Below are positions 1 to 63,572 of a stretch of DNA of 63,572 nt, one piece after another. The number at the start of each line of letters is the position of its first letter. The stretch's first letter is position 1. Origin of the DNA: Candidatus Limnocylindria bacterium (GTDB lineage: Bacteria; Chloroflexota; Limnocylindria; P2-11E); contig DATCNH010000047.1 in NCBI GenBank assembly GCA_036565345.1, forward strand, positions 1 through 63,572, read 5' to 3'. The notes under the pieces were generated by a model that had not been told where the DNA came from, ran no database searches, and saw only the letters and a program-made list of their open reading frames with translations. The position numbers and the translations under genes were made by a program.

Positions 1-20
1 CAGAATCAAACTCTCCGACA
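1..20 (-). rRNA. rrs: 16S rRNA, extreme 5' end only (gene continues off the left edge)
   Basis: Reverse complement of nt 1-22 is TTTGTCGGAGAGTTTGATTCTG. This matches the universal 16S 5' sequence AGAGTTTGATYMTGGCTCAG, truncated by the window edge. A low-GC leader with boxA and a promoter lies upstream on the same strand. Confidence 0.55.
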
Positions 21-115
21 AAAAGAAAGACCGCCTGTTCAGGCGATCCATCAAGCTTCGAGTTCGATCAAAAAATCGACGAGTCCGCGCTGATGTGTTC
101 CTGCCACTTTTCAAC

Positions 116-126
116 TGTTAAAGATC
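116..126 (-). promoter_or_regulatory. boxA-like rRNA antitermination element in the 16S leader
   Basis: Minus strand reads GATCTTTAACA, one mismatch from the E. coli rrn boxA core GCTCTTTAACA. It lies between the promoter and the 16S 5' end. Confidence 0.4.
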
Positions 127-178
127 GTGCCCCGACCTCCCGAACGGATATGGCCTAGGGACCGCTATGCGGACGTTC

Positions 179-208
179 ACTATACCCATCCGGCGGCAGT
201 CCGGTCAA
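179..208 (-). promoter_or_regulatory. sigma70-type promoter for the rRNA operon
   Basis: Minus strand reads TTGACC (208-203), an 18-nt spacer, then TATAGT (184-179). It sits just downstream of the recR stop and ~155 nt upstream of the 16S 5' end. Confidence 0.5.
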
Positions 209-250
209 GCCGCCGCCGGGGGGCGGGGCCGCGTGTTCGGCGTCGCCCCC

Positions 251-853
251 CTACATCGCCCGCCGGCCCTCGAGGGCCCGGCTGACCGTGATCTCGTCGG
301 CATATTCGAGGTCCCCGCCCATCGGGAGGCCGCGGGCGAGGCGGGTGACCCTGACCCCTTCCGCCGAGAGCAGCTGCGCGATGTACATCGCGGTCGCCTC
401 GCCCTCGAGATTCGGATTCGTCGCCAGGATGAGCTCGGCGATACCGCCGCGCCGGACCCGGGCGTGGAGCTCGCGGATCCGGAGGTCGTCCGGCCGGACG
501 CCGTTCACCGGCGAGATCGCGCCGTGAAGCACGTGGTAGGTCCCGCGGAATTGTCCGGTCCGCTCGATCGCCAGCACGTCGAGCGGCTCCTCGACGACGC
601 AGACCGCGGCGTGATCGCGCTCGTCGCTCGCGCAGACCGCGCAGGGATCGGTCTCTGCGATGTTGAAGCAGCTGCCGCAGTATCGGAGATCGGTCTTCAC
701 CGACCGGACAGCGGCGGCGAGCGCCTCCGCATCGGCCGAGGAGGCGCGAAGGAGGTGGTACGCCAGCCGCTGCGCGGTCTTCGGCCCGACGCCCGGGAGC
801 TTAGAGAGCTCGTCGATGAGCCGGGCCAGCGGCCGGGCGAGCGCGCTCGGCAC
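251..853 (-). CDS. recR: Recombination protein RecR
   Basis: 200 aa from GTG at 853; the ORF-track ATG at 988 would overlap ybaB. HhH motif LSKLPGVGPKTAQRLAYHLL, C4 zinc finger CGSCFNIAETDPCAVC and a Toprim region are present. dnaX-ybaB-recR synteny. Confidence 0.9.
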   Translation of the reverse strand: MPSALARPLARLIDELSKLPGVGPKTAQRLAYHLLRASSADAEALAAAVRSVKTDLRYCGSCFNIAETDPCAVCASDERDHAAVCVVEEPLDVLAIERTGQFRGTYHVLHGAISPVNGVRPDDLRIRELHARVRRGGIAELILATNPNLEGEATAMYIAQLLSAEGVRVTRLARGLPMGGDLEYADEITVSRALEGRRAM

Positions 854-863
854 TAGAAGTCCA

Positions 864-1172
864 TCAGAAGCCTGGCAGCTTGAGGCCGCCGGTGACACCG
901 CCCAGGCGCTGCGCGGCGAGCTCCTTCGACTTGGCGAGCGCGTCGGACACCGCGACCTGCACGAGATCCTGGAGCGTCTCGACGTCATTCGGATCGACCG
1001 CGTCCTTGGCGATGACGATCGAGCGGCACTCCTGCGTCCCGGTCATCGTCACCGTCACCGCGCCGCCGCCCGCGGTGCCGTCGACCGTCAGCTCGGCGAG
1101 CTCGTTCTGCGCCTTCTCCATGTTCGCCTGCATCTCGCGCGCCATCCGCTGCAGGTCACCGATATTCTTCAT
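864..1172 (-). CDS. ybaB: YbaB/EbfC nucleoid-associated DNA-binding protein
   Basis: 102 aa. Typical YbaB sequence (MQANMEKAQNELAEL...VTVTMTGTQE...LQDLVQVAV) and its position between dnaX and recR. Confidence 0.9.
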   Translation of the reverse strand: MKNIGDLQRMAREMQANMEKAQNELAELTVDGTAGGGAVTVTMTGTQECRSIVIAKDAVDPNDVETLQDLVQVAVSDALAKSKELAAQRLGGVTGGLKLPGF

Positions 1173-1182
1173 GCTGCCTCCG

Positions 1183-2850
1183 TCATTCGACTTCCAGGAT
1201 GCGATCGGGTCGCCGGAACGTCTCGAGGGCCGCGCGCAGCATCGGGTCCTCGGCCGCGGGCGGCGCGGTCACCGCGGTCTGTTGCTTCACGCAGCGCACG
1301 CGCACCACGACGCCGAGGATCTCCCCCAGATCGCGTTCGAGCTCGGGACGCTGCTTATCCTGCCAGACGCTGCGTGCGAAATCGTCGCTGAATCCGACGA
1401 CGATGGTGGACCCTTCGATCGCGAGCGGCTCGGCCTTCACCAGCTGCGCGGCCTTGCCGATGCTCCGCTCCTTCGTGCGCTCGAGCAGGTCCTGCCACGC
1501 CGCTCGGATCCGCTCGAGCGAGACCGACGGGCCGGAGGCGCCCCCGGCGGGGACCGGATCGCCGGACGGACGGGCCGGTGCGCTCGCCCGACGCTCGGCG
1601 AGATCGACGACCCCGCCCGCCCGCCGCGCCGGCGCGGCGGGCGCGGGCCGGGACCCGGGCGACGACGACGCCGGTCCGGAAGAGCCTGAAGGCGCTGCCG
1701 CCGGTGTCGCGGCGCGCGTGGCAGCCGGTGCCGGCGCCAGAGCCTTCGTCGCCGGCCCGGGGGTCGCGGCGTCGGTGGTGAGGTCGAGGAGCGCGAGCTC
1801 GAGGGGCAGTGGGGTGCCCTCGGTGGTCCGGAGCTGCTGCTCGGCCTCGATGAGCCGCTTCGCGATCTTCGCCAGACGGTCCAGGCCGAACGACGGCGCC
1901 TGGGCACGGAGTTTTGCCGCGACGCTCTCGCTCGCGGTCTCGGGGACCTGCCCCGCCGCCCGCACCAATACGAGCGCCCGGACATGATCGATCGCCCGCT
2001 TCACGAAGAGGCGAAGGTCCCGGCCGTCGTCCACGAGGGTGCAGACAAGGGTGACCGCCGCCGCGGAGTCGTTCGCGATGAGCGCATCGAAGAGCACGGC
2101 AGTCTCCTCCCAATCCGAGGACCCGAGGAGCGCGTCAACGTCCGCGAGGGTCACCGCGCCGCCGGCGAACGTCTCCACCTGGTCGAAGATGCTTTCGGCG
2201 TCGCGAAGGGAGCCCTGCGCGTGCCGCGAGATCGCCTCGAGGGCAGCCGGCTCGACCTTCACCTTCTCGGCCTTCGCGATCGCCGCGAGCTGCTCGACCA
2301 TCGCCGCGTGGGTGATCCGGCGAAGGTCGAAGCGCTGGGTCCGCGACACGATCGTCGCCGGGATCTTCTGCGATTCGGTGGTGGCGAGGACGAAGATCGC
2401 GTGGGGCGGAGGCTCTTCCAGCGTCTTGAGGAGCGCGTTGAACGCCTCGTTCGTCAGCTGGTGGGCCTCGTCGATGACGTACACCTTGTACTGGCCCATC
2501 GACGGCGCGAAGCGGACCTTCTCGCGAAGATCGCGCATCTCATCGATGCCGCGATTGCTCGCCGCGTCGATCTCGATGAGGTCGAGGAACCGTCCATCGC
2601 GGATCGCGACGCAGCTATCGCAGCGGTCGCAGGGATCGCCGTCCTTCGCCTTGGGGCAGTTCACCGCTTTGGCGATGATCCGCGCGATCGATGTCTTCCC
2701 GATGCCCCGCGCGCCGGCCAGCAGGTACGCGTGCGCCACCTGCCCGCCGGCGATCGCGTTGCGCAGGGTGCGCGTCACATGATCCTGGCCGACGATCTCG
2801 GAGAAGGTCTGCGGGCGGTATCGGCGATAGAGGGCGGCACGCTCCGGCAT
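1183..2850 (-). CDS. dnaX: DNA polymerase III subunit gamma/tau
   Basis: ATG at 2850 gives MPERAALYRRYRPQTFSEIVGQDHV. Walker A GARGIGKTS, Zn module CPKAKDGDPCDRCDSC and sensor region ATIVSRTQRF are present. An Ala/Pro-rich linker precedes the C-terminal domain. The 69 codons upstream in the ORF are Arg-rich noise. Confidence 0.9.
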   Translation of the reverse strand: MPERAALYRRYRPQTFSEIVGQDHVTRTLRNAIAGGQVAHAYLLAGARGIGKTSIARIIAKAVNCPKAKDGDPCDRCDSCVAIRDGRFLDLIEIDAASNRGIDEMRDLREKVRFAPSMGQYKVYVIDEAHQLTNEAFNALLKTLEEPPPHAIFVLATTESQKIPATIVSRTQRFDLRRITHAAMVEQLAAIAKAEKVKVEPAALEAISRHAQGSLRDAESIFDQVETFAGGAVTLADVDALLGSSDWEETAVLFDALIANDSAAAVTLVCTLVDDGRDLRLFVKRAIDHVRALVLVRAAGQVPETASESVAAKLRAQAPSFGLDRLAKIAKRLIEAEQQLRTTEGTPLPLELALLDLTTDAATPGPATKALAPAPAATRAATPAAAPSGSSGPASSSPGSRPAPAAPARRAGGVVDLAERRASAPARPSGDPVPAGGASGPSVSLERIRAAWQDLLERTKERSIGKAAQLVKAEPLAIEGSTIVVGFSDDFARSVWQDKQRPELERDLGEILGVVVRVRCVKQQTAVTAPPAAEDPMLRAALETFRRPDRILEVE

Positions 2851-2854
2851 GTGG

Positions 2855-4012
2855 TCAGGATACCGTCGCCGGCTCCGCCGAGGGATACAGCAGCCAGGGC
2901 GCACGCTCCCGCGAGAATGCGGCCGCGTTCGCGCGCCAGCGAGCGATGAGCGCCGCGGGATCCGCGCCGCTCGCGAGCGTCTCGCGCACTTCCGGATCGC
3001 CGGCAAGACGGTCGAAGGACGACGGGATCCAGGAGAGCTCCGACCCGGAGAGCGCATGCGCCACGGCGATGACGCCGAGGCCGACCTCGGTGGGCCGGAG
3101 TGCCGTCCGATCGGTCAGGTGCAGCTGGATCCCGCCGCAGGCGAGGCCGGCATGCTTGGAGAACGTCGGCACGAACGTCGTCGGGCGCGCGCGGACCCCG
3201 GCCTGGCCGCGCTCGTTGAACGCGTCGGCGAATCGCGCCGGGTCGAGCCACGGTGCGCCCACCTGCTCGAATGGTCGGGTGGTCCCCCGCCCCTCGGACA
3301 GGTTCGTTCCCTCCATCAGGCAGGTCCCGGGATAGAGGGTGACGGCGTCGAGCGTGGGGAGATTCGGGCTCGGCGGGATCCAGGGCAGCCCGGTCGTGTC
3401 GTGCCACCAGGAGCGGTCCCAGCCCTCCATCCGGACGACCGCCGGCGCAGGCAGGCCGCGCGTCGCAGCGACGAGGCGGGCCAGCTCGCCAAGGGTGAGA
3501 CCGTGACGGATCGGCACGTCGTGGACGCCAACGAGCGAGCGCAGGTCCGCCCGGAGCGCTCCGCCCTCCACCCCGGCCCCAGAGAGCGGGTTCGGTCGGT
3601 CGAGGATGACGACCGCGACGCCGGCCGACGCGGCGGCCTCGATGACGCCGAGGACCGTGGCCGGGTAGGTGAAGTAGCGGACCCCGATGTCCTGGAGATC
3701 GACGACGATCGTGTCGAGCCCGGCGAGCATCGCCAGCGTGGGCACCTTGTTCGTGCCGTACAGGCTGTGGACCGGCAGGCCCGTCTGCGGATCGGTGGTG
3801 CTGCCCACCGGCACACCGGCCTGGGCGTCGCCGCGGATGCCGTGCTCCGGACTGAAGAGCGCGACGAGACGCCAGCGCGAATCCGCCCCGAGCAGGTCGA
3901 CCGCCGAGCGAAGCTCCGCATCCACGGCCGCCGGATGCGCGAGGAGGCCGATCCGCCGTCCGATGACGAGCGGATCGCCGTCGCGGAGGAGGACCGCGAG
4001 ACCGCTGTGCAT
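2855..4012 (-). CDS. DUF1343 family protein (NamZ-like exo-beta-N-acetylmuramidase family)
   Basis: Family-typical blocks IGLLAHPAAV, DLQDIGVRYFTY, LDRPNPL and LSEGRGTTRPFE. The ATG at 4012 has GGAGG 10 nt upstream; GTG at 4024 is an alternative start. Its stop lies 4 nt before the dnaX ATG. Confidence 0.8.
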   Translation of the reverse strand: MHSGLAVLLRDGDPLVIGRRIGLLAHPAAVDAELRSAVDLLGADSRWRLVALFSPEHGIRGDAQAGVPVGSTTDPQTGLPVHSLYGTNKVPTLAMLAGLDTIVVDLQDIGVRYFTYPATVLGVIEAAASAGVAVVILDRPNPLSGAGVEGGALRADLRSLVGVHDVPIRHGLTLGELARLVAATRGLPAPAVVRMEGWDRSWWHDTTGLPWIPPSPNLPTLDAVTLYPGTCLMEGTNLSEGRGTTRPFEQVGAPWLDPARFADAFNERGQAGVRARPTTFVPTFSKHAGLACGGIQLHLTDRTALRPTEVGLGVIAVAHALSGSELSWIPSSFDRLAGDPEVRETLASGADPAALIARWRANAAAFSRERAPWLLYPSAEPATVS

Positions 4013-4024
4013 ATGGCCGTGCAC

Positions 4025-4285
4025 CCTCCGTCGATCGCGGCGTCCCGAACACGCCCATGCGCCCCGGCTCGGACCAGGCTTGCCTGCGGCACGCAGTGAC
4101 GACCGCTTAGCGCTGCTTCCTTCCGGACCTGACGCGGTTCACGGGCCACTGCTGCACAGGACCCGATCGTCAACGCCGCGACGCATGGACAGGACCCGTG
4201 ACGTGCGGACCTCGGGAGGGAATTCAGCCCCGCTAAAGCGGATTGCGGGTACAGGGCACCGCTAGTTCCCCGCCTAGCACGACCA
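4025..4285 (-). ncRNA. ffs: Signal recognition particle RNA (probably the long, Alu-domain-containing form; ends approximate)
   Basis: The minus strand at 4129-4112 reads GGTCCGGAAGGAAGCAGC, the invariant SRP domain IV motif, flanked by CGCGTCAG... and ...GUGCCGCAGG as in E. coli 4.5S RNA. The 300-nt gap has no ORF. The 5' part resembles Alu-domain helices: GCTAG-loop-CTAGC, GGTGCCCTGTA and CCCGC-loop-GCGGG. CCCTCC (4220-4215) can pair with GGAGGG (4029-4024). The core 4075-4170 is secure; the outer limits are inferred. Confidence 0.7.
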
Positions 4286-4325
4286 CCGCCAGCCTAGCCC
4301 GACCGCCGCGCGGACGCATCAGCCA

Positions 4326-5000
4326 TCAGAACAGGGCGATGATCCCCTCGACGACGGCAGCGAGCCCGCTGGCGACGATCTCGGGCTGCGGACCCTCGGG
4401 ATCGAGCAGCGCGCCCGGGCGGGCGACGAACGCCGCGCGGCATCCGGCCGCGAGGGCACCGCTGATGTCCCAGCCATGGGCCGCGACGAGCATGAGCTCA
4501 CCCGGCGCCACGCCGGTGCGCTCGGCGGCCATCTGGTACGGCTCCGGGGCCGGCTTGAGACGCCGCACGGTGTCGGCGGAGAGCACTTGGGCGAACCGGC
4601 CGCGGATCTCGGCGTTCCGCAGCTGCGCCTCGGCCACCGCAGACGGCGAATTCGTGAGGGCGACGATCGTCGCTCCGGTCCGGCCGAGCGCCTCGAGCGC
4701 CGGAACGACGTCGCCATGGGCCGGTAGCTGGGTCATCTGGTCGGCGATCGCGGCCGAATCGGCATCGGCCAGCGTTACGCCGCGACGCGTGGCGATCATC
4801 CGGAGCGCGCGACGCTGGGCGGCCGTGAAGTGGATGTACTCGCCGGTGATCGTCCCGATGAACGCGAGCTGCAGCATCTGCGTGAACCAGAGCGGCCGGA
4901 CCGTCGCGTCGCCGAACATGCGCACGAAATGCGGATCGAGGGCGCGCAGGTCGAGGAGCGTCTCGTTCACGTCGAACGCGACGACCTTGGGAGCGGTCAT
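4326..5000 (-). CDS. Haloacid dehalogenase type II (HAD superfamily hydrolase)
   Basis: 224 aa. HAD motif I is AFDVNETLLDL, followed by TNSPSAV, KPAPEPY and VAAHGWDISGA (L-2-haloacid dehalogenase-like). The ATG at 5000 is the only possible start upstream of motif I. Confidence 0.8.
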   Translation of the reverse strand: MTAPKVVAFDVNETLLDLRALDPHFVRMFGDATVRPLWFTQMLQLAFIGTITGEYIHFTAAQRRALRMIATRRGVTLADADSAAIADQMTQLPAHGDVVPALEALGRTGATIVALTNSPSAVAEAQLRNAEIRGRFAQVLSADTVRRLKPAPEPYQMAAERTGVAPGELMLVAAHGWDISGALAAGCRAAFVARPGALLDPEGPQPEIVASGLAAVVEGIIALF

Positions 5001-5004
5001 CCGG

Positions 5005-5087
5005 CGGAGAGGGCGGGATTCGAACCCGCGAGGCTTTCACCTACCCGCTTTCCAGGCGAGCGCACTAGGCCACTATGCGACCTCTCC
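5005..5087 (-). tRNA. tRNA-Ser (anticodon GGA)
   Basis: Minus strand: GGAGAGG-TC-GCAT..., anticodon arm CTCGC-CTGGAAA-GCGGG, long variable arm TAGGTGAAAGCCTC, T arm GCGGG-TTCGAAT-CCCGC, then CCTCTCC-G. It is followed by CC but no A, so CCA is not fully encoded. Confidence 0.9.
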
Positions 5088-5213
5088 CGATAACCCCTGC
5101 TCACTGCGCTGCCGCTTCGCGGCTGCTTCGCTCGCGGGGGCCGGTAGGCGTCGCTCGGGCGGAGCCCTCGCGGCGCCGCCTGAGCGTAGCAACCAGATCC
5201 GGGCGGCAACGGG

Positions 5214-5296
5214 CGGAGAGGGCGGGATTCGAACCCGCGCTGCTTTCGCAGACCGCTTTTCGAGAGCGGCACCATCAACCACTCGGACACCTCTCC
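5214..5296 (-). tRNA. tRNA-Ser (anticodon CGA)
   Basis: Minus strand: GGAGAGG-TG-TCCGAGTGGTTGATGG..., anticodon arm CCGCT-CTCGAAA-AGCGG, variable arm TCTGCGAAAGCAGC. The T arm and acceptor are identical to the neighbouring tRNA-Ser. CCA is not fully encoded. Confidence 0.9.
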
Positions 5297-5306
5297 GCCG
5301 TCGATT

Positions 5307-6119
5307 CTATCCGGCAGTGGCCCCGAGCCGACCGAGGAACCGGATGAGGTGCGCGTTGAATTCGTCGGGGCGCTCGAGGCTGGGGAGGTGCGCCGCGCCC
5401 GGGATCACGACGAGCTCGGCGCCCGGTATCCGCCGCTTCAGATCGCCTGCCTGGCGAACCATGTCCGGGACGTCGTGTTCGCCGACGACAACGAGCGTGG
5501 GCGCGCTGATCTCTTCGAGCCGGTCGATGGCCGGTGGCGTTGGCCGGATCGCCCTCGCCTTGCTCCAGTCCGTGGCGCGACGGGTCACCGCGAGATCGGT
5601 CTCCCGAAGGTGGTCGCGGATCGCCCCTCCGACCGTTCCGGCAGGACGCCCGGGTCCGTCGAGCCACAGCTGCAGCTCCCGCTCCACCGCCTCATCGATG
5701 GCGCCACGCTCGACCAGGCCATCGACCTCGGCATCCACGCGCTGCAACAGGTCGGACGGCTTCGCGCCGCGGATGCCGGCGCCGACCAGGACGAGGCCCG
5801 CCAACCCGTCGGGGTGATCGAGCGCGAAGTCGATCGCGACACCGCCACCCATCGAGGAGCCGATGACGACCGCGGGGGTCATGCCGACTGCCGCCATCAG
5901 ATCCGCGACGTCGGCACTCAGCGAGAACTCGCCCGCGGGCAGATCGGACTCCCCGAACCCGCGGAGATCCAGGCTGAGGACACGATGTCGGGGGGTGAGG
6001 ACAGGGAGCTGGCCGGCCCACATCCGCCGGTCCGCGAGCGCGGAATGAATCAGCACGACGTCCGCACCCGGACCGGAGCCGACGACGTCGTAAGCGAGCT
6101 CCGCGCCGCGGATCGCCAT
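5307..6119 (-). CDS. Alpha/beta-fold hydrolase
   Basis: Start at ATG 6119 (MAIRGAELAYDVVGSG); the longer ORF would overlap the upstream gene. HSALADRRMW and the nucleophile elbow GSSMGG are present, and the C-terminal H lies in GAAHLPSLERP. Confidence 0.8.
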   Translation of the reverse strand: MAIRGAELAYDVVGSGPGADVVLIHSALADRRMWAGQLPVLTPRHRVLSLDLRGFGESDLPAGEFSLSADVADLMAAVGMTPAVVIGSSMGGGVAIDFALDHPDGLAGLVLVGAGIRGAKPSDLLQRVDAEVDGLVERGAIDEAVERELQLWLDGPGRPAGTVGGAIRDHLRETDLAVTRRATDWSKARAIRPTPPAIDRLEEISAPTLVVVGEHDVPDMVRQAGDLKRRIPGAELVVIPGAAHLPSLERPDEFNAHLIRFLGRLGATAG

Positions 6120-6124
6120 GCGGC

Positions 6125-6811
6125 TCAGACCAGATGCTCCTTCAAGAACGGGACGATCTTGCTCCAAGCGTCCTTCGCGTCGTCGGCTCGGTGGGCGTCG
6201 GCGCGTTGATCGTTCAGGAAGCCGTGGTCGGCATCGGGATAGACGTGCTTGGTGAAGGGCACGCCGGCGGCGGCGAGGTCGGCCGCGAGGGTCGGGACGG
6301 CATCGAGGACATGATGATCCTTGCCGCCGAAGATCCCGAGCACCGGGGTGCCGCGCATCGCGTTGTAGTCGGGCTTCTGGCGTGGGGGCACGCCGTAGCA
6401 GTCGACGACCGCCGCGATCTGACCGGCGGCGACGGTGCCGGTGAAGAGGGCGAGCATGCCGCCCATGCAGAACCCGATGACCCCGACTTTCTCTGAGCTG
6501 GTGGTCTCATGCGCCGAGAGGAACGCCGCGGCCCCGCGAGCGACCTTGGCCACCTCGCCGAGGTCGAGCTCCATCATGAGCTTTTTGGCCTCATCGGGCT
6601 CATCGAATCCAGCGTGTTTCCCCCGATAGAGATCCGGTGCCAGCGCGTTGAATCCCTCACCCGCGAGCCGGTGACAGACGCTCTTGATCTGATCGTTGAG
6701 GCCCCACCACTCCTGGATCACGATCATCCCTGGTCCATTCCCGGACCGCGGCCGGGCGAGGTAGCCGTCGGACCAACCGCCATTACTTGGGAATCTGACC
6801 ATCTCACCCAT
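6125..6811 (-). CDS. Dienelactone hydrolase family protein
   Basis: Start at ATG 6811 with AAGGAG upstream. GxCxG nucleophile motif GFCMGG and DLH-typical IQEWWGLN and DADHGF. Confidence 0.85.
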   Translation of the reverse strand: MGEMVRFPSNGGWSDGYLARPRSGNGPGMIVIQEWWGLNDQIKSVCHRLAGEGFNALAPDLYRGKHAGFDEPDEAKKLMMELDLGEVAKVARGAAAFLSAHETTSSEKVGVIGFCMGGMLALFTGTVAAGQIAAVVDCYGVPPRQKPDYNAMRGTPVLGIFGGKDHHVLDAVPTLAADLAAAGVPFTKHVYPDADHGFLNDQRADAHRADDAKDAWSKIVPFLKEHLV

Positions 6812-6813
6812 CG

Positions 6814-7716
6814 CTACACGCTCCTTTCCTGGACGGTGTTGCGGAGAACACCGATCCGCTCGATCTCCATCTCCATGACGTCGCCCGGTTTCAGCCATTC
6901 CGGTGGGGTGCGGCCCATCCCGACACCCGCGGGGGTCCCGGTGATGATCACGTCGCCCGCGTAGAGGGTCATCCCGGCCGACAGCTCGCGCATGATCCGC
7001 GGGATCGTGAACACCATGTGACGGGTGCTCGAGTCCTGTTTGGTCACGCCGTTCACCCGCGAGCTGATCCGGAGGGCCTGCGGATCGGGGATCTCATCTG
7101 TGGTGACGATCCAGGGTCCGAGCGGCAGATGGCTGTCGAAGTTCTTGCCCTTGAACCACTGGCGACCGTGCCATTGTTGTTGGACATCACGGACGCTCAC
7201 GTCGTTCGCGATGGTGTACCCGAAGATGTGGTCGAAGGCATCGGCCTCGGCGATGTCCCGGCCCTGGCGGCCGATGACCACGGCGAGCTCGACCTCCCAA
7301 TCCAGCTCGTCGGAGTACGGCGCCGAATGCCAGACCGGCGCGTCCGGCCCGACGATCGTGTCCGGGTTCTTCGAGAAGAGCGCCGGATGGTCGGGGATCT
7401 GCTGGAGCGCGTCGGCGCCACGCGTCTTCTTCCCCTCCTCGAAGTGCTCGGCGTAGTTCCAGCCGACACAGAAGACGTTCCGCGGCGGACGGATCGGCGC
7501 CAGCAGCTCGACCTTCGCCAGCGGCAGGCCGCCGCGGGTGGTCTTCAGCGCAGCCGCGACCTCAGGGCCGACATCACCTTCAGCAAAGCGCTCGATGACC
7601 TCACGCATGTCGCTCCCGACATCCCAGCCGAGCAGTTCACGCAGGCTCACCACGCGATCACCGGCGACGACCCCGACCGCGATGCGCAGGCCGTCCTTGA
7701 ACGTGACCAGCCTCAT
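6814..7716 (-). CDS. Fumarylacetoacetate hydrolase (FAH) family protein
   Basis: ATG at 7716 (MRLVTFKDG), in an ATGA overlap with the upstream stop. FAH-family blocks FCVGWNYAEH, ELDWEVELAVVIG and GDVIITGTPAGVG. Confidence 0.85.
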   Translation of the reverse strand: MRLVTFKDGLRIAVGVVAGDRVVSLRELLGWDVGSDMREVIERFAEGDVGPEVAAALKTTRGGLPLAKVELLAPIRPPRNVFCVGWNYAEHFEEGKKTRGADALQQIPDHPALFSKNPDTIVGPDAPVWHSAPYSDELDWEVELAVVIGRQGRDIAEADAFDHIFGYTIANDVSVRDVQQQWHGRQWFKGKNFDSHLPLGPWIVTTDEIPDPQALRISSRVNGVTKQDSSTRHMVFTIPRIMRELSAGMTLYAGDVIITGTPAGVGMGRTPPEWLKPGDVMEMEIERIGVLRNTVQERSV

Positions 7717-8222
7717 GACAGCTCCTTCGGCGCCGGCGATTCCGCGGGCCACGCCGCGTACGTCCGGCGGTAATACATAAGCGGGATGCCCTCGCTGCTT
7801 TGGCCACCGATGACGCGACCAATGAACATGAAGTGATCGCCGGCCTCGTGGACCTCCTCGACGGTGCACTCGGCGAACGCGACGATGTGGTCGCGCAGGA
7901 TCGGGGCGCCGTTCGCGAGGGACGACGGGACCCAGGGGACGTCCCGGAACTTGTCGTCGGCCTTCGACGCGAACCGCGTCGAGAGCTCCTCCGCTCCGGC
8001 TTTGAGGAAGTTGATGACGAAGGCACGCGACTCCCGAAGTGCGGCAAGGGTCCGCGACGTGCGGTCGACGCTCACGAGCATGAGCGGCGGCTCGGTCGAC
8101 AGCGCGAGGAACGCCTGACTGGTGAGGCCCTTGGGCTGACCATCCGGGCCGATCGTCGTCACGACGGTGACCCCGGTCGGGAAGGCGCCGGCGATCGCGC
8201 GGTACAGCTCTCGTTCGACCAC
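7713..8222 (-). CDS. Flavin reductase-like FMN-binding domain protein
   Basis: 169 aa with a GTG start. FPTGVTVVTT, PPLMLVSVDR and GDHFMFIGRV are typical of the NAD(P)H-flavin reductase domain. Confidence 0.85.
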   Translation of the reverse strand: MVERELYRAIAGAFPTGVTVVTTIGPDGQPKGLTSQAFLALSTEPPLMLVSVDRTSRTLAALRESRAFVINFLKAGAEELSTRFASKADDKFRDVPWVPSSLANGAPILRDHIVAFAECTVEEVHEAGDHFMFIGRVIGGQSSEGIPLMYYRRTYAAWPAESPAPKELS

Positions 8223-8239
8223 GCCGGTAGGCTAGCCGA

Positions 8240-9499
8240 GTGACGAGGTCCTGGATGCGACCGCACTACGCCTGGGTCGTGGTCGCCGTGACATTCCTCG
8301 CGCTTCTGGTCGCCGCGAGCGTGCGCGCAGCGCCGGGGATTCTCATCCTTCCGCTGGAACAGGAGTTCGGCTGGGATCGCGCGACGGTATCCGGCGCGAT
8401 CGCGATCAGCATCCTCACCTTCGGCCTCGGGGGACCGTTGTCCGGCACGCTCATCGGCCGCTACGGCCCGCGGAAGGTGATCCTGGGCGGATCGGCGCTC
8501 ATCGCCGTTGGCCTGGGTGCTTTCCTCGCGGTGCATGAGCTCTGGCAGCTCTTCCTGTTCTGGGGGATCGTCGTGGGCCTGGGCACCGGGGCGGTGGGGA
8601 ACGTGCTCGGCGCCACGGTCGCGCACCGCTGGTTCCGGACCCACCGGGGACTCGTCATCGGCCTCTTCGGGGCTGCGACGTCGGCCGGATCGCTCGTGTT
8701 CATCCCGGCGATGGCCGCGCTCTCGGTGTCGGTCGGCTGGCGTGGGGCGATCGTCCTGCTCATCGTCGCCTGCGTCGCGGTGCTCGTGCCGGTGGCCATT
8801 TTCATGCGCGACCGCCCGGCGGACGCCGGGACGCGCGCCTTCGGCGAGGGCGAGACCGTCAGCGCCGCCGAGCGGGCGGACGACGAGCGCCGCACGCCGC
8901 TCCGCGCCGCCGTCCGAACGACCGATTTCTGGCTCCTCGCCGGCAGCTTCTTCATCTGCGGGTACACCTCGAACGGGCTGGTCGGGACCCACCTCATCCC
9001 CCACGCGGTCGAGCACGGCTTCACCGCGGTCACCGCCGCGAGCGCGGTCGGCGTGATGGGCGCGATGAACATCGTGGGGACGCTCTCGTCGGGGTGGCTC
9101 TCCGACCGGTTCGACAACCGAAAGCTGCTCGCGGCGTACTACGCCTTTCGCGCGATATCGCTGGCGGCGCTCCCGCTTGTCATCGAGTCACGCGGGCTCT
9201 ACCTCTTCGCGATCGTGTACGGACTGGATTGGATCGCCACCGTGCCACCGACGGCGAACCTCGCCGCGAAGATCTTTGGCCGCGCCTCGCTCGGGACCAT
9301 CTACGGCTGGATCTTCTTCAGCCACATGGTCGGCGCCGCGATCGCCGCGTACCTCGGGGGGTTCTTCCATGAGGTGTTGGGCGACTATCACCTCATGTTC
9401 GTCTCCGCGGCGCTTCTCGGACTCATCGCGGCGGGCCTGGCGCTGCGGATCGCGCCCGGGGCCACCGGGCGGCGGATCTTGGTCGTCCCAGCCGCATAA
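8240..9499 (+). CDS. MFS transporter (oxalate/formate antiporter-like subfamily)
   Basis: 419 aa and ~12 hydrophobic segments. N-terminal YAWVVVAVTFL, GxLxDRFG-like WLSDRFDNRKLL. Start is GTG 8240 or ATG 8255. Confidence 0.85.
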   Translation: MTRSWMRPHYAWVVVAVTFLALLVAASVRAAPGILILPLEQEFGWDRATVSGAIAISILTFGLGGPLSGTLIGRYGPRKVILGGSALIAVGLGAFLAVHELWQLFLFWGIVVGLGTGAVGNVLGATVAHRWFRTHRGLVIGLFGAATSAGSLVFIPAMAALSVSVGWRGAIVLLIVACVAVLVPVAIFMRDRPADAGTRAFGEGETVSAAERADDERRTPLRAAVRTTDFWLLAGSFFICGYTSNGLVGTHLIPHAVEHGFTAVTAASAVGVMGAMNIVGTLSSGWLSDRFDNRKLLAAYYAFRAISLAALPLVIESRGLYLFAIVYGLDWIATVPPTANLAAKIFGRASLGTIYGWIFFSHMVGAAIAAYLGGFFHEVLGDYHLMFVSAALLGLIAAGLALRIAPGATGRRILVVPAA

Positions 9500-9508
9500 C
9501 ATCGGCGG

Positions 9509-10021
9509 GTGAATGCACCGGTGCGCGACCGGCCGCGGCTGCCCGAGGGCTACATCTCCACCGCCTCAACGGGCATGCTGCCCTGGTCAAGCGTGGAACG
9601 CCTCATGACCCAGACGCCGTATTTCTGGATCGCGACCACGGCCATCGACAGTAGGCCCCACCTGGTGCAGCAGTGGGGCGTGCGGATCGATCAGCGGCTC
9701 TATTTCGAAGGCAGTGAGCCCACGCGCTGGGCCCGCAACCTCGCGCGTGACCCCCGGATCGGATTCGGCGCGCAGTCGGGCCACCGTGCGATCTAGGGCG
9801 ATGGGCGGGTCGAGCTGCTTCGCGGGATCAGGCCTGCGCTCGCCCGGCGGGTCGCGCGGCAGTACGGCGCGAAGTACGGGACCGGGTTCAAGTACCGCCC
9901 GAAGGCCGCGCACTACGAAAGCGGGTACATCTTCTCCCTGCGGCCGTCGAAGCTCATCGCGTTCGACGTCAAGCACTTCAACACGTCGGCCACGCGATTC
10001 CGCTTCCCCCAGACCGCCTAG
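9509..10021 (+). pseudogene. Pyridoxamine 5'-phosphate oxidase (PPOX/FDOR) family gene interrupted by one in-frame TAG at 9794-9796
   Basis: A 95-aa ORF from GTG 9509 ends ...GAQSGHRAI*. Reading continues in the same frame as GDGRVELLRG...YESGYIFSLRPSKLIAFDVKHFNTSATRFRF up to TAG 10019-10021. The total of 171 codons matches the normal family length. Confidence 0.6.
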
Positions 10022-10077
10022 AATCGGGCAGCACGGCCCCATCGAGCGGGTCATCCGACACCGGCGCGGGAGGCAGC

Positions 10078-11103
10078 ATGGCGACACAGACGAGGGGCCG
10101 CGTGTCCTCAGGAAAGGCAAAGGGCATCGACGCCTGCGCCGATGAGACCGGCGTCATCCGCGCGGCGGCGATGGACCAGCGCGGCTCCCTGCGGAAGGAG
10201 ATCGGCAAGCAGGGCGGGCAGCCCACCGACGAGTCGCTTACCGAATTCAAGACCGCGGTCACCAGGGCCCTCACGCCGCACGCGACGGCCATCCTCATGG
10301 ATCCCGAGTTCGGTCTGCCGGCGCTCGCCGCGCGCTCGCCTGGGACCGGAGTGCTCCTCGCGTACGAGCGGACCGGCTACGACGCCGATCCGGCCAACCG
10401 GATGCCGGACCTGCTCGAGCACTGGAGCGTGCGCCGCCTCGTCGAGGCCGGCGCGGACGCGATCAAGGTCCTCCTGTACTACGACCCGTTCGACGAACAG
10501 GAGATCAACGACCGCAAGCACGCATTCCTGGAGCGGATCGGTGCCGAGTGCTCGGCCGCGGACGTTCCGTTCTTCCTGGAGCCGCTCGCCTACGACAAGG
10601 ATCTGGACGAGAAGGGCCTCGACTTCGCCAAGCAAAAGCCGCGCTACGTTCAGGCGTACATGGAGAAGCTCTCGGTGCCGCGGTTCGGCGTCGACGTGCT
10701 GAAGGTCGAAGTGCCGGTGAACATGGCCTTCGTCGACGGGTCGCGCGCGAACAAGACCGGCGAGGTCGCGTACGACCGGAAGACCGCGCTCGGCCACTTC
10801 AAGGACGCCGCCGATGCCGCGACGCTCCCATTCATCTATCTGTCCGCGGGGGTGAACGACGACGTCTTCCGGGAGTCGCTCGAATGGGCTGCGGAGGCCG
10901 GTGCGAAGTTCTCGGGGGTGCTCTGCGGCCGGGCGACCTGGAAGGAAGGGATCCCGGTGTATGCCAAGGAAGGCCCGGCGAAGTTCGCCGCCTGGCTCGA
11001 GAACACCGGCGTCCGCAACATCGAGCTGCTCAACACCGTTCTCAAGGGTGCCGCCGTCCCGTGGTGGACGGTCTATGGGAGCCGCGCCGCCGCGACCGAC
11101 TAG
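10078..11103 (+). CDS. Tagatose-1,6-bisphosphate aldolase (LacD-like class I aldolase) family protein
   Basis: 341 aa. LacD-family blocks AAAMDQRGSLRK, ILMDPEFGLPA, DVLKVEVP, IYLSAGV and GVLCGRATW. GGGAGG RBS upstream. Confidence 0.75.
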   Translation: MATQTRGRVSSGKAKGIDACADETGVIRAAAMDQRGSLRKEIGKQGGQPTDESLTEFKTAVTRALTPHATAILMDPEFGLPALAARSPGTGVLLAYERTGYDADPANRMPDLLEHWSVRRLVEAGADAIKVLLYYDPFDEQEINDRKHAFLERIGAECSAADVPFFLEPLAYDKDLDEKGLDFAKQKPRYVQAYMEKLSVPRFGVDVLKVEVPVNMAFVDGSRANKTGEVAYDRKTALGHFKDAADAATLPFIYLSAGVNDDVFRESLEWAAEAGAKFSGVLCGRATWKEGIPVYAKEGPAKFAAWLENTGVRNIELLNTVLKGAAVPWWTVYGSRAAATD

Positions 11104-11597
11104 GGACTGGGAGCGGGATCCGCTCGCCGATCGGCGAAGAATCCGGAGAGCAGCGCCTCCACCTCGGATCGGCGCGCACCGGCGCGCCACTTCGGACGAT
11201 GATTGAAGTCCGGCTCGTCGAGGAGCTCAGCGACCGATCGGACCGCGCCGGCCTTCGGGTCCCAGGCGCCGAGGACGACGAGATCGATCCGGGCGAGGAC
11301 CGCGGCGCCGGCGCACATCGCGCAGGGCTCGAGCGTGACGTAGAGCGTGCCGCCGTGTAGCCGCCACCGCCCGAGCGACGCCGCGGCCGCCCGCAGGGCC
11401 AGGATCTCGGCATGCGCGGTCGGATCGCGGTCGACCTCGCGGCGGTTGTGGCCACGGCCGACGACCTGCCCATCGTGGACGACGATCGCGCCGATCGGAA
11501 CGTCGCCATGGAGCAGCGCGCTGCGAGCCTCCAGCAGGGCCTGGTCCATGAAGCCCGCATCGTCGGCGACGGTGGGGAGCCCGGACGCCCTAGACAC
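11100..11597 (-). CDS. tadA: tRNA-specific adenosine deaminase
   Basis: CDA fold with zinc ligands HAE (TAHAEILAL) and PCxxC (EPCAMCAGA), plus VPIGAIVV. An alternative ATG lies at 11549. Its substrate type, tRNA-Arg(ACG), is present in this window. Confidence 0.85.
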   Translation of the reverse strand: MSRASGLPTVADDAGFMDQALLEARSALLHGDVPIGAIVVHDGQVVGRGHNRREVDRDPTAHAEILALRAAAASLGRWRLHGGTLYVTLEPCAMCAGAAVLARIDLVVLGAWDPKAGAVRSVAELLDEPDFNHRPKWRAGARRSEVEALLSGFFADRRADPAPSP

Positions 11598-12288
11598 CGA
11601 GATACCGGCCTTCGATGTCGGGCTGCGCGGCGAGCTCGAGCGGGGTCCCCTGCCAGACGATCCGTCCCTTGTTCATCACGTACAGCCGCTCTCCGACGCG
11701 GGTCGCGAGAGCGAGATTCTGCTCCACGAGCAAGAGCGCGAGGCCGGTGGAGCGCAACGCGAGGAGGGCATCGCCGACCTGCTCGACGAGCTTTGGGGCG
11801 AGACCCTCGGATGGCTCGTCGAGCAGCAGCACGTCGGGATTGCGCAGGAGCGCCCGGCCGATCGCGAGCATCTGCTGCTCCCCACCGGAGAGCTCGTCGC
11901 CGCGATTCGCGAGTCGCCGGGAGAGCGCTGGGAAGAGCTCCAGTACCCGCCGCTCGTCCCAGCCGTCCGGGATCGGCCGGGCCGCGAGGAGGAGGTTCTC
12001 CCGAACGCTGAGGTCGGCGAAGATCCGGCGTCCCTGGGGAACGAGTGCGACCCCCGCGCGCGCGATGCGATGGGCCGGTGCGCCGCGCAGCTCCGTGCCG
12101 CGCACCATGACCGATCCTGCACGCGCGCGCAGCAGCCCGGTGATGGCGGCGATCGTCGTCGTTTTTCCCGCGCCGTTGCGGCCAACGAGCGCGACCGCCT
12201 CGCCGCCACCGACCTCGAGGTCCACACCCTGCAGGACATGGCTCGGGCCGTGGTAGGCATGAAGGCCGGCCACGGTGAGCGCGCTCAC
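11590..12288 (-). CDS. livF: Branched-chain amino acid ABC transporter ATP-binding protein (LivF type)
   Basis: Walker A GRNGAGKTT, signature LSGGEQQML, Walker B LLLDEPS, and the C-terminal ...YLGV typical of LivF. Confidence 0.85.
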   Translation of the reverse strand: MSALTVAGLHAYHGPSHVLQGVDLEVGGGEAVALVGRNGAGKTTTIAAITGLLRARAGSVMVRGTELRGAPAHRIARAGVALVPQGRRIFADLSVRENLLLAARPIPDGWDERRVLELFPALSRRLANRGDELSGGEQQMLAIGRALLRNPDVLLLDEPSEGLAPKLVEQVGDALLALRSTGLALLLVEQNLALATRVGERLYVMNKGRIVWQGTPLELAAQPDIEGRYLGV

Positions 12289-13013
12289 CGCCCGATCGCC
12301 TTGCCGAGGTAGACGTCATGCACCTGCGTATCGCCGCGGATCTCGTCCGGCGTCCCCTCGGCGATCGGCCGGCCCTCGTGCAGGACGGTGATCCGATCCG
12401 CGAGGCGGAAGACGACGTCCATGTCGTGCTCGACGATGAGCAGCGTCAGTGAGCGGTCGAGCGAGGCGATCAGGGTGGCGATCCGCTCGGTCTCGGCCGG
12501 CGACATCCCTGCGGTGGGCTCGTCCAGCAGCAGTACGGTCGGCGCCTGGGCGAGGGCCACCGCGAGCTCGAGCTGGCGGCGCTCGCCATGCGACAGCGCG
12601 AGCGCCGGTGCGTTCGGGTGCGGATCGAGGCCGACCCGGCCGAGCAGCTCATCCGCCGCGCGCCGCTCGGTGCGCGACGGCCCTCCGAGCGCGTGGTAGG
12701 TCGCTCTCCGGAACGCGAGCGCGACGTTCTCCCAGGCGGGAAGAGCGTCGAACAGCTCGTTGCGTTGATACATCCGGGCGAGCCCCCGGCGGGCCCGCTG
12801 CCAGGGCCGGAGCGCGGTGATATCGGAACCGCCGAGGTGCACCGTCCCTGCCGTCGCCGCGAGCTCGCCGGTGAGGACGTCGAAGAAGGTGGTCTTCCCC
12901 GCGCCATTCGGACCGATGAGCGCGCGCCGCTCGCCCACCGGGACGCGAAGGTCGACGCCATCGAGCGCGTGGACACCGCCGAAGTCCCGGCGGAGGCCGC
13001 GCACCTCGATCAC
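12285..13013 (-). CDS. livG: Branched-chain amino acid ABC transporter ATP-binding protein (LivG type)
   Basis: Walker A GPNGAGKTT, signature LSHGERRQLE, Walker B LLLDEPTAGM. 4-nt overlaps with both neighbours. Confidence 0.85.
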   Translation of the reverse strand: MIEVRGLRRDFGGVHALDGVDLRVPVGERRALIGPNGAGKTTFFDVLTGELAATAGTVHLGGSDITALRPWQRARRGLARMYQRNELFDALPAWENVALAFRRATYHALGGPSRTERRAADELLGRVGLDPHPNAPALALSHGERRQLELAVALAQAPTVLLLDEPTAGMSPAETERIATLIASLDRSLTLLIVEHDMDVVFRLADRITVLHEGRPIAEGTPDEIRGDTQVHDVYLGKAIGR

Positions 13014-13969
13014 GAGCGCATCCGCCCGTACGCATCGCGCAGGAGGCCGGCGATACCGTGACGCGCGAACAGAACGAACAGGATGAAGACGACGCCGAGC
13101 ACGGTCTGCGAGAAGCCGACCGACGACGACAGCACGCGCTCGATCGACAGGACCGCCGCCGCGCCGAGGAGCGGGCCAAGCAGCGTCCCGGCGCCACCGA
13201 TCAGGACGATGAGCAGGGCGGTCACCGAGGTGCCCAGCGCGGTGTCGTTAGGCGACACGAACCGGAAGGCGTAGGCCGAGAGCCCACCGGCGACCCCCGC
13301 GAGCGTACCGGCCAGCACAAAGGCCGAGAGCTTCAGGATGCGCGTGTCGTACCCCAGAGCGCGCATCCGCCGCTCGTTCTCGCGGATCCCGGCCAGCGCC
13401 CTTCCGTACGGCGATCCGGCAACCCGCCAGAGAAGGAGCGTCACCAGCGCAAACACCACCGCAACGAGCAGGTAGAGCATCTCGGGCGACGCGAGGTCCA
13501 CACCGAAGAGCGACGGGCGCCGGACCCCGGCCAGGCCGTTGGATCCGCCGGTGAGGTCGGTCGCTTGGAAGGCCAGCGCGTAGACCATCTGCGCGAGCGC
13601 GAGCGTGAGCATGAGGAAGAAGATCCCGGCGGCGCGCACCGCGAGCGCGCCGATGCCGAGCGCGAGCAGCCCGGCCACGAGCGCGGCGGCACCCAGTCCC
13701 ACAAGCAGCTCCGTCGTCTGCAGGCGCTGCCCCACGATCGCCGCCGCATAGGCGCCGCTGCCGAAGAACGCCGCGTGACCGAGCGACGGCAGGCCCGCGC
13801 GGCCAACGAGAAGGTCGAGCGATCCGGCGAAGATCGCGAAGATGAGAATGTCCCGAATGATCCCCGTCGCGTAGCGTGACGACTCCCAGTCCCGGGACCA
13901 CTGCGGGAACGCCGCGATGGCGATCCAGGCCGCCAGGGCGGCGACCCAGCCGATGGGGGCGCGGCTCAT
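13010..13969 (-). CDS. livM: Branched-chain amino acid ABC transporter permease (LivM type)
   Basis: 319 aa polytopic protein. LSLGHAAFFGSGAY and GGSNGLAGV motifs are typical of LivM. Confidence 0.85.
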   Translation of the reverse strand: MSRAPIGWVAALAAWIAIAAFPQWSRDWESSRYATGIIRDILIFAIFAGSLDLLVGRAGLPSLGHAAFFGSGAYAAAIVGQRLQTTELLVGLGAAALVAGLLALGIGALAVRAAGIFFLMLTLALAQMVYALAFQATDLTGGSNGLAGVRRPSLFGVDLASPEMLYLLVAVVFALVTLLLWRVAGSPYGRALAGIRENERRMRALGYDTRILKLSAFVLAGTLAGVAGGLSAYAFRFVSPNDTALGTSVTALLIVLIGGAGTLLGPLLGAAAVLSIERVLSSSVGFSQTVLGVVFILFVLFARHGIAGLLRDAYGRMRS

Positions 13970-14850
13970 CGGCCGGTGCGGACGCGCCCGAGCAGCCCGG
14001 TGGGCCGAAAGAGCAGGACCAGGGCCATGATCGCGAAGATGAGCGCGAGCGCGAACTGCGGGACGAGGACCGTGCCGAAGGTGTCCGCCGGTCCGACCAC
14101 GGCGCTGCCGGCGACCGCGCCGCCAAGCGAGCCGAGCCCGCCGACGACGACCACGATGAGCGAGAAGATGAGCGCGTCGACGTCCATCCCCGGCTGAAGT
14201 CCGAACACCGGAGCGGCGATGACCCCGGCCGTCCCGGCGAGCGCGGCGCCGGCGGCGAAGGTGCGCGCGAAGAGCCGGTCGGTGTCGACACCGAGCGCCG
14301 ACAGCATCGGGGCGTCATCGACGCCGGCGCGGATGAGCGCGCCCAGGCGGGTCCGGCGATGGATCGCGGTGAGCACGAGCGCGAGGGCGATGCCGAAGCC
14401 GATGACGAACAACCGGTAGAGCGGGTAATCGCTTCCCGCGATCGCGATCGAATGGTCCAGGCCGGCAGGTACCGCGAGCGAGCGGACCTCCCCGCCCCAG
14501 CCCCAATCGTCGCGCAGCCGGATGAAGTCGACGATGACGAGCGACAGCCCGATCGTGACGAGCACCTGATCTAGGTGCCGGCCGCGAAGCCGCCGGAGGA
14601 GCAGCGGTTCCACGACGAGTCCGAGTGCCGCGAGCAGGAGCGGAACGACGATCAGCGCGACCCAGAACGACCCGGTGAGGCGCACGATCGAGAGCGCGAG
14701 ATAGGCACCGAGCATGTAGAAGGCGCCATGCGCGAGGTTGACCACATCCATCATCCCGAAGATCAGGGAGAGCCCGGCGGCGAGCACGAACAGCAGGGCG
14801 CCGAACGAAATGCCGTTCAGCGCCTGCTGGAGCACGAGCTCAGGGGTCAC
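13966..14850 (-). CDS. livH: Branched-chain amino acid ABC transporter permease (LivH type)
   Basis: 294 aa. QQALNGISFGALLFVLAAGLSLIFGMMDVVNLAHG is the canonical LivH N-terminus. Confidence 0.85.
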   Translation of the reverse strand: MTPELVLQQALNGISFGALLFVLAAGLSLIFGMMDVVNLAHGAFYMLGAYLALSIVRLTGSFWVALIVVPLLLAALGLVVEPLLLRRLRGRHLDQVLVTIGLSLVIVDFIRLRDDWGWGGEVRSLAVPAGLDHSIAIAGSDYPLYRLFVIGFGIALALVLTAIHRRTRLGALIRAGVDDAPMLSALGVDTDRLFARTFAAGAALAGTAGVIAAPVFGLQPGMDVDALIFSLIVVVVGGLGSLGGAVAGSAVVGPADTFGTVLVPQFALALIFAIMALVLLFRPTGLLGRVRTGR

Positions 14851-14890
14851 GCCCGCGTCACCGTGACGGGATGCTAGCCGCGCACACCCG

Positions 14891-16114
14891 TTACTTCCCC
14901 GGGTCGGTGACCCGGCCGACCTTGTCGACGACGGCGTTCACCGCCTGGCCGTTCACCGTCCGTACCTCACGGATATACATGTCCTGGATCGGATTGTGGG
15001 TGTCCTTGTCGAATTCGAAATCGCCGCGCGGGCTCTTGAACTTCACGTCCTCCAGGGCGCGGATGAGCTTCTGCTTGTCCGACGTGTCTCCTCCCACCTT
15101 TTGGAGCGCCTGGTCCAGCGCCCGCATCCCGTCCCAGGCCTGCACCGCGAACACGTCCGGAAGCAGGTTGTATTCCTTCTGGAAGAGATCCTTGAACGCC
15201 TTGTTCTCGGGATTGTCGAGCTCGAACGCCCAGAAGAGCGAGGTGATCGCGCCGTTCGCGCCCTCCTTCACCTCGCGGAGCACATCCTGCTCGGTGAGGA
15301 AACCGGCGCCGTTCATCTTGTAGCCGGCGGCGGGCATTCCCAGGTCGTTCCAGGCCTTGATGTACTTCACCGCGTCGGCGCCGGAGAAGAACGAGTAGAT
15401 GTCCTTCGTCGGCTGTCCCTGTAGCTGGGTGACGAACTTCAGGAAATCGGGGCTCCCGAGCGGCGCCTTGAGCGTGCCGGTGACCTTCCCGCCGTTCTTG
15501 GCAAAGCCGGCGGTGAAATCGGCCGCGCTCTCGGTCCCGAAGCCGTAGTCGGCAATGAACACGAAGGCTTCCTTCACGTTCTTCTTCCCGGACAGATACT
15601 CGCCGATCGGGTGCGAGATCTGGTAGGAGCTGAACGATGAGCGGAAGATGTAGGGGCTCTTGCACGAGGGCTTGCAGTCGGTGGTCGTGCGGGTGAGCGC
15701 GTTCCCGCCGGCGTTCGTCTCGATGAAGATGAGCTTCGAAGAATCGATGACGTTGCGGACGGCATACGCGATCGGCGTCGCGACGATCCCGAGCATGACG
15801 TCGACGTTGTCCTGGTCGATGAACTTCTGAGTCTTCTGCAGCCCGACCTGTGGATCGTTCGCCTCGTCTTCGTAGATCACCTGCACCCCACGTCCGGCGA
15901 GCCGGTTCCCGGCGTTCTTGAGGTAGAGATCGGTGGACCGCTTCATCGAGTTGCCGAGCTCGGCGTAGACCTTGGTGAACGGAAGGAGCTGCCCGAGCTT
16001 CAGCGTCTTCCCGGCGGTCGCGGCCGACGCGGTCACCAGGAACGATCGCCGCGACATCCGATAGCTGTAGCCGCGCCGTGCCGCTAGGTCGTTCGGTCGC
16101 TTCGTGTCGGTCAT
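14891..16114 (-). CDS. ABC transporter substrate-binding protein (LivK/LivJ family, Tat-like signal)
   Basis: 407 aa. SRRSFLVTASAATAG is a twin-arginine-like signal. Periplasmic-binding-protein type I blocks are present. GGAGGG RBS before ATG 16114. It heads the Liv permease genes. Confidence 0.8.
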   Translation of the reverse strand: MTDTKRPNDLAARRGYSYRMSRRSFLVTASAATAGKTLKLGQLLPFTKVYAELGNSMKRSTDLYLKNAGNRLAGRGVQVIYEDEANDPQVGLQKTQKFIDQDNVDVMLGIVATPIAYAVRNVIDSSKLIFIETNAGGNALTRTTTDCKPSCKSPYIFRSSFSSYQISHPIGEYLSGKKNVKEAFVFIADYGFGTESAADFTAGFAKNGGKVTGTLKAPLGSPDFLKFVTQLQGQPTKDIYSFFSGADAVKYIKAWNDLGMPAAGYKMNGAGFLTEQDVLREVKEGANGAITSLFWAFELDNPENKAFKDLFQKEYNLLPDVFAVQAWDGMRALDQALQKVGGDTSDKQKLIRALEDVKFKSPRGDFEFDKDTHNPIQDMYIREVRTVNGQAVNAVVDKVGRVTDPGK

Positions 16115-16159
16115 CGCGTCCCTCCATTGCCGTCGCCAGCCGGAGCCCTCGCGGTGAGA

Positions 16160-17359
16160 CTAGTCGCGCATGAAGAGAGTCGCCAGTCCCTGTCCCACCC
16201 CGATGCACATCGTCGCGAGGCCATACCGGCCGTCCCGCCGCTCGAGCTCGCGCAGCACCGTTCCGGCCAGCCGCGCGCCCGAGGCGCCGATGGGGTGCCC
16301 GATCGCGATCGCCCCGCCATTCGGGTTCGTGCGGTCCTCTGGAAGCCCGAGCTCGCGGATGCAGGGCAGCACCTGCGCGGCGAAGGCCTCGTTCAGCTCG
16401 ATGGCGTCCAGCTCGGCGGGGGTCACTCCGGTCCGCTCGAGCAGGCGGCGGACCGCGGGGATCGGTCCGAGGCCCATCGTGTCAGGGTGCACGCCGGCCG
16501 ATGCGCTTGCCACGATCCGGCCGAGGGACCGCAGCCCGAGGGCGGCCGCTTTGGCGCGGCTGGCGACGATGAGCGCTGCGGCGCCGTCGTTGATCCCCGA
16601 AGCGTTGCCCGCGGTCACCGTCCCGTTGGGTCGGAAGGCCGGCCGCAGGCGCCCAAGCTGCTGCACCGTGGTCCCGGGCCGTGGATGCTCGTCGACGGTG
16701 ACCGGCCCGGCGGGTGTATCCACCGCGACGAGCTCGCCGGCGAAGAACCCCGCATCGCGTGCCGCTGCATACCGCTGCTGGCTGCGCGCGGCGTAGGCAT
16801 CCTGCTCCTCGCGCGAGATCCGCCGCTCATCCGCGACGTTCTCCGCGGTCTCGCCCAGCGAGATCGGGTGATAGCCAAGGTCCGCCATCCGCGGATTCAC
16901 CAGGCGCCAGCCGAGATAGGTGTCGACCAGCGTCCGTTCGCCGCGGGGGAATGCCTCCGACGGCTTCAGCAGCACGAATGGCGCGCGGCTCATGCTTTCC
17001 TCACCGCCGGCCACGACAAGATCGGCCTCTCCGCTGCGGATGCGCCGGGCGGCATCGTTCACCGCTTCGAGTCCGCTGCCGCAGAGTCGGTTCACCGTGA
17101 CACCCGGCGTCTCCGTCGGAAGCTCGGCGAGGAGAGCGGCCATCCGACCGACGTTCCGATTGTCTTCGCCGGCCTGGTTCGAGGTGCCGAAGACGACCTC
17201 GTCCACCGCCGCGGGCGCGACGCCGGTGCGTTCGAGCACCGAGCGGATGACGAGCGCGGCCAGATCGTCCGGCCGGACACCGGCAAGGGCGCCGCCATAG
17301 CGGCCGAATGGGGTTCGGGCGTAGCCCACGACCAGGGCATCGCGATCGTCGCCGCTCAC
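16160..17359 (-). CDS. Acetyl-CoA C-acetyltransferase (thiolase II)
   Basis: GTG at 17359 lies 4 nt after the upstream stop. Active-site Cys in NRLCGSGLEA, plus GHPIGASGAR and CIGVGQG. The ORF-track N-terminus (41 aa) is Arg-rich noise. Confidence 0.9.
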   Translation of the reverse strand: MSGDDRDALVVGYARTPFGRYGGALAGVRPDDLAALVIRSVLERTGVAPAAVDEVVFGTSNQAGEDNRNVGRMAALLAELPTETPGVTVNRLCGSGLEAVNDAARRIRSGEADLVVAGGEESMSRAPFVLLKPSEAFPRGERTLVDTYLGWRLVNPRMADLGYHPISLGETAENVADERRISREEQDAYAARSQQRYAAARDAGFFAGELVAVDTPAGPVTVDEHPRPGTTVQQLGRLRPAFRPNGTVTAGNASGINDGAAALIVASRAKAAALGLRSLGRIVASASAGVHPDTMGLGPIPAVRRLLERTGVTPAELDAIELNEAFAAQVLPCIRELGLPEDRTNPNGGAIAIGHPIGASGARLAGTVLRELERRDGRYGLATMCIGVGQGLATLFMRD

Positions 17360-17363
17360 GGCC

Positions 17364-18164
17364 TCACCGCCCCTCGAACGACGCCGGACGCTTGGCGAGG
17401 AACGCCTGCACGCCCTCGGCGTAGTCGTGCGAGCGGCCGGCGCGGTCCTGCAGGCCGGCCTCGACCTCGAGGAACGCGTCAAGGTCGTGGTCCCAGGCGG
17501 CGTTCAGGCCCTCCTTGGACAGGGCGTAGGCCTCGGTCGCGCCGGCGGCGACACCCCGTGCATAGGTACGCCACGCCGCCGCGAATTCCTCGTCCGGCCA
17601 GACCCGGGTCACCAGGCCGATCCGAAGCGCCTCGGCGCTCGAGACCGGCTCGCCGCCGATGATGAAGTCGATCGCGCGACCCCAGCCGATCAGCCGCGGC
17701 AGGAAGAACGCCGACCCCGCGTCCGGCACCAGGCCGACCCGGCTCCAGGCCGCGCGGAACGAGGCCGAAGCGGCGGCGACCCGGACATCGCAGGCGGCAA
17801 CGAGCCCGAGTGCCGCGCCGGCGACGACCCCGTTCGCCGCGGCGATGACCGGCTTGCGCATCCGCCGGATCTGGGCGATGAGCGGGTGGTAGCGGCGCCG
17901 AAGCTCGTCGCCCAGGTGGAGCTCGGCACCCGACTCGAGGGCGGCAGCGCGATCACGAAGGTCCTGGCCGGCGGAGAACGCGCGTCCGGCCCCGGTGATC
18001 ACCACCGCGCGGACCGCGCGGTCGGCCCCTACATCGGCGACCGCGGCCGCGAGCGCCCGAGTCATCGCCTCGTCGAAGGCATTGAGGACGGCCGGGCGGT
18101 CGAGGGTGATGATCGCGAGGCCGCCGTCCCGCTCGAGCCGGACCGGCGGGGGCGCTCCGCTCAT
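17364..18164 (-). CDS. Enoyl-CoA hydratase/isomerase family protein
   Basis: ATG at 18164 in an ATGA overlap. MSGAPPPVRLERDGGLAIITLDRPAVLNAF and GRAFSAGQDL are crotonase-fold blocks. The 474-aa ORF is a spurious 5' extension. Confidence 0.85.
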   Translation of the reverse strand: MSGAPPPVRLERDGGLAIITLDRPAVLNAFDEAMTRALAAAVADVGADRAVRAVVITGAGRAFSAGQDLRDRAAALESGAELHLGDELRRRYHPLIAQIRRMRKPVIAAANGVVAGAALGLVAACDVRVAAASASFRAAWSRVGLVPDAGSAFFLPRLIGWGRAIDFIIGGEPVSSAEALRIGLVTRVWPDEEFAAAWRTYARGVAAGATEAYALSKEGLNAAWDHDLDAFLEVEAGLQDRAGRSHDYAEGVQAFLAKRPASFEGR

Positions 18165-18931
18165 TTCGCCTTGAACACGGGCTTGCGCTTGTTCACGAAC
18201 GCGTCGACGCCCTCCCTCTTGTCCTCCGTGGCGAAGAGAAGATAGAAGGCCTTGCGCTCGAACTCGAGGCCGGCGTCGAGCGTCGAGTTCTGCGCGAGGT
18301 CGATCGCTTCGGTCGCCAATCGGACGGCGATCGGAGCCTTCGCGGCGATCGTGCGGGCAAGGGCCTTCGCGTCGTCGAGCCAGGAGGCTGCGGGATAGAC
18401 ATGGACCGCCAAGCCGATCGCCTTCGCCTCGGCGGCGGTGATGCGACGGCCGGTGAGGACGAGCTCCATCGCGACGTACTTTCCCACCGCGCGGGTGAGC
18501 CGCTGGGTACCACCGGCCCCGGGGATGATCCCGAGATTGACCTCGGGCTGACCGAACTGGGCGGTCTCGGAGGCGACGATGATGTCGCAGAGCATCGCGA
18601 GCTCGCATCCTCCGCCGAGCGCGTAGCCCGAGACCGCGGCGATGATCGGCGTGCGCACCCGGCGGACCCGTTCCCAGGCCGAGGTGAGGTCCTGCTCGAG
18701 CATCGAGACCGCGGTAGCGGTGACGAACGCGTCCTTGATGTCGGCCCCGGCGGCGAACGCCTTGTCGTTGCCGGTGAGGACGATGCACCGGATCTCGGGG
18801 TCCCGGTCGAGCTCCTCGAGGGCGGCCACGAGATCGGCCATGAGCTCCTCGGACAGCGCGTTCAGGACCTCCGGACGATCCAGCTGGACCGTCGCGATGG
18901 GCGTGTCGCGGGTGACGATGATCGTGCTCAC
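18161..18931 (-). CDS. Enoyl-CoA hydratase (crotonase)
   Basis: 256 aa. ATVQLDRPEVLNAL, KAFAAGADIKD and GYALGGGCELAM are crotonase blocks. Confidence 0.9.
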   Translation of the reverse strand: MSTIIVTRDTPIATVQLDRPEVLNALSEELMADLVAALEELDRDPEIRCIVLTGNDKAFAAGADIKDAFVTATAVSMLEQDLTSAWERVRRVRTPIIAAVSGYALGGGCELAMLCDIIVASETAQFGQPEVNLGIIPGAGGTQRLTRAVGKYVAMELVLTGRRITAAEAKAIGLAVHVYPAASWLDDAKALARTIAAKAPIAVRLATEAIDLAQNSTLDAGLEFERKAFYLLFATEDKREGVDAFVNKRKPVFKAK

Positions 18932-18964
18932 GTGCGGTGACCCCCCATATTCTCCGCCGAGTAT

Positions 18965-19774
18965 CTAGTAGAGCTGGCCCTTGGGCGCCGGCTGGCAGCC
19001 AGGGCAGAGATCGACCTCGCCGAGACCGCTCCGAACACGCTTGATCGTCGCCCCGCAGCGCGGACAGGGGCCGCCGGCGCGCCCGCGGATCCGCAGATGG
19101 TCACGCGGCTTCGTTCCGAGGGCAGGCGGCATCGCCCGCTCGACCTCGGCCACCGCGGCGGCAATGACGTCACGAACGGAGCCATGAAGGCGCGCGAGCT
19201 CGTCCGCAGTAAGTGAGCCGATGCGCCGCTTCGGATGGAGCCGCGCGTCCCAGAGGATCTCATCGGCGTAGGCGTTCCCGATGCCCCCGATGAACCGCTG
19301 GTCCATGAGCAGGTTGCGCAGCTCCATCCGCCTCGCCTTCGCCCGCGCGGCGAACTCGTCGAAGGTCCAGCCGGGCGCGCCCGCCTCGGGACCGGTCTCG
19401 GCGAGTCCGGGCGCTGGGGCGCCCAGGTAGATCTTCCCCATCCGCGTGTCGTCCCGGTACCGGAGCTCATCGCCTCCCTCGAACTCCAGGCGCAGGCGGG
19501 TGTCCGTGCTCACCCGCGTGCCGGCCGGGACGAGCGCGAACACCCCGGAGAGCATCGGATTCACGACCATCGTGCTCGCGTCGTCCAGATCGAAGAGCAG
19601 GAACTTTCCCCGGTGGCGGACGCCGTCCAGTCGCCGGCCGACGAGCAGCTCATCGATCGGCCGGGTGGCCCGGAGGACCACCGGGTCGCCGATGCGGACC
19701 GCGACGATCCGGCGGCCGGTGAGCGCGGTGGCGATGCGTCCCCGGACCACCTGGAGGTCCGGCCATTCCGGCAC
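18965..19774 (-). CDS. Fpg/Nei family DNA glycosylase / AP lyase
   Basis: The N-terminus is Pro-Glu after the initiator (GTG start, PEWPDL). It has an H2TH region and a C-terminal zinc finger CPRCGATIKRVRSGLGEVDLCPGC. Confidence 0.85.
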   Translation of the reverse strand: MPEWPDLQVVRGRIATALTGRRIVAVRIGDPVVLRATRPIDELLVGRRLDGVRHRGKFLLFDLDDASTMVVNPMLSGVFALVPAGTRVSTDTRLRLEFEGGDELRYRDDTRMGKIYLGAPAPGLAETGPEAGAPGWTFDEFAARAKARRMELRNLLMDQRFIGGIGNAYADEILWDARLHPKRRIGSLTADELARLHGSVRDVIAAAVAEVERAMPPALGTKPRDHLRIRGRAGGPCPRCGATIKRVRSGLGEVDLCPGCQPAPKGQLY

Positions 19775-19780
19775 GGTCGG

Positions 19781-20746
19781 CTAGTCCGCGACCGCGGCGA
19801 GCCAGCGCGGCTCGGGCAGGCCGAAACGGCGTGCCGCCCAGGCAAGGCTGGCCTTGAACTGACGGCGCTGCCACGGGCGGAGGCGCGGCAGGCCAGTGAC
19901 TGGCGGCCGCCAGGCACAGTCTGCAAAATAGCCGGCAACCCTAGCAAGCGACGCGTCGATCGCGCCGTCGCGCAGTGACAGCACGCGGGTGTATTCGTCG
20001 AGGATCGCTTCGGGGACAGGTCCGCCTTCAGCTGCAACGGTCTGCGCGAAGGCCACGAAATCGAACTCCACCGGGCCGACGCTCGCGAATGGCCAGTCGA
20101 AGATCCGCAACCGCTCACCGACGATGCGGATATTGTCGGAACGCGTGTCGCCATGAAGGAGCGCGAACGGCCCGCGCAGTCGGGCGAGCCGTCTTTCGCC
20201 GTCGCGCAGCAGCGGCAGCGCCACGTCGAGCCACTCTTCGGCTTCATCCCTCCGGCGACGTGCAAGCGACGCAACGGCTCGGATCTCGCCACGCGCCACG
20301 AGTCGTGACCAAAACACGAATTCGACGTGCTCAGTGCGTGAGAGCCAGCGCGGGAGTGCCGTGCCGAGCGTGCTCTTATGGAAGCGCGCGTAATCTCGCG
20401 CGGCCCGGCGCATCTTCAGGTGGGTCCATGGCGGGACGCTCCGGGGGCCGAGATCTTCGAGCGCAAGCACGTGCCACCCGTCGCGCTCGAACGATCCGAA
20501 GTAGCGCGGCGCCCACCGCTCGACGCGCTCGCCGACGGAGCGGTAGAACCGTTCCTCGCGATCGACCGACCAGTGCACTGCGCTTCCCGTGGGCAAGGGA
20601 TACGTTGACTTCAGGAATACCCGTCGCCCATTCCTGAGCGCGACGCGAAAGGTGGCCGAGGGCGCATAGCCGCCGTAGACACGTTCGGCCCGCGCCACTG
20701 GCGAGCCAAGCAGCTTGGCGACCTCGTCCTTCACCGTGCGCGGCAC
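19781..20746 (-). CDS. Phosphotransferase (APH/choline kinase-like) family protein
   Basis: Catalytic loop HGDTRSDNIRI and the metal-binding IFDWPFASVG. The start is uncertain: GTG 20746 or 20734 avoids overlap with the upstream stop at 20769, while the ORF ATG is at 20839. Confidence 0.7.
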   Translation of the reverse strand: MPRTVKDEVAKLLGSPVARAERVYGGYAPSATFRVALRNGRRVFLKSTYPLPTGSAVHWSVDREERFYRSVGERVERWAPRYFGSFERDGWHVLALEDLGPRSVPPWTHLKMRRAARDYARFHKSTLGTALPRWLSRTEHVEFVFWSRLVARGEIRAVASLARRRRDEAEEWLDVALPLLRDGERRLARLRGPFALLHGDTRSDNIRIVGERLRIFDWPFASVGPVEFDFVAFAQTVAAEGGPVPEAILDEYTRVLSLRDGAIDASLARVAGYFADCAWRPPVTGLPRLRPWQRRQFKASLAWAARRFGLPEPRWLAAVAD

Positions 20747-20768
20747 CGCCGACCACGGCGGCTTGGCC

Positions 20769-22679
20769 TCAGCCCCGGTCCGCGACACTGGTCCGCAGCT
20801 GCTCCCAGGCTTCGCGCGCCTCTTCGACGGAGCCTTCATCCTCGATCGTCGAGATGTCCCCGGGGTCCTTCCCCAGGATCACCGCCTTCAGCACGCGGCG
20901 CATGATCTTGCCGCTCCGCGTCTTCGGGAGCAGGTCCACGAAGTTGAGCTCGCCGATCACTGCAAGCGGCCCCAGCTCGCGCCGGACCGTGGCGAGGAGC
21001 TCTGCCTTCAGCGCCTCCGACGGCGCAGTCCCCTTCTTGAGGACGACAAAGGCCGAGATGACCATGCCCCGAAGTTCGTCGGGCCGGCCGGTGACCCCGG
21101 CCTCGGCGACCGCGGGGTGGCGGAGGAACGCGGTCTCGACCTCGATCGTCCCGATGCGATGGTCGGCGATCTTGATGATCTCGTCGGCCCGGCCGCTGAA
21201 CCAGACGTACCCGTCGTCGTCGATGCTCGTGGCGTCGCCGGTGAAATAGACCCGCTTGCCGGGGACCTTGTCCCAATAGTCCTTCGCGTACCGCTCCGGC
21301 TCGGCCCAGAGGCGCGCGGTGAGCCCGGGGAACGGCCGGGTGATGACGAAGATCCCCTTTTCCCCGGGCGCGCAGAGCTCGCCCTCGGGCGTCAGGACCT
21401 CGGCTTCGATCCCCGCGAGCGGCACCCCGGAGGAGCCGGGCTTGATCGGCAGCATCGCGATCCCGTAGGGATTGCCCACGATCGGCCCGCCGGTCTCGGT
21501 CTGCCAGTAGTGGTCGATGACCGGGATCCGATCGCCGAAGATCTCCTTCTGGAACCACTCCCAGGCCGGCGCGTTCAGCACCTCGCCGGCACAGAACATC
21601 CGCTCCACTCTCGAAAGGTCGTGCTGTGCAGCGGCGGCCGCCCCGGAGCGCATCAGCAGCCGGACCGCCGTCGGCGAGGTGAACCCGCCGGTGACCTTGT
21701 TCGCGGCCATGATCCGGTAGAACGCGTCCGGACCCGGATGATCGATCGCGCCTTCGTACGCGATCGTGGTGCAGCCGACCAGGAGCGGCCCGAACACGAT
21801 GTAGCTGTGACCCACGACCCAGCCGATGTCCGAGGTGGACCACCAGACGTCGGTCGGCCGCAGCCCGAACATCCACTCGGCCATCGCCCGGACGTGCACC
21901 TGATAGCCACCGTGGGTGTGGACCGCGAGCTTCGGCTTGGCGGTCGTTCCCGAGGTGGCGAGGATGTAGGCCGGCTCATTCGACTCCATGACCGCGTGAG
22001 CATCGTCCTGCCCCGCCCCGTGCCGCAGGAACTCTTCCCAGGTCTCGTCCCGGGTCGTGTCCCAGGAGATCTCCCCTGGTCCGCGCTTGAGGACCACGAC
22101 GCGCTCGACGCTCGGGCAATCGGCGACGGCCAAGTCGACGATCGCCTTGAGGGGCACGTCCTTGCCCTTGCGATACGTGCTGTCGGTCGCGAAGACGGCT
22201 TTGGCGCCCGCGAGACGCACTCGCTCGCCGAGCGCGCCGCTCCCGAACCCGGCAAAGACCACGATGATCACCGCGCCGATCCGGATGGCGCCGAGCATGA
22301 GCGCGATCGCCTCCTCGCAGGTCGGCATGTAGATCGCGACGCGGTCCCCCCGGCCGATGCCAAGCGCGCGCAGCCCGCGGCCGATGCTGCGGGCCTGCTC
22401 GAGCAGCTCGGCGTAGGTCCGCTCGCGCCGCTCCCCTCGCTCGTTCTCGGTGATGAGCGCGATCCGGTCGCCGCCGCCCGCGTTCACGTGAGCGTCCAGG
22501 CAGTTGTAGGCGAGGTTCGTCTCGCCGCCGACGAACCAGCGGAACGTCGGCGGGTCCCACGCGAAGACCGTGTCCCACCGCCTCGACCAGGGGACCTTCT
22601 CCGCGGCGGCGGCCCAGAAGCCCTCGGGGTCGCGGGTCGCCGCGGCGCGCCAGGCGGCGACCGTTTCCGCGGGGGTCAT
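20769..22679 (-). CDS. Acetyl-/propionyl-CoA synthetase-like AMP-forming acyl-CoA ligase
   Basis: 636 aa. ACS-type N-terminus (FWAAAAEKVPWSRRWDTVF...FVGGETNLAYNCLD), AMP motif TSGTTAKPK, YWQTETGG and a terminal SGKIMRR. Confidence 0.85.
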   Translation of the reverse strand: MTPAETVAAWRAAATRDPEGFWAAAAEKVPWSRRWDTVFAWDPPTFRWFVGGETNLAYNCLDAHVNAGGGDRIALITENERGERRERTYAELLEQARSIGRGLRALGIGRGDRVAIYMPTCEEAIALMLGAIRIGAVIIVVFAGFGSGALGERVRLAGAKAVFATDSTYRKGKDVPLKAIVDLAVADCPSVERVVVLKRGPGEISWDTTRDETWEEFLRHGAGQDDAHAVMESNEPAYILATSGTTAKPKLAVHTHGGYQVHVRAMAEWMFGLRPTDVWWSTSDIGWVVGHSYIVFGPLLVGCTTIAYEGAIDHPGPDAFYRIMAANKVTGGFTSPTAVRLLMRSGAAAAAQHDLSRVERMFCAGEVLNAPAWEWFQKEIFGDRIPVIDHYWQTETGGPIVGNPYGIAMLPIKPGSSGVPLAGIEAEVLTPEGELCAPGEKGIFVITRPFPGLTARLWAEPERYAKDYWDKVPGKRVYFTGDATSIDDDGYVWFSGRADEIIKIADHRIGTIEVETAFLRHPAVAEAGVTGRPDELRGMVISAFVVLKKGTAPSEALKAELLATVRRELGPLAVIGELNFVDLLPKTRSGKIMRRVLKAVILGKDPGDISTIEDEGSVEEAREAWEQLRTSVADRG

Positions 22680-24232
22680 CCGTCGCGCAGCTTGAAGCGC
22701 TGGATCTTGCCGGTCGCGGTCTTGGGCAGCTCGTCGACGAACTCGATCCAGCGCGGGTACTTGTACGGCGTGATGCGGCCTTTCACGAAGGTCCGGAGCT
22801 CATCGGCAAGCGCATCCGTCCCACGGTGCCCCGCCTTCAGGAGGACGAAGGCCTTCGGCTTGAGCAGCTCGTCCTGATCCTTCATCCCCACCACCCCGCA
22901 CTCGAGCACCGCCGGGTGCTCCATGAGCGCGGCCTCGACCTCGACCGGCGAGACCCACTGCCCCGAGACCTTCAGCATGTCGTCGCTGCGGCCCTCGTAG
23001 GTGAAGTAGCCATCCGGGTCGAGATGGTACTTGTCTCCGGTCACCATCCAGGTCCCGCGGATCGTCGCCTTCGTCTTCTCGTGCTTGTTCCAGTAATAGG
23101 CGCACGCGCTGTCGCCGGAGACCCAGAGGTTCCCGGTCCGACCGGCGGGGAGCTCCCGCTCGTCGTCGTCGAGGATCTTCGCCTGATAGCCCGGGACGAC
23201 CACCCCGCTGGTCCCGCCCTTCGCCCGGCCCGGGAGATTAGAAATGAAGATGTGCAGCATCTCGGTCGACCCGATGCCGTCGAGGATCTCGCTGCCGAAG
23301 CGCGCCTTCCAGGCGTCGAAGAGCGCCTTCGGCAACGCTTCTCCGGCGGAGACCGCGAACCGCAGCGAGGACAGGTCATAGGGAAAGTCGGTCGTCGGGT
23401 ACGCGAGGAGCGCGGCGTAGAACGTCGGCGCAGTGAAGAGGATCGTCGGCCGCTCCGCGGTGATGAGGCCGTAAACGAGATCCGGAGTTGCGCGCTCGGG
23501 CTTGAGCACCGTCGAGGCACCGACGCGGAAGGGGAAGAACACGCCATTCCCCAGGCCGTAGGCGTGGAAGAGCGGCGAGACGGTGAAGTGCCGGTCCGCT
23601 TCGGTGCTCCCGAGGACGTGCTTCCCATAGGTCTCGGCGCAGACGAGCATGTCGTGCTGCAGGTGGACCGCGCCCTTCGGGAAGCCGGTCGTCCCGGAGG
23701 AATACAGCCAGAAGCAGGCGTCGTCCGGCGTGGTGTCCGCCGGCGACAGCTCCGCGGCCGCAGCGCTCATGAGCGTCTCGAGCGAGAGCACGCCCGGGCC
23801 GGGATCGTCACCGGGGGCCGCACCGGCGACGATGACGTGCCGCAGGAGCGGCGCGGCGGTGCGGGCCTCGAGGACCTTGGGGAGCAGCGCCGCCGAGACC
23901 ACGATCGCGCGGGCCCGGCTGTCGATGAGGATGTAGGCGAGGTCGCGCGCGGTGAGCAGGGTGTTCACCGGTACCGGGATCGCCCCCAGCTTGATCGCGC
24001 CGAAGAACGAATAGACGAAGGCCGGCGAATCGGCGCAGAGGATGACGATCCGCTGTTCGGGCTCGAGGCCGATCTCGCGGAAGGCGTTGCCGGCACGATC
24101 GACGTTCGCCGCAAGCTCGCCGTAGCTCACGCTCGCGCCCTGGCACCGGATGGCGACCCGATCGTCCCGGACCCCCCGATGCGCGTCGATGAAGGTCTGG
24201 GCGGCGTTGTAGCGGGGGCCGAGATCGAGCAC
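22676..24232 (-). CDS. Benzoate-CoA ligase family acyl-CoA ligase
   Basis: 518 aa. YNAAQTFIDAH is a benzoate/4-hydroxybenzoate-CoA ligase type N-terminus. AMP motif SSGTTGFPKG, then TGDKY and TATGKIQRFKLR. Confidence 0.8.
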   Translation of the reverse strand: MLDLGPRYNAAQTFIDAHRGVRDDRVAIRCQGASVSYGELAANVDRAGNAFREIGLEPEQRIVILCADSPAFVYSFFGAIKLGAIPVPVNTLLTARDLAYILIDSRARAIVVSAALLPKVLEARTAAPLLRHVIVAGAAPGDDPGPGVLSLETLMSAAAAELSPADTTPDDACFWLYSSGTTGFPKGAVHLQHDMLVCAETYGKHVLGSTEADRHFTVSPLFHAYGLGNGVFFPFRVGASTVLKPERATPDLVYGLITAERPTILFTAPTFYAALLAYPTTDFPYDLSSLRFAVSAGEALPKALFDAWKARFGSEILDGIGSTEMLHIFISNLPGRAKGGTSGVVVPGYQAKILDDDERELPAGRTGNLWVSGDSACAYYWNKHEKTKATIRGTWMVTGDKYHLDPDGYFTYEGRSDDMLKVSGQWVSPVEVEAALMEHPAVLECGVVGMKDQDELLKPKAFVLLKAGHRGTDALADELRTFVKGRITPYKYPRWIEFVDELPKTATGKIQRFKLRDG

Positions 24233-24288
24233 GGCGCGATTATCGGTCAGTCGCGTATAAAGGAGCGAACACCACCGGAGGTACGGCC

Positions 24289-25056
24289 CTGGACCTGGGA
24301 TCGCTCGTCGTCGCCGCCCTGCCGGCCTTTGCCGCGAGCGCGGTCGAATTCGCGGAGGCCACGACGATCGTGCTGGCCGTCGGGATCACCCGCGGCTGGC
24401 GTGCGCCGCTCGTTGGCAGCGTCGCCGCCACGCTCACGCTCGGGGTGATCATCGCCCTCCTCGGTGCCACCCTGGTGAACGTGGTGCCCGAGCATGCGCT
24501 GAAGGCCTTCGTGGGCGCTCTGCTCGTCCTCTTTGGGCTCCGCTGGCTTCGCAAGGCGATCCTGCGTTTTGCCGGGATCGTCGCGCTCCACGACGAGGAG
24601 CTGATCTACCAGCGCGAGGTCGCCGAACTGAAAGCGCAGGGCCGGTCGGACACCCGATTCGATACCGTCGGTGCGCTCGTCGCCTTCAAGGCCGTTCTCC
24701 TGGAGGGGACCGAGGTGGCGTTCATCGTCATCGCCTTCGGCGCCGGGGGCGGGGCCGCGCTGAACGCGGCGATCGTTGGTGCGATCGCCGCCGGGGTCCT
24801 GGTCGTCATCCTCGGTGCGGTGCTCCGCCATCCGCTCACGATGGTCCCCGAGAACTGGCTGAAGTTCGGCGTGGGCGCGATGCTCTCGAGCTTCGGGGTC
24901 TTCTGGTTCGCCGAAGGCCTGGGCGACCTGTGGCCGGGCGACGCGCTGTCGGTGCTCCTCATCCTCGGCGCCTTCCTCATCGGGAGCCGCATCGCGGTCG
25001 CGCTCCTGCGGCGGATCCTCCCGGAGGGCGCCGAGGTGGCGGTCAAGAATGTCTAG
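24289..25056 (+). CDS. COG4280-type (GDT1/TerC-like) polytopic membrane protein, putative cation transporter; non-canonical start inferred
   Basis: Two-fold internal repeat with acidic motifs SAVEFAEATTIVLAVG and LLEGTEVAFIVIAFG. The first canonical start (GTG 24370) would delete the first motif. GGAGG (24277-24281) lies 7 nt before an in-frame CTG at 24289. Confidence 0.55.
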   Translation: MDLGSLVVAALPAFAASAVEFAEATTIVLAVGITRGWRAPLVGSVAATLTLGVIIALLGATLVNVVPEHALKAFVGALLVLFGLRWLRKAILRFAGIVALHDEELIYQREVAELKAQGRSDTRFDTVGALVAFKAVLLEGTEVAFIVIAFGAGGGAALNAAIVGAIAAGVLVVILGAVLRHPLTMVPENWLKFGVGAMLSSFGVFWFAEGLGDLWPGDALSVLLILGAFLIGSRIAVALLRRILPEGAEVAVKNV

Positions 25057-25294
25057 CTTCCTGCGCGGCCTCTGGTCGAACACGTTCGGGCTGCTCGTCG
25101 AGGACGGCTCGCTCGCGATCGGCATCCTCGTGGTCCTCGCGATCGCGGGGACGGTGGCGGGCATCGCCGGCCGCCCGGACACCGCCGGTTGGCTACTCCT
25201 GGTCGGTCTGGTCGGGCTGTTGATCGCCAACGTGTACCGCGCCGGGCTCGCCGCGAGACGGGCGGTGGCGCGGGACGTCGAGGCACCCCGCTAG
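25049..25294 (+). CDS. Small two-TM membrane protein (hypothetical)
   Basis: 81 aa. The ATG overlaps the upstream stop by 8 nt, with GAGGTGG upstream. Two hydrophobic helices and high GC3. Confidence 0.45.
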   Translation: MSSFLRGLWSNTFGLLVEDGSLAIGILVVLAIAGTVAGIAGRPDTAGWLLLVGLVGLLIANVYRAGLAARRAVARDVEAPR

Positions 25295-25298
25295 GCGA

Positions 25299-26318
25299 TC
25301 AGGCCGACGCGCGCGCCCTCAGCCGGGGCAGGACCTCGGTACCGAAGAGCTCCAGGAACCGCGGCTGATCCGGCCCGGGAGCGTGGAACACGAGGTGGGT
25401 GAATCCATAGCCGGCATAGACGGAGATCTGCTCCACCATCTCCTCCGGGTCGCTCGAAACAAGCCAGCGTGAAGCGACCTGCTCGAGCGGCAATGTGGCG
25501 GCGCGGCGCTCCATTTCTCGGGGATCGTCTACCCCGACCTTGTCCTCGGCCGGAAGCGCGAGGGCGGCCCAATGACGGGTGTCCTCGAGCGCCCGCTGGC
25601 GGTCGCGATCGAACGACACCTTGACCTCGATCATCCGCTCGAGCCCGGCCGGGTCGCGCTTTGCCTTCGTCGCCGCCTCGGCGAACGCCGGAAGCAACGT
25701 GTCGGTGTAGAGCGCGGAGCCCTTTCCGCTGGTGCAGATGAGCCCATCACCGATCCGGCCGGCCAGCCGTGCGGCGGACTCGCCCGAGGCGGCGACGTAG
25801 AGCGGGATCGGTCGCTCCGGACGGTCGTAGACGGTCGCGCCCCGGGTGTGGAAGTACGTGCCATCGAAGGTGACCGACTCCTCGGTCCACAGTCGCCGGA
25901 TGATCTCGATCGCCTCTTTCAGGCGGCCAAAGCGCTCCTTGAAGTCCGGCCACTCGATCGCCAGCACCGGGACCTCGTTCATTGACTCGCCCGTCCCCAC
26001 CCCCAGGAGGACCCGGTCCGGATTCAGCGCCGCGAGGGTGGCCATCGCCTGCGCGACTATCGCCGGGTGATAGCGGAACGTCGGTGTCACCACGCTCGTG
26101 CCGAGAGTGATCTGCGAGGTGCGCTCGCCGAGGGCGGCGAGCCAGGCGAACGAGAACGGGGCATGCCCGTCGGTGTGGCGCCAGGGCTGGAAGTGGTCGC
26201 TCACCACGACGCTGTCGAATCCCTGCGCCTCGGCCGCGACGGCGAAGTCGAGAAGCGGTCGCGCGGCGAACTGTTCGGCGGAGGCTTTGTATCCGAGCTT
26301 CATCGGACGATCGCTCAC
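25299..26318 (-). CDS. fgd: F420-dependent glucose-6-phosphate dehydrogenase
   Basis: MKLGYKASAEQF...VVVSDHFQPWRH...GVGTGESMNE is unmistakably Fgd (luciferase-like). GTG 26318 has GGGGAGG 7 nt upstream; ATG 26303 is the alternative start. The 427-aa ORF is an artefactual extension. Confidence 0.9.
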   Translation of the reverse strand: MSDRPMKLGYKASAEQFAARPLLDFAVAAEAQGFDSVVVSDHFQPWRHTDGHAPFSFAWLAALGERTSQITLGTSVVTPTFRYHPAIVAQAMATLAALNPDRVLLGVGTGESMNEVPVLAIEWPDFKERFGRLKEAIEIIRRLWTEESVTFDGTYFHTRGATVYDRPERPIPLYVAASGESAARLAGRIGDGLICTSGKGSALYTDTLLPAFAEAATKAKRDPAGLERMIEVKVSFDRDRQRALEDTRHWAALALPAEDKVGVDDPREMERRAATLPLEQVASRWLVSSDPEEMVEQISVYAGYGFTHLVFHAPGPDQPRFLELFGTEVLPRLRARASA

Positions 26319-26320
26319 GC

Positions 26321-27088
26321 TCAGGCCTCCCCGCGGCGGGTCCAGAACCCGTCGGGATCGTAGTCGCGGATGATCGTGAGGACCTCGGACGATGGCGGCG
26401 CGGTCTGGCGCACGTCCGGCGCCACGCGCAGCGGCCAGCCGGTGTTCGCGACGCACTCCGCGGCGCTCGCGTGCGCGTGATATGACTCGAGTTGCGCCTC
26501 GCCCGCAGCGAAGCGAAACACGCCGAGCGTCGTGATGAGCACCGCCGGGCCGCCGCGTGGAAGCCCGACCGACCGGCGCCAATCGCCGCCATTGCCGTAG
26601 CCCGGCGACGTGACGAAATCCACGCGCTCCCGAAGGCGCCGGCGGTCGTGCGGCATGATGACGATGAGCCGCTTGGCGAGGCTCGCGATGTCCGCTCCCC
26701 CGCCGCTGCCGGGAAGCTGGACCTCCGGATGCCGGCGGTCGGCGCCGATGGCGGTGGTGTTCAGGTTGCCGTGACGGTCAATCTCGGCACCGCCGATAAA
26801 GCCGGCATCGACCTCGCCGCGCTGGAGCAGGCCCATGAGGTCGATCGTCCGCGCGCACCAGGTCGCTCCCGCCACGTTGGGGGTATCCCCCATCGTGTAC
26901 AGCAGCTCGGGCGCCGGCACGTCGCGCACGACGCCGAGCTCGAACAGGCCGATCGCGTTCGGGGCATGGGTCCGCTTGGCGACGACGAACGCGATGAGCG
27001 GAAGCCGCATGCCGACGAACACGACCTCGCCGTCGGCGATCTCGCGGGCGGCCTGCGCGACCATCACCTCGCCCGCGGTGATCTCCAT
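26321..27088 (-). CDS. CoA-transferase subunit B (glutaconate/3-oxoacid CoA-transferase family I)
   Basis: 255 aa. GMRLPLIAF, FIGGAEIDRHGNLN and LPGSGGGADIA are beta-subunit blocks. It directly follows subunit A. Confidence 0.8.
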   Translation of the reverse strand: MEITAGEVMVAQAAREIADGEVVFVGMRLPLIAFVVAKRTHAPNAIGLFELGVVRDVPAPELLYTMGDTPNVAGATWCARTIDLMGLLQRGEVDAGFIGGAEIDRHGNLNTTAIGADRRHPEVQLPGSGGGADIASLAKRLIVIMPHDRRRLRERVDFVTSPGYGNGGDWRRSVGLPRGGPAVLITTLGVFRFAAGEAQLESYHAHASAAECVANTGWPLRVAPDVRQTAPPSSEVLTIIRDYDPDGFWTRRGEA

Positions 27089-28000
27089 CTAGAAACGCGC
27101 TTCGGCTGCGGGCTCGCCCACGTCGGCCTGGGCGGCGAGCGCGGTCCAGCGGCCGTCGAGCTTGCGAAGATAGGCCGCGCGGTCGGGAACGCCGGTCACC
27201 CACTCGCCGATCCAGCGCTCGAAGCCGGCGACATCGCGGGTCGCCTGGTGGTAGTCATGGAAGAATGCGTGGTCGCGCGCATAGCGCCCCTGCAGGGGGG
27301 ACGGGTGGCAGGCACCCGGCTCCTCGACCACCGCGGAGACTTTGAGGGCCGGAACGATCGTCCGATTCGGATCGCTCGCGATGACCGTGCGGCCGACCAC
27401 CTCGTCGGCAATGACGATGACCGTCCGCGCCGCGAGTCCCGCCTCCTGCGACACGCCCCAGGGACCCCAAAGATGGGCGTTTCCTTCGGCGTCGGCCCGC
27501 TGGCAGGCGAGGATCGTGACGTCGGGCGAGATCGCCGGGATCAGCAGCAGCGGCGCGCCGTCGAACGGGGAGACCGCCTCCTTGAACGTGCCGTTCGCGC
27601 GTGGGATGTCGGAGCCCAGGAGTGTGCGGGTGGGGAGATATGGCGCACCGAGCGCGCCGGCGAGCAGCGCCTGGGCGATGGTGAAGTTGCTGTGGTCGAA
27701 GACCCGGATGCGGCGGGGGATCCCCTGCTCCATCGCGCGGCGGTAGCAGTGGGCGAGGCCGGCCGAGACATTCCCGGCCCAGGCGGTGGTGATGCTCGCG
27801 ACGCACCCGGCGCCGATGAGCAGATCGAAGGCGATGTCCGAGATCGGTCCGATGAGCGCGAGATCGCGCTTCCCCTGTCGGATGAGCTCGTGGACCGCGC
27901 TGAACGGGATGGCCGGCTCGAGCGCGCAGCCGAGCGCGACCGAGCTCCCATCCGGAACGTGGTCCCGGATCGCCTCCGCGAGGGAGACGACCTTGCTCAC
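27089..28000 (-). CDS. CoA-transferase subunit A (glutaconate/3-oxoacid CoA-transferase family I)
   Basis: 303 aa. MSKVVSLAEAIRDHVPDGSSVALG and ILACQRADAEGNAHLWG are alpha-subunit blocks. Confidence 0.8.
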   Translation of the reverse strand: MSKVVSLAEAIRDHVPDGSSVALGCALEPAIPFSAVHELIRQGKRDLALIGPISDIAFDLLIGAGCVASITTAWAGNVSAGLAHCYRRAMEQGIPRRIRVFDHSNFTIAQALLAGALGAPYLPTRTLLGSDIPRANGTFKEAVSPFDGAPLLLIPAISPDVTILACQRADAEGNAHLWGPWGVSQEAGLAARTVIVIADEVVGRTVIASDPNRTIVPALKVSAVVEEPGACHPSPLQGRYARDHAFFHDYHQATRDVAGFERWIGEWVTGVPDRAAYLRKLDGRWTALAAQADVGEPAAEARF

Positions 28001-28773
28001 CGGCCGGTATAGCTCGGCTTGCGCTTCTCGGCGAAGGCGGTGACACCCTCCTTCGCGTCGGCGGAGGCGAACAAGCGGCCAACGGCCTCGTGCTCATAGA
28101 GCATCCCGTCCTGGAAGGCCATCCCGCCGCCGAGCACCGTCGCGAGCTTGATCTTGCCGATCGCCAGGGTGGGCCCGGTCACGAGCGCGGCGACGTAGTC
28201 GTGCGCGCGCTGCCGCAGCTCTCCCGGCGGATACACCTCGTCGACGATCCCAAGCTCCTTCGCCTCGGCCGGCTGGACCGCCGCGCCACGGAGCATGAGA
28301 TCGAGGGCCTTCTGCCGGCCGATGAGCCGCGGCAGGCGCTGGGTGCCGCCGGTGCCCGGCAGGACGCCCAGGGTGACCTCGGGAAGCCCGATGTTGTACC
28401 CGCCCTCGGCGGCGAAGCGGAAGTCGCAGCAGAGCGCGATCTCCAGGCCGCCGCCCAGGCAGTGGCCGTTGATCGCCGCCACGACGACCTTCGCGGTGCG
28501 CTCGAGCTTGGACATGATCTCGTTCGCATGGATGACGAACGCGGCCTGATATGCCGCGTCGGTCGAGGCGAACATCTTTACGTCGGCGCCGGCCGAGAAG
28601 AACTTCTCGGAAGCGCTCCGGACGACGAGGCCCTTCACCGCGGGATCGAAGCGCGCCTCGTCGATCGCGAGGGACAGGTCGTCGAGGAACGCCTTGTCGT
28701 AGGAGTTGGCCGGCGGTCGATCGAGCACGAGGTGCCCCACCGCATCCTGTTTCTCGAGACGGACGACGGGCAT
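27997..28773 (-). CDS. Enoyl-CoA hydratase/isomerase family protein
   Basis: ATG 28773 with GGGGGAGG upstream. HLVLDRPPANSYD, KFFSAGADVKMF and GHCLGGGLEIAL are crotonase blocks. The 615-aa ORF is a spurious extension. Confidence 0.85.
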   Translation of the reverse strand: MPVVRLEKQDAVGHLVLDRPPANSYDKAFLDDLSLAIDEARFDPAVKGLVVRSASEKFFSAGADVKMFASTDAAYQAAFVIHANEIMSKLERTAKVVVAAINGHCLGGGLEIALCCDFRFAAEGGYNIGLPEVTLGVLPGTGGTQRLPRLIGRQKALDLMLRGAAVQPAEAKELGIVDEVYPPGELRQRAHDYVAALVTGPTLAIGKIKLATVLGGGMAFQDGMLYEHEAVGRLFASADAKEGVTAFAEKRKPSYTGR

Positions 28774-28872
28774 GTTCAGCCTCCCCCTGCGTGATACCGG
28801 GTTTCGGTCACAATCTACCGGAGAACATGACCGACCCGGGCGGCGGCCCGGAACGATGGAAGAGGGTTTCCG

Positions 28873-30312
28873 ATGGCGCAGATGTATATCGACGGCGAGC
28901 TCGTGAATGCCCAGAGCGGCCAGACGATCGAGGTTCGCAACCCCGCGACCGGCGAGGTGGTCGGATCTGTCCCGCGCGGCGCGGTCTCCGAGGTCGACGC
29001 CGCCGTCGAGGCCGCGGCGAAGGCCTTTCCGGCCTGGGCCGCACTGTCCCCGGGCAAGCGCGCCGCGCTCATGCATGCGGCGGCGGCGAAGATGAAGGCC
29101 GCCGTCCCGGAGATCGCCAAGCTCCTGACCCTTGAGCAGGGCAAGCCGCTGGCCCATGCGGTCCTCGAGGCCTCGCGGGTCCAGGAGAACCTCGAGTACT
29201 ACGCCGGCCTCGCGGACAAGATCCGCGGCGACTACGTGCCGCTGGAGGATCCGGGCAAGTTCGGCCTCACCCTCCGCCGGCCGATCGGGGTGATCGTCGC
29301 CATCACCCCCTGGAACTTCCCGCTCACGCTCATGGCGAACAAGATCTGCCCGGCTCTCGCGACCGGCTGCACCATCGTGCTGAAGCCGGCCTCCACCACA
29401 CCCCTCGCGACGCAGCGGGCAGTGGAGGTCATCAACTCCGCGGGCCTGCCGCCGGGAGTCCTGAACATCGTCCACGGCTCCGGCGGCGAGATCGGGGACG
29501 CGCTGGTCTCGCACCGCCTCGTGAACAAGATCGCCTTCACCGGTCAGACCGAGACCGGCAAGCGGATCATGAAGCTCGCCGCCGACAACGTGACGCGCGT
29601 GACGCTCGAGCTCGGCGGGAGCGATCCGATGATCGTCTGCGACGACGCGGATCTCCGCCGCGCGAGCGCCGCCACCGCGATCGGCCGCTTCTTCAACGCC
29701 GGGCAGGCCTGCCTCGCGGTGAAACGCGTCTATGTGTTCGCCTCCGTCGCCGAGGAGTTCATGACCAAGGTGTCCGAGCGGGCGAAGAAGGAGTGGAAGA
29801 TCGGCAACGGCATGGCCGAGGGCGTGAAGATGGGTCCGCTCCATACCGAGCAGCAGCGCGCCGAGGTCGAAGGGCAGATCGCCGACGCGGTACAGCGCGG
29901 CGCCACGGTCCTCGCCGGCGGAACGCGACCGGACGCTGACGATCTGGCGAAGGGCTGGTTCATGGAGGCGACCGTGCTCCGGGATGTGCCGGAGGATTCA
30001 CGGATGCTCACCGAAGAGGTCTTCGGTCCGGCCCTCCCGATCGTGATCGTGAACGACCTTGACGAGGCGATCGCGAAGGCGAACGCGAGCGTCTACGGCC
30101 TGGGCTCGTCCATCTGGACGAAGGATCTGGCGAAGGCCCGTCGCGCGATGGAGCAGATCCAGGCCGGCTACACCTGGGTGAACGACATCCAGGTCGCGTA
30201 CGACCAGCTCCCGTTCGGCGGATCGAAACAGTCCGGCTTCGGCAAGGAGCATGGGCTCGAGGCGCTCGACGGCTATCTCGAGAAGAAGTCGGTGGTGCTC
30301 GCGACCGGCTGA
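28873..30312 (+). CDS. NAD(P)+-dependent aldehyde dehydrogenase
   Basis: 479 aa. FTGQTETGK, catalytic Glu in LELGGSDP and catalytic Cys in FFNAGQACLAV. Confidence 0.9.
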   Translation: MAQMYIDGELVNAQSGQTIEVRNPATGEVVGSVPRGAVSEVDAAVEAAAKAFPAWAALSPGKRAALMHAAAAKMKAAVPEIAKLLTLEQGKPLAHAVLEASRVQENLEYYAGLADKIRGDYVPLEDPGKFGLTLRRPIGVIVAITPWNFPLTLMANKICPALATGCTIVLKPASTTPLATQRAVEVINSAGLPPGVLNIVHGSGGEIGDALVSHRLVNKIAFTGQTETGKRIMKLAADNVTRVTLELGGSDPMIVCDDADLRRASAATAIGRFFNAGQACLAVKRVYVFASVAEEFMTKVSERAKKEWKIGNGMAEGVKMGPLHTEQQRAEVEGQIADAVQRGATVLAGGTRPDADDLAKGWFMEATVLRDVPEDSRMLTEEVFGPALPIVIVNDLDEAIAKANASVYGLGSSIWTKDLAKARRAMEQIQAGYTWVNDIQVAYDQLPFGGSKQSGFGKEHGLEALDGYLEKKSVVLATG

Positions 30313-30316
30313 TCCT

Positions 30317-31501
30317 TCAGCCGGTGATCGGCGTGGCGACCAGCCGGGCAAGCCCGGCGGCGAGCCGGTCGATCCCCGCCTCGTCGTGCAGGGCCCAGAA
30401 CGAGAGGCGGATCGCCTCGGGCATGCCTGGATCCGCGATGTGCTTCGCCACGATGCCGTCCTCGTCCCACAACCGCTGAACGAGCTCGCCCGCCGAGCCG
30501 GCCCCGGTGACTGGGGCGACGACGACGATGCCGGTCGGGTCGTCCGACCGTCCGAGCAGCCGGAATGGCAGCGGCGCGAGCGCGGCGAGGAGCCGCTCCC
30601 GGAGCGCGGCGATCCGTCCCCCGACGAGCCGGCCGAGGCCGCGGTGCACCGCGAGCGCTTGGCGAAGGCCGACGTACGCGGCGACGTCCACGGTACCGGT
30701 CTCGAAGCGGCGTGCGTCCGGCTCGAGCACGAACTCGCCGGTGAGGTCATGCGACACGCGTGAGCGCCACCCCAGGCGCGGCGGATCGAAGCGCTCCAGA
30801 TCGCCGACCCAGATCGCGCCGGTCGCGAGCGGGCCATGGAGCCACTTGTGCCCGAGGAACACCGCCGCATCAGCGTTGAGCGCTCGCACCGCGACTGGCA
30901 GCTGGCCGAGGGCCTGTGCGCAATCGACGATCGTGGCCGCTCCGGCCGCCCGGGCGATCCGGCAGGCCGCGGCGACCGGTAGCAGCCGCCCGGTCCGGCA
31001 GGAGACCAGCGACAGCACGAGCGCGGACGCACCGTCGGCCAGCGCGCCCGAGACCTGATCGAGGAATGCCGCGTCGTCCCGATATGCGATCACGCGGACC
31101 CGGTCGCCGCGATCCTGGCGCCGATAGACCGGGAGGAGCGCCGAGGCATGCTCCTCGGCGGTCGTGACGATGAGCGCGTTCGCCGGGAGGCGCAGGCCGG
31201 CGACGAGGGTATTCAGGCCGTCGGTGGCCGATTGCATGAGTGCGACGCGCTCGGCGCCACCCGGATCGCCGAGGAACGCCGCCAGATCGGCGCGCGTCGC
31301 GGCGAGGTCGGCGTTGTACGCGGCGTACCCGACATGGCTGAACATCCCCACCCCATTCATCCAGGTCCGGTAGCGCTCGGCCGCGGCCTGCGCGACCGGG
31401 AACGTCGGCCCCGAGCCCGCGACGTTGAAGTACGCGGTCCCCGGTGCGAGGGCCTGGAGCGCGGCGAGGGACAGGTCGGGCTGCGGGTCGACGAAGATCA
31501 C
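30317..31501 (-). CDS. Aminotransferase class V-fold PLP-dependent enzyme
   Basis: GTG 31501 in a GTGA overlap with the upstream stop. PLP-lysine context FLGHKWLHGP, plus TIVDCAQALG. The upstream 458 codons of the 853-aa ORF are noise overlapping real genes. Confidence 0.75.
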   Translation of the reverse strand: MIFVDPQPDLSLAALQALAPGTAYFNVAGSGPTFPVAQAAAERYRTWMNGVGMFSHVGYAAYNADLAATRADLAAFLGDPGGAERVALMQSATDGLNTLVAGLRLPANALIVTTAEEHASALLPVYRRQDRGDRVRVIAYRDDAAFLDQVSGALADGASALVLSLVSCRTGRLLPVAAACRIARAAGAATIVDCAQALGQLPVAVRALNADAAVFLGHKWLHGPLATGAIWVGDLERFDPPRLGWRSRVSHDLTGEFVLEPDARRFETGTVDVAAYVGLRQALAVHRGLGRLVGGRIAALRERLLAALAPLPFRLLGRSDDPTGIVVVAPVTGAGSAGELVQRLWDEDGIVAKHIADPGMPEAIRLSFWALHDEAGIDRLAAGLARLVATPITG

Positions 31502-31863
31502 CTCGCGGTCGTGATGCCCCGGATCGCCAGGCCCGCGGCGAAGAGGACGATGAAGCCGAACGCGAACGAGATGGCCCGGGGCGGCCGGTGGCGGACGAGC
31601 GTCGCGGCGAGGGGGATGACCGCCACGAGGGCGAAGCCATAGAGGATATGGACGCTGTTCGCCGGTGCGCGGCTGAAGAGCAGCACGACCCCGAACAGGC
31701 CCTGAGCCACCGCGGCGATCTCGGCGATGACCAGCGCGCCGATGTAGCTCGAGGTCGGCCCCTGTCCGCGAATGCCGAGCCAGAGCCCCCAGAGCCCGAC
31801 GATGGTGAGATAGAGGACGATCGCGGTGGCGACGCGGCCGTGCAGGCCGAGGAGCACTTCCAC
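31498..31863 (-). CDS. Small four-TM membrane protein (hypothetical)
   Basis: 121 aa with a GTG start. Four clear hydrophobic helices and high GC3. Translationally coupled to the class V enzyme. Confidence 0.55.
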   Translation of the reverse strand: MEVLLGLHGRVATAIVLYLTIVGLWGLWLGIRGQGPTSSYIGALVIAEIAAVAQGLFGVVLLFSRAPANSVHILYGFALVAVIPLAATLVRHRPPRAISFAFGFIVLFAAGLAIRGITTAR

Positions 31864-31903
31864 ACAATGAGGCTAGCCGATGGCCGGCGAGAGGGAGACG
31901 CAG

Positions 31904-32884
31904 ATGGAACGCGCCCTGAACGATCCCGGTGCCGCTCCGGCCCCGACCGCCGAGATCCCCGAGGTCGGCTCCGCCTACTTCGAGGGCAGGTTCGTCCCAT
32001 TCGCCGACGCGAAGGTCAGCATCGCCACCCACGCCCTCCAGTACGGCACCGGCGTGTTCGAGGGGATCCGCGCCTACTGGCACCCGGAACAGGAGCAGCT
32101 CTTCGCGTTCCGGCTCGTCGAGCACTTCGCACGCATGGAGCGCTCCTGCCGGATCCTGCGCATTGCGCTGCCCGCAGCTGCGGACGAGCTCGCCGATCTC
32201 GCGATCGAGCTCCTGCGCCGCAACGAGTTCCGAGCCGATATCTACCTGCGCCCGTTCGCGTACAAGGCCGCCCGGGTGGTCAAGGTGACCCTCGGCGGGC
32301 TTCGCGATGGCTTCGCGATGTACGCCTGCCCGATGGGCGGGTACCTCCCGGTCGGCGGCCTGACCGCGTCCACCACGAGCTGGCGGCGAACCTCCGACGA
32401 TGCGATCCCGGCACGCGGCAAGCTCACCGGGTCCTATCTGAACACGGCGTTCGCCGTCGACGAGGCGCACGAGCGAGATGCCGATGAAGCGATCTTCCTC
32501 ACCCGCGACGGCCATGTGTCCGAGGGCGGCGGCTCGAATCTCTTCCTGGTCCGTGACGGCGCCCTGATCACCCCGGCGGTGACCGATGACATCCTGGAGG
32601 GCATCACCCGCGACACCATCGCGACGCTCGCACGGGAGTCGCTCGGCCTCGAGATGGTCGAGCGGCAGATCGACCGGACGGAGCTGTATCTCGCGGACGA
32701 GGTCTTCTTCTGCGGCACCGGGGCGCAGGTCGCCCCCTGCGTGAAGATCGACGGCCGGACAATCGGCGCTGGGGTCATCGGCCCGGTGGCCCGGGCGATC
32801 GGCGAACGCTACTTCGCCATCACCCACGGCGACGACCCGGCCCATCCGGAGTGGCGCACCCCCGTCTATCGATCGCACCGATGA
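31904..32884 (+). CDS. ilvE: Branched-chain amino acid aminotransferase (class IV)
   Basis: FEGRFVPFADAKVSIATHALQYGTGVFEGIRAY, YLRPFAY and EGGGSNLFLV. ATG 31904 has GGGAG 6 nt upstream; ATG 31880 is the alternative start. Confidence 0.85.
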   Translation: MERALNDPGAAPAPTAEIPEVGSAYFEGRFVPFADAKVSIATHALQYGTGVFEGIRAYWHPEQEQLFAFRLVEHFARMERSCRILRIALPAAADELADLAIELLRRNEFRADIYLRPFAYKAARVVKVTLGGLRDGFAMYACPMGGYLPVGGLTASTTSWRRTSDDAIPARGKLTGSYLNTAFAVDEAHERDADEAIFLTRDGHVSEGGGSNLFLVRDGALITPAVTDDILEGITRDTIATLARESLGLEMVERQIDRTELYLADEVFFCGTGAQVAPCVKIDGRTIGAGVIGPVARAIGERYFAITHGDDPAHPEWRTPVYRSHR

Positions 32885-33741
32885 GGATCGCGTATCAGGG
32901 CGTGCCCGGGGCGTTCAGCGAGGCCGCGGCGGCGGGCCTGTTCCCGGCGGCCGACCTGATGCCGCAACGGAGCTTCGGCGAGGTGTTCGCCGCGCTCGCG
33001 GATGGCGGCGTTGCGGGGGCCGTCGTGCCGGTGGAGAACAGCCACGCCGGGATGGTCGCCGATGTCTACGACCTGCTCCGTGAGGACGACGGGGCGACGA
33101 TCGTCGCGGAGGCGATCGTCCGCGTCCGCTATGGCCTGTTGGGCGTCCCCGGCGCGACCCTCATGGGGACCAGGATCGCACGCTCGCACCCGCAGGCCCT
33201 CGCGCAATGCGACACCTTCCTCCGTGAGCATGGGATCGAACCGGAGGTCTCATACGACACCGCCGGAGCGGCCGCGGACGTCGCGCGCGCCGGGGACCCG
33301 CAGGTCGCGGCCCTGGCAAGCGGCCGCGCGGCGCGGCGCTATGGCCTCACCGTCCTCGCCGACGGGATCGAGACCTCGGCGAGCAACGCCACCCGCTTCT
33401 TCGCGCTCGCACCGCGGGGCGACACGTCGGTCGCGGAGGCGATCCCGGCGGCGATGCGCTCGGGGAGACCGAAGACGAGCCTCGCCTATGTCACCGCGAA
33501 CGTGCCCGGCGCGCTCCTGCGGACGCTCCAACCGTTCGCGACGGTGGGCGTGCAGCTCACGAAGATCGAGTCGCGCCCGAGCCGCGTCGCGGCCTGGGAC
33601 TACGTCTTCTACCTGGACTTCGAGGGCGACCCGGCGATCTCCCCCGCCGCCGACGCGGTGGAGATGATGCGGCGCTCGTGCGCCTGGGTGAAGGTGCTCG
33701 GGACCTACCCGGCCGCCGCCGAGGCGCTCGAACCCGACTGA
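32881..33741 (+). CDS. pheA: Prephenate dehydratase
   Basis: ATG 32881 in an ATGA overlap. IAYQGVPGAFSE, PVENSHAGMV, TRFF and an ACT domain with LTKIESRPS. Confidence 0.9.
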   Translation: MRIAYQGVPGAFSEAAAAGLFPAADLMPQRSFGEVFAALADGGVAGAVVPVENSHAGMVADVYDLLREDDGATIVAEAIVRVRYGLLGVPGATLMGTRIARSHPQALAQCDTFLREHGIEPEVSYDTAGAAADVARAGDPQVAALASGRAARRYGLTVLADGIETSASNATRFFALAPRGDTSVAEAIPAAMRSGRPKTSLAYVTANVPGALLRTLQPFATVGVQLTKIESRPSRVAAWDYVFYLDFEGDPAISPAADAVEMMRRSCAWVKVLGTYPAAAEALEPD

Positions 33742-33761
33742 CCGCGCTCCGCTCCGGACGC

Positions 33762-33793
33762 GCGAATGGCGCCGGTGATCCGGCGCCATTCGC
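33762..33793. terminator. Bidirectional hairpin between convergent genes
   Basis: Perfect 14-bp stem GCGAATGGCGCCGG / CCGGCGCCATTCGC with loop TGAT. It lies between the pheA stop (33741) and the stop of the minus-strand gene (33825). No U-tract on either side. Confidence 0.5.
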
Positions 33794-33824
33794 CTGGAGG
33801 AGGGATGAAGGATGGACGCGGGTG

Positions 33825-34472
33825 CTACTGGGTGGGCTTGGCCGTCGGCGTCGCCGGGTTCTTCGGGGTCTTCGGGGCCGCCTTGTCGTGGCGGCCACCT
33901 TCGCGGTCGACCAGCTTGACGATGGCCGCATCGACCTTGGTGCGGAGCTGCTCGGCCTGCTCAGCGGTGAGCTTGCCTGCGGCGACCGCGGCCTTGATCC
34001 GGGCCTCGGCCTTGTCCGTGAGGTCGGCGATGAGCCCGTCCCGGCTCTTACCCGACTGCTGTCCGGCAATCTGACCGAGGCTCTTACCCGCTTCGAGCTG
34101 CGCCTTCACGGCCTCAGCCGGAAGACCGATGTAGCCGACGCTTTCCTGGAAGACACCCCCCACGAACTCGCGGAAACCTTTGCGGTCGTGGTCGCCGGTG
34201 TGCTTGCTGACCGCGTCGAGGATCGCGTCCGCCTGCGCGCGGGTGATGACGCCCTTGTCGACGAGTACATCGAGGACCGCCTTCAGCTTCGCATGGCGGT
34301 CGGTCTTGTCCGCCGCGACCGTTGCGACGTTGCCCGAGGGCGTGGCCGCGAGCGTGAGGTCGCCCGTGCTGGGAGCTGCCGCGAACGCCATGCCGCCGAG
34401 CAGGCCGGCGCCAAGGATGCCCGTCCCGATGATCGCGCTGACCCTGCGGGTGCTGATCGATGCGAGCTTCAT
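33825..34472 (-). CDS. Secreted Ala/Lys-rich helical protein (hypothetical)
   Basis: ATG 34472 with GGAG upstream. Signal peptide MKLASISTRRVSAIIGTGILGAGLLGGMAFA. Repeated ...ITRAQADAILDAV / LTAEQAEQLRTKVDAAI helices and a Pro/Lys-rich tail. Confidence 0.6.
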   Translation of the reverse strand: MKLASISTRRVSAIIGTGILGAGLLGGMAFAAAPSTGDLTLAATPSGNVATVAADKTDRHAKLKAVLDVLVDKGVITRAQADAILDAVSKHTGDHDRKGFREFVGGVFQESVGYIGLPAEAVKAQLEAGKSLGQIAGQQSGKSRDGLIADLTDKAEARIKAAVAAGKLTAEQAEQLRTKVDAAIVKLVDREGGRHDKAAPKTPKNPATPTAKPTQ

Positions 34473-34567
34473 CTGTCGTTTCTCCGTTCCTGAGCGCCCG
34501 GTCGTTCCAGGCGTTCTGCTATGGATATCCGGCAGAGGCGGCGGGTGTTGCGCCGAAGGACGCGACC

Positions 34568-35479
34568 TTACGGATGCTTTACAGATGCGGGAGCGAAGAC
34601 CCGAAGCGCCCGCGGGAGCGTTTCGAAGGTCTGCGGGAGCGCTCCGACGAGTTGACCGTCGGCATGGACCTCCAGGGGCTCGCGCGACGACAGCACGATG
34701 CGCTTCCCCAGGTAGCGCCGGCCCCGGGCCGGACGATCGCGGTCGACCGCGGCGGCGATGAGCTCGCGGAGCACCGCCAGGCGACCGCCGCCGAAGACCA
34801 CCAGGTCCAGGCGTCCGTCGTCGATCCGCGCTCCAGGCGCGACCTCGAAGCCCCAGCCGTACCACGGTCCGTTGCAGACGACCGCCTGGAGGACCCGATG
34901 GCTGTGCCGGCGACCGTCGGTCTCGAACTGCACCCGGACCCCCGAGCGGCGCAGCAGCGCGCCGATCGCGGCGATCGCGCTCGAGCGCTCGCCCCGCTGG
35001 AACGCGTGCCCCGCCTCGAAGGCATGCGCATCCAGCCCGATGCCGGCGGCCTCGAAGAACAGGTGGTCCCCCACCCGCCCGACATCGATCTCCCGGTGGT
35101 GGCCGGCGGCGATGATCCGCGATGCGGCGATCCGGTCGTCGCGCGGGATGCCGAGCGCGCGTGCGATGTTCATGAACGAGCCGAACGGCAGGATCCCAAG
35201 GGTGGCGTCGGTATTCACGACCGCCCGCGCCGCCGCGCCGACCGTTCCGTCGCCACCCGCGACGAGGATCGCCTCGTAGCCCTCGGCGACGCCGCGACGC
35301 GCGAGATCCTCGGCGGTCGGCGACTCTGGCCCGGTCTCCACGATGTCGATGGCGGCAAAGCGAGCGCGGAGCGTCTGCAAGAGCGCGTCGACATCGGCGC
35401 GCGCGATTCCGCCGCCGGCAGCGGGATTGACGATCGCGAGCGCGCGGGTCACCCACGCAGTGTGGCGCCCCGCGATCAC
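34568..35479 (-). CDS. Diacylglycerol kinase-family lipid kinase (YegS/DagK type)
   Basis: LAIVNPAAGGG, VAGGDGTV and LGILPFGSFMNIA. Start at GTG 35479 or 35452. Confidence 0.8.
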   Translation of the reverse strand: MIAGRHTAWVTRALAIVNPAAGGGIARADVDALLQTLRARFAAIDIVETGPESPTAEDLARRGVAEGYEAILVAGGDGTVGAAARAVVNTDATLGILPFGSFMNIARALGIPRDDRIAASRIIAAGHHREIDVGRVGDHLFFEAAGIGLDAHAFEAGHAFQRGERSSAIAAIGALLRRSGVRVQFETDGRRHSHRVLQAVVCNGPWYGWGFEVAPGARIDDGRLDLVVFGGGRLAVLRELIAAAVDRDRPARGRRYLGKRIVLSSREPLEVHADGQLVGALPQTFETLPRALRVFAPASVKHP

Positions 35480-35535
35480 CCACGTGGCACCGGTGCTGAG
35501 CCAGGTCCCAGGGTGGCCGGCGGGATCGAACGGCC

Positions 35536-36624
35536 CTATGGGATCGGCGCCACCGGAAGCGCCGTGCTGGTCAGCGGCGGGGTGATCGGCGCGAGCAAGG
35601 CTGTCGGCAACGGGGCGACCGGGAGCGTCGGCGGCGGCGCGAGGGAGGCCGTCGGCAGTGGCGCGACCGGCAGGGTCGGCAGTGGCGCAAGCGAGAGCGT
35701 CGGCAGGGGACCGAGGGTCCCGATCGGCAGCGGTGCCGGCGTTCCGGCGGTCAGCGGCGAGATCGTCGCGATCGCGGGGCCGGCAGCGACGGACGACGGC
35801 GCCGTCGTGCCCGGCGTCGCGGGGCCCGCGGCGGACGGTCCGGCGAGCGGGGACGGGCTCGCACTCGACGAAACGTCTGAGCCCTGCGCCGGTGCCGGTG
35901 TGGCCGCGCTCGGCGGGGGCGCCGTGACCGCCGCTGCGGATGCGGTCGCCCGGGCGGAGAGCGGCGTGGGGGCGGTGGGAGCCGTGCCGGGGGCGGTGCG
36001 GGTCTCCATGCCGGCCGGCACGAGGACCGCGGCGCCGGCCGAGCTGACCGCGACGAGCCCTTCACTGGTGCGCTCAATGGCCGAGCCATCCGCGGCGACC
36101 ACGACCTCGAACTTCGTGCCGCGCACCGCCGCGGTCAGCGATGGCGTGCGGATCTCGTAGCGCGACCGTGGATCGACGAGCTTGTGGACGCTCGACACCG
36201 TCCGTCCGATCGTCTGCGCGATGAGCAGGTCGACCGCGCCGTCAGGCGAGGCTGCGGCAGAGACCGTCACCTCGGTCGCCGGCGCGAGCTCGAGCGTCGA
36301 TCCATCGAAGAAGGTGATGACCGCACGCCCGACAGCGTCGGTCCGCACCCGATCGCCCGAGACCACGGTCTCGCCGTCGGTGGCCGAGGTGTAGGCCGCG
36401 GTCCCGTGGGCCAGCTCGACCCGTCCCGCGAGGACCGCCAGCACGCTCGCCGGCCCGACCGCGCGGGTCTGGCCCGACAGCGCGAAGGGGATGAGCAAGG
36501 CGAAGGCGAGGACGATGGCAAGCACGATCGCGCTGCGGCGTTTCACTCGCCAAGCATTGGCCGGCGCCTGAAGAACGCGGTACCCCGTTCGGGGGACCCG
36601 AAGGTCAAAACATCGATACCTCAC
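35536..36624 (-). CDS. FecR-domain membrane-anchored protein with Pro-rich C-terminal repeats
   Basis: TM anchor AIVLAIVLAFALLIPFAL and FecR-like block GRVELAHG...GDRVRTDAVGRAVITFFDGSTLELAPATEVTV, then an Ala/Pro/Thr-rich tail. GTG 36624 overlaps the livF stop; a later start at VKRRSAIV is possible. Confidence 0.65.
   Translation of the reverse strand: MRYRCFDLRVPRTGYRVLQAPANAWRVKRRSAIVLAIVLAFALLIPFALSGQTRAVGPASVLAVLAGRVELAHGTAAYTSATDGETVVSGDRVRTDAVGRAVITFFDGSTLELAPATEVTVSAAASPDGAVDLLIAQTIGRTVSSVHKLVDPRSRYEIRTPSLTAAVRGTKFEVVVAADGSAIERTSEGLVAVSSAGAAVLVPAGMETRTAPGTAPTAPTPLSARATASAAAVTAPPPSAATPAPAQGSDVSSSASPSPLAGPSAAGPATPGTTAPSSVAAGPAIATISPLTAGTPAPLPIGTLGPLPTLSLAPLPTLPVAPLPTASLAPPPTLPVAPLPTALLAPITPPLTSTALPVAPIP
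35590..35733 (-). repeat. In-frame 24-nt tandem repeat (about 5-6 copies) encoding PLPT(L/A)xxA
   Basis: The protein reads PLPIGTLG-PLPTLSLA-PLPTLPVA-PLPTASLA-PPPTLPVA-PLPTALLA. On the plus strand, GTCGGCAG(T/G)GGCGC units recur every ~24 nt. Confidence 0.7.
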
Positions 36625-37310
36625 GCACCGAGGTACGCGCGTGCGACGCCGGGGTCGCGCAACAGCGCGGCGCCGGTGCCGGTCAGGCTGATCCGCCCCA
36701 ACTCCAGGACGTAGGCCCGGTCGGCGAGACGGAGGGCCCGGAGCGCGTTCTGCTCGACCAAGAGCATCGTCGTCCCACCGGCTTGAAGCTCCGCGAGGAC
36801 CTCGAACACCGTGGCCACCATCTTCGGCGCGAGGCCCAGGGATGGCTCGTCGAGCAGCAGCACCCGTGGCCGCGCGAGGAGGGCCCGCGCGATCGCGAGC
36901 ATCTGCTGCTCCCCGCCGGAGAGGTTGCCCGCCGGGAGCGCGCGGCGCTGGGCGAGGATCGGGAAGCGCGCATATCCCGCGTTCGGATCCGTGCCGCCTA
37001 GCAGCAGGTTCTCGTGCACCGACATCCGGGCAAGGATCGCCCGCCCCTCGGCGACCTGACTGATGCCCGCCCGAACGATCTGGTGCGGCGGCGCGCCGGT
37101 GAGGTCACGGCCCTGCAGGAGCACGCGGCCGCCGGCCGGACGGACGAGGCCGGAGATCGCGGCGAGGGTCGAGGACTTCCCCGCCCCGTTCGCGCCGATG
37201 AGCGCGACGACCTCGCCCGCGGCGACCTCGAAGCTGATCCCGCGGACCGCCTCGATCGCGCCGTACCGGACAACGAGGTCCTCGACCGCGAGCATCGCCG
37301 GCTCAGGCAT
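36621..37310 (-). CDS. livF: Branched-chain amino acid ABC transporter ATP-binding protein (LivF type), second system
   Basis: Walker A GANGAGKSS, signature LSGGEQQML, Walker B LLLDEPS, and the C-terminal ...AYLGA. Confidence 0.85.
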   Translation of the reverse strand: MPEPAMLAVEDLVVRYGAIEAVRGISFEVAAGEVVALIGANGAGKSSTLAAISGLVRPAGGRVLLQGRDLTGAPPHQIVRAGISQVAEGRAILARMSVHENLLLGGTDPNAGYARFPILAQRRALPAGNLSGGEQQMLAIARALLARPRVLLLDEPSLGLAPKMVATVFEVLAELQAGGTTMLLVEQNALRALRLADRAYVLELGRISLTGTGAALLRDPGVARAYLGA

Positions 37311-38055
37311 CGTCGGCCCCCAGATACGCCTCGCGCACGGTGGGATCCGCCTGGATCTGGGCGGGGGTGCCTTCGGCGATCTTCCGGCCGAAGTTCAGCA
37401 CCGCGACGCGGGCACAGGCGTCCATGACCAGCCGCACGTCGTGCTCGATAAGGATGATCGTGAGGCCGCCGGCGACCAGATCGGCCATCAGGGTCCGCAG
37501 CCCCACCGATTCGGTCGGGTTCATGCCGGCCGCCGGCTCGTCGAGGATGAGCAACCGGGGCTCCGACGCGAGGGCTCGTGCGATCTCGAGGCGGCGCTGA
37601 TCGCCGTACGCCAGCTCGCCCGCGAGTGCCGCGGCGCGCGCGCGCAGGCCGATGCGGTCGAGCAGCGCGAGCGCGGCGGCACGATCGGCCCAGCCGGTCG
37701 GGCGGAACGGCACGAGGCGGGCGAGGACATCGGAGCGCATCCGGACATGCCGGCCGACCAGGACATTCTCGAGGACGGAAAGGCCCTTGAAGAGGCGCAC
37801 GCCCTGGAACGTGCGGGTGAGACCGCGGCGCGTGAGGCGGTGTGCGGGCACGGCGGTGATGTCGTCGCCGCCGAACCGGACCGCGCCGGCATCGGCCTGG
37901 AGGTGGCCCGAGAGGAGGTTGATGAGCGTCGTCTTTCCCGCGCCGTTCGGCCCGATGAGCCCGAACACTTGACCCGCGGCGATGGCCAGGTCGACGCGGT
38001 CGACCGCGACCACGCCGCCGAAGCGCCGCGTGAGGCCGGCCGTCTCAAGCAACAT
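37303..38055 (-). CDS. livG: Branched-chain amino acid ABC transporter ATP-binding protein (LivG type), second system
   Basis: Walker A GPNGAGKTT, signature LAYGDQRRLE, Walker B LILDEPAAGM. Confidence 0.85.
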   Translation of the reverse strand: MLLETAGLTRRFGGVVAVDRVDLAIAAGQVFGLIGPNGAGKTTLINLLSGHLQADAGAVRFGGDDITAVPAHRLTRRGLTRTFQGVRLFKGLSVLENVLVGRHVRMRSDVLARLVPFRPTGWADRAAALALLDRIGLRARAAALAGELAYGDQRRLEIARALASEPRLLILDEPAAGMNPTESVGLRTLMADLVAGGLTIILIEHDVRLVMDACARVAVLNFGRKIAEGTPAQIQADPTVREAYLGADDA

Positions 38056-38917
38056 CGGCCGCTCCCACGCGCTGCAGTCGGCGGGTCCGCCGCAGCTGGA
38101 AGAGCGTGACGAGCCCGCGCGGCAGATAGACGATTACCAGGACGAGGACGGCCCCCTGGAAGATGTCGCGGTACTCCTGCAGGCCACGCAGGATCTCGGG
38201 CAGACCGGTGAACAGGAGCGCCCCCAGGAGCGGACCGAGCACGTTCGGGACCCCGCCGACGACGGCGAAGACGAGGATCTGGACCGCGCGCGCGAAGCCG
38301 AACTCATCGGGCTGGAGGGCGAAATTGAAGTGGGCGGACAGGCCGCCGGCCAGCCCGGCGATGAGCGCTCCGAGAACGAAGGCGAGGAGCTTGTAGCGGC
38401 GGACGGCGATGCCCTGGCTTGCCGCCGCGACCTCATCCTCACGGATCGCGGCCCAGGCCCGGCCGACGATCGACAGGCGGAGCCGCGCCAGAAAATAGGT
38501 GATGAGCGCCAGGGACAGATAGATCTGCCAAAGCTCGGTGGTCGCCGGGATGCCGACGAGGCCCTGTCCCTTCCCGGTGGCGGGGATCGCGAGGATGACA
38601 ACCCGGATGACCTCCCCGAACGCGAGCGTGGCGATCGCGAGGTACACCCCGCGCAGGCGGAAGACGGTCGCACCGAGCGGGAGCGAGACCAGTCCGGCGA
38701 GGAGCGCGCCGGCCAGCAGCGCGAGTGGGAACGGCAGGTCCGCGCGCATCGTGAGCAGCGCGGAGCTGTAGGCGGCGATCCCCATGAAGGCGGCGTTCCC
38801 CAGGGTGAGCTGGCCGCAATAGAGGGTGAGCCAGACAGAAAGCGCAAGGAGACCATTGATCCCGAGGACCCCGATCGTCGTCGAGTACGTGAGGAAGAGG
38901 TCATTCAGCCCATCCAT
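38045..38917 (-). CDS. livM: Branched-chain amino acid ABC transporter permease (LivM type), second system
   Basis: 290 aa polytopic protein with LTLGNAAFMGIAAY and GKGQGLVGIP motifs. Confidence 0.85.
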   Translation of the reverse strand: MDGLNDLFLTYSTTIGVLGINGLLALSVWLTLYCGQLTLGNAAFMGIAAYSSALLTMRADLPFPLALLAGALLAGLVSLPLGATVFRLRGVYLAIATLAFGEVIRVVILAIPATGKGQGLVGIPATTELWQIYLSLALITYFLARLRLSIVGRAWAAIREDEVAAASQGIAVRRYKLLAFVLGALIAGLAGGLSAHFNFALQPDEFGFARAVQILVFAVVGGVPNVLGPLLGALLFTGLPEILRGLQEYRDIFQGAVLVLVIVYLPRGLVTLFQLRRTRRLQRVGAADVA

Positions 38918-38919
38918 CG

Positions 38920-39795
38920 CTACACCCGGTCCGCGGGCTTCGCACCAAGCAGGCCGTTCGGCCGGACGAGAAGCACGATGAACAGGAGCCCGAACGCGAA
39001 CGCGTCACGGAGCTCGCTTGGAAGGAACGCGAGGCTGGCACTCTCCCCGAAGCTCAGAAGGTAGGCGCCCACGAGCGCACCGGGGATGCTCCCCATTCCT
39101 CCCACGACCATGACCGTGAACGCCTTCAGCTCGAACGGCAGGCCCATCTGCGAATACGGGCTGTTCGTCGCGAAGCCGTAAAGGACCCCCGCGACACCAC
39201 CCAGGCCAGCGCTGATGAAGAAGGTCGCGGCGATCGCGCGTTCCACATCGACCCCGAGCAAGCGCGCGGCTCGCGGATCCTCCGCGAGCGCGCGCAGCTG
39301 GCGGCCGAGCGTCGTGCGGCCCACGAGGAACGTGAGCCCGACCATCAGGAGCAGCGCGACGAGGATGATCACCAGACGCAGGCCGTCGAGCTGCGCTCCG
39401 CCGAGCTCGACCACCCCGGTGGGAACGCTCCCGGCCGGGTAGGCCTGCAGGTCCGGCCCGTAGCGGAGCTGGATGAGCCGGGTGAGGATGAGCGCCACCC
39501 CGATGCTCGAGATCATCGCCGAGAGCGGCGGCGCACCGCGACGCCGCAGCGGCGCGAACGCGATCCGGTCCAGGAGCACGCCAAGCAGACCGCAGACGAG
39601 GAATGCGATGACGAGCGCGAGCGGCGCCGGTATCCCGGCCTGCATCACGAAGAGCGCGGTGAACGCACCGACGGTGAAGATCGCGGGGTGCGCGAGGTTC
39701 AGGATGTCCAGCACCGAAAACACCAGGGTGAAGCCGAGAGCGAAGAGGGCGTAGATGCTCCCGACGAAGATCGCGTTGTAGATCTGGTCGGCCAC
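38920..39795 (-). CDS. livH: Branched-chain amino acid ABC transporter permease (LivH type), second system
   Basis: 291 aa. MADQIYNAIFVGSIYALFALGFTLVFSVLDILNLAHP is a canonical LivH N-terminus. Confidence 0.85.
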   Translation of the reverse strand: MADQIYNAIFVGSIYALFALGFTLVFSVLDILNLAHPAIFTVGAFTALFVMQAGIPAPLALVIAFLVCGLLGVLLDRIAFAPLRRRGAPPLSAMISSIGVALILTRLIQLRYGPDLQAYPAGSVPTGVVELGGAQLDGLRLVIILVALLLMVGLTFLVGRTTLGRQLRALAEDPRAARLLGVDVERAIAATFFISAGLGGVAGVLYGFATNSPYSQMGLPFELKAFTVMVVGGMGSIPGALVGAYLLSFGESASLAFLPSELRDAFAFGLLFIVLLVRPNGLLGAKPADRV

Positions 39796-39815
39796 GCCCG
39801 CAGGCTAAAGCAGAA

Positions 39816-39841
39816 GGGCGGGGACCTCACGGTCCCCGCCC
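39816..39841 (-). terminator. Intra-operon hairpin after the binding-protein gene (attenuating terminator / mRNA stabiliser)
   Basis: Perfect 11-bp stem GGGCGGGGACC / GGTCCCCGCCC with a 4-nt loop. On the minus strand it is followed by TTCTGCTTTAG. It sits between the SBP stop (39863) and the livH start (39795). Confidence 0.5.
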
Positions 39842-39862
39842 TGCGTCGATCCCGATGCGGTG

Positions 39863-41050
39863 CTAGTTGATCGGCGTGAACTTCCCGGCCTTGATCTGGA
39901 CCACGTAGACCTTCTGGGTCACGTCGTGGTCCTTGTTGAACGAGATCTCGCCCAGCGGCGTCCGCACGCCGGTGGTGAGCTCGATCTGGACCTTGAGCTT
40001 ATCGTGGAGCACGCTGTTCGGATTCGGCGTGCGCTTGAGGGCGTCCAGCAGGACGTAGAGCGCCGCGTACGCCTGCGCCGCGAACTGGTCGGGGTCCTTG
40101 CCGTACTTCGCCTTGTACGCAGCGACGAAGTCCTTGTTCTCGGCGGACGGGTTGTCGAGGTACCAGGCGGCACCGGAGATCGCGCCCTCGGCGGCTGCGC
40201 CGGCGGATGCCGCGATCGCCGGAGTGTTGAAGCCGTTGCCGCCCACGACCGGCAGGCCGGCCTTCCGCTTGGCGACCTCCTGCAGGATCTTGATCGCCGG
40301 GCCGGCCAGGGAGCTGTTCACGATGGCATCCGGAGTCTCGGCGACGGCCAGGATGACCGGGCCGGAGAGGTCGACGTCGTTCTTGGAGTACGCGATCTCC
40401 TTCTTGATCGTGATCCCGGCCGCCTCGAGGGCCTTCTTGAAGATCGCGAAGCCGTCGGAGCTGAACTTGTCGTCCTGGGCGTACATGAGGACCACGCTCT
40501 TGAGGCCGAGCTTGGCCTTCACCGTCTTGACCGTCTCGGGGATCGCCGTAGACTCGCCGAGCGAGACGCGGAAGACATAGTCACATGGTCCGTAGGAGCA
40601 CTTGCCGACGATTCCGTCGCCGGTGTTGCTGATCGCGATGACCGGGGTCTGCGCGCCCTGGGCGACCGGGTCGGCGGCGACCGCGGTACCGGACAGCGTC
40701 GGGCCGAGGATCGCGGCGACGCGATCCTGTTGCACGAGCTTCTTGAAGGCGGTGATCCCGCCGTCGGTCGTGGACTGGTCGTCCTCGATGACGAGCTGGA
40801 GCTTGGCGCCGTTCGCGCCGCCGGCGGCGTTGATGCGATCCGCGGCGAGCTGGACGCCGTTCTTCTGGGCCGGGCCGTAGGCGTTCCCCACGCCGGTGAG
40901 CGAGAGCGCCACCCCGACCTTGATGTCCGGCTTGCTCGCCGCGGTCGCGCTCGCGGCCGGGGCGCCGGACGCGCCGCCGGTACCGGTACCGCCGCAGGCG
41001 GCCAGCAGGACCGCGAGCACGGTGAAGATGCCGATGAGCCGTTTCGTCAT
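39863..41050 (-). CDS. ABC transporter substrate-binding lipoprotein (LivK/LivJ family), second system
   Basis: 395 aa. Lipobox LLAACGG and type I periplasmic binding fold blocks (GVALSLTGVGNAYG, ILGPTLSG). Confidence 0.85.
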   Translation of the reverse strand: MTKRLIGIFTVLAVLLAACGGTGTGGASGAPAASATAASKPDIKVGVALSLTGVGNAYGPAQKNGVQLAADRINAAGGANGAKLQLVIEDDQSTTDGGITAFKKLVQQDRVAAILGPTLSGTAVAADPVAQGAQTPVIAISNTGDGIVGKCSYGPCDYVFRVSLGESTAIPETVKTVKAKLGLKSVVLMYAQDDKFSSDGFAIFKKALEAAGITIKKEIAYSKNDVDLSGPVILAVAETPDAIVNSSLAGPAIKILQEVAKRKAGLPVVGGNGFNTPAIAASAGAAAEGAISGAAWYLDNPSAENKDFVAAYKAKYGKDPDQFAAQAYAALYVLLDALKRTPNPNSVLHDKLKVQIELTTGVRTPLGEISFNKDHDVTQKVYVVQIKAGKFTPIN

Positions 41051-41133
41051 GCCACTCCCTCTCTATCCACGATCCACGCGAAAACCTCGGCAAGTCTACG
41101 GGACCGCGGTGATTCGCCCGGTTCCCGCTGGGC

Positions 41134-41982
41134 TCAGGCGAGGTGACGCGGCCGGAGGTCGAGCAGCAGGCTGGCGAGCGAAAAGAGCGTCGCCAGGACC
41201 ACGCCGCAGGCGGCGAAGGCCGCCGGATCGCGGAGCGCGATCGACTGGAGGGCCACGAACCCGATCCCGTTCCAGAGCAGGAGATACTCCACGATCGGAA
41301 GGCTCGCGACGGCGATGCGCAGGCCGCTGCCGACCGCCTCCAGCGACAGCGGCAGCACATGCGGCAGGATGTGGACCCGAACGATCCAGCTCGGCAACAG
41401 CCCCTTGGCGTTCGCCGTATTCACGAAGTCGGCGTCGAACACCTCGGCCATCCGCACCGCGGTGAGCTGCGCGGTCATCGCGACGGCGGGAGCGGAGAGC
41501 GCAAGGAGCGGGAGGACCAGATGTCCGTCGAGGCCGAAGCCGAACACCGGAAGCACCGTCCGGCCAGCCGCTCCACCGATGAAGATGATGAGGATCTGCA
41601 GGAAGTAGGCGAGGAAGAACGACGGGATCGCGGCGACCACGCTCGTGAGCCCGAGGATCGCGCCGCTGCGGATCGCGCGTCGGCGGAGGAGCGCAGCGGT
41701 GATCCCGAGCAGCAGCCCGACGGTGAGCGAGAAGACGAGCACCCCGACAAGGAGCGCGAGGCTGCGTCCGGTGGCCGCGACGATCACCTCGGCGAGCGAG
41801 GCCTGATAGGTCTGCGCCACGCTCGGAGGGACGAGCTGCGGACCGCCGAACGACGATTGGCCCCGGGATGCGACGCCGATGCCAGGCGCGAGGATGAACG
41901 GGCCGTACCGAGCCATCGCGATGGGCGAGAGGACGGCGAACGCCGCCCAGAGCACGCCGATCGTCAGCGGGAACCGGGTCAT
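41134..41982 (-). CDS. ABC transporter permease, Opp/Dpp 'B' type
   Basis: ATG 41982, 282 aa, ~6 TM segments. EAA-loop region FVNTANAKGLLPSWIVRVHILPHVLPLSLEAVG. The 458-aa ORF is a spurious extension overlapping the upstream gene. Confidence 0.75.
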   Translation of the reverse strand: MTRFPLTIGVLWAAFAVLSPIAMARYGPFILAPGIGVASRGQSSFGGPQLVPPSVAQTYQASLAEVIVAATGRSLALLVGVLVFSLTVGLLLGITAALLRRRAIRSGAILGLTSVVAAIPSFFLAYFLQILIIFIGGAAGRTVLPVFGFGLDGHLVLPLLALSAPAVAMTAQLTAVRMAEVFDADFVNTANAKGLLPSWIVRVHILPHVLPLSLEAVGSGLRIAVASLPIVEYLLLWNGIGFVALQSIALRDPAAFAACGVVLATLFSLASLLLDLRPRHLA

Positions 41983-41999
41983 CCGGAACACGAGACGCC

Positions 42000-44348
42000 T
42001 CACCGCGGATGGAGCTCGGGGGCGCCTGCGGCGTAGCGACCGACCGCATATCCCACGACCGACGCGGCATCCGCACGCAGGTCGCTCCCCTCCGTCGCAC
42101 GACCGACCCCGCGGATGAGGACCCAATGGACGTCGGTCAGGGCGCCAAGACCGACCGCGACCATGAGGTCGCCGGCGGCGGCGGTGTCCGGGTCGATGGT
42201 CGCATCGGTGTGGAGCGCCGCCGCGCCGGTCCGGGTCGCGTACGCGTCGAACGCCGCGACCAGATCGCCGTAGGCGGTCGTGAAGCGCAGGGCCGATCCG
42301 GCGAGCGTGTCGATCGCGAGCACGACGTCCAGGGGCGTGGTGCCGAGGGCGGCCCGGACCGCCTTGGCGTTCGCCTGCGTGTCGCCGCGCGGGTCGAACA
42401 GCACCAGGGCGAGCGGCGGAAGGGGATGCCCGGCGAGAGACCGCGCGACCGCCGCGAGCAGGTCCTCGGCGCCACGCGTTCCGTCGGTGCGCGACGGCGC
42501 GACCGCCCACACGACCAGGCGATGTTCCCCTGCCGCGGCCGGCGTCAGGGCGACGAGGGACCGCGAGGCCGTGGTCACCGCGGCCACCGGCACGTCGACC
42601 CGCGCGGTCCCGGGAAGGGCCGCGGCGAGCGAGCGGCCGGAGGTGTAGGTCACCTCGCCCTCCCGCTGGCTCCGCAGGATCTCCGAGGCACGCGCGCCGA
42701 GCGGTGCGAGGATCCGATCCGCCGCCTCGACGCCCAGCAGCAGCACCGGGGTCCCGGCCGCGGCACCGAGCGGGTCGCCGGCCGCCAGGCGACGGTACGG
42801 GTCGGCCTGATTACCGGGAAGCGGGCGGCCGCGCTGGCCATCGACGTAGAGGATCGCTGCCGGGTGTCGCGCGATGAGGTTGCGGAGCTGCACATCCGGC
42901 GCGGGACCCTGCACCACTCCCCGACCGAGCCTGATGTTCGGCAAGCGGAGCAGCACGACGATCGCGCCCAGCACCGCGACCGTGGCCAGGTCGTCCTGCC
43001 AGGTGGCGATGTTCTGGCCCAGGTCGGGCGGCGAGAAGGGCCCGCGATCGGTCGGCGGATAGTCAAGGGGCGAGATGCCCCAGCCGGCGAACACCAGTCG
43101 AGCGTTGGCCGTGCCCCCGCCGGCCGGACCGAACAGGAGCGGCACGAAATCCCCCCCGGGGCCCTCGCGGAACGTCATCCGACCGGCGTCCGCGTCGACC
43201 TCGAGCGATGCCGTGCCGACCTGCTCGAAGCTGGTCGACCTGCGCTCGACCGGCGTGACCGCCAGACCCGCGGCGGCGAGGGCCGCGCCGGCGTCGGCGC
43301 CGATGACCGCGCGATCGCGGGCCGCGTGTCCGAGCTCGAGCGCTACGGCGTAACGGTCCGGCAGGACGAACGACGGGACGATCGAGAGGAGGATCGACAC
43401 GACGACGACGGCCGTGATCGGTGACCGCAGGTCGTGGAGCAGGTTGCGCCGCCGGTACTGCCGCGCAATGCCGATCCCGAGGATCGTCGCCCCGACCGCG
43501 GCGAGCGCGATCGCGGTACCCGGAACGAGGAACGCCCACCGGGTCACGTACAGGTTCTCGATGCCGCGGCCGAGGGCGAGCAGGCCGCCCCATTCGGGAA
43601 CATCCGGCACCCCGAAGCCGGTGCGGGCGCCATTCGGTACGACGGCCATCGCCTCGGCCAGGTCGATCGCGCGGCGCGGTCCGACGAAGATCCCGATGAC
43701 CCCGAGCTCCGCCAGCGCAACGAGCGCCGTGGCGATCTGTTGGCTCGCCGACACCGCGAGGACCGGGACCAGATGCGGCAGGTGATGGCGAAGCAGCACC
43801 TCGCGGCGACGTACGCCGAGCGCCCGGGCGCCTTGGGTGAACTGCGCGACGCGCAGCCGTCCGAGCTCCGCACGCAGGACGCGATACGGCCCGGCCCAGC
43901 CGGTGACGAGCAGCGCGCCCACGAACACCGCGGCGGGGGCGCCCTGCTGACCGAAGGCAAGCACAAAGAAGACCGCCACGATCGTCGATGGCACCGCGGA
44001 CACCAGGTCGGCGAGCCCGTCCAACGCCAGGCGTGCGGTGTGGGACCAGCTTCCGGTGACCGCCAGGAGGAAGCCGACGGCCAGGCGGGCCAAGCCGGCC
44101 AGGACGACGATCGCCAGGGTCGTCCTGGCGCCGGCAAGCACGAGGCTGAAGAGGTCCCGGCCGAGCGCGTCCGAACCGAAGAGGAACGGCCGGCCCGGCG
44201 GGAGCGGACGCACGTCCCCGCCGGGTGCGTTCACCAACAGATAGAACGGCTCGTTCGGCGCGATCCGCTCCCCGTACACGCCCACGAACAGGAGGACGCT
44301 GGCGATCGCCAGACCGACCGCCAGCCAGGGATCGATCCGACGCTGCAT
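42000..44348 (-). CDS. Opp/Dpp 'C' type ABC permease fused to an extra TM helix and a ~450-aa extracytoplasmic PA/M28-like (non-catalytic) domain
   Basis: aa 1-300 form the permease (EAA loop GARALGVRRREVLLRHHLPHLVP). A 7th helix ITAVVVVSILLSIVPSFVL spans aa 310-329. aa 330-782 are a soluble domain with PA-like GAIVVLLRLP...AAILYVD...GTPVLLLGVEAADRIL and M28-like HRLVVWAVAPS...GTRGAEDLLAAVARSL...LVLFDPRGD blocks, without the His/Asp/Glu ligands. Confidence 0.7.
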   Translation of the reverse strand: MQRRIDPWLAVGLAIASVLLFVGVYGERIAPNEPFYLLVNAPGGDVRPLPPGRPFLFGSDALGRDLFSLVLAGARTTLAIVVLAGLARLAVGFLLAVTGSWSHTARLALDGLADLVSAVPSTIVAVFFVLAFGQQGAPAAVFVGALLVTGWAGPYRVLRAELGRLRVAQFTQGARALGVRRREVLLRHHLPHLVPVLAVSASQQIATALVALAELGVIGIFVGPRRAIDLAEAMAVVPNGARTGFGVPDVPEWGGLLALGRGIENLYVTRWAFLVPGTAIALAAVGATILGIGIARQYRRRNLLHDLRSPITAVVVVSILLSIVPSFVLPDRYAVALELGHAARDRAVIGADAGAALAAAGLAVTPVERRSTSFEQVGTASLEVDADAGRMTFREGPGGDFVPLLFGPAGGGTANARLVFAGWGISPLDYPPTDRGPFSPPDLGQNIATWQDDLATVAVLGAIVVLLRLPNIRLGRGVVQGPAPDVQLRNLIARHPAAILYVDGQRGRPLPGNQADPYRRLAAGDPLGAAAGTPVLLLGVEAADRILAPLGARASEILRSQREGEVTYTSGRSLAAALPGTARVDVPVAAVTTASRSLVALTPAAAGEHRLVVWAVAPSRTDGTRGAEDLLAAVARSLAGHPLPPLALVLFDPRGDTQANAKAVRAALGTTPLDVVLAIDTLAGSALRFTTAYGDLVAAFDAYATRTGAAALHTDATIDPDTAAAGDLMVAVGLGALTDVHWVLIRGVGRATEGSDLRADAASVVGYAVGRYAAGAPELHPR

Positions 44349-44424
44349 CCACCGGACCGTACAGGGCGGACCCGGCCGGGGTTCGATACACTTCGCATTC
44401 GCTTCAGTCGGAGGGAGAGAGCAC

Positions 44425-44742
44425 GTGAGCCTTCAGGACAAGACCCTGACCTGCAACAACTGCAGCCAGCAGTTCATCTGGTCGGCAGGCGAGCAGGAGT
44501 TCTACCAGCAGCGCGGTCTCCAGAACCCGCCCGGCCGGTGCAAGGATTGCCGCGCCGCGCGGCGCTCCGAGACCCGCGGTGGCGGCGGCGGTGGCGGCTT
44601 CGCGGGTGGTGAGCGGCAGATGTTCACCGCGACCTGCTCCAGCTGTGGCCAGGAGGCGAAGGTGCCCTTCCAGCCGCGCGGCGACAAGCCGGTCTACTGC
44701 AGCGCCTGCTTCGAGCAGCAGCGTGGCGCACGGAGGTACTAG
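44425..44742 (+). CDS. Double zinc-ribbon protein (CxxC-x21-CxxC, Gly linker, CxxC-x17-CxxC)
   Basis: 105 aa with GTG start and GGAGGGAG RBS. LTCNNCSQQFIWSAGEQEFYQQRGLQNPPGRCKDCR, then a GGGGGGG linker, then TCSSCGQEAKVPFQPRGDKPVYCSACF. A widespread small bacterial zinc-ribbon family. Confidence 0.75.
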   Translation: MSLQDKTLTCNNCSQQFIWSAGEQEFYQQRGLQNPPGRCKDCRAARRSETRGGGGGGGFAGGERQMFTATCSSCGQEAKVPFQPRGDKPVYCSACFEQQRGARRY

Positions 44743-44955
44743 ATGAAGTCGGGCGGATTCCCCTGTCGGTTTGGCGGCTGCGACGTTCGCTTCCAGGTCG
44801 TTGACCAAAGCTCCATGCAATCGCTCCTCGCCGCGAGCGAGCAGCGGACCCAGCACGAAGTGACGACGCATGACTACCACCACCAGAAGATCGAGGACAC
44901 CCCGCCGAACTACGCGAAGGGACCGCTGAAGGTCCGTAAGGCGGAGTTCGTCTAG
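44743..44955 (+). CDS. Small Cys/His-containing protein (hypothetical)
   Basis: 70 aa. The ATG immediately follows the upstream TAG, with GGAGG 6 nt upstream. GC3 is high. FPCRFGGCDVRF...HEVTTHDYHH. Confidence 0.55.
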   Translation: MKSGGFPCRFGGCDVRFQVVDQSSMQSLLAASEQRTQHEVTTHDYHHQKIEDTPPNYAKGPLKVRKAEFV

Positions 44956-44984
44956 ACCGCCAAACATTCGGGACACAGATCAGG

Positions 44985-45015
44985 AGAGCGCCATCCGGCA
45001 TTCGGATGGCGCTCT
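44985..45015. terminator. Bidirectional hairpin between convergent genes
   Basis: Perfect 13-bp stem AGAGCGCCATCCG / CGGATGGCGCTCT with loop GCATT. The right arm overlaps the TAA of the minus-strand MFS gene. Confidence 0.5.
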
Positions 45016-46241
45016 TACGTACTCGACGTTCGCCGATCCCCGAGATAGACCGCCACCGCCGCGACGCCAGACAGTCCGAACAACGCCCACAGACCGGGGG
45101 CGTAGGAGCCCGCCGCGTCATAGACCAGACCGAGGCCGACCGGCGACACCGCCTGGGTGAGCATGGTGAACAGCGTGACCGCGGCGTAGATGCTCGCGAA
45201 GCGCGCCGGACCGTAGAGGCCGGCGGTGAGCGTCGACCGAAGGAGCGTCTCCATGCCGCGCCCGGCACCGAACAACAGGACGAAGAGCACGACGCCGACG
45301 ACATTCGGGACCAAGAGGAGCACGAGAAGCGCGAGCGGCTGGGCGGCATAGATGAGGACCGACAGTGTGCGTGGGGCGACCCGGCCCTCCAACGGCGCGA
45401 AGAACAGTCGGCCGAAGACCTGGGCCGCGCCGATCGCGCCGGTCGCCGCCGCGGCGAACCCGAGCGAGTAGCCGTGATCACCGAGATACGCGACCAGATG
45501 CACCGGAACCCCGACCCCGAGCGCGAACAGGGCGAACGCGAGGGCGATCCATTTGAACGTCGGTTGCCGGAGGGCCTCGCGCGGCGACGAGCTGAGCTCC
45601 GGCGGATGCGGGCTCGGGACGTCGACCGGGTCTCCGTCCACTGCGAGGCCGAGATCGCTCGGCCGGCGGCGGAGGAACACCGCATGCGGGACGATCGTCA
45701 CCGCCGCGAGGATCACCGCCAGGGTCAGCAGGGCGTCGCGGCGGCCCTGGACCACGACCAGCCACGCCGCCAGCGGTACGAAGATCGTGCTCGCCAGGCC
45801 GGCCATGAGGGTGAGGACGGTGAGCGCGCGCGCGCGGCGGCGGCGGAACCACACCGTGACCGTGGCGAGCGCCGGTCCGTACAGCACTGTCGCCATGACC
45901 ATGCCGAGGAGCGCCCAGACGGCATAGAACGAAAGCAGGTCACGGGCCTGCGACCAGGCGACGACGAGTGCGGTGGCGGCGACCGACCCCACGGTCATGA
46001 GCAGGCGCGGTCCGTGATCGTCGAGCCACCGGCCGACGAACAATCCGGAGATCCCCGACACGACGAGCGCGAGGGAGAACGCTCCGGCGATCTCGGCTCG
46101 GGACCAGCCGAGCTCGGCCGAGGTCGGGGTCACGAAGACGCTGAACGTGTAATAGACGACGCCCCAGGACACCGTCTCGGTGACGCCAAGCACGAGCACG
46201 ATGACCCAGCCGTAGTACGGTGCGGTCCCCGGCCTGATCAT
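45015..46241 (-). CDS. MFS transporter (oxalate/formate antiporter-like subfamily)
   Basis: 408 aa and ~12 TM segments. YYGWVIVLVLGV N-terminus and GRWLDDHGPRLL motif. Confidence 0.85.
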   Translation of the reverse strand: MIRPGTAPYYGWVIVLVLGVTETVSWGVVYYTFSVFVTPTSAELGWSRAEIAGAFSLALVVSGISGLFVGRWLDDHGPRLLMTVGSVAATALVVAWSQARDLLSFYAVWALLGMVMATVLYGPALATVTVWFRRRRARALTVLTLMAGLASTIFVPLAAWLVVVQGRRDALLTLAVILAAVTIVPHAVFLRRRPSDLGLAVDGDPVDVPSPHPPELSSSPREALRQPTFKWIALAFALFALGVGVPVHLVAYLGDHGYSLGFAAAATGAIGAAQVFGRLFFAPLEGRVAPRTLSVLIYAAQPLALLVLLLVPNVVGVVLFVLLFGAGRGMETLLRSTLTAGLYGPARFASIYAAVTLFTMLTQAVSPVGLGLVYDAAGSYAPGLWALFGLSGVAAVAVYLGDRRTSST

Positions 46242-46267
46242 CCCAGGGACGCTAACCGAGTGGGCGG

Positions 46268-46341
46268 TACGGCTGGAGGGGCTCGAACCCCCGACCTCAA
46301 CGTTCGTAGCGTTGCGCTCTATCCAACTGAGCTACAGCCGC
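46268..46341 (-). tRNA. tRNA-Arg (anticodon ACG)
   Basis: Minus strand: GCGGCTG-TA-GCTCAGTTGGATAGAGC-G-CAACG-CTACGAA-CGTTG-AGGTC-GGGGG-TTCGAGC-CCCTC-CAGCCGT-A. 74 nt with a G1:U72 pair; followed by CC. Confidence 0.9.
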
Positions 46342-46475
46342 GCGCGTGGAAGGTCAGTTTACCGGATACCGCCGGCTGGCGGGCCGCCAGCTGCACGAGC
46401 GCGGGCCCGCCTGGCCGCCGCGGCACGCCGGATGCATACATCCACCGGAAAGGGACAGCCCTGGAGGAGCGGCGG

Positions 46476-46844
46476 ATGGACGCAGCGGAACGGCCGATCG
46501 ACGCGAGAGCCGTCGCGGTGGCCGAGCAGGCGATGCTCGGCCGCGAGGGCGAGCGTGCGGCACGAGACATCCTCAGCAGTCTCTGTGACCCGACTCGTCT
46601 GAAGATCGTCCGTGCGCTGAACCAGACCCCGCTCGCGGCGAGCGATCTCGCACGCGTCATCAAGCGCAGCCGCGCCGCGACCAGCCAGCACCTCAAGGTG
46701 CTGCGGGACGTCGACGCGGTCGTGCCGGCCCGCCAGGGCAATATCGTCCGGTACCGCCTGTCGAGCAACGTGAGCGCGCAGGTGCTTGCGGACGTCGGCC
46801 GCGCGTTCGAGCGCCTGGCCGGGAGCGAGGCCGCCAGCGGCTAG
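46476..46844 (+). CDS. ArsR/SmtB family transcriptional regulator
   Basis: ATG 46476 with GGAGGAG RBS, 122 aa. Winged [46 protein letters not shown]. It is only the tail of a 612-aa spurious ORF. Confidence 0.85.
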
Positions 46845-46855
46845 CATCGGCTTCG

Positions 46856-48439
46856 ATGCCGGTCCTCCGCTCGTCATTCGACCGCAGCTCGCCCGGCGCC
46901 CACGCGAATTCGACGGCGATGACCGCACTGGTCGAGGACTTGCGCCGCCGCCTCGCCACCGCCCGCGAGGGCGGCCCAGCCCGCTCCCGCGACAAGCACA
47001 CGAGGGCCGGTAAGCTGCTGCCCCGCGAGCGGGTCGAGCGGCTGCTGGATCCAGGTTCGGCGTTCCTCGAGATCGGCGCGCTCGCGGCGCTCGACCTCTA
47101 TGACAACGACGCGCCAGGTGCCGGCATGATCGCCGGGATCGGCCGGGTGTCCGGCACCGAGTGCGTCATCGTCGCGAACGACGCGACGGTCAAGGGTGGC
47201 ACCTACTACCCACTGACGGTGAAGAAGCATCTCCGTGCGCAGGAGATCGCGCTCGAGAACCGGCTCCCCTGCCTCTATCTGGTGGACTCGGGCGGGGCGT
47301 TCCTTCCGCGGCAGGATGAGGTCTTCCCCGACCGCGAGCACTTCGGCCGGATCTTCTTCAATCAGGCGCGGATGTCGGCGGAGCGCATTCCGCAGCTCGC
47401 CTTGGTGATGGGCTCGTGCACCGCCGGCGGCGCGTACGTCCCCGCGATGAGCGACGAGACGGTCATTGTGAAGGGTCAGGGCACGATCTTCCTGGGCGGT
47501 CCGCCGCTGGTGAAGGCCGCCACCGGCGAAGAGGTGACCGCCGAGGAGCTGGGCGGAGCCGAGGTCCACGCCCGCACGAGCGGTGTCGCAGACCACTACG
47601 CCCTCGACGACGCCCACGCGATCGCGATCGCGCGCGACATGGTCGCGCAGCTCGACCGCCCGCTCCAATGGGGCACCGAGGTGGCCGAACCCGAGGATCC
47701 GGCCCACGACCCCGCCGATCTCTACGCGATCGTGCCGCAGGACACTCGTACGCCGTACGACGCGCGCGAGGTCATCGCGCGACTCGTCGACGGGTCACGG
47801 TTCCACGAGTTCAAGGCCCTCTACGGGGAGACGATCGTCTGCGGCACGGCCCGGATCATGGGAATGCGGGCCGGGATCATCGCGAACAACGGCATTCTGT
47901 TCAGCGAATCGGCGCTGAAGGCCACGCACTTCATCGAGCTCTGCGACCAGCGGGGCATTCCGCTCGTGTTCCTGCAGAACATCGCCGGATTCATGGTCGG
48001 CCGGGAGTACGAGGCCGGCGGCATCGCCAAGGATGGCGCGAAGATGGTCATGGCCGTCGCCTGCACGCGCGTGCCCAAGTTCACGGTGATCGTCGGCGGC
48101 TCGTTCGGCGCAGGCAATTACGGGATGTGCGGCCGGGCCTACGGCCCCCGACAGCTCTGGATGTGGCCGAACGCGCGAATCAGCGTCATGGGCGGCGAGC
48201 AGGCCGCGACCGTCCTGTCGCTCGTCGGGACGTTCGCCGGTGACGCCGAGCGTGACGCGTTCAAAACGACGATCCGCGACCAGTACGAGGCCCAGGGATC
48301 CCCCTATTACTCCACCGCCCGGCTGTGGGACGACGGGGTCATCGACCCGCTGGATACGCGCGCGGTCCTGGCGCTCGGCATCGCCGCGGCGCGGCACGCC
48401 CCCCTGGCTGAGCCGCGCTACGGCGTGTTCCGGATGTAG
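46856..48439 (+). CDS. Methylcrotonyl-CoA carboxylase beta (carboxyltransferase) subunit
   Basis: 527 aa. Long identical stretches to MCCC2-type proteins: [68 protein letters not shown] and [19 protein letters not shown]. Confidence 0.9.
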
Positions 48440-48445
48440 CCGCAC

Positions 48446-49264
48446 GTGTCCGAGCTCGTCCGCCTGGCGGTCGATCGGCGCGGCGTCGCGGCGATCACGA
48501 TCGCACGTCCCGAGCGCAAGAACGCCTTCGACGCGGCGCTCATCGCCGACCTCACCGGCGCGGTCGCGGCCGTCCCGGCCCACGCCCGCTGCGTTGTCCT
48601 GGCGAGCGAGGGCGACGCCTTCTGCGCCGGCGCCGATCTGGACTGGATGCGCGGGATGGCCGGGTACTCGCTCGAGGAGAACCGCGCGGATTCCGCGGCG
48701 CTCGCCGGGCTGTTCGGCGCGCTGGACGCCCTCCCGATGCCGCTCCTCGCGCGGGTCCAGGGCGCGGCGATCGGCGGCGGCGCCGGCCTCGTCGCCGTGG
48801 CCGATATCGCGGTCGCGACAGACGCCGCGGTGTTCGCGTTCACCGAGGTGCGCTTGGGGATCATGCCGGCGGTCATCTCGCCGTATGTGGTGCGAAAGGT
48901 CGGGCCGGCGTTCGCGACGGCGGCCTTCACGACCGGCATCCGCTTCGACGCGCATCGCGCGTTCGAGGTCGGTCTGGTCGAGAGCGTCGTCCACGACCAC
49001 GAGCTGGACCGGCAGATCGATGCCTTCGTCGTCGCGATCCTGTCCGGTGGCCCGGAGGCGGTCCGCGCGGCGAAGCGCCTCGTCCGCGAGGTGACCGGCC
49101 GCGCCCCTGCCGACGTTCGTGACCTGACGGTGGATCGGATCGCCGCGATCCGGGTCGGCGACGAGGGCCAAGAGGGCATGCGTGCGTTCCTCGAGCGCCG
49201 CGCCCCGAGCTGGGCACCGCCGGGGGTCTCCACCGGAGGGCCGCCCGAGGAGCGAAAGGCTTAG
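48446..49264 (+). CDS. Enoyl-CoA hydratase family protein (methylglutaconyl-CoA hydratase position)
   Basis: 272 aa with a GTG start. AITIARPERKNAF, DAFCAGADLDWM and GAAIGGGAGLVA. It sits directly after MCC beta, as liuC does in liu clusters. Confidence 0.8.
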   Translation: MSELVRLAVDRRGVAAITIARPERKNAFDAALIADLTGAVAAVPAHARCVVLASEGDAFCAGADLDWMRGMAGYSLEENRADSAALAGLFGALDALPMPLLARVQGAAIGGGAGLVAVADIAVATDAAVFAFTEVRLGIMPAVISPYVVRKVGPAFATAAFTTGIRFDAHRAFEVGLVESVVHDHELDRQIDAFVVAILSGGPEAVRAAKRLVREVTGRAPADVRDLTVDRIAAIRVGDEGQEGMRAFLERRAPSWAPPGVSTGGPPEERKA

Positions 49265-49569
49265 CCCAGACCGAGGACCCGCAGGGCGGCCACCGCGGCG
49301 ACTCCGGAGAGGACCCCGGCCAAGAGATTCCGTCGCCAGGCGACCACGGCGATCACCACGAGCGCGGCAAGCGGCTCGGCGCCATGGGTGACCTCGCCAT
49401 GCGGAACGACCAGGCCAGGTCCGACGAGCGCGGCGATCATCGCGGTCGGCAGCACGTCCAGGTAGCGGGCGAGGCGCCGTGGCACCGGGCGGGACGAGCG
49501 CAACGCGAGCGGGAGCGCGCGGAGGAGATAGGTCGCGAGTCCCGCCCCACCGATCGCGAGCCAGATCAC
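49261..49569 (-). CDS. azlD: AzlD branched-chain amino acid transport protein
   Basis: 102 aa, ~3-4 TM segments. LATYLLRALPL motif. GTGA-coupled to azlC. Confidence 0.75.
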   Translation of the reverse strand: MIWLAIGGAGLATYLLRALPLALRSSRPVPRRLARYLDVLPTAMIAALVGPGLVVPHGEVTHGAEPLAALVVIAVVAWRRNLLAGVLSGVAAVAALRVLGLG

Positions 49570-50246
49570 CCCTCGTCAGCCACGATGAGGACCGCAAGCG
49601 GTGCGAGCAGCCCAGCAAGGACGACCGCAACGACCGACGCGCCGGCAAGAGCCAGGGCCGCGGACACGAGCGCCGCCGTGACCGCCACGACGAGATCCGC
49701 ACGATGGCGGACGCCAAGCACCACGATCGCCAGGAAGGTGGCCGTGATCGCGAGATCGATGCCGTACCGCCGTGGGTCGGTGATCACCGGCCCCAGGGTG
49801 AGCCCGATCGCCGTCGCCAGGTTCCACAACACGTAGAGCGCGACAGCGAAGGTCAGGTAGTAGGCGACCTCGCGCCTCCCGCGGCGCGTCCATCCGGTCG
49901 CCATCGCGAACGCTTCATCGGTCAGGAAGAATGCGGCACCGAGCCGACGAGGAATGGTCAGTTTGCCGAGGAGTGGTCGGACCGAAGCGGACATGAGCGC
50001 GTGACGGAGGTTCACCAGGAACACGGTGGCGATGATCAACGGGACCGATCCGCCGTCGGTGAACAGCTGGACCATTGCGAACTGCGACGCCCCGGCGAAG
50101 ACGAAGAGGCTCATCGCGATGATCTCGACCGGAGCAAGGCCGGCCTGCCGCGCGACGATGCCGAATGGCACGCCGACGACGAACACCGAGATGAGGACCG
50201 GCCACCCTTCGGCGAGCGCGGCACGTCTAGCCGACAATGCCGACAT
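49566..50246 (-). CDS. azlC: AzlC family branched-chain amino acid exporter subunit
   Basis: ATG 50246, 226 aa. GVPFGIVARQAGL, FAGASQFA and FLVNLRHALMS are AzlC blocks. Confidence 0.8.
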   Translation of the reverse strand: MSALSARRAALAEGWPVLISVFVVGVPFGIVARQAGLAPVEIIAMSLFVFAGASQFAMVQLFTDGGSVPLIIATVFLVNLRHALMSASVRPLLGKLTIPRRLGAAFFLTDEAFAMATGWTRRGRREVAYYLTFAVALYVLWNLATAIGLTLGPVITDPRRYGIDLAITATFLAIVVLGVRHRADLVVAVTAALVSAALALAGASVVAVVLAGLLAPLAVLIVADEG

Positions 50247-52176
50247 GATGACGGTCCTTGTCGCCAACCGCGGCGAGATCGCGCGCCGGGTGATCCGCAC
50301 CGCTCGCCGGATGGGCCTCCGCACCGTCGCCGTCCATTCCGACGCCGATGCGGGACTGCCGTTCGTCGCCGAGGCGCACCGGGCGATCCGGATCGGCGCG
50401 GCGCCGGCGGGGGAATCGTATCTCGACGCCGGGCGGATCGTCGCCGCGGCGCGCGAGTCGGGGGCGACCCTGGTGCACCCCGGCTACGGGTTCCTATCCG
50501 AGCGCGCCGAGTTCGCTGAGCGGGTCGCGGCGGCAGGCCTGCGGTTCGTCGGGCCGTCGCCGGACGTGCTCCGCCGGGTCGGGGACAAGGCACAGGCCAA
50601 AGCGATCGCCCAGGCCGCCGGAGTGCCGGTCCTCCCCGGCTACCAGGGCGACGATCAACGTGACGAGACGTTCCTCGCCGCCGCGCGGGACACCGGCTAT
50701 CCGGTGATGCTCAAGCCGGCCGCCGGTGGCGGCGGTATCGGGATGCAGCTGGTCCTCGAGGCTGACGGGATGCGCGCCGCGCTCGCTCGGGCCCGGCGCG
50801 CCGCGCACGGTGCGTTCGGCGACGAGCGCCTCATTCTCGAGCGCGCGCTGTCCCGGCCACGCCATATCGAGATCCAGCTGCTCGGCGACGAGCAGGGCGC
50901 GCTCCTGACCGTCGGCGATCGTGACTGCTCGGCGCAGCGGCGGCACCAAAAGGTGCTCGAGGAGACGCCGTCGCCGTCGGTCGATGTGGCGCTCCGCGAG
51001 AAGCTCACGGCAGCGGCCGTCGCCGTCGCCGAGCGGGTCGGCTATACAAATGCCGGGACCTGCGAATTCATCGTCGACGAGGAGGGCGGCTTCTTCTTCC
51101 TCGAGGTGAACGCCCGGTTGCAGGTGGAGCATCCGGTGACCGAGGCGGCGTACGACGTCGACCTCGTCGAACAGCAGCTGCGCATCGCGCAGGGCGAGCG
51201 GCTCGACCTGCGACCGGGCACGCCGCGCGCGGCGGTCGAGGTCCGGGTGTACGCCGAGGATCCGGCGGCCGGCTTCCTCCCCTCGACCGGACGCCTGGCG
51301 CACGTCCGCTGGCCGGAGGGCGTCCGCGTCGACGCCGGCTACGACGAGGGGTCGGTGGTCACGCGGCACTACGACCCGCTTCTGGCGAAGCTCATCGCCG
51401 TGGCGGACGATCGTGGCGCCGCGCTCGACCGGCTTACCCGCGCGCTCGCCGAAACCGAGCTCCTCGGCGTGCGCACCAATCTGCCGTTCCTCCGGAACCT
51501 CCTCGCCCACCATGACGTCCGCACCGGCCGGATCACCACCGAGCTCATCGGGCGCGACCTCGCGTCCCTCGCTCCGCCGGCCGCGGCCGCCCCGCCGGTG
51601 GCGTACGCGCTCGCGGCCGCCGCGCGGATCGCCGCGACGCCCGCCGCGGCCACCGATCCGTGGTCGTCGCTCCGCGGCTGGCGCGCCGGCGGGGAGGCGA
51701 GCGCGCTGGTCGTCCTACGGGAAGGGAACGAGGACCGCGCCATACGGCTCACCGGCAACGGTCTCGCCGGCGTCACCGAAGGTCTGTGGGCCGTCGACGG
51801 ACACGCCGTCCGACGGGGCGACGAGGCGCACCGCTGGACCCTCGACGGCCAGCCGGCGACGGCCGCAGTCGATGGCACGCTGTGCTGGGTCGGCCTGGGC
51901 GGCGAGACCTACGCGCTGGAAGCCGCGGCCCGGGAGCGAAGCGTCGACGCGGTCGCGGGCGACGAGATCGTCGCACCGATGCCGGGTATCGTGCTCGCGG
52001 TGCACGCCGCGGCGGATACGTCCGTGCGGCGGGGCGACCTCATCTGCGTGATCGAGGCGATGAAGATGGAGCTGCAGGTCAGCGCGCCGGCGGACGGCGT
52101 GGTGAAACGGGTGCTCTGCGCGCCGGGAGACCAGGTGCGGCGCGGGCAGCGCCTTGCGGAGTTCGAGCCGGCGTAG
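50245..52176 (+). CDS. Methylcrotonyl-CoA carboxylase alpha subunit (biotin carboxylase + BCCP)
   Basis: MMTVLVANRGEIARRVIRTARRMG, an ATP-grasp region, EVNARLQVEHPVTE, and C-terminal biotinylation motif IEAMKME. The 73 codons upstream in the ORF overlap azlC antisense. Confidence 0.9.
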   Translation: MMTVLVANRGEIARRVIRTARRMGLRTVAVHSDADAGLPFVAEAHRAIRIGAAPAGESYLDAGRIVAAARESGATLVHPGYGFLSERAEFAERVAAAGLRFVGPSPDVLRRVGDKAQAKAIAQAAGVPVLPGYQGDDQRDETFLAAARDTGYPVMLKPAAGGGGIGMQLVLEADGMRAALARARRAAHGAFGDERLILERALSRPRHIEIQLLGDEQGALLTVGDRDCSAQRRHQKVLEETPSPSVDVALREKLTAAAVAVAERVGYTNAGTCEFIVDEEGGFFFLEVNARLQVEHPVTEAAYDVDLVEQQLRIAQGERLDLRPGTPRAAVEVRVYAEDPAAGFLPSTGRLAHVRWPEGVRVDAGYDEGSVVTRHYDPLLAKLIAVADDRGAALDRLTRALAETELLGVRTNLPFLRNLLAHHDVRTGRITTELIGRDLASLAPPAAAAPPVAYALAAAARIAATPAAATDPWSSLRGWRAGGEASALVVLREGNEDRAIRLTGNGLAGVTEGLWAVDGHAVRRGDEAHRWTLDGQPATAAVDGTLCWVGLGGETYALEAAARERSVDAVAGDEIVAPMPGIVLAVHAAADTSVRRGDLICVIEAMKMELQVSAPADGVVKRVLCAPGDQVRRGQRLAEFEPA

Positions 52177-52179
52177 CGA

Positions 52180-53484
52180 CTAGCGCAGGTAGTCGGTGCG
52201 GTACTGCTCGAACCGCGCGTAGAACGACGCGGTCGACTCGCCGAAGGCGGCCTGGAATGCGCTGTGCCACTCCTCCCCCGACCCGACCCGGGCACACCAG
52301 GAGCGCAGCGCGAGCGGCGAGGGCACCGCGAGCAGGCGATCGACCGCGAGATACGCGACCGCGAACGGGTTCGCGCTCCCGACCCAGCTCGATTCGAGCG
52401 ATTCCAGCGACGCGTAGGTCGCGCTCCGCAGCTGGCGCCGGATGAAGACGTCCATGTTCGCCTGCGGGATGAGCCCCGCGCCGACAAGGCTGCGATACCC
52501 GAGCGACTCGGCCATCCCCTCGGAGAGCCAGCGCGGCCCGTTGATCATGCAGGCCAGGCCGCCGGTGTCGTACTGCCAAAGATGCACGTACTCGTGCGCC
52601 GCGAGCTCACGGCGCTCGGTGTCGGCGGTCCAGGTGTCCGGCGCCGCGGCCGCGGGCGTCGCCCAGGCGGTGTTGCTGGTCACGATATCGAACGACGGCC
52701 CGCTGGTCAGGCAGCAATACCGCTCGGCAGGGCTGCCCACACGAACGTTCACCGTCTGCGCGCGCCGCCGATCGCCGCCGACGCTCACGGCGAGATATGC
52801 CCCGGCGTACTCGACGCCCTGATGCACCGCGAGGATGTCCGGGGCGCTCACGCCGTCGCTCGCGATGTTGAACGCGAGGTTCGACGGGTCGGCCGGCTGC
52901 GGGCGTGGATCGCTCCCGTCGGCGTTGAGGACGGTGATCTCCCAGTAGACGCCGTAGTCCTCCATCCACTGCGCCCCTTCGATGAGCGGACGGATGGCGA
53001 CGCGATAGACCCCCGGTGTGGCCGGCGCCTGCACGTTGAATCCGAACCAGGCGACCTGCCCCGGTCCGACGTACGGCCCCGGCTGGATCGCCACCCGGTC
53101 GAAGCGCGGCCAGCCGGTGTTCGGCGAGCCGCGCTGGCCGTCACCGCCGATGACGCTCGGCTGATCCTGGCCCGGCTCGCGCCGCCAGGTCCCCAGGTAC
53201 GCGACCTGCCCCATCTGCCCGCCGACCCAGCCGAGCGAGCCGGAGTTGTAATAGGCGACGACCGACCGGCGGGACTCGCCGGGGCAGAGCCGCAGATATC
53301 CGGTCTGGCCGTAATACGTCGCATGGAAGCCCGACGCTTTCGCCGGCACCGTGGTCGGCGAAGGCACGCCCGGACCCTCGCTGCCAACGCAGCTCGCCCC
53401 GGCGGCCGAGCGGGCCCAGGGCCGAACGGTCGAGGAACCGATGAGCAGGGCTACGACGAGGAGCAAGCCGGTGAGCGCCCGCAT
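52180..53484 (-). CDS. Secreted protein: NBR1-like Ig domain + HExxH zincin (basic-secretory-protein-like) domain
   Basis: ATG 53484. Signal peptide MRALTGLLLVVALLIGSS. The middle block GQVAWFGFNVQAPATPGVYRVAIRPLIEGAQWMEDYGVYWEITV is Ig-like. The C-terminal HEYVHLWQ...PRWLSEGMAESLGY is a zincin motif. Confidence 0.65.
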   Translation of the reverse strand: MRALTGLLLVVALLIGSSTVRPWARSAAGASCVGSEGPGVPSPTTVPAKASGFHATYYGQTGYLRLCPGESRRSVVAYYNSGSLGWVGGQMGQVAYLGTWRREPGQDQPSVIGGDGQRGSPNTGWPRFDRVAIQPGPYVGPGQVAWFGFNVQAPATPGVYRVAIRPLIEGAQWMEDYGVYWEITVLNADGSDPRPQPADPSNLAFNIASDGVSAPDILAVHQGVEYAGAYLAVSVGGDRRRAQTVNVRVGSPAERYCCLTSGPSFDIVTSNTAWATPAAAAPDTWTADTERRELAAHEYVHLWQYDTGGLACMINGPRWLSEGMAESLGYRSLVGAGLIPQANMDVFIRRQLRSATYASLESLESSWVGSANPFAVAYLAVDRLLAVPSPLALRSWCARVGSGEEWHSAFQAAFGESTASFYARFEQYRTDYLR

Positions 53485-53555
53485 ACCTCTTGAACCGCGC
53501 GGCAGACGAAGTGTTACTCGTGACCGCGCGCTGCGGCCCGCGGAACGGGCGATCG

Positions 53556-54095
53556 CTAGCGCCGCGACGACCTCGGTACGCCCTCGGTCACCTGGGTGAT
53601 CTCGTCGACCAGGAGTCCGGCCTCGCCGTGTACGGCAGCGTGCGCTTCGGTGGTGGGTGACTTCGACAGGCAAAAGAGCCGTCCCGACTGCGCGTCATAC
53701 CAGGCCTTCAGCCACTCCACGCCGTGCTTCGCGCCGGCATCCCGATGGAACTGGATCGCGTCGGCGATCTGCTGCGGCGTGAGCCCCTCGACCCGGAAAT
53801 GCGTGTCCATGCAGAGCGGGCTGTCCCCCAGGCCCACCGGCTCATCCCCGTACTCGCTGACCTCGGTGATCTCGTCGGCGAGGAGGCCGTGCGCCTCGCG
53901 GTGGCAGGCTTCCTCGGCGGCCGCACTGGGCGCCTCACAGAGGCAGAACACCCGGCCGGACCCTTCATCGAACCAGTAGTTCACCCACCGCACCCCGTGC
54001 TTCGACCCCGTCGCCTCATCCAGGCGGTGTGCGTCGGCGACACCACTGGCCGTCAGGCCATCGATCTTGTAATGGACGTCCATGTAGAGCGGCAC
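53556..54095 (-). CDS. Tandem DUF4242 (SCO4226-like putative metal-binding) protein
   Basis: 179 aa made of two ~85-aa copies. Copy 1 is MPLYMDVHYKIDGLTASGVADAH...GVRWVNYWFDEGSGRVFCLCEAP...HREAHGLLADEITEV. Copy 2 is LCMDTHFRVEGLTPQQIADAI...GVEWLKAWYDAQSGRLFCLSKSP...HGEAGLLVDEITQV. Confidence 0.75.
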   Translation of the reverse strand: MPLYMDVHYKIDGLTASGVADAHRLDEATGSKHGVRWVNYWFDEGSGRVFCLCEAPSAAAEEACHREAHGLLADEITEVSEYGDEPVGLGDSPLCMDTHFRVEGLTPQQIADAIQFHRDAGAKHGVEWLKAWYDAQSGRLFCLSKSPTTEAHAAVHGEAGLLVDEITQVTEGVPRSSRR

Positions 54096-54142
54096 GCGCG
54101 AATCATAGGGCCTCCACCACGAACGCTGCCTAGAATCGCTCG

Positions 54143-57100
54143 ATGGCCCGGACGCCGCGCGGCCGCGACTCGGCGAACGCGCGCGTGACCCGCGTGTTCC
54201 TCTTCACCGATCTCCGCGACTACACCCGCTTCGTCGAGGCGCATGGCGACGTGGCGGCGACCCGGTTGTTACGTGACTACCGCACGATCGTGCGGAGGGA
54301 AGTCACGCGGACCCGGGGTGCCGAGATCAAGACCGAGGGTGATTCGTTCTACATCGTCTTCGAATCGGCGGTGCCGGCGCTCGACTGCGCGGTGGCGATC
54401 CTGAAACGGGTGCGCGCACATAACGCCAAGCATCCCGATCGCGCCCTGCAGGTGGGCGCGGGGCTGCATGCGGGCGACGCCATCACCTATGACGACCAGT
54501 ACGTCGGCGGCGCCGTCATCGTCGCGGCCCGGCTCTCGACGAAAGCGGCGGCCGGCGAGCTCCTGGTGAGCGACACCACACGCGGTCTCGTGCGCACCGG
54601 CCAGACGCACCGCCTGGTCGAGCGGGGGACCGTCGTGCTGAAGGGCGTCAGCGAGTCCATCCGGGTCTGGAGCGTCGACTTCGGGGACGCCCAATCGGGG
54701 ACATCCACGGCGCAGGCGCCGTTGCCGAATGCCGAATTGCAGCGGCGCGCCGAACCGGGGCAACTCATCTGTCCGGTCCTCATCGGACGCGAGCGGGAGC
54801 TCGCGGCGTTCCGCACGATCCTGGTCGACGCCAGTGCCGGTCGCGGAGGGATCGTCTTCGTCTCTGGCGAACCGGGCATCGGGAAGAGCGCGTTCGCGCG
54901 CGAGGCCGCTGGCGTGGCGAATGTCGCCGGGTACCGGCTCATGGCCGGTGCCGCCCTCCAGTGGGAAAGCGGCCTTCCCTACGGCCCGTTCCTGTCGGCG
55001 CTCCGGTCGGGGTTCCAGGGGGATGCGCTGCGCGACGCGATCACCAGGGTCGCGCCGGACATCGCGCCGTTGCTACCGGAGCTCGGCCATGCGCCGGTGG
55101 CGGCGGATTCACCGCTCGAGCGCCATCGGATCGGCCGCGCGTTCACGGATCTACTCACGACCCTCTCGAAGCAGGCACCCCTGCTCCTGGTGCTCGAGGA
55201 CCTGCACTGGGTCGACGAGGCCTCGATCGCGCTATTGCAGCAGCTTGCTCGCGAGCTGCTGCGGACACCGGTCGTCGTGCTCATCACCTACCGCTCCGAC
55301 GAAGTGCTGCGTCGGCACCCGCTGTCGACGCTGGTCGCCGACCTTGCTCGCGCCCGGCTGTCGACCGCGATGACGCTCCAGGCCCTCGACCAGGCCGATA
55401 CCGAACGCCTGATCCGGGCAACGCTGAGCGGCGTGCCCCTTGACCAGGAGACCCAGGCCGCGATCTATGCCCGCAGCGAAGGCAACGCCCTCTTCACCGA
55501 GGAGCTGCTCAAGTCCCTCGTGGGCGCCGGCGCGATCGTCCACCAGGCGGATCGGGGGTGGCAGCCGGGCGGCGGCGCCCAGCTGCGCCTTCCGGAAACG
55601 CTCCGCGACCTCGTCATCGGCCGGGTCGAGCGCCTGCGGCCCTCGACGGTGGCGACGCTCGCCGCCGCCTCGATCATCGGCGGCCGATTCGACTACGACA
55701 CCCTGCGCCGGGTCCGCGGGATCGAGGAGGCCGAGCTGACCAACGATCTCCGCCAGGCGGTCGATGAACAGCTCGTCGTCGAACAACGGGAGGGCGACGG
55801 GTCCTTCGCGTTCCGGCACGCTCTCACCCGCGAGGTCATCTATGACGACCTGCTGCTCCCGGAGCGGCAGCGGCTCCACCTGCTCGTCGCGGCCGCGCTC
55901 GTGGCGGGCGAGCACGCTCCGCCGGCCATCGTCGCCCGGCACTGGCGTGCCGGGGGCGACCGCCAGCGAGCGGCGCAGGCGTACGAGATGGCCGGCAACG
56001 ACGCTCTTGCGGTCAATGCGGCGTCCGAAGCGGTGGCCGCCTTCGAGGCTGCGATCACCGCATCCGGCCAGGCGACGAGCGCGCATTACCTGGGCCTGGC
56101 ACGGGCCTATCTGGCGATCGACCATCTCAAGGCCCGGTCCGCCGCCGAGCGGGGCACCGCCCTGCTCACCGAGGCGGACGGCCTGGGCCGCCGGATAGAT
56201 CTCCTGCACATCGCCGGGCGAGCGCGATGGCTCATGGGCGACGGCAGCGGGAATCTCGAGCTCGCCCGATCGGCGGTCGACCTGGTCCGCGACGAGACCG
56301 ACAGTCCGGTGAAGGCCGACGCGCTCGCCTGGTTCGCCGGTGCGCTGAGCACGCGCGGGGACACGGCCGACGCGCGCGAATGGGCCGAGCGCGCGCTCGC
56401 GGTCGCGAAGGCGACCGGTGCACGCTCCATCGCCGCGGCGGCCCTGCTCACCCTCGCAGCCTGCGAATCGATCGGGTCGCCGCGCACGGCGCTGCAGCTG
56501 TGCGACGAGGCGGCGGCCGTCGCCCGTGGCGCCCGCGCGGCCGAGACTCTCGCGCGCGCGCACGCCGATGGCATCGCCTACTCGTTCCAGGTCGAGAACG
56601 AGCGTCCACGGTTCATTCGGATCGAGCGTGCGGCCGAGTTCGGGCGCCGGTACGGATACGGCGCGAGCCAGTTCGCGGGATATCGCGCGTTCCAGCTGTT
56701 CGCCTCCGGCCGCTGGCCGGCGGACGGCAGCTTCGGGGTCGCCGGGGATGCGGACGCCGACGTCTACGTCTCCTGGGTCCGGCTGCTCGAAGCGGTGATC
56801 GCCTGCGCGCGTCTGGGCCCCACGGCCGAGCGCCGTTCGGCGCTCCGACGTTTGGTCGACCGGGCCGCGCGTCAGGATGAGCCACAGTGGGCGGTTCCCT
56901 GGCTGTCATATGCCGCGCTCGTCGAGGGCTGGGCGGACGCGCAGGACGATGTTCGCGCGACCGCCGATCAGATGACGTCGTTCGCGTCGCGGGCCGCGTC
57001 ACCCGAGCGATCGCTCACGCTCCTCTGTCGTGGCCTTCCGTCCGCGGCGATCGCCCTGTTCCTTGGGTCCGACCGCGAGCGGCTGGCCGCGATGGCCGCG

Positions 57101-57391
57101 GCGCTGGTGGATTTCGACGGGCATGCCGGAGAGCGCGAGCTCCTCGAGGCGCTCGGTCGGACGATCGACGGCACCGCGGCGGAGGGACCGTTCGCCGTCG
57201 CCGCGGTGCACCTCGGCGAACGGGGGCTCGCGCTGGCGACGGCATTCGCGGCCGAGGCGGTCGCGGCGATCCGGCCTAAGGCGGATCTTCCGGATGCGGT
57301 ACGGGCCGCGGCGGCGGCCACGCTGGCCGAGGCCGGTGCGACCTGGCTGGCGGGCCGGTTCAGCGGAAGCGGGAGTCTCGCTCCACCCTGA
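54143..57391 (+). CDS. Class III cyclase-homology domain / AAA (STAND) ATPase / TPR-like repeat protein
   Basis: 1082 aa. The CHD has FLFTDLRDYT and IKTEGDSFYIVF (metal Asp residues) and GGAVIVAARL. P-loop GEPGIGKSAF and Walker B LLLVLEDLHWVDEAS. A long Ala/Leu-rich helical repeat tail follows, with no C-terminal HTH seen. Confidence 0.8.
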   Translation: MARTPRGRDSANARVTRVFLFTDLRDYTRFVEAHGDVAATRLLRDYRTIVRREVTRTRGAEIKTEGDSFYIVFESAVPALDCAVAILKRVRAHNAKHPDRALQVGAGLHAGDAITYDDQYVGGAVIVAARLSTKAAAGELLVSDTTRGLVRTGQTHRLVERGTVVLKGVSESIRVWSVDFGDAQSGTSTAQAPLPNAELQRRAEPGQLICPVLIGRERELAAFRTILVDASAGRGGIVFVSGEPGIGKSAFAREAAGVANVAGYRLMAGAALQWESGLPYGPFLSALRSGFQGDALRDAITRVAPDIAPLLPELGHAPVAADSPLERHRIGRAFTDLLTTLSKQAPLLLVLEDLHWVDEASIALLQQLARELLRTPVVVLITYRSDEVLRRHPLSTLVADLARARLSTAMTLQALDQADTERLIRATLSGVPLDQETQAAIYARSEGNALFTEELLKSLVGAGAIVHQADRGWQPGGGAQLRLPETLRDLVIGRVERLRPSTVATLAAASIIGGRFDYDTLRRVRGIEEAELTNDLRQAVDEQLVVEQREGDGSFAFRHALTREVIYDDLLLPERQRLHLLVAAALVAGEHAPPAIVARHWRAGGDRQRAAQAYEMAGNDALAVNAASEAVAAFEAAITASGQATSAHYLGLARAYLAIDHLKARSAAERGTALLTEADGLGRRIDLLHIAGRARWLMGDGSGNLELARSAVDLVRDETDSPVKADALAWFAGALSTRGDTADAREWAERALAVAKATGARSIAAAALLTLAACESIGSPRTALQLCDEAAAVARGARAAETLARAHADGIAYSFQVENERPRFIRIERAAEFGRRYGYGASQFAGYRAFQLFASGRWPADGSFGVAGDADADVYVSWVRLLEAVIACARLGPTAERRSALRRLVDRAARQDEPQWAVPWLSYAALVEGWADAQDDVRATADQMTSFASRAASPERSLTLLCRGLPSAAIALFLGSDRERLAAMAAALVDFDGHAGERELLEALGRTIDGTAAEGPFAVAAVHLGERGLALATAFAAEAVAAIRPKADLPDAVRAAAAATLAEAGATWLAGRFSGSGSLAPP

Positions 57392-57521
57392 TCGGGACGA
57401 GCTCCGGCTGCCGGACCCCGGCACGGGCAAGGGCATTGAGGACGAAGCGGATCGCCCAGGCGACCTCGCACGCGATGGATCGGAGTGCCTGCGACGACGG
57501 CCGGTGCGTCCTCGTTGCCAT
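57360..57521 (-). CDS. Possible small protein (53 aa, hypothetical)
   Basis: ATG 57521 has GGGAGGA 9 nt upstream. The codon pattern GC3 > GC1 > GC2 holds in an otherwise intergenic stretch. Its 3' end overlaps the convergent cyclase/STAND gene by 32 nt. No recognisable family. Confidence 0.3.
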   Translation of the reverse strand: MATRTHRPSSQALRSIACEVAWAIRFVLNALARAGVRQPELVPIRVERDSRFR

Positions 57522-57589
57522 GGGCCCACGGTCCTCCCGTCGTGCGTCCGGCGCCTCCCCCGGAATGACCATTTTCCTGCGCCGCGCCG

Positions 57590-58183
57590 TCACCAGCGGC
57601 CGCGGTGCACGACCGCGGCGGTCGGACGATGGCCTCGCCTGAGGGACGGCGAGGGCCGGTCGACCGCCGCGGGGTACCCGATGGCGATCGTGCCCACCGC
57701 GGCGTAGCCGTCCGGGACTCCGAAGGCCGCGCGGAAGCCGGCCTGGTCGAAGATGCCGAAGAGCAGCGCCCCGAGGCCGGCATCGACTGCGGTCTGGAGG
57801 ATGAGCAGGGCGGCCATACCGGTATCGATGTCCCAGTACGGAACCGGCCAGCGCGCCTCGTCGCGATCGGCCCACCCTTTGTCTGCCTCGGCGTAGCGGT
57901 CCAGATAGGCCTGCTTGTGCGACAGGCACACGATCAGCACCGGGGCATTGAACAGGCCGGGCCATCCGAAGTCCGCGCGCCGCTCCGCGGTCATCGTCGT
58001 GGACCAGTAGCGCTCGGTCGCCTCCCGGCCCTCGAGGACGAGGAACGCCCATCCCTGGCTGAATCCCGCGGAGGGGGCGTGCTGCGCGTTCGCGACGATC
58101 CGCTCGAGCACCTCCGGGTCGATCGGCCGATCCTCGAAGCTGCGCACCATCTTCCGTTTGCGTACGACGTCCTGGAATTCCAT
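57590..58183 (-). CDS. Nitroreductase family protein
   Basis: ATG 58183, 197 aa. MEFQDVVRKRKMVRSFEDRPI, NAQHAPSAGFSQGW and GIFDQAGFRAAFGVPDGY are typical of the nitroreductase fold. Confidence 0.8.
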   Translation of the reverse strand: MEFQDVVRKRKMVRSFEDRPIDPEVLERIVANAQHAPSAGFSQGWAFLVLEGREATERYWSTTMTAERRADFGWPGLFNAPVLIVCLSHKQAYLDRYAEADKGWADRDEARWPVPYWDIDTGMAALLILQTAVDAGLGALLFGIFDQAGFRAAFGVPDGYAAVGTIAIGYPAAVDRPSPSLRRGHRPTAAVVHRGRW

Positions 58184-58217
58184 CGTCACCTCCGGCGCGA
58201 ACGTCCAGAATGTACGG

Positions 58218-59126
58218 GTGCCGACACCGAAGCGCGTGCAGATCGTGGAGGTGAGCGCGCGCGACGGCCTGCAGGCCGAGGCGCGCACGCTGTCCACCGA
58301 CATCAAGCTGGCCCTGCTCGATCGTCTCGCCGATGCCGGACACACCGTGATCGAGGCCACGTCGTTCGTCTCCCCGACCGCGGTGCCGCAGCTTGCCGAT
58401 GCGGACGATGTCCTGCGACGGCTGGTCCGGCGACCGGGCGTCCGCTACCCGGTGCTCGTCCCGAACGAGCGCGGCCTGGAGCGCGCGATCGCCGCGGGCG
58501 CCGACGAGATCGCGGTCTTCGTGTCCGCGGCGGAAGGCTACGCCCGAAAGAACCTACGGCGGTCCCGGGATGAAGCGGTGGCGAACGCGGTCGCGGTGGC
58601 CAAGGCGGCAGCCGCGTCGGGCCGACGGGTGCGCGGCTACATCTCGATGGTCATCGCCGATCCTGACGACGGCCCGACCGCGCCGGAGCAGGTCACCCGG
58701 ATCGCCGAGGAGCTGCTGGCAGCGGGATGCGGCGAGATCTCCCTCGGCGACACGATCGGCGTCGGTACACCGGCCGATGTCCGTCGGCTCATCGCGGTCC
58801 ACGAGCGCGCTGGGATCGGCGTCGGCCGGCTCGCCGTCCACTTCCACGACACCTATGGCCAGGCGCTGGTGAACGTGCTCACCGCGCTCGAGCTCGGGGT
58901 CACGACGGTCGACGCGAGCACCGGCGGGACCGGCGGCTCGCCCTTCGCCAAGAGCGCGGCCGGCAATCTCCCGACCGAGGATCTGCTCTGGATGCTCGAT
59001 GGGATGGGGATCGCGACCGGCGTGGACCTGCGCGCGTCGGCCGGCATCAGCGCCTGGCTGGCCGACCTGCTGGGGCATCCCCCACCCGGCCGGGTGGCAC
59101 GCGCCTTGACTGGGGTGCCGGCGTGA
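58218..59126 (+). CDS. Hydroxymethylglutaryl-CoA lyase
   Basis: VQIVEVSARDGLQ, SLGDTIGVGTP and HFHDTYGQALVN (DRE-TIM lyase). The start is uncertain: GTG 58218 or 58236. The ORF-track ATG 58158 would overlap the divergent nitroreductase. Confidence 0.85.
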   Translation: MPTPKRVQIVEVSARDGLQAEARTLSTDIKLALLDRLADAGHTVIEATSFVSPTAVPQLADADDVLRRLVRRPGVRYPVLVPNERGLERAIAAGADEIAVFVSAAEGYARKNLRRSRDEAVANAVAVAKAAAASGRRVRGYISMVIADPDDGPTAPEQVTRIAEELLAAGCGEISLGDTIGVGTPADVRRLIAVHERAGIGVGRLAVHFHDTYGQALVNVLTALELGVTTVDASTGGTGGSPFAKSAAGNLPTEDLLWMLDGMGIATGVDLRASAGISAWLADLLGHPPPGRVARALTGVPA

Positions 59127-59133
59127 CGCCGCG

Positions 59134-59784
59134 GTGATGGAGCTGTTCGACCTCTTCCGCCAGGGGATCCGCTACGCGCTCACCCTGATCGCCAACCACC
59201 AGTTCGTCGCGCTCTTTGGCCTGGTCGCCCTCGAGGAGGCCGGCGTCCCGCTCCCGGCGCCGAGCGACATCGTGATCATGATCTACGGCTCGAACCGTCG
59301 CGAGAGCCTCGTCGGCCTCGCGACGGTCGTGCTCACCTGCGCGGCTGCGTCGACGGTCGGGACGCTCATCCCATACGCCATCACCCGGAAGTGGGGCCAG
59401 CCGGCAGCGCATCGGGTGGCACGCTGGATCGACGTCGAGCAGGATCAGGTCGACCGCTGGAGCAGCCGGATCGCCGCCCGCGGGTTCGCGGCGATCTTCG
59501 TCGGCCGGCTCATCCCCGGGCTGCGCGTCGCGATGTCGCTCATCGGCGGGACGGCGAAGGTCCCGGTGCACGAGTTCTCGTCCGCTGTGTTTCTCGCCGG
59601 CATCATCTATTGGTCCTTCTGGACCGGCATCGGCGCGATCTTCGGCCCCACGGTCCGGCGCCTGATCCCGGAGCGCTACGTCGAATTCGTGGTCATCGGC
59701 ATCCCGGTCCTGTTCATCAGCTATCTCATCTACCGCTACGTGCGCGGCCGGCGCCGGCACGCGCGGAAGCGGATAGCCTCATAG
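59134..59784 (+). CDS. DedA family membrane protein
   Basis: 216 aa. FGLVALEEAGVPLPAPSDIVIM and GRLIPGLRVAMSLIGG are DedA/SNARE-associated motifs. Confidence 0.8.
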   Translation: MMELFDLFRQGIRYALTLIANHQFVALFGLVALEEAGVPLPAPSDIVIMIYGSNRRESLVGLATVVLTCAAASTVGTLIPYAITRKWGQPAAHRVARWIDVEQDQVDRWSSRIAARGFAAIFVGRLIPGLRVAMSLIGGTAKVPVHEFSSAVFLAGIIYWSFWTGIGAIFGPTVRRLIPERYVEFVVIGIPVLFISYLIYRYVRGRRRHARKRIAS

Positions 59785-59786
59785 CG

Positions 59787-61145
59787 ATGCGCTTCGATCC
59801 GTTCGACCGGCTCGTTGCCGAGCGCGCGCCGGCCTGGACCGAGGAGCTGCGCGACTACTGCCGGATCCCCTCCGAGACCGCGCAGCTTGCCGACCTGCAG
59901 CGCGGTGCGGCCTGGACGGCGGAGCGTCTCCGCAGCGCCGGATGCGAGGTCGAGCTCATCGAGCGCCCGGGCGTCGCGCCGCTGGTCGTGGGCGAGATGG
60001 GAGGCGGTGAGCGGACGCTCATCTGCGTCCAGCACTACGACGTTCAGCCCGCTGCACCGCTCGAGCTGTGGACCACCCCGCCCTACGAGCCGACCATCCG
60101 CGACGGGAAGCTGTACGCGCGCGGCGTGTCCGACAACAAGGGGCAGTTCCTCATCCGGGTGCAGGCCGCCGAAACGTACCGCGAAGCGATCGGTGAGCTC
60201 CCCTGTAGGGTCCGCTTCCTTGTCGAGGGCGAGGAGGAGTCGAGCAGCCGGCATTTCGAGCAGATGCTTCGCGAGCGGTCCGAGCTGACCGTCGGCGATG
60301 GGGCGCTGCAGGAGGGCGGCGGCCTGGACGCGCAGGACCGGCCGACGCTCATCTGCGGTGTCCGCGGGATCCTCTATGTCGAGCTCGCGGTCCGGACCCT
60401 CGCGTACGACGCGCACTCCGGCGGGGCATCGCTCTACGAGAACGCCGCCTGGCGGCTGGTGAGCGCGCTCGGGACGCTCCGCCGACCCGATGGCACGGTG
60501 ACGATCGACGGCTTCTCGGACGACGTCCGTCCGCCGAGCGAGGCGCAGCTGGCGCATCTTCGGACGCTCCCGTTCGAGGAGCAGAAGCTCAGGGACATCT
60601 ACGGCGCGGCGGCGTTCGTCGGCGGCCGGACCGGTGTCGAGGCGCAGATCGCGCAGCTGTTCCACCCGACCTGCAACATCGCGGGCATCTGGGCGGGGTG
60701 GACCGGCGACGACGCGAAGACGATCACGCCGGCGGAAGCGCGGGTGAAGATCGACCTGCGGCTCGTGCCCGACCAGGATCCTGCAACGATCGAGGCGGCG
60801 CTGCGCGTGCACCTCGATCGCCGGGGCTTCACCGACATCACGATCAAGAACTGGGGCGGCACGCACCCGTATTGGGCTCCGGTGGACGATCCGCTCGTCG
60901 ACGCCGCGGCCCGCGCCTCCCTGGCGGTCTATGGGCAGGCACCACTCCGGCTCTTCTCCAGCCCGGGCACCGCGCCGATGCACCAGGTCTGCGCACCCCG
61001 CCGGATCCCGATGGTCGCGATCGGCTACGGGCACCCCGATTCGCGCGTGCACGCACCCGATGAGAACGTTCGGCTCGACCTCATGCCCAAGGCCGCGATG
61101 GTCCTCGGCCGGTTCCTCGAGGAGTTCGCGACGATCCGGCGATGA
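59787..61145 (+). CDS. M20 family metallopeptidase (ArgE/DapE/dipeptidase-like)
   Basis: ATG 59787, 452 aa. Metal and catalytic motifs QHYDVQP, GVSDNKG and VEGEEESSS. Confidence 0.85.
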   Translation: MRFDPFDRLVAERAPAWTEELRDYCRIPSETAQLADLQRGAAWTAERLRSAGCEVELIERPGVAPLVVGEMGGGERTLICVQHYDVQPAAPLELWTTPPYEPTIRDGKLYARGVSDNKGQFLIRVQAAETYREAIGELPCRVRFLVEGEEESSSRHFEQMLRERSELTVGDGALQEGGGLDAQDRPTLICGVRGILYVELAVRTLAYDAHSGGASLYENAAWRLVSALGTLRRPDGTVTIDGFSDDVRPPSEAQLAHLRTLPFEEQKLRDIYGAAAFVGGRTGVEAQIAQLFHPTCNIAGIWAGWTGDDAKTITPAEARVKIDLRLVPDQDPATIEAALRVHLDRRGFTDITIKNWGGTHPYWAPVDDPLVDAAARASLAVYGQAPLRLFSSPGTAPMHQVCAPRRIPMVAIGYGHPDSRVHAPDENVRLDLMPKAAMVLGRFLEEFATIRR

Positions 61146-62260
61146 GCGACATCGTCGTCGTCGGCCTCGGTGCCGATGGCAGCGCCGCGGCGGCGCATCT
61201 GGCCCGGCGAGGCGAGCGGGTCCTCGGCCTGGAGGCCTTCGCCCGCGGGCATACCCTCGGCTCCTCGGGCGGCCGCACCCGCGTCATCCGGCTCGCCTAC
61301 TACGAGCATCCGGACTATGTCCCGCTCCTCCGCCGCGCCTGGACGCTCTGGCGCGAGCTGGAGGCCGCGACCGGCGAGGAGCTGCTCCGACAGACCGGCG
61401 GCCTGTATGCCGGGCCGCGCGACGGGCCGCTCGTCGCCGGATCGCTCCGTAGCGCCGCCGAGCATGGCCTCGAGCACGAGGCCCTCGATCCTTCGGCCCT
61501 TCGCGCGCGGATGCCGCTCTTCCGATTCGATCCGGATTGGTGGGGCGTGTTCGAATCCTCCGCCGGATTCCTCTTCCCCGAGCGGGCGATCGCCGCGCAC
61601 CAACGCGAGGCCGAGCGCCACGGCGCGAGGCTGCGCTTCGATTCGCCGGTCACCGCGATCCGTGCCGAGCCGGGCGGCATCGCGGTCGACACCGTTGGTG
61701 GGACCGTGCGCGCAGATCGGGTCGTCGTGACCGCGGGCGCCTGGAACGGCCGCCTGCTCCCGACCCTCGCGCCGCTGCTGCAGGTACGCCGGGTCCCGCT
61801 GTTCTGGTTCGAGCCGGCGGGCGACCGCGAGGCGCTGGCCCGGCTGCCGGTGTATATCGTGGACAGCGGCCAGGCGCACGGCTGCTACGGCTTCCCCTAC
61901 CTCGCCGATCAGGGGCTCAAGGTCGCCACCCACGGTGCCGGCACACCCTGCGACCCGGACACCCTCGACCGCGAGACGACCGCCGCCGATGCACTACCAG
62001 TCGAACGGTTCCTGGCCGAGCGTTTGCCGGCGGGGCAGGGTGCGCTACGGTCGACCAAGGTGTGCATGTACACGGTCACCCCGGACGAGCATTTCGTCAT
62101 CGACGCCTTGGTCGACGAGGATCGGATCGTCTATGCGTCGGCCTGCAGCGGGCATGGGTTCAAGTTCGCGAGCGTGATCGGCGAGGTCCTCGCCGATCTC
62201 GCGACGGCCGGCCGCACCGAGCACGAGATCGCGTTCCTGTCGCGCCGGCGCTTCGCGTGA
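61142..62260 (+). CDS. solA: N-methyl-L-tryptophan / monomeric sarcosine oxidase-type FAD oxidoreductase
   Basis: 372 aa in an ATGA overlap. Dinucleotide fold VVVGLGADGSAAA and SGGRTRVIRLAYYEHPDYVPL. The covalent-FAD Cys context is ACSGHGFKF. Confidence 0.8.
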   Translation: MSDIVVVGLGADGSAAAAHLARRGERVLGLEAFARGHTLGSSGGRTRVIRLAYYEHPDYVPLLRRAWTLWRELEAATGEELLRQTGGLYAGPRDGPLVAGSLRSAAEHGLEHEALDPSALRARMPLFRFDPDWWGVFESSAGFLFPERAIAAHQREAERHGARLRFDSPVTAIRAEPGGIAVDTVGGTVRADRVVVTAGAWNGRLLPTLAPLLQVRRVPLFWFEPAGDREALARLPVYIVDSGQAHGCYGFPYLADQGLKVATHGAGTPCDPDTLDRETTAADALPVERFLAERLPAGQGALRSTKVCMYTVTPDEHFVIDALVDEDRIVYASACSGHGFKFASVIGEVLADLATAGRTEHEIAFLSRRRFA

Positions 62261-62367
62261 CCGGCGAGCAGCTGCACCGCCTCTACCTCATCGTCAGCGC
62301 GGTCGCCGCGGGGCTGCTCATCTTCTACATCTTCTGGAATCTCGCGACCGGAGCGCCGCCGAGGTAG
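62257..62367 (+). CDS. Possible 36-aa single-TM peptide
   Basis: GTG 62257 overlaps the solA TGA (GTGA). VTGEQLHRLYLIVSAVAAGLLIFYIFWNLATGAPPR has one clean TM helix. Nearly all third positions are G/C. No strong RBS. Confidence 0.35.
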   Translation: MTGEQLHRLYLIVSAVAAGLLIFYIFWNLATGAPPR

Positions 62368-62501
62368 CTCCTCATCGAGCCTGACCCGCCTGGGGCCACA
62401 TCCGCGCGGGATCGTCGTCGGGCCGTCGTTGGCCGCCGCTGCGCCGCACCCGGCTAGACTTCGTCCTGACCATCGCCGCCCCCCGCCAAGGAGCCGCACC
62501 C

Positions 62502-63572
62502 GTGCCGCAGATCACCCCTGACATGACCATCGCCTCGGTCACCGATCGCTGGCCCGACGCCGCCCGGATCTTCGCCCGCTATGGCCTCGGCTGCGCCTCC
62601 TGCGCGATCAGCAAGAGCGAGACGGTGCTCCAGGGCGCGACCGGGCACGGCGGCGGCCGGGTGAACGTCGACGACCTGCTGCGGGACCTCAACCAGTTCG
62701 CCGACACCGGCACCCTCCCGGCGGGCCTGCCCGAGGCCAGCGCGGTCGCCCCCGGCGGCGGCGGCGGGATGAAGACCAAGGGCATCGCCGAGCAGGCCGG
62801 GATCCAGTTCGTCATCGCGGTGATGTCCGGCAAGGGCGGGGTCGGCAAGTCCCTGGTCGCCGGGCTGCTGGCGGTCGGCCTGCGCCGCCGGGGGTTCAAG
62901 GTCGGGGTCCTCGACGGGGATATCACCGGCCCCTCGATCCCCCGGATGTTCGGGATCCGTGGCAAGCCGGAGGTCCACGATGGGAAGACCCTCAGCCCGC
63001 CGACCTCGGTCGGCGGGATCCCGATCATGTCGATGAACCTGCTCCTGCCGAGCGAGGAGGAGGCGGTGATCTGGCGCGGGCCGATGGTCTCCGGGGCGAT
63101 CCGCCAGTTCTTCAGCGATGTCGCCTGGGGCGAGCTGGACTACCTCATCGTCGATCTCCCCCCGGGGACCAGCGACGCCCCGCTGACGGTGATGCAGGCC
63201 CTCCCGATCGCCGGGGTCGTCCTGGTCACCACCCCCCAGGCCCTGGCGACGATGGTCGTGACCAAGGCGGTGAAGCTGGTCAAGCAGCTGGGCGGGGACA
63301 TCCTCGGCCTGGTCGAGAACATGTCCTATGTCCGGGGGCCCAGCGGGGAGCGGATGGAGGTCTTCGGCCCGTCCCAGGGGCTCAAGCTGGTCATCGCCGC
63401 GAACGCCCCGCTGCTGGCCCGGATCCCGATCGATCCGCAGATCGCCGCGCTCTGCGACGCCGGCGGGATCGAGCAGTACCAGGGGCCCGAGTTCGAGGAG
63501 CTGGTCGAGAACTTCCTCTCGGTCGCCCCGCAGGCCGCGGCGCCGGCGCCGGCCGGCGCGCACACCCACTAA
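62502..63572 (+). CDS. Mrp/ApbC/NBP35-family P-loop ATPase with N-terminal DUF1858-like domain
   Basis: GTG 62502 with AAGGAG 8 nt upstream. The N-terminal ITPDMTIASVTDRWPDAARIFARYGLGCASCAIS is DUF1858-like. Deviant Walker A is SGKGGVGKS, followed by DLPPGTSD and LGLVENMSY. The stop TAA falls at the window end. Confidence 0.8.
   Translation: MPQITPDMTIASVTDRWPDAARIFARYGLGCASCAISKSETVLQGATGHGGGRVNVDDLLRDLNQFADTGTLPAGLPEASAVAPGGGGGMKTKGIAEQAGIQFVIAVMSGKGGVGKSLVAGLLAVGLRRRGFKVGVLDGDITGPSIPRMFGIRGKPEVHDGKTLSPPTSVGGIPIMSMNLLLPSEEEAVIWRGPMVSGAIRQFFSDVAWGELDYLIVDLPPGTSDAPLTVMQALPIAGVVLVTTPQALATMVVTKAVKLVKQLGGDILGLVENMSYVRGPSGERMEVFGPSQGLKLVIAANAPLLARIPIDPQIAALCDAGGIEQYQGPEFEELVENFLSVAPQAAAPAPAGAHTH

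Follow-up and report, generated by a model that had tools for sequence, protein, structure and literature searches.

OppC, DppC and NikC are membrane subunits of peptide and nickel ABC importers (TC 3.A.1.5). Solved references for OppC and DppC come from M. tuberculosis (OppABCD, 8J5Q; DppABCD, 8WD9) and E. coli (DppBCDF, 8Z1V). Bacterial aminopeptidases in which a PA domain accompanies an M28 domain are represented by the Aneurinibacillus AM-1 aminopeptidase (2EK8), P. aeruginosa PaAP (8AC7/8ACR) and B. subtilis BSAP (6HC6), while transferrin receptor 1 (TfR1) and nicastrin, a component of gamma-secretase, are eukaryotic M28-like proteins that are catalytically inactive. Type I importers whose membrane subunit bears a tethered receptor domain are already known in OpuA (PMC7673798) and GlnPQ (PMC8025302); with the domain attached, a diffusible binding protein is no longer needed. 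No description of an importer that joins an OppC-like subunit to an inactive peptidase domain was found in the literature.

Such a combination is encoded in the window analysed here, a stretch of 63,572 nt (contig DATCNH010000047.1, assembly GCA_036565345.1) from a member of Candidatus Limnocylindria, an uncultured Chloroflexota lineage of soil and freshwater. The features of the locus are as follows.

36621..41050, minus strand: Liv-type importer genes LivK, H, M, G and F (Pfam), co-directional, 83 nt downstream, context only
41134..42003, minus strand: partner gene, 289 aa, OppB/DppB/NikB-type membrane subunit (PF00528, NCBIfam, PDB)
42000..44348, minus strand: fusion gene, 782 aa, OppC-like membrane domain, TM7 and PA-M28 pseudo-aminopeptidase ectodomain
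43449..44348, minus strand: aa 1-300, OppC/DppC/NikC-type membrane domain with six TM helices (PF00528, NCBIfam, PDB, AF2)
43764..43841, minus strand: aa 170-195, EAA (coupling-helix) loop FTQGARALGVRRREVLLRHHLPHLVP (conservation in alignments)
43362..43421, minus strand: aa 310-329, TM7, signal-anchor-like and preceded by RQYRRRN (hydropathy, AF2)
42003..43358, minus strand: aa 331-782, predicted extracytoplasmic, PA-containing, M28-like domain, apparently catalytically dead (AF2, Foldseek, hhalign, motif table, dN/dS)
42654..43088, minus strand: about aa 421-565, PA insert (motifs VFAGWGISP ... W.DD.A.V.V.G..V.L.RL ... AAIL.VD ... PV..L....ADRIL)
44349..44424, no strand: divergent intergenic region of 76 nt on the upstream side of the fusion gene, presumed promoter region (sequence)

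The three-part architecture is real and conserved in Limnocylindria, and this is well established. The fusion ORF has the composition of coding sequence (GC3 0.89). A cluster search recovered it in 29 clusters of 766-786 aa and, at E<1e-10, in about 56 representatives, nearly all of them from Candidatus Limnocylindria, with several paralogues per genome or contig. All full-length relatives are 766-826 aa long with an ectodomain start near aa 330, the shorter matches are N-truncated fragments, and the ectodomain was not found as a stand-alone gene among 1.8 billion representatives. Conservation of the fusion across orthologues, which the initial annotation had suggested surveying, is thereby borne out. 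The ectodomain is under purifying selection, and the membrane domains are more strongly constrained, as seen in dN/dS for the three least-diverged pairs (0.15-0.21 for the ectodomain vs 0.10-0.18 for the membrane domain) and in mean identity (54% vs 70%).

The N-terminal part of the fusion protein is an OppC-type subunit, with a PF00528 match at aa 91-219 (45 bits vs a cut-off of 26.4), Opp4C, NikC and DppC as the top NCBIfam ranks, all with scores far under the equivalog cut-offs, and M. tuberculosis OppC (8j5q_C, 6e-13) and DppC (8wd9_C) as the closest PDB sequences. AF2 places its helices at residues 7-29, 66-101, 103-132, 139-167, 181-221 and 262-300. The loop motif 'FGSDALGRDL' is invariant in the family alignment, 15 of the 39 columns in the EAA loop region are invariant (alignment A1), and the pattern FTEGA.A.G......RHHLPHLVP is retained in 17/17 full-length members, the most distant one included. 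OppC and DppC C-termini are cytoplasmic. The fusion protein continues into TM7, its top hydropathy peak (2.63), modelled as a helix at aa 310-328 and preceded by an Arg-rich loop that fits the cytoplasmic side. A predicted topology of seven TM helices with the C-terminal domain outside is supported by hydropathy, the AF2 helices and the positive-inside rule, although inter-domain confidence in the full-length model is only moderate (pTM 0.58). Thus, the initial annotation was right that the 782-aa ORF begins like OppC/DppC and extends, uninterrupted in translation, past aa 300, that the EAA loop, the ARQYRRRN stretch and a further hydrophobic helix (aa 310-329) lie where it put them, and that the C-terminus should be outside.

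Neither Pfam nor NCBIfam gives a match specific to the C-terminal 450 aa, and Pfam M28 in particular is not matched. The AF2 model of the 452-aa ectodomain is confident (pLDDT 89.1, pTM 0.77), and its top Foldseek matches are 2ek8, PaAP (8ac*), BSAP (6hc6), TfR1 and GCPII (best E 8e-16); in profile-profile comparison, hhalign relates the ectodomain to genuine PA+M28 peptidases with 99.6% probability (E 1e-23). The PA insert aligns column by column with the PA region of these peptidases, which also supply its remote sequence matches (1e-9 to 1e-4), and PF02225 gives weak matches in 7/18 family members (best 7e-4). At the level of these models and profiles, the PA-in-M28 fold that had been read by eye is verified. 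Since the protein has no helical dimerisation domain, 'bacterial PA-M28 aminopeptidase-like' describes it better than 'transferrin-receptor-like' does.

Judged by its residues, the ectodomain is catalytically dead. Set against the PaAP ligands (His296/Asp308/Glu341/Asp369/His467, plus Glu340; PMC11313473), HxD is replaced by (V/I)W(A)xx and Glu-Glu by (R/H/S/T)(G/V) in 22/22 members inspected, the family motif table contains no conserved second His, and the segment equivalent to GADDNASG, which replaces the zinc-site region, is partly variable across the family. With HxD, Glu-Glu and the conserved second His absent, neither a di-zinc site nor a general base should remain; the loss of metal and catalytic motifs noticed in the window sequence holds in every member inspected.

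The partner gene encodes an OppB/DppB-type subunit (PF00528, 63.5 bits; top NCBIfam ranks Opp2B/NikB; closest PDB sequences DppB 8z1v_A and 8wd9_B), as had been recognized, while its start had been placed at ATG 41982. The most likely start is GTG 42003, because this codon overlaps the TGA stop of the fusion gene as GTGA and the resulting 289 aa fit the 290-aa homologues, and the two genes are probably translationally coupled through this overlap. The partner adjoins or overlaps the fusion gene wherever a locus extends far enough for the junction to be seen, and the pairing is obligate. No sigma-70 consensus was found in the 76-nt region upstream of the fusion gene.

No matching energy or binding component lies nearby. 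The only ABC ATPases that tblastn detected in the window are of the Liv type, and no family-5 binding protein (SBP) occurs among the scanned window ORFs of at least 400 aa, shorter ORFs outside 33-57 kb having been covered in part, so that the absence of both components from the window, already reported, is upheld. The same holds for the related loci: neither an adjacent OppD/F-type ATPase nor a recurrent family-5 SBP was found in 37 of them, covering at least two syntenic contexts. In both subunits, few parts are as well conserved as the EAA loops, a pattern that extends to the most distant members, and no ATPase is adjacent; the ATPases for the pair are therefore likely to be encoded elsewhere and supplied in trans.

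As a whole, these features are best explained by a Limnocylindria-specific OppBC-like importer core with a tethered ligand-capturing pseudo-enzyme, a proposal given about an even chance of being correct. The two gene products would pair in the membrane as the heterodimeric core of a type I (Opp/Dpp/Nik-type) ABC importer restricted to Candidatus Limnocylindria, which most simply would have arisen when an OppC-like gene was fused with a neighbouring gene for a membrane-anchored aminopeptidase. From the topology, the pseudo-enzyme would sit on the cell surface, tethered directly to the translocator, and may act as a non-catalytic module that captures ligands and either raises the local substrate concentration at the OppBC-like pore or passes substrate to it. 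Peptides would be the most plausible ligands, bound through a putative remnant of the substrate cleft that separates the PA lobe from the M28 lobe in aminopeptidases, and energy would most likely come from Opp-type ATPases shared by the 2-3 paralogous pairs of a genome. Limnocylindraceae reportedly rely on amino acids and peptides from their surroundings (PMC13212565), and the closest structural relatives of the ectodomain are leucine-preferring aminopeptidases (PMC11313473). The dead peptidase domain might, speculatively, be a substrate receptor that makes a soluble or lipoprotein family-5 binding protein unnecessary, or it may work beside one; in the former case a pseudo-peptidase fold, not an SBP fold, would capture the ligand for an importer. 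The lower conservation of the ectodomain than of the membrane domain counts against this explanation, as does the partial variability of the former zinc-site segment, which is unlike the tightly conserved pocket expected of a receptor.

The same variability suits the best-surviving alternative, itself rather unlikely, in which the pair belongs to an ordinary SBP-dependent Opp-type importer whose family-5 lipoprotein and OppD/F are encoded elsewhere, and the ectodomain is an accessory, such as a docking or scaffold site for an SBP or an active exopeptidase, a cell-wall tether or a stabiliser, rather than the receptor. In Opp systems the SBP gene is often unlinked; the conserved EAA loops call for ATPases at least in trans, and if ATPases can be unlinked, the binding protein can be unlinked too. 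PA domains of related enzymes have moreover been considered as modules for protein interaction or the recruitment of substrate (PMC11313473). However, no family-5 SBP emerged from the window scan of ORFs of at least 400 aa or recurred in the 37 loci, a 450-aa domain above OppC would be expected to hinder SBP docking sterically, and every paralogue retains its own ectodomain, as for a specificity determinant.

It is improbable that the pair is not a transporter at all but has been co-opted as a platform, free of any ATPase, from which a surface pseudo-enzyme senses or binds some ligand of the envelope or the environment, in signalling or as a scaffold. A matching-class ATPase adjoins the pair in no locus or clade, two of the three pairs on contig L002 follow ECF sigma factor genes and uncharacterised proteins of ~500 aa, and FecR-domain proteins recur downstream of the pair in the clade with Liv genes. 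Yet the coupling loops, highly conserved in both subunits, are hard to explain without an ATPase, the membrane domains are more constrained than the ectodomain, and the sigma-factor association is confined to one contig. Very improbable, in turn, is a role of TM7 as an internal signal peptide, with the ectodomain cleaved after the conserved A-x-A (aa 334-336) to give a separate secreted or wall-associated protein, the fusion being merely a co-translation and export device. The positive n-region RQYRRRN, the 19-residue hydrophobic core, the small-residue A-x-A with an invariant Ala336 and the secreted nature of the closest relatives (Foldseek; PMC11313473) fit cleavage, but AF2 confidently models A-x-A as part of an ectodomain helix, and the failure to find a stand-alone ectodomain gene among 1.8 billion representatives argues that physical linkage to OppC matters.

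That the window pair sits amid genes for branched-chain amino-acid uptake and leucine catabolism favours the proposed importer core; the restriction of this amino-acid theme to one clade speaks against it. A single hybrid operon in which LivG/LivF energise the OppBC-like pair is largely refuted and retains a very slight probability. The 83-nt gap and the co-directional LivK/H/M/G/F genes are as first described, no terminator-like site was found between the partner gene and livK, and the order is retained within the orthologous clade. Nevertheless, LivG/F pair with LivH/M (BPD_transp_2), a different importer class; 1-4 unrelated genes separate the pair from Liv in loci L004, L005 and L011 (0-4 within the clade as a whole), and paralogous loci lack Liv genes entirely, at least 12 of them in other clades (L002, L008, L016, L022, L027-L031 and L035-L037). 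The fusion-DppB-LivK order, suggested earlier as a feature that orthologues might share, is thus limited to one clade, and since the genes flanking the pair on both sides are syntenic there as well, the order reflects lineage synteny and is not evidence of coupling. An assembly or frameshift artefact joining oppC to a separate peptidase gene, a concern raised at the outset, is ruled out for practical purposes because the fusion is conserved, continuous in dozens of independent assemblies (JGI, ENA, NCBI, Logan) at identities of 36 to 81%, and the window ORF contains no stop or frame change.

Compared with OppC/DppC/NikC subunits, the fusion protein shares the PF00528 core of six TM helices, the GxD..GRD loop motif after TM1, the EAA coupling loop and the pairing with an OppB/DppB-type subunit from an adjacent, overlapping gene, and it differs in the extra TM7 and extracytoplasmic domain, in falling far under every NCBIfam equivalog cut-off, and in having neither OppD/F nor a recurrent family-5 SBP in cis. 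With bacterial PA-M28 aminopeptidases (Foldseek E 8e-16 to 3e-13, TM about 0.5), the ectodomain has in common a two-lobe fold with PA inserted in the M28 alpha/beta domain, the PA motifs VFAG[WY]GI and DDYA.VDV.GK.VL, and a predicted extracytoplasmic location; unlike them, it lacks the ligand set defined for PaAP (PMC11313473) and a Pfam M28 match, contains no Cys residues, where PaAP has three disulfides, and is fused to a transporter subunit, whereas these enzymes are secreted and free. TfR1 (Foldseek E about 4e-14) resembles the ectodomain in being a PA+M28 scaffold at the membrane surface that has lost peptidase activity and is anchored N-terminally by a single TM helix; its inactive scaffold is used as a binding module, a role that we infer for the ectodomain. 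In contrast to TfR1, the fusion protein is bacterial, ends directly after the M28 lobe without a helical dimerisation domain, and has an anchor helix that continues from a six-TM transporter subunit. As in OpuA/OpuABC, GlnPQ and OpuF, an anchoring helix covalently links the translocator to a domain outside the cytoplasm. The fused domain of those importers has the canonical periplasmic-binding-protein fold, and their ATPase is encoded in the same operon, whereas the OppBC-like pair has no adjacent ATPase and carries a pseudo-peptidase fold, unrelated to SBPs, for which a receptor function is here proposed.

The label 'ABC transporter permease subunit' conceals, in the gene pair considered here, 450 residues of an unrecognised domain. 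The pair and the importer operon that follows it lie in the window as listed.

42000-44348, minus strand: the fusion, a 782-aa ORF comprising an OppC-like membrane domain (aa 1-300), a seventh transmembrane helix (TM7, aa 310-329) and an ectodomain (aa 331-782)
41134-42003, minus strand: the partner, an OppB/DppB-like permease gene
36621-41050, minus strand: a Liv-type importer (LivK/H/M/G/F)

The fusion translates without interruption and has a coding-type GC3 of 0.89, typical for genes of this ~70% GC window, which upholds the single 782-aa reading frame of the initial annotation; the EAA loop, RQYRRRN stretch and hydrophobic segment (aa 310-329) also lie exactly at the positions first given. 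PF00528 (BPD_transp_1) matches aa 91-219 of the fusion (45 bits against a gathering score of 26.4) and also the partner (63.5 bits, again above the gathering score), and the top-ranking NCBIfam models are of the OppC/NikC/DppC type for the former and OppB/DppB/NikB for the latter. The nearest PDB entries, taken from a sequence search instead of a fold search, are M. tuberculosis OppC 8j5q_C (6e-13) and DppC 8wd9_C for the fusion and 8z1v_A, of OppB/DppB/NikB type, for the partner; when the full-length model was compared by fold, the M28 structures came up again and those of membrane domains were left unranked. By domain, motifs and best matches, the two proteins are classed as Opp/Dpp/Nik-type permeases, and because all their NCBIfam scores fall far below the equivalog cut-offs, no characterised system is orthologous to the pair. 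The partner appears obligate: wherever a locus extends far enough, it comes directly after the fusion, with a 4-nt overlap in database gene calls. Its DppB-like type was called correctly at first, and its start probably was not: an in-frame GTG at 42003, which overlaps the TGA of the fusion as GTGA and gives 289 aa against 290 aa in homologues, is more likely than ATG 41982, and the partner is probably translationally coupled from there. Scanning for promoters and terminators was uninformative; three terminator-like sites were seen, all within coding sequence and near chance level.

The ectodomain has no match of its own in Pfam or NCBIfam. PF04389 (M28) is absent from the window protein and from 18 family members even at E<=10, and the ectodomain alignment, run as a sequence profile against the PDB, matched nothing at E<=10. 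The fold was nevertheless read by eye as a protease-associated (PA) domain within an M28 scaffold, and this reading proved correct. An AlphaFold2 model built from the 18-sequence family alignment (mean pLDDT 89.1, pTM 0.77) matches many M28 structures in the PDB by Foldseek at E values from 8e-16 to 1e-10, including 2ek8 (an Aneurinibacillus aminopeptidase, E 8e-16), the P. aeruginosa (PaAP) and B. subtilis (BSAP) aminopeptidases, transferrin receptor 1 and glutamate carboxypeptidase II (GCPII). Among the 50 matches listed, all are M28 peptidases or receptors with a PA insert and none is a substrate-binding protein (SBP); TM-scores are ~0.5, as expected when two lobes differ in relative orientation. 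A profile search of 1.84 billion representatives gave remote matches beyond the family (1e-9 to 1e-4) which, when checked, were genuine PA+M28 peptidases, and hhalign of the family against 15 such peptidases returned 99.6% probability (E 1e-23, query residues 23-323). The PA domain PF02225 has no direct Pfam match in the window protein and weak ones in 7 of 18 relatives (best 7e-4); the profile-profile alignment covers the PA region wholly, and remote hmmsearch matches fall on the PA domain of PA+M28 peptidases. The anticipated PA and M28 hits for aa 330-782 were thus obtained by profile-profile comparison and not by direct Pfam search. Judged from the model and the profiles, the ectodomain consists of M28 and PA folds.

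Peptidase activity appears to have been lost throughout the family. In PaAP, two zinc ions are bound by His296, Asp308, Glu341, Asp369 and His467, with Glu340 as the general base (PMC11313473). A motif table of 22 members, the most distant included, together with profile alignments, bears out the earlier observation that the HxD and EE motifs are substituted: the former position reads (V/I)W(A)xx, and the latter (R/H/S/T/G/Q)(G/V/A/L/I), never EE in any of the 22. The segment equivalent to GADDNASG, which holds the bridging Asp, is variable, and the fourth zinc-ligand position, mostly Asp or Glu, is the sole ligand position so kept. For the last zinc-ligand His, neither candidate position carries a conserved His, a mapping of low confidence given that the relaxed hhalign placement of the last two ligands is uncertain in the C-terminal part and disagrees with that from secondary structure. 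As at least three zinc ligands and the general base are missing family-wide, the ectodomain is a pseudo-peptidase, and by its aligned residues the family fails the catalytic definition of M28. Motifs of its own, FDP.xD, YGDL.PA.D.YA and GDLR.DAAA..GY..GR.A.GA.EL, are well conserved.

Neither a cognate ATPase nor a recurrent family-5 binding protein was found alongside the pair. OppD/OppF ATPases (ABC_tran plus oligo_HPY) were found neither in the window, where tblastn with ABC ATPases detects Liv-type ones only, nor within +/-10 kb of 37 related loci. Twenty-five of these loci lack any ABC ATPase within 10 kb; in the others, the ATPases are of the Liv type beside LivHM, of a MalK type belonging to a sugar operon, of an ABC2-exporter type or part of one other Liv-like (HAAT-like) system. 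Family-5 SBPs (PF00496) are absent among the scanned window ORFs of at least 400 aa, from the precomputed Pfam annotation of 11 loci, and among 25 of the 70 neighbour families of loci L009-L031, the other 45 of which may include a single-member family. Within this scope, the initial statements that the window lacks both components are sustained, and the related loci show no adjacent DppDF and no recurrent family-5 SBP. The pair is thus an autonomous two-gene module.

The pair is an OppBC-type heterodimer whose C subunit carries a dead PA-M28 module, predicted to be exposed at the cell surface. Its ATPases would be encoded elsewhere and probably shared among paralogous pairs, while the ectodomain, which would descend from a leucine-preferring aminopeptidase type (PMC11313473), most plausibly captures peptides uncleaved and passes them to the pore below. 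We hold this reading, with trans ATPases and a dead ectodomain that binds peptides for an OppBC-type pore, with middling confidence. Its stronger forms are more tentative: that the tethered pseudo-aminopeptidase is the sole receptor, with two or three paralogous pairs per genome each having its own receptor and sharing one trans ATPase pair, is a speculative extension, and that the ectodomain fully replaces a binding protein is, by a similar measure, rather unlikely. A classical SBP encoded elsewhere may instead deliver the substrate, leaving the ectodomain as an accessory; the loci surveyed offer no recurrent candidate in cis, and we consider this a real but lesser possibility. Partial amino-acid auxotrophy has been reported for Limnocylindraceae (PMC13212565), which is circumstantially in keeping with a role of the pair in acquiring peptides or amino acids.

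The coupling loops bear on whether the pair transports at all. The EAA loop FTEGA.A.G......RHHLPHLVP is kept in 17 of 17 full-length fusion members, and the partner carries TANAKGL......V..H.LPH. Since these loops persist in the remotest members too, the pair presumably still engages ATPases, necessarily encoded elsewhere. The absence of such ATPases nearby would suit a non-transport scaffold or sensor; the conserved coupling loops weaken this alternative, which we regard as improbable.

The placement of the ectodomain follows from topology. In the full-length AlphaFold2 model of the fusion (pLDDT 76, pTM 0.58), helices span residues 7-29, 66-101, 103-132, 139-167, 169-176 (the EAA helix), 181-221, 262-300 and 310-328 (the seventh transmembrane helix), and the ectodomain comes next; the EAA loop and the loop preceding TM7 are rich in Arg. 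The C-terminus of six-helix OppC/DppC subunits is cytoplasmic, so one further helix is predicted to put aa 331-782 outside, where all structural relatives act. The seventh helix and external domain proposed earlier are accordingly supported by the model and the Arg-rich loop. TM7 resembles a signal anchor, presumably that of a once-separate membrane-bound peptidase captured through loss of a stop codon. Cleavage by signal peptidase after a conserved A-x-A could free the ectodomain, a route that we rate as quite improbable.

A complete Liv-type system begins 83 nt downstream of the partner, as had been described. This proximity would be the ground for LivG/F energising the pair, a highly unlikely arrangement contradicted by clades without Liv. 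The Liv operon follows the pair only in the window's orthologous clade (>=50% identity), sometimes with one to four unrelated genes between, so that the supposedly conserved order fusion-DppB-LivK is restricted to that clade. The opposite flank of this clade is also syntenic (carboxyltransferase, PAP2 or small zinc-finger and 70-aa genes). In a second clade (36-48% identity), the pair has DUF1786/nucleobase-permease genes on one side and a DUF1015 gene on the other; in loci L028, L029 and L035-L037, DUF1786 and a xanthine/uracil-family permease are always upstream, and the DUF1015 gene downstream is convergent. With paralogous clades devoid of Liv, coupling to Liv was rejected, and the Liv neighbourhood is lineage synteny. 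Further genes of the window are as follows.

11590-24232: a second Liv-type ABC system, with ATPases (11590-13013), permeases and an SBP (14891-16114), adjoining a thiolase (16160-17482) and two acyl-CoA synthetases (20769-24232)
35536-36624, minus strand: a FecR-domain protein of 362 aa
44425-44955, plus strand: divergent from the fusion, a 105-aa treble-clef zinc-finger protein (zf_Tbcl and zf_Tbcl_2) and a 70-aa protein of no family
45015-46241, minus strand: an MFS transporter
46260-46844, plus strand: a short ArsR-type regulator
46856-48439: a carboxyltransferase, methylcrotonyl-CoA carboxylase-like
48446-49264: an enoyl-CoA hydratase
49261-50039, minus strand: AzlD/AzlC
50026-52176: a biotin carboxylase with an MCC-alpha BT domain
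54143-57391, plus strand: a 1082-aa adenylate/guanylate cyclase and AAA_16 protein
59391-61145, plus strand: an M20-family peptidase, then a DAO-type oxidoreductase

The FecR-domain gene, immediately downstream of LivF, recurs in the orthologous clade (L001 17938-22310, L005, L011 and L019), its product reaching ~1600 aa in L001. The 70-aa protein is unusually conserved, at 84-95% identity across loci where the fusion has 50-60%. A 612-aa ORF at 45006-46844 on the plus strand is probably spurious, as codon composition and Pfam favour the MFS transporter on the other strand, and likewise the ArsR-type regulator. The Liv, AzlCD and methylcrotonyl-CoA carboxylase-type neighbours fit, circumstantially and for this clade only, a theme of leucine or peptide acquisition.

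The fusion itself is constant across its relatives. An ectodomain-only search gave 29 clusters, whose full-length members are all 769-786 aa with PF00528, and an exhaustive search gave 56 representatives at E<1e-10, the full-length ones all 766-826 aa with the domain starting at about residue 330. Among the 1.84 billion representatives searched, no stand-alone ectodomain was found; matches of 440-597 aa start inside TM5, TM6 or TM7 and were rejected as truncated gene calls. An artefactual fusion is scarcely credible, and an assembly frameshift merging two genes is excluded by the same architecture in all full-length relatives and the uninterrupted ORF. Members share on average 70% pairwise identity over the membrane domain, 54% over the ectodomain and 48% over the TM7 linker. 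With dS saturating near 0.8-0.9 in this high-GC3 lineage, only the three least-diverged gene pairs yield usable dN/dS values; these are 0.10-0.18 in the membrane domain and 0.15-0.21 in the ectodomain, the latter indicating maintenance by selection. Twenty-six loci from species-representative genomes are labelled Candidatus Limnocylindria or unclassified Chloroflexota, bar L015 (DATJHW010000079.1), labelled Candidatus Saccharimonadales, which has the typical Limnocylindria order of fusion, Liv and DAGK-like genes and is probably a mis-binned contig. Paralogy is evident from two copies in each of two MAGs and three pairs packed into 22 kb (1-22343) of one 87-kb metagenome contig, L002. Two of these three pairs come after ECF sigma factor genes; the second lies directly after such a gene and an overlapping one for a ~500-aa protein that has no Pfam match and may be an anti-sigma factor, and a further sigma pair of this kind separates the first fusion-partner pair from the second.

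The architecture of the fusion is solid. Literature searches for M28 or PA domains fused to ABC permeases, C-terminal extensions of OppC and bacterial non-peptidase M28 homologues returned nothing relevant, and no ABC importer permease with a fused peptidase-like domain is described in the literature searched, whose coverage was incomplete, so that this is absence of evidence. To our knowledge, every characterised type I ABC importer takes its substrate from a receptor of periplasmic-binding-protein fold, whether free, lipid-anchored or fused. Were the dead aminopeptidase the sole substrate receptor, no earlier type I ABC importer would be known to owe its specificity to a dead enzyme. A conserved family with this domain as its only extracytoplasmic module would show that an unrelated fold can fill the receptor slot, and would add a bacterial case to the few in which a peptidase scaffold serves as a binding module at the surface, transferrin receptor among them. 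Should a classical binding protein still be used, the family would nevertheless represent a clean conversion of an enzyme to a binding module tied to transport. The host lineage is abundant and uncultured in soil and freshwater, with reported reliance on external amino acids and peptides.

Compared with known systems, the pair shares domain, motifs and best matches with Opp/Dpp/Nik permeases but lacks cognate ATPases and an SBP in cis, and the ectodomain shares the fold of active M28 aminopeptidases without the full zinc-ligand set and catalytic Glu. The transferrin-receptor-like label applied initially was less apt, as the nearest relatives are bacterial PA-M28 aminopeptidases. The helical TFR_dimer domain of the M28B family is absent here, with no Pfam match, the fusion ending ~10 residues past the last M28 helix in the models; TM-scores normalised to the length of transferrin receptor or GCPII are 0.29-0.36, and the fusion is not a member of the transferrin-receptor family. 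OpuA and GlnPQ, with their tethered binding domains, offer an architectural analogue (PMC7673798, PMC8025302). The likeness is architectural only, since the fused domain has a periplasmic-binding-protein fold in those importers and, among the 50 Foldseek matches listed, an M28 fold here.
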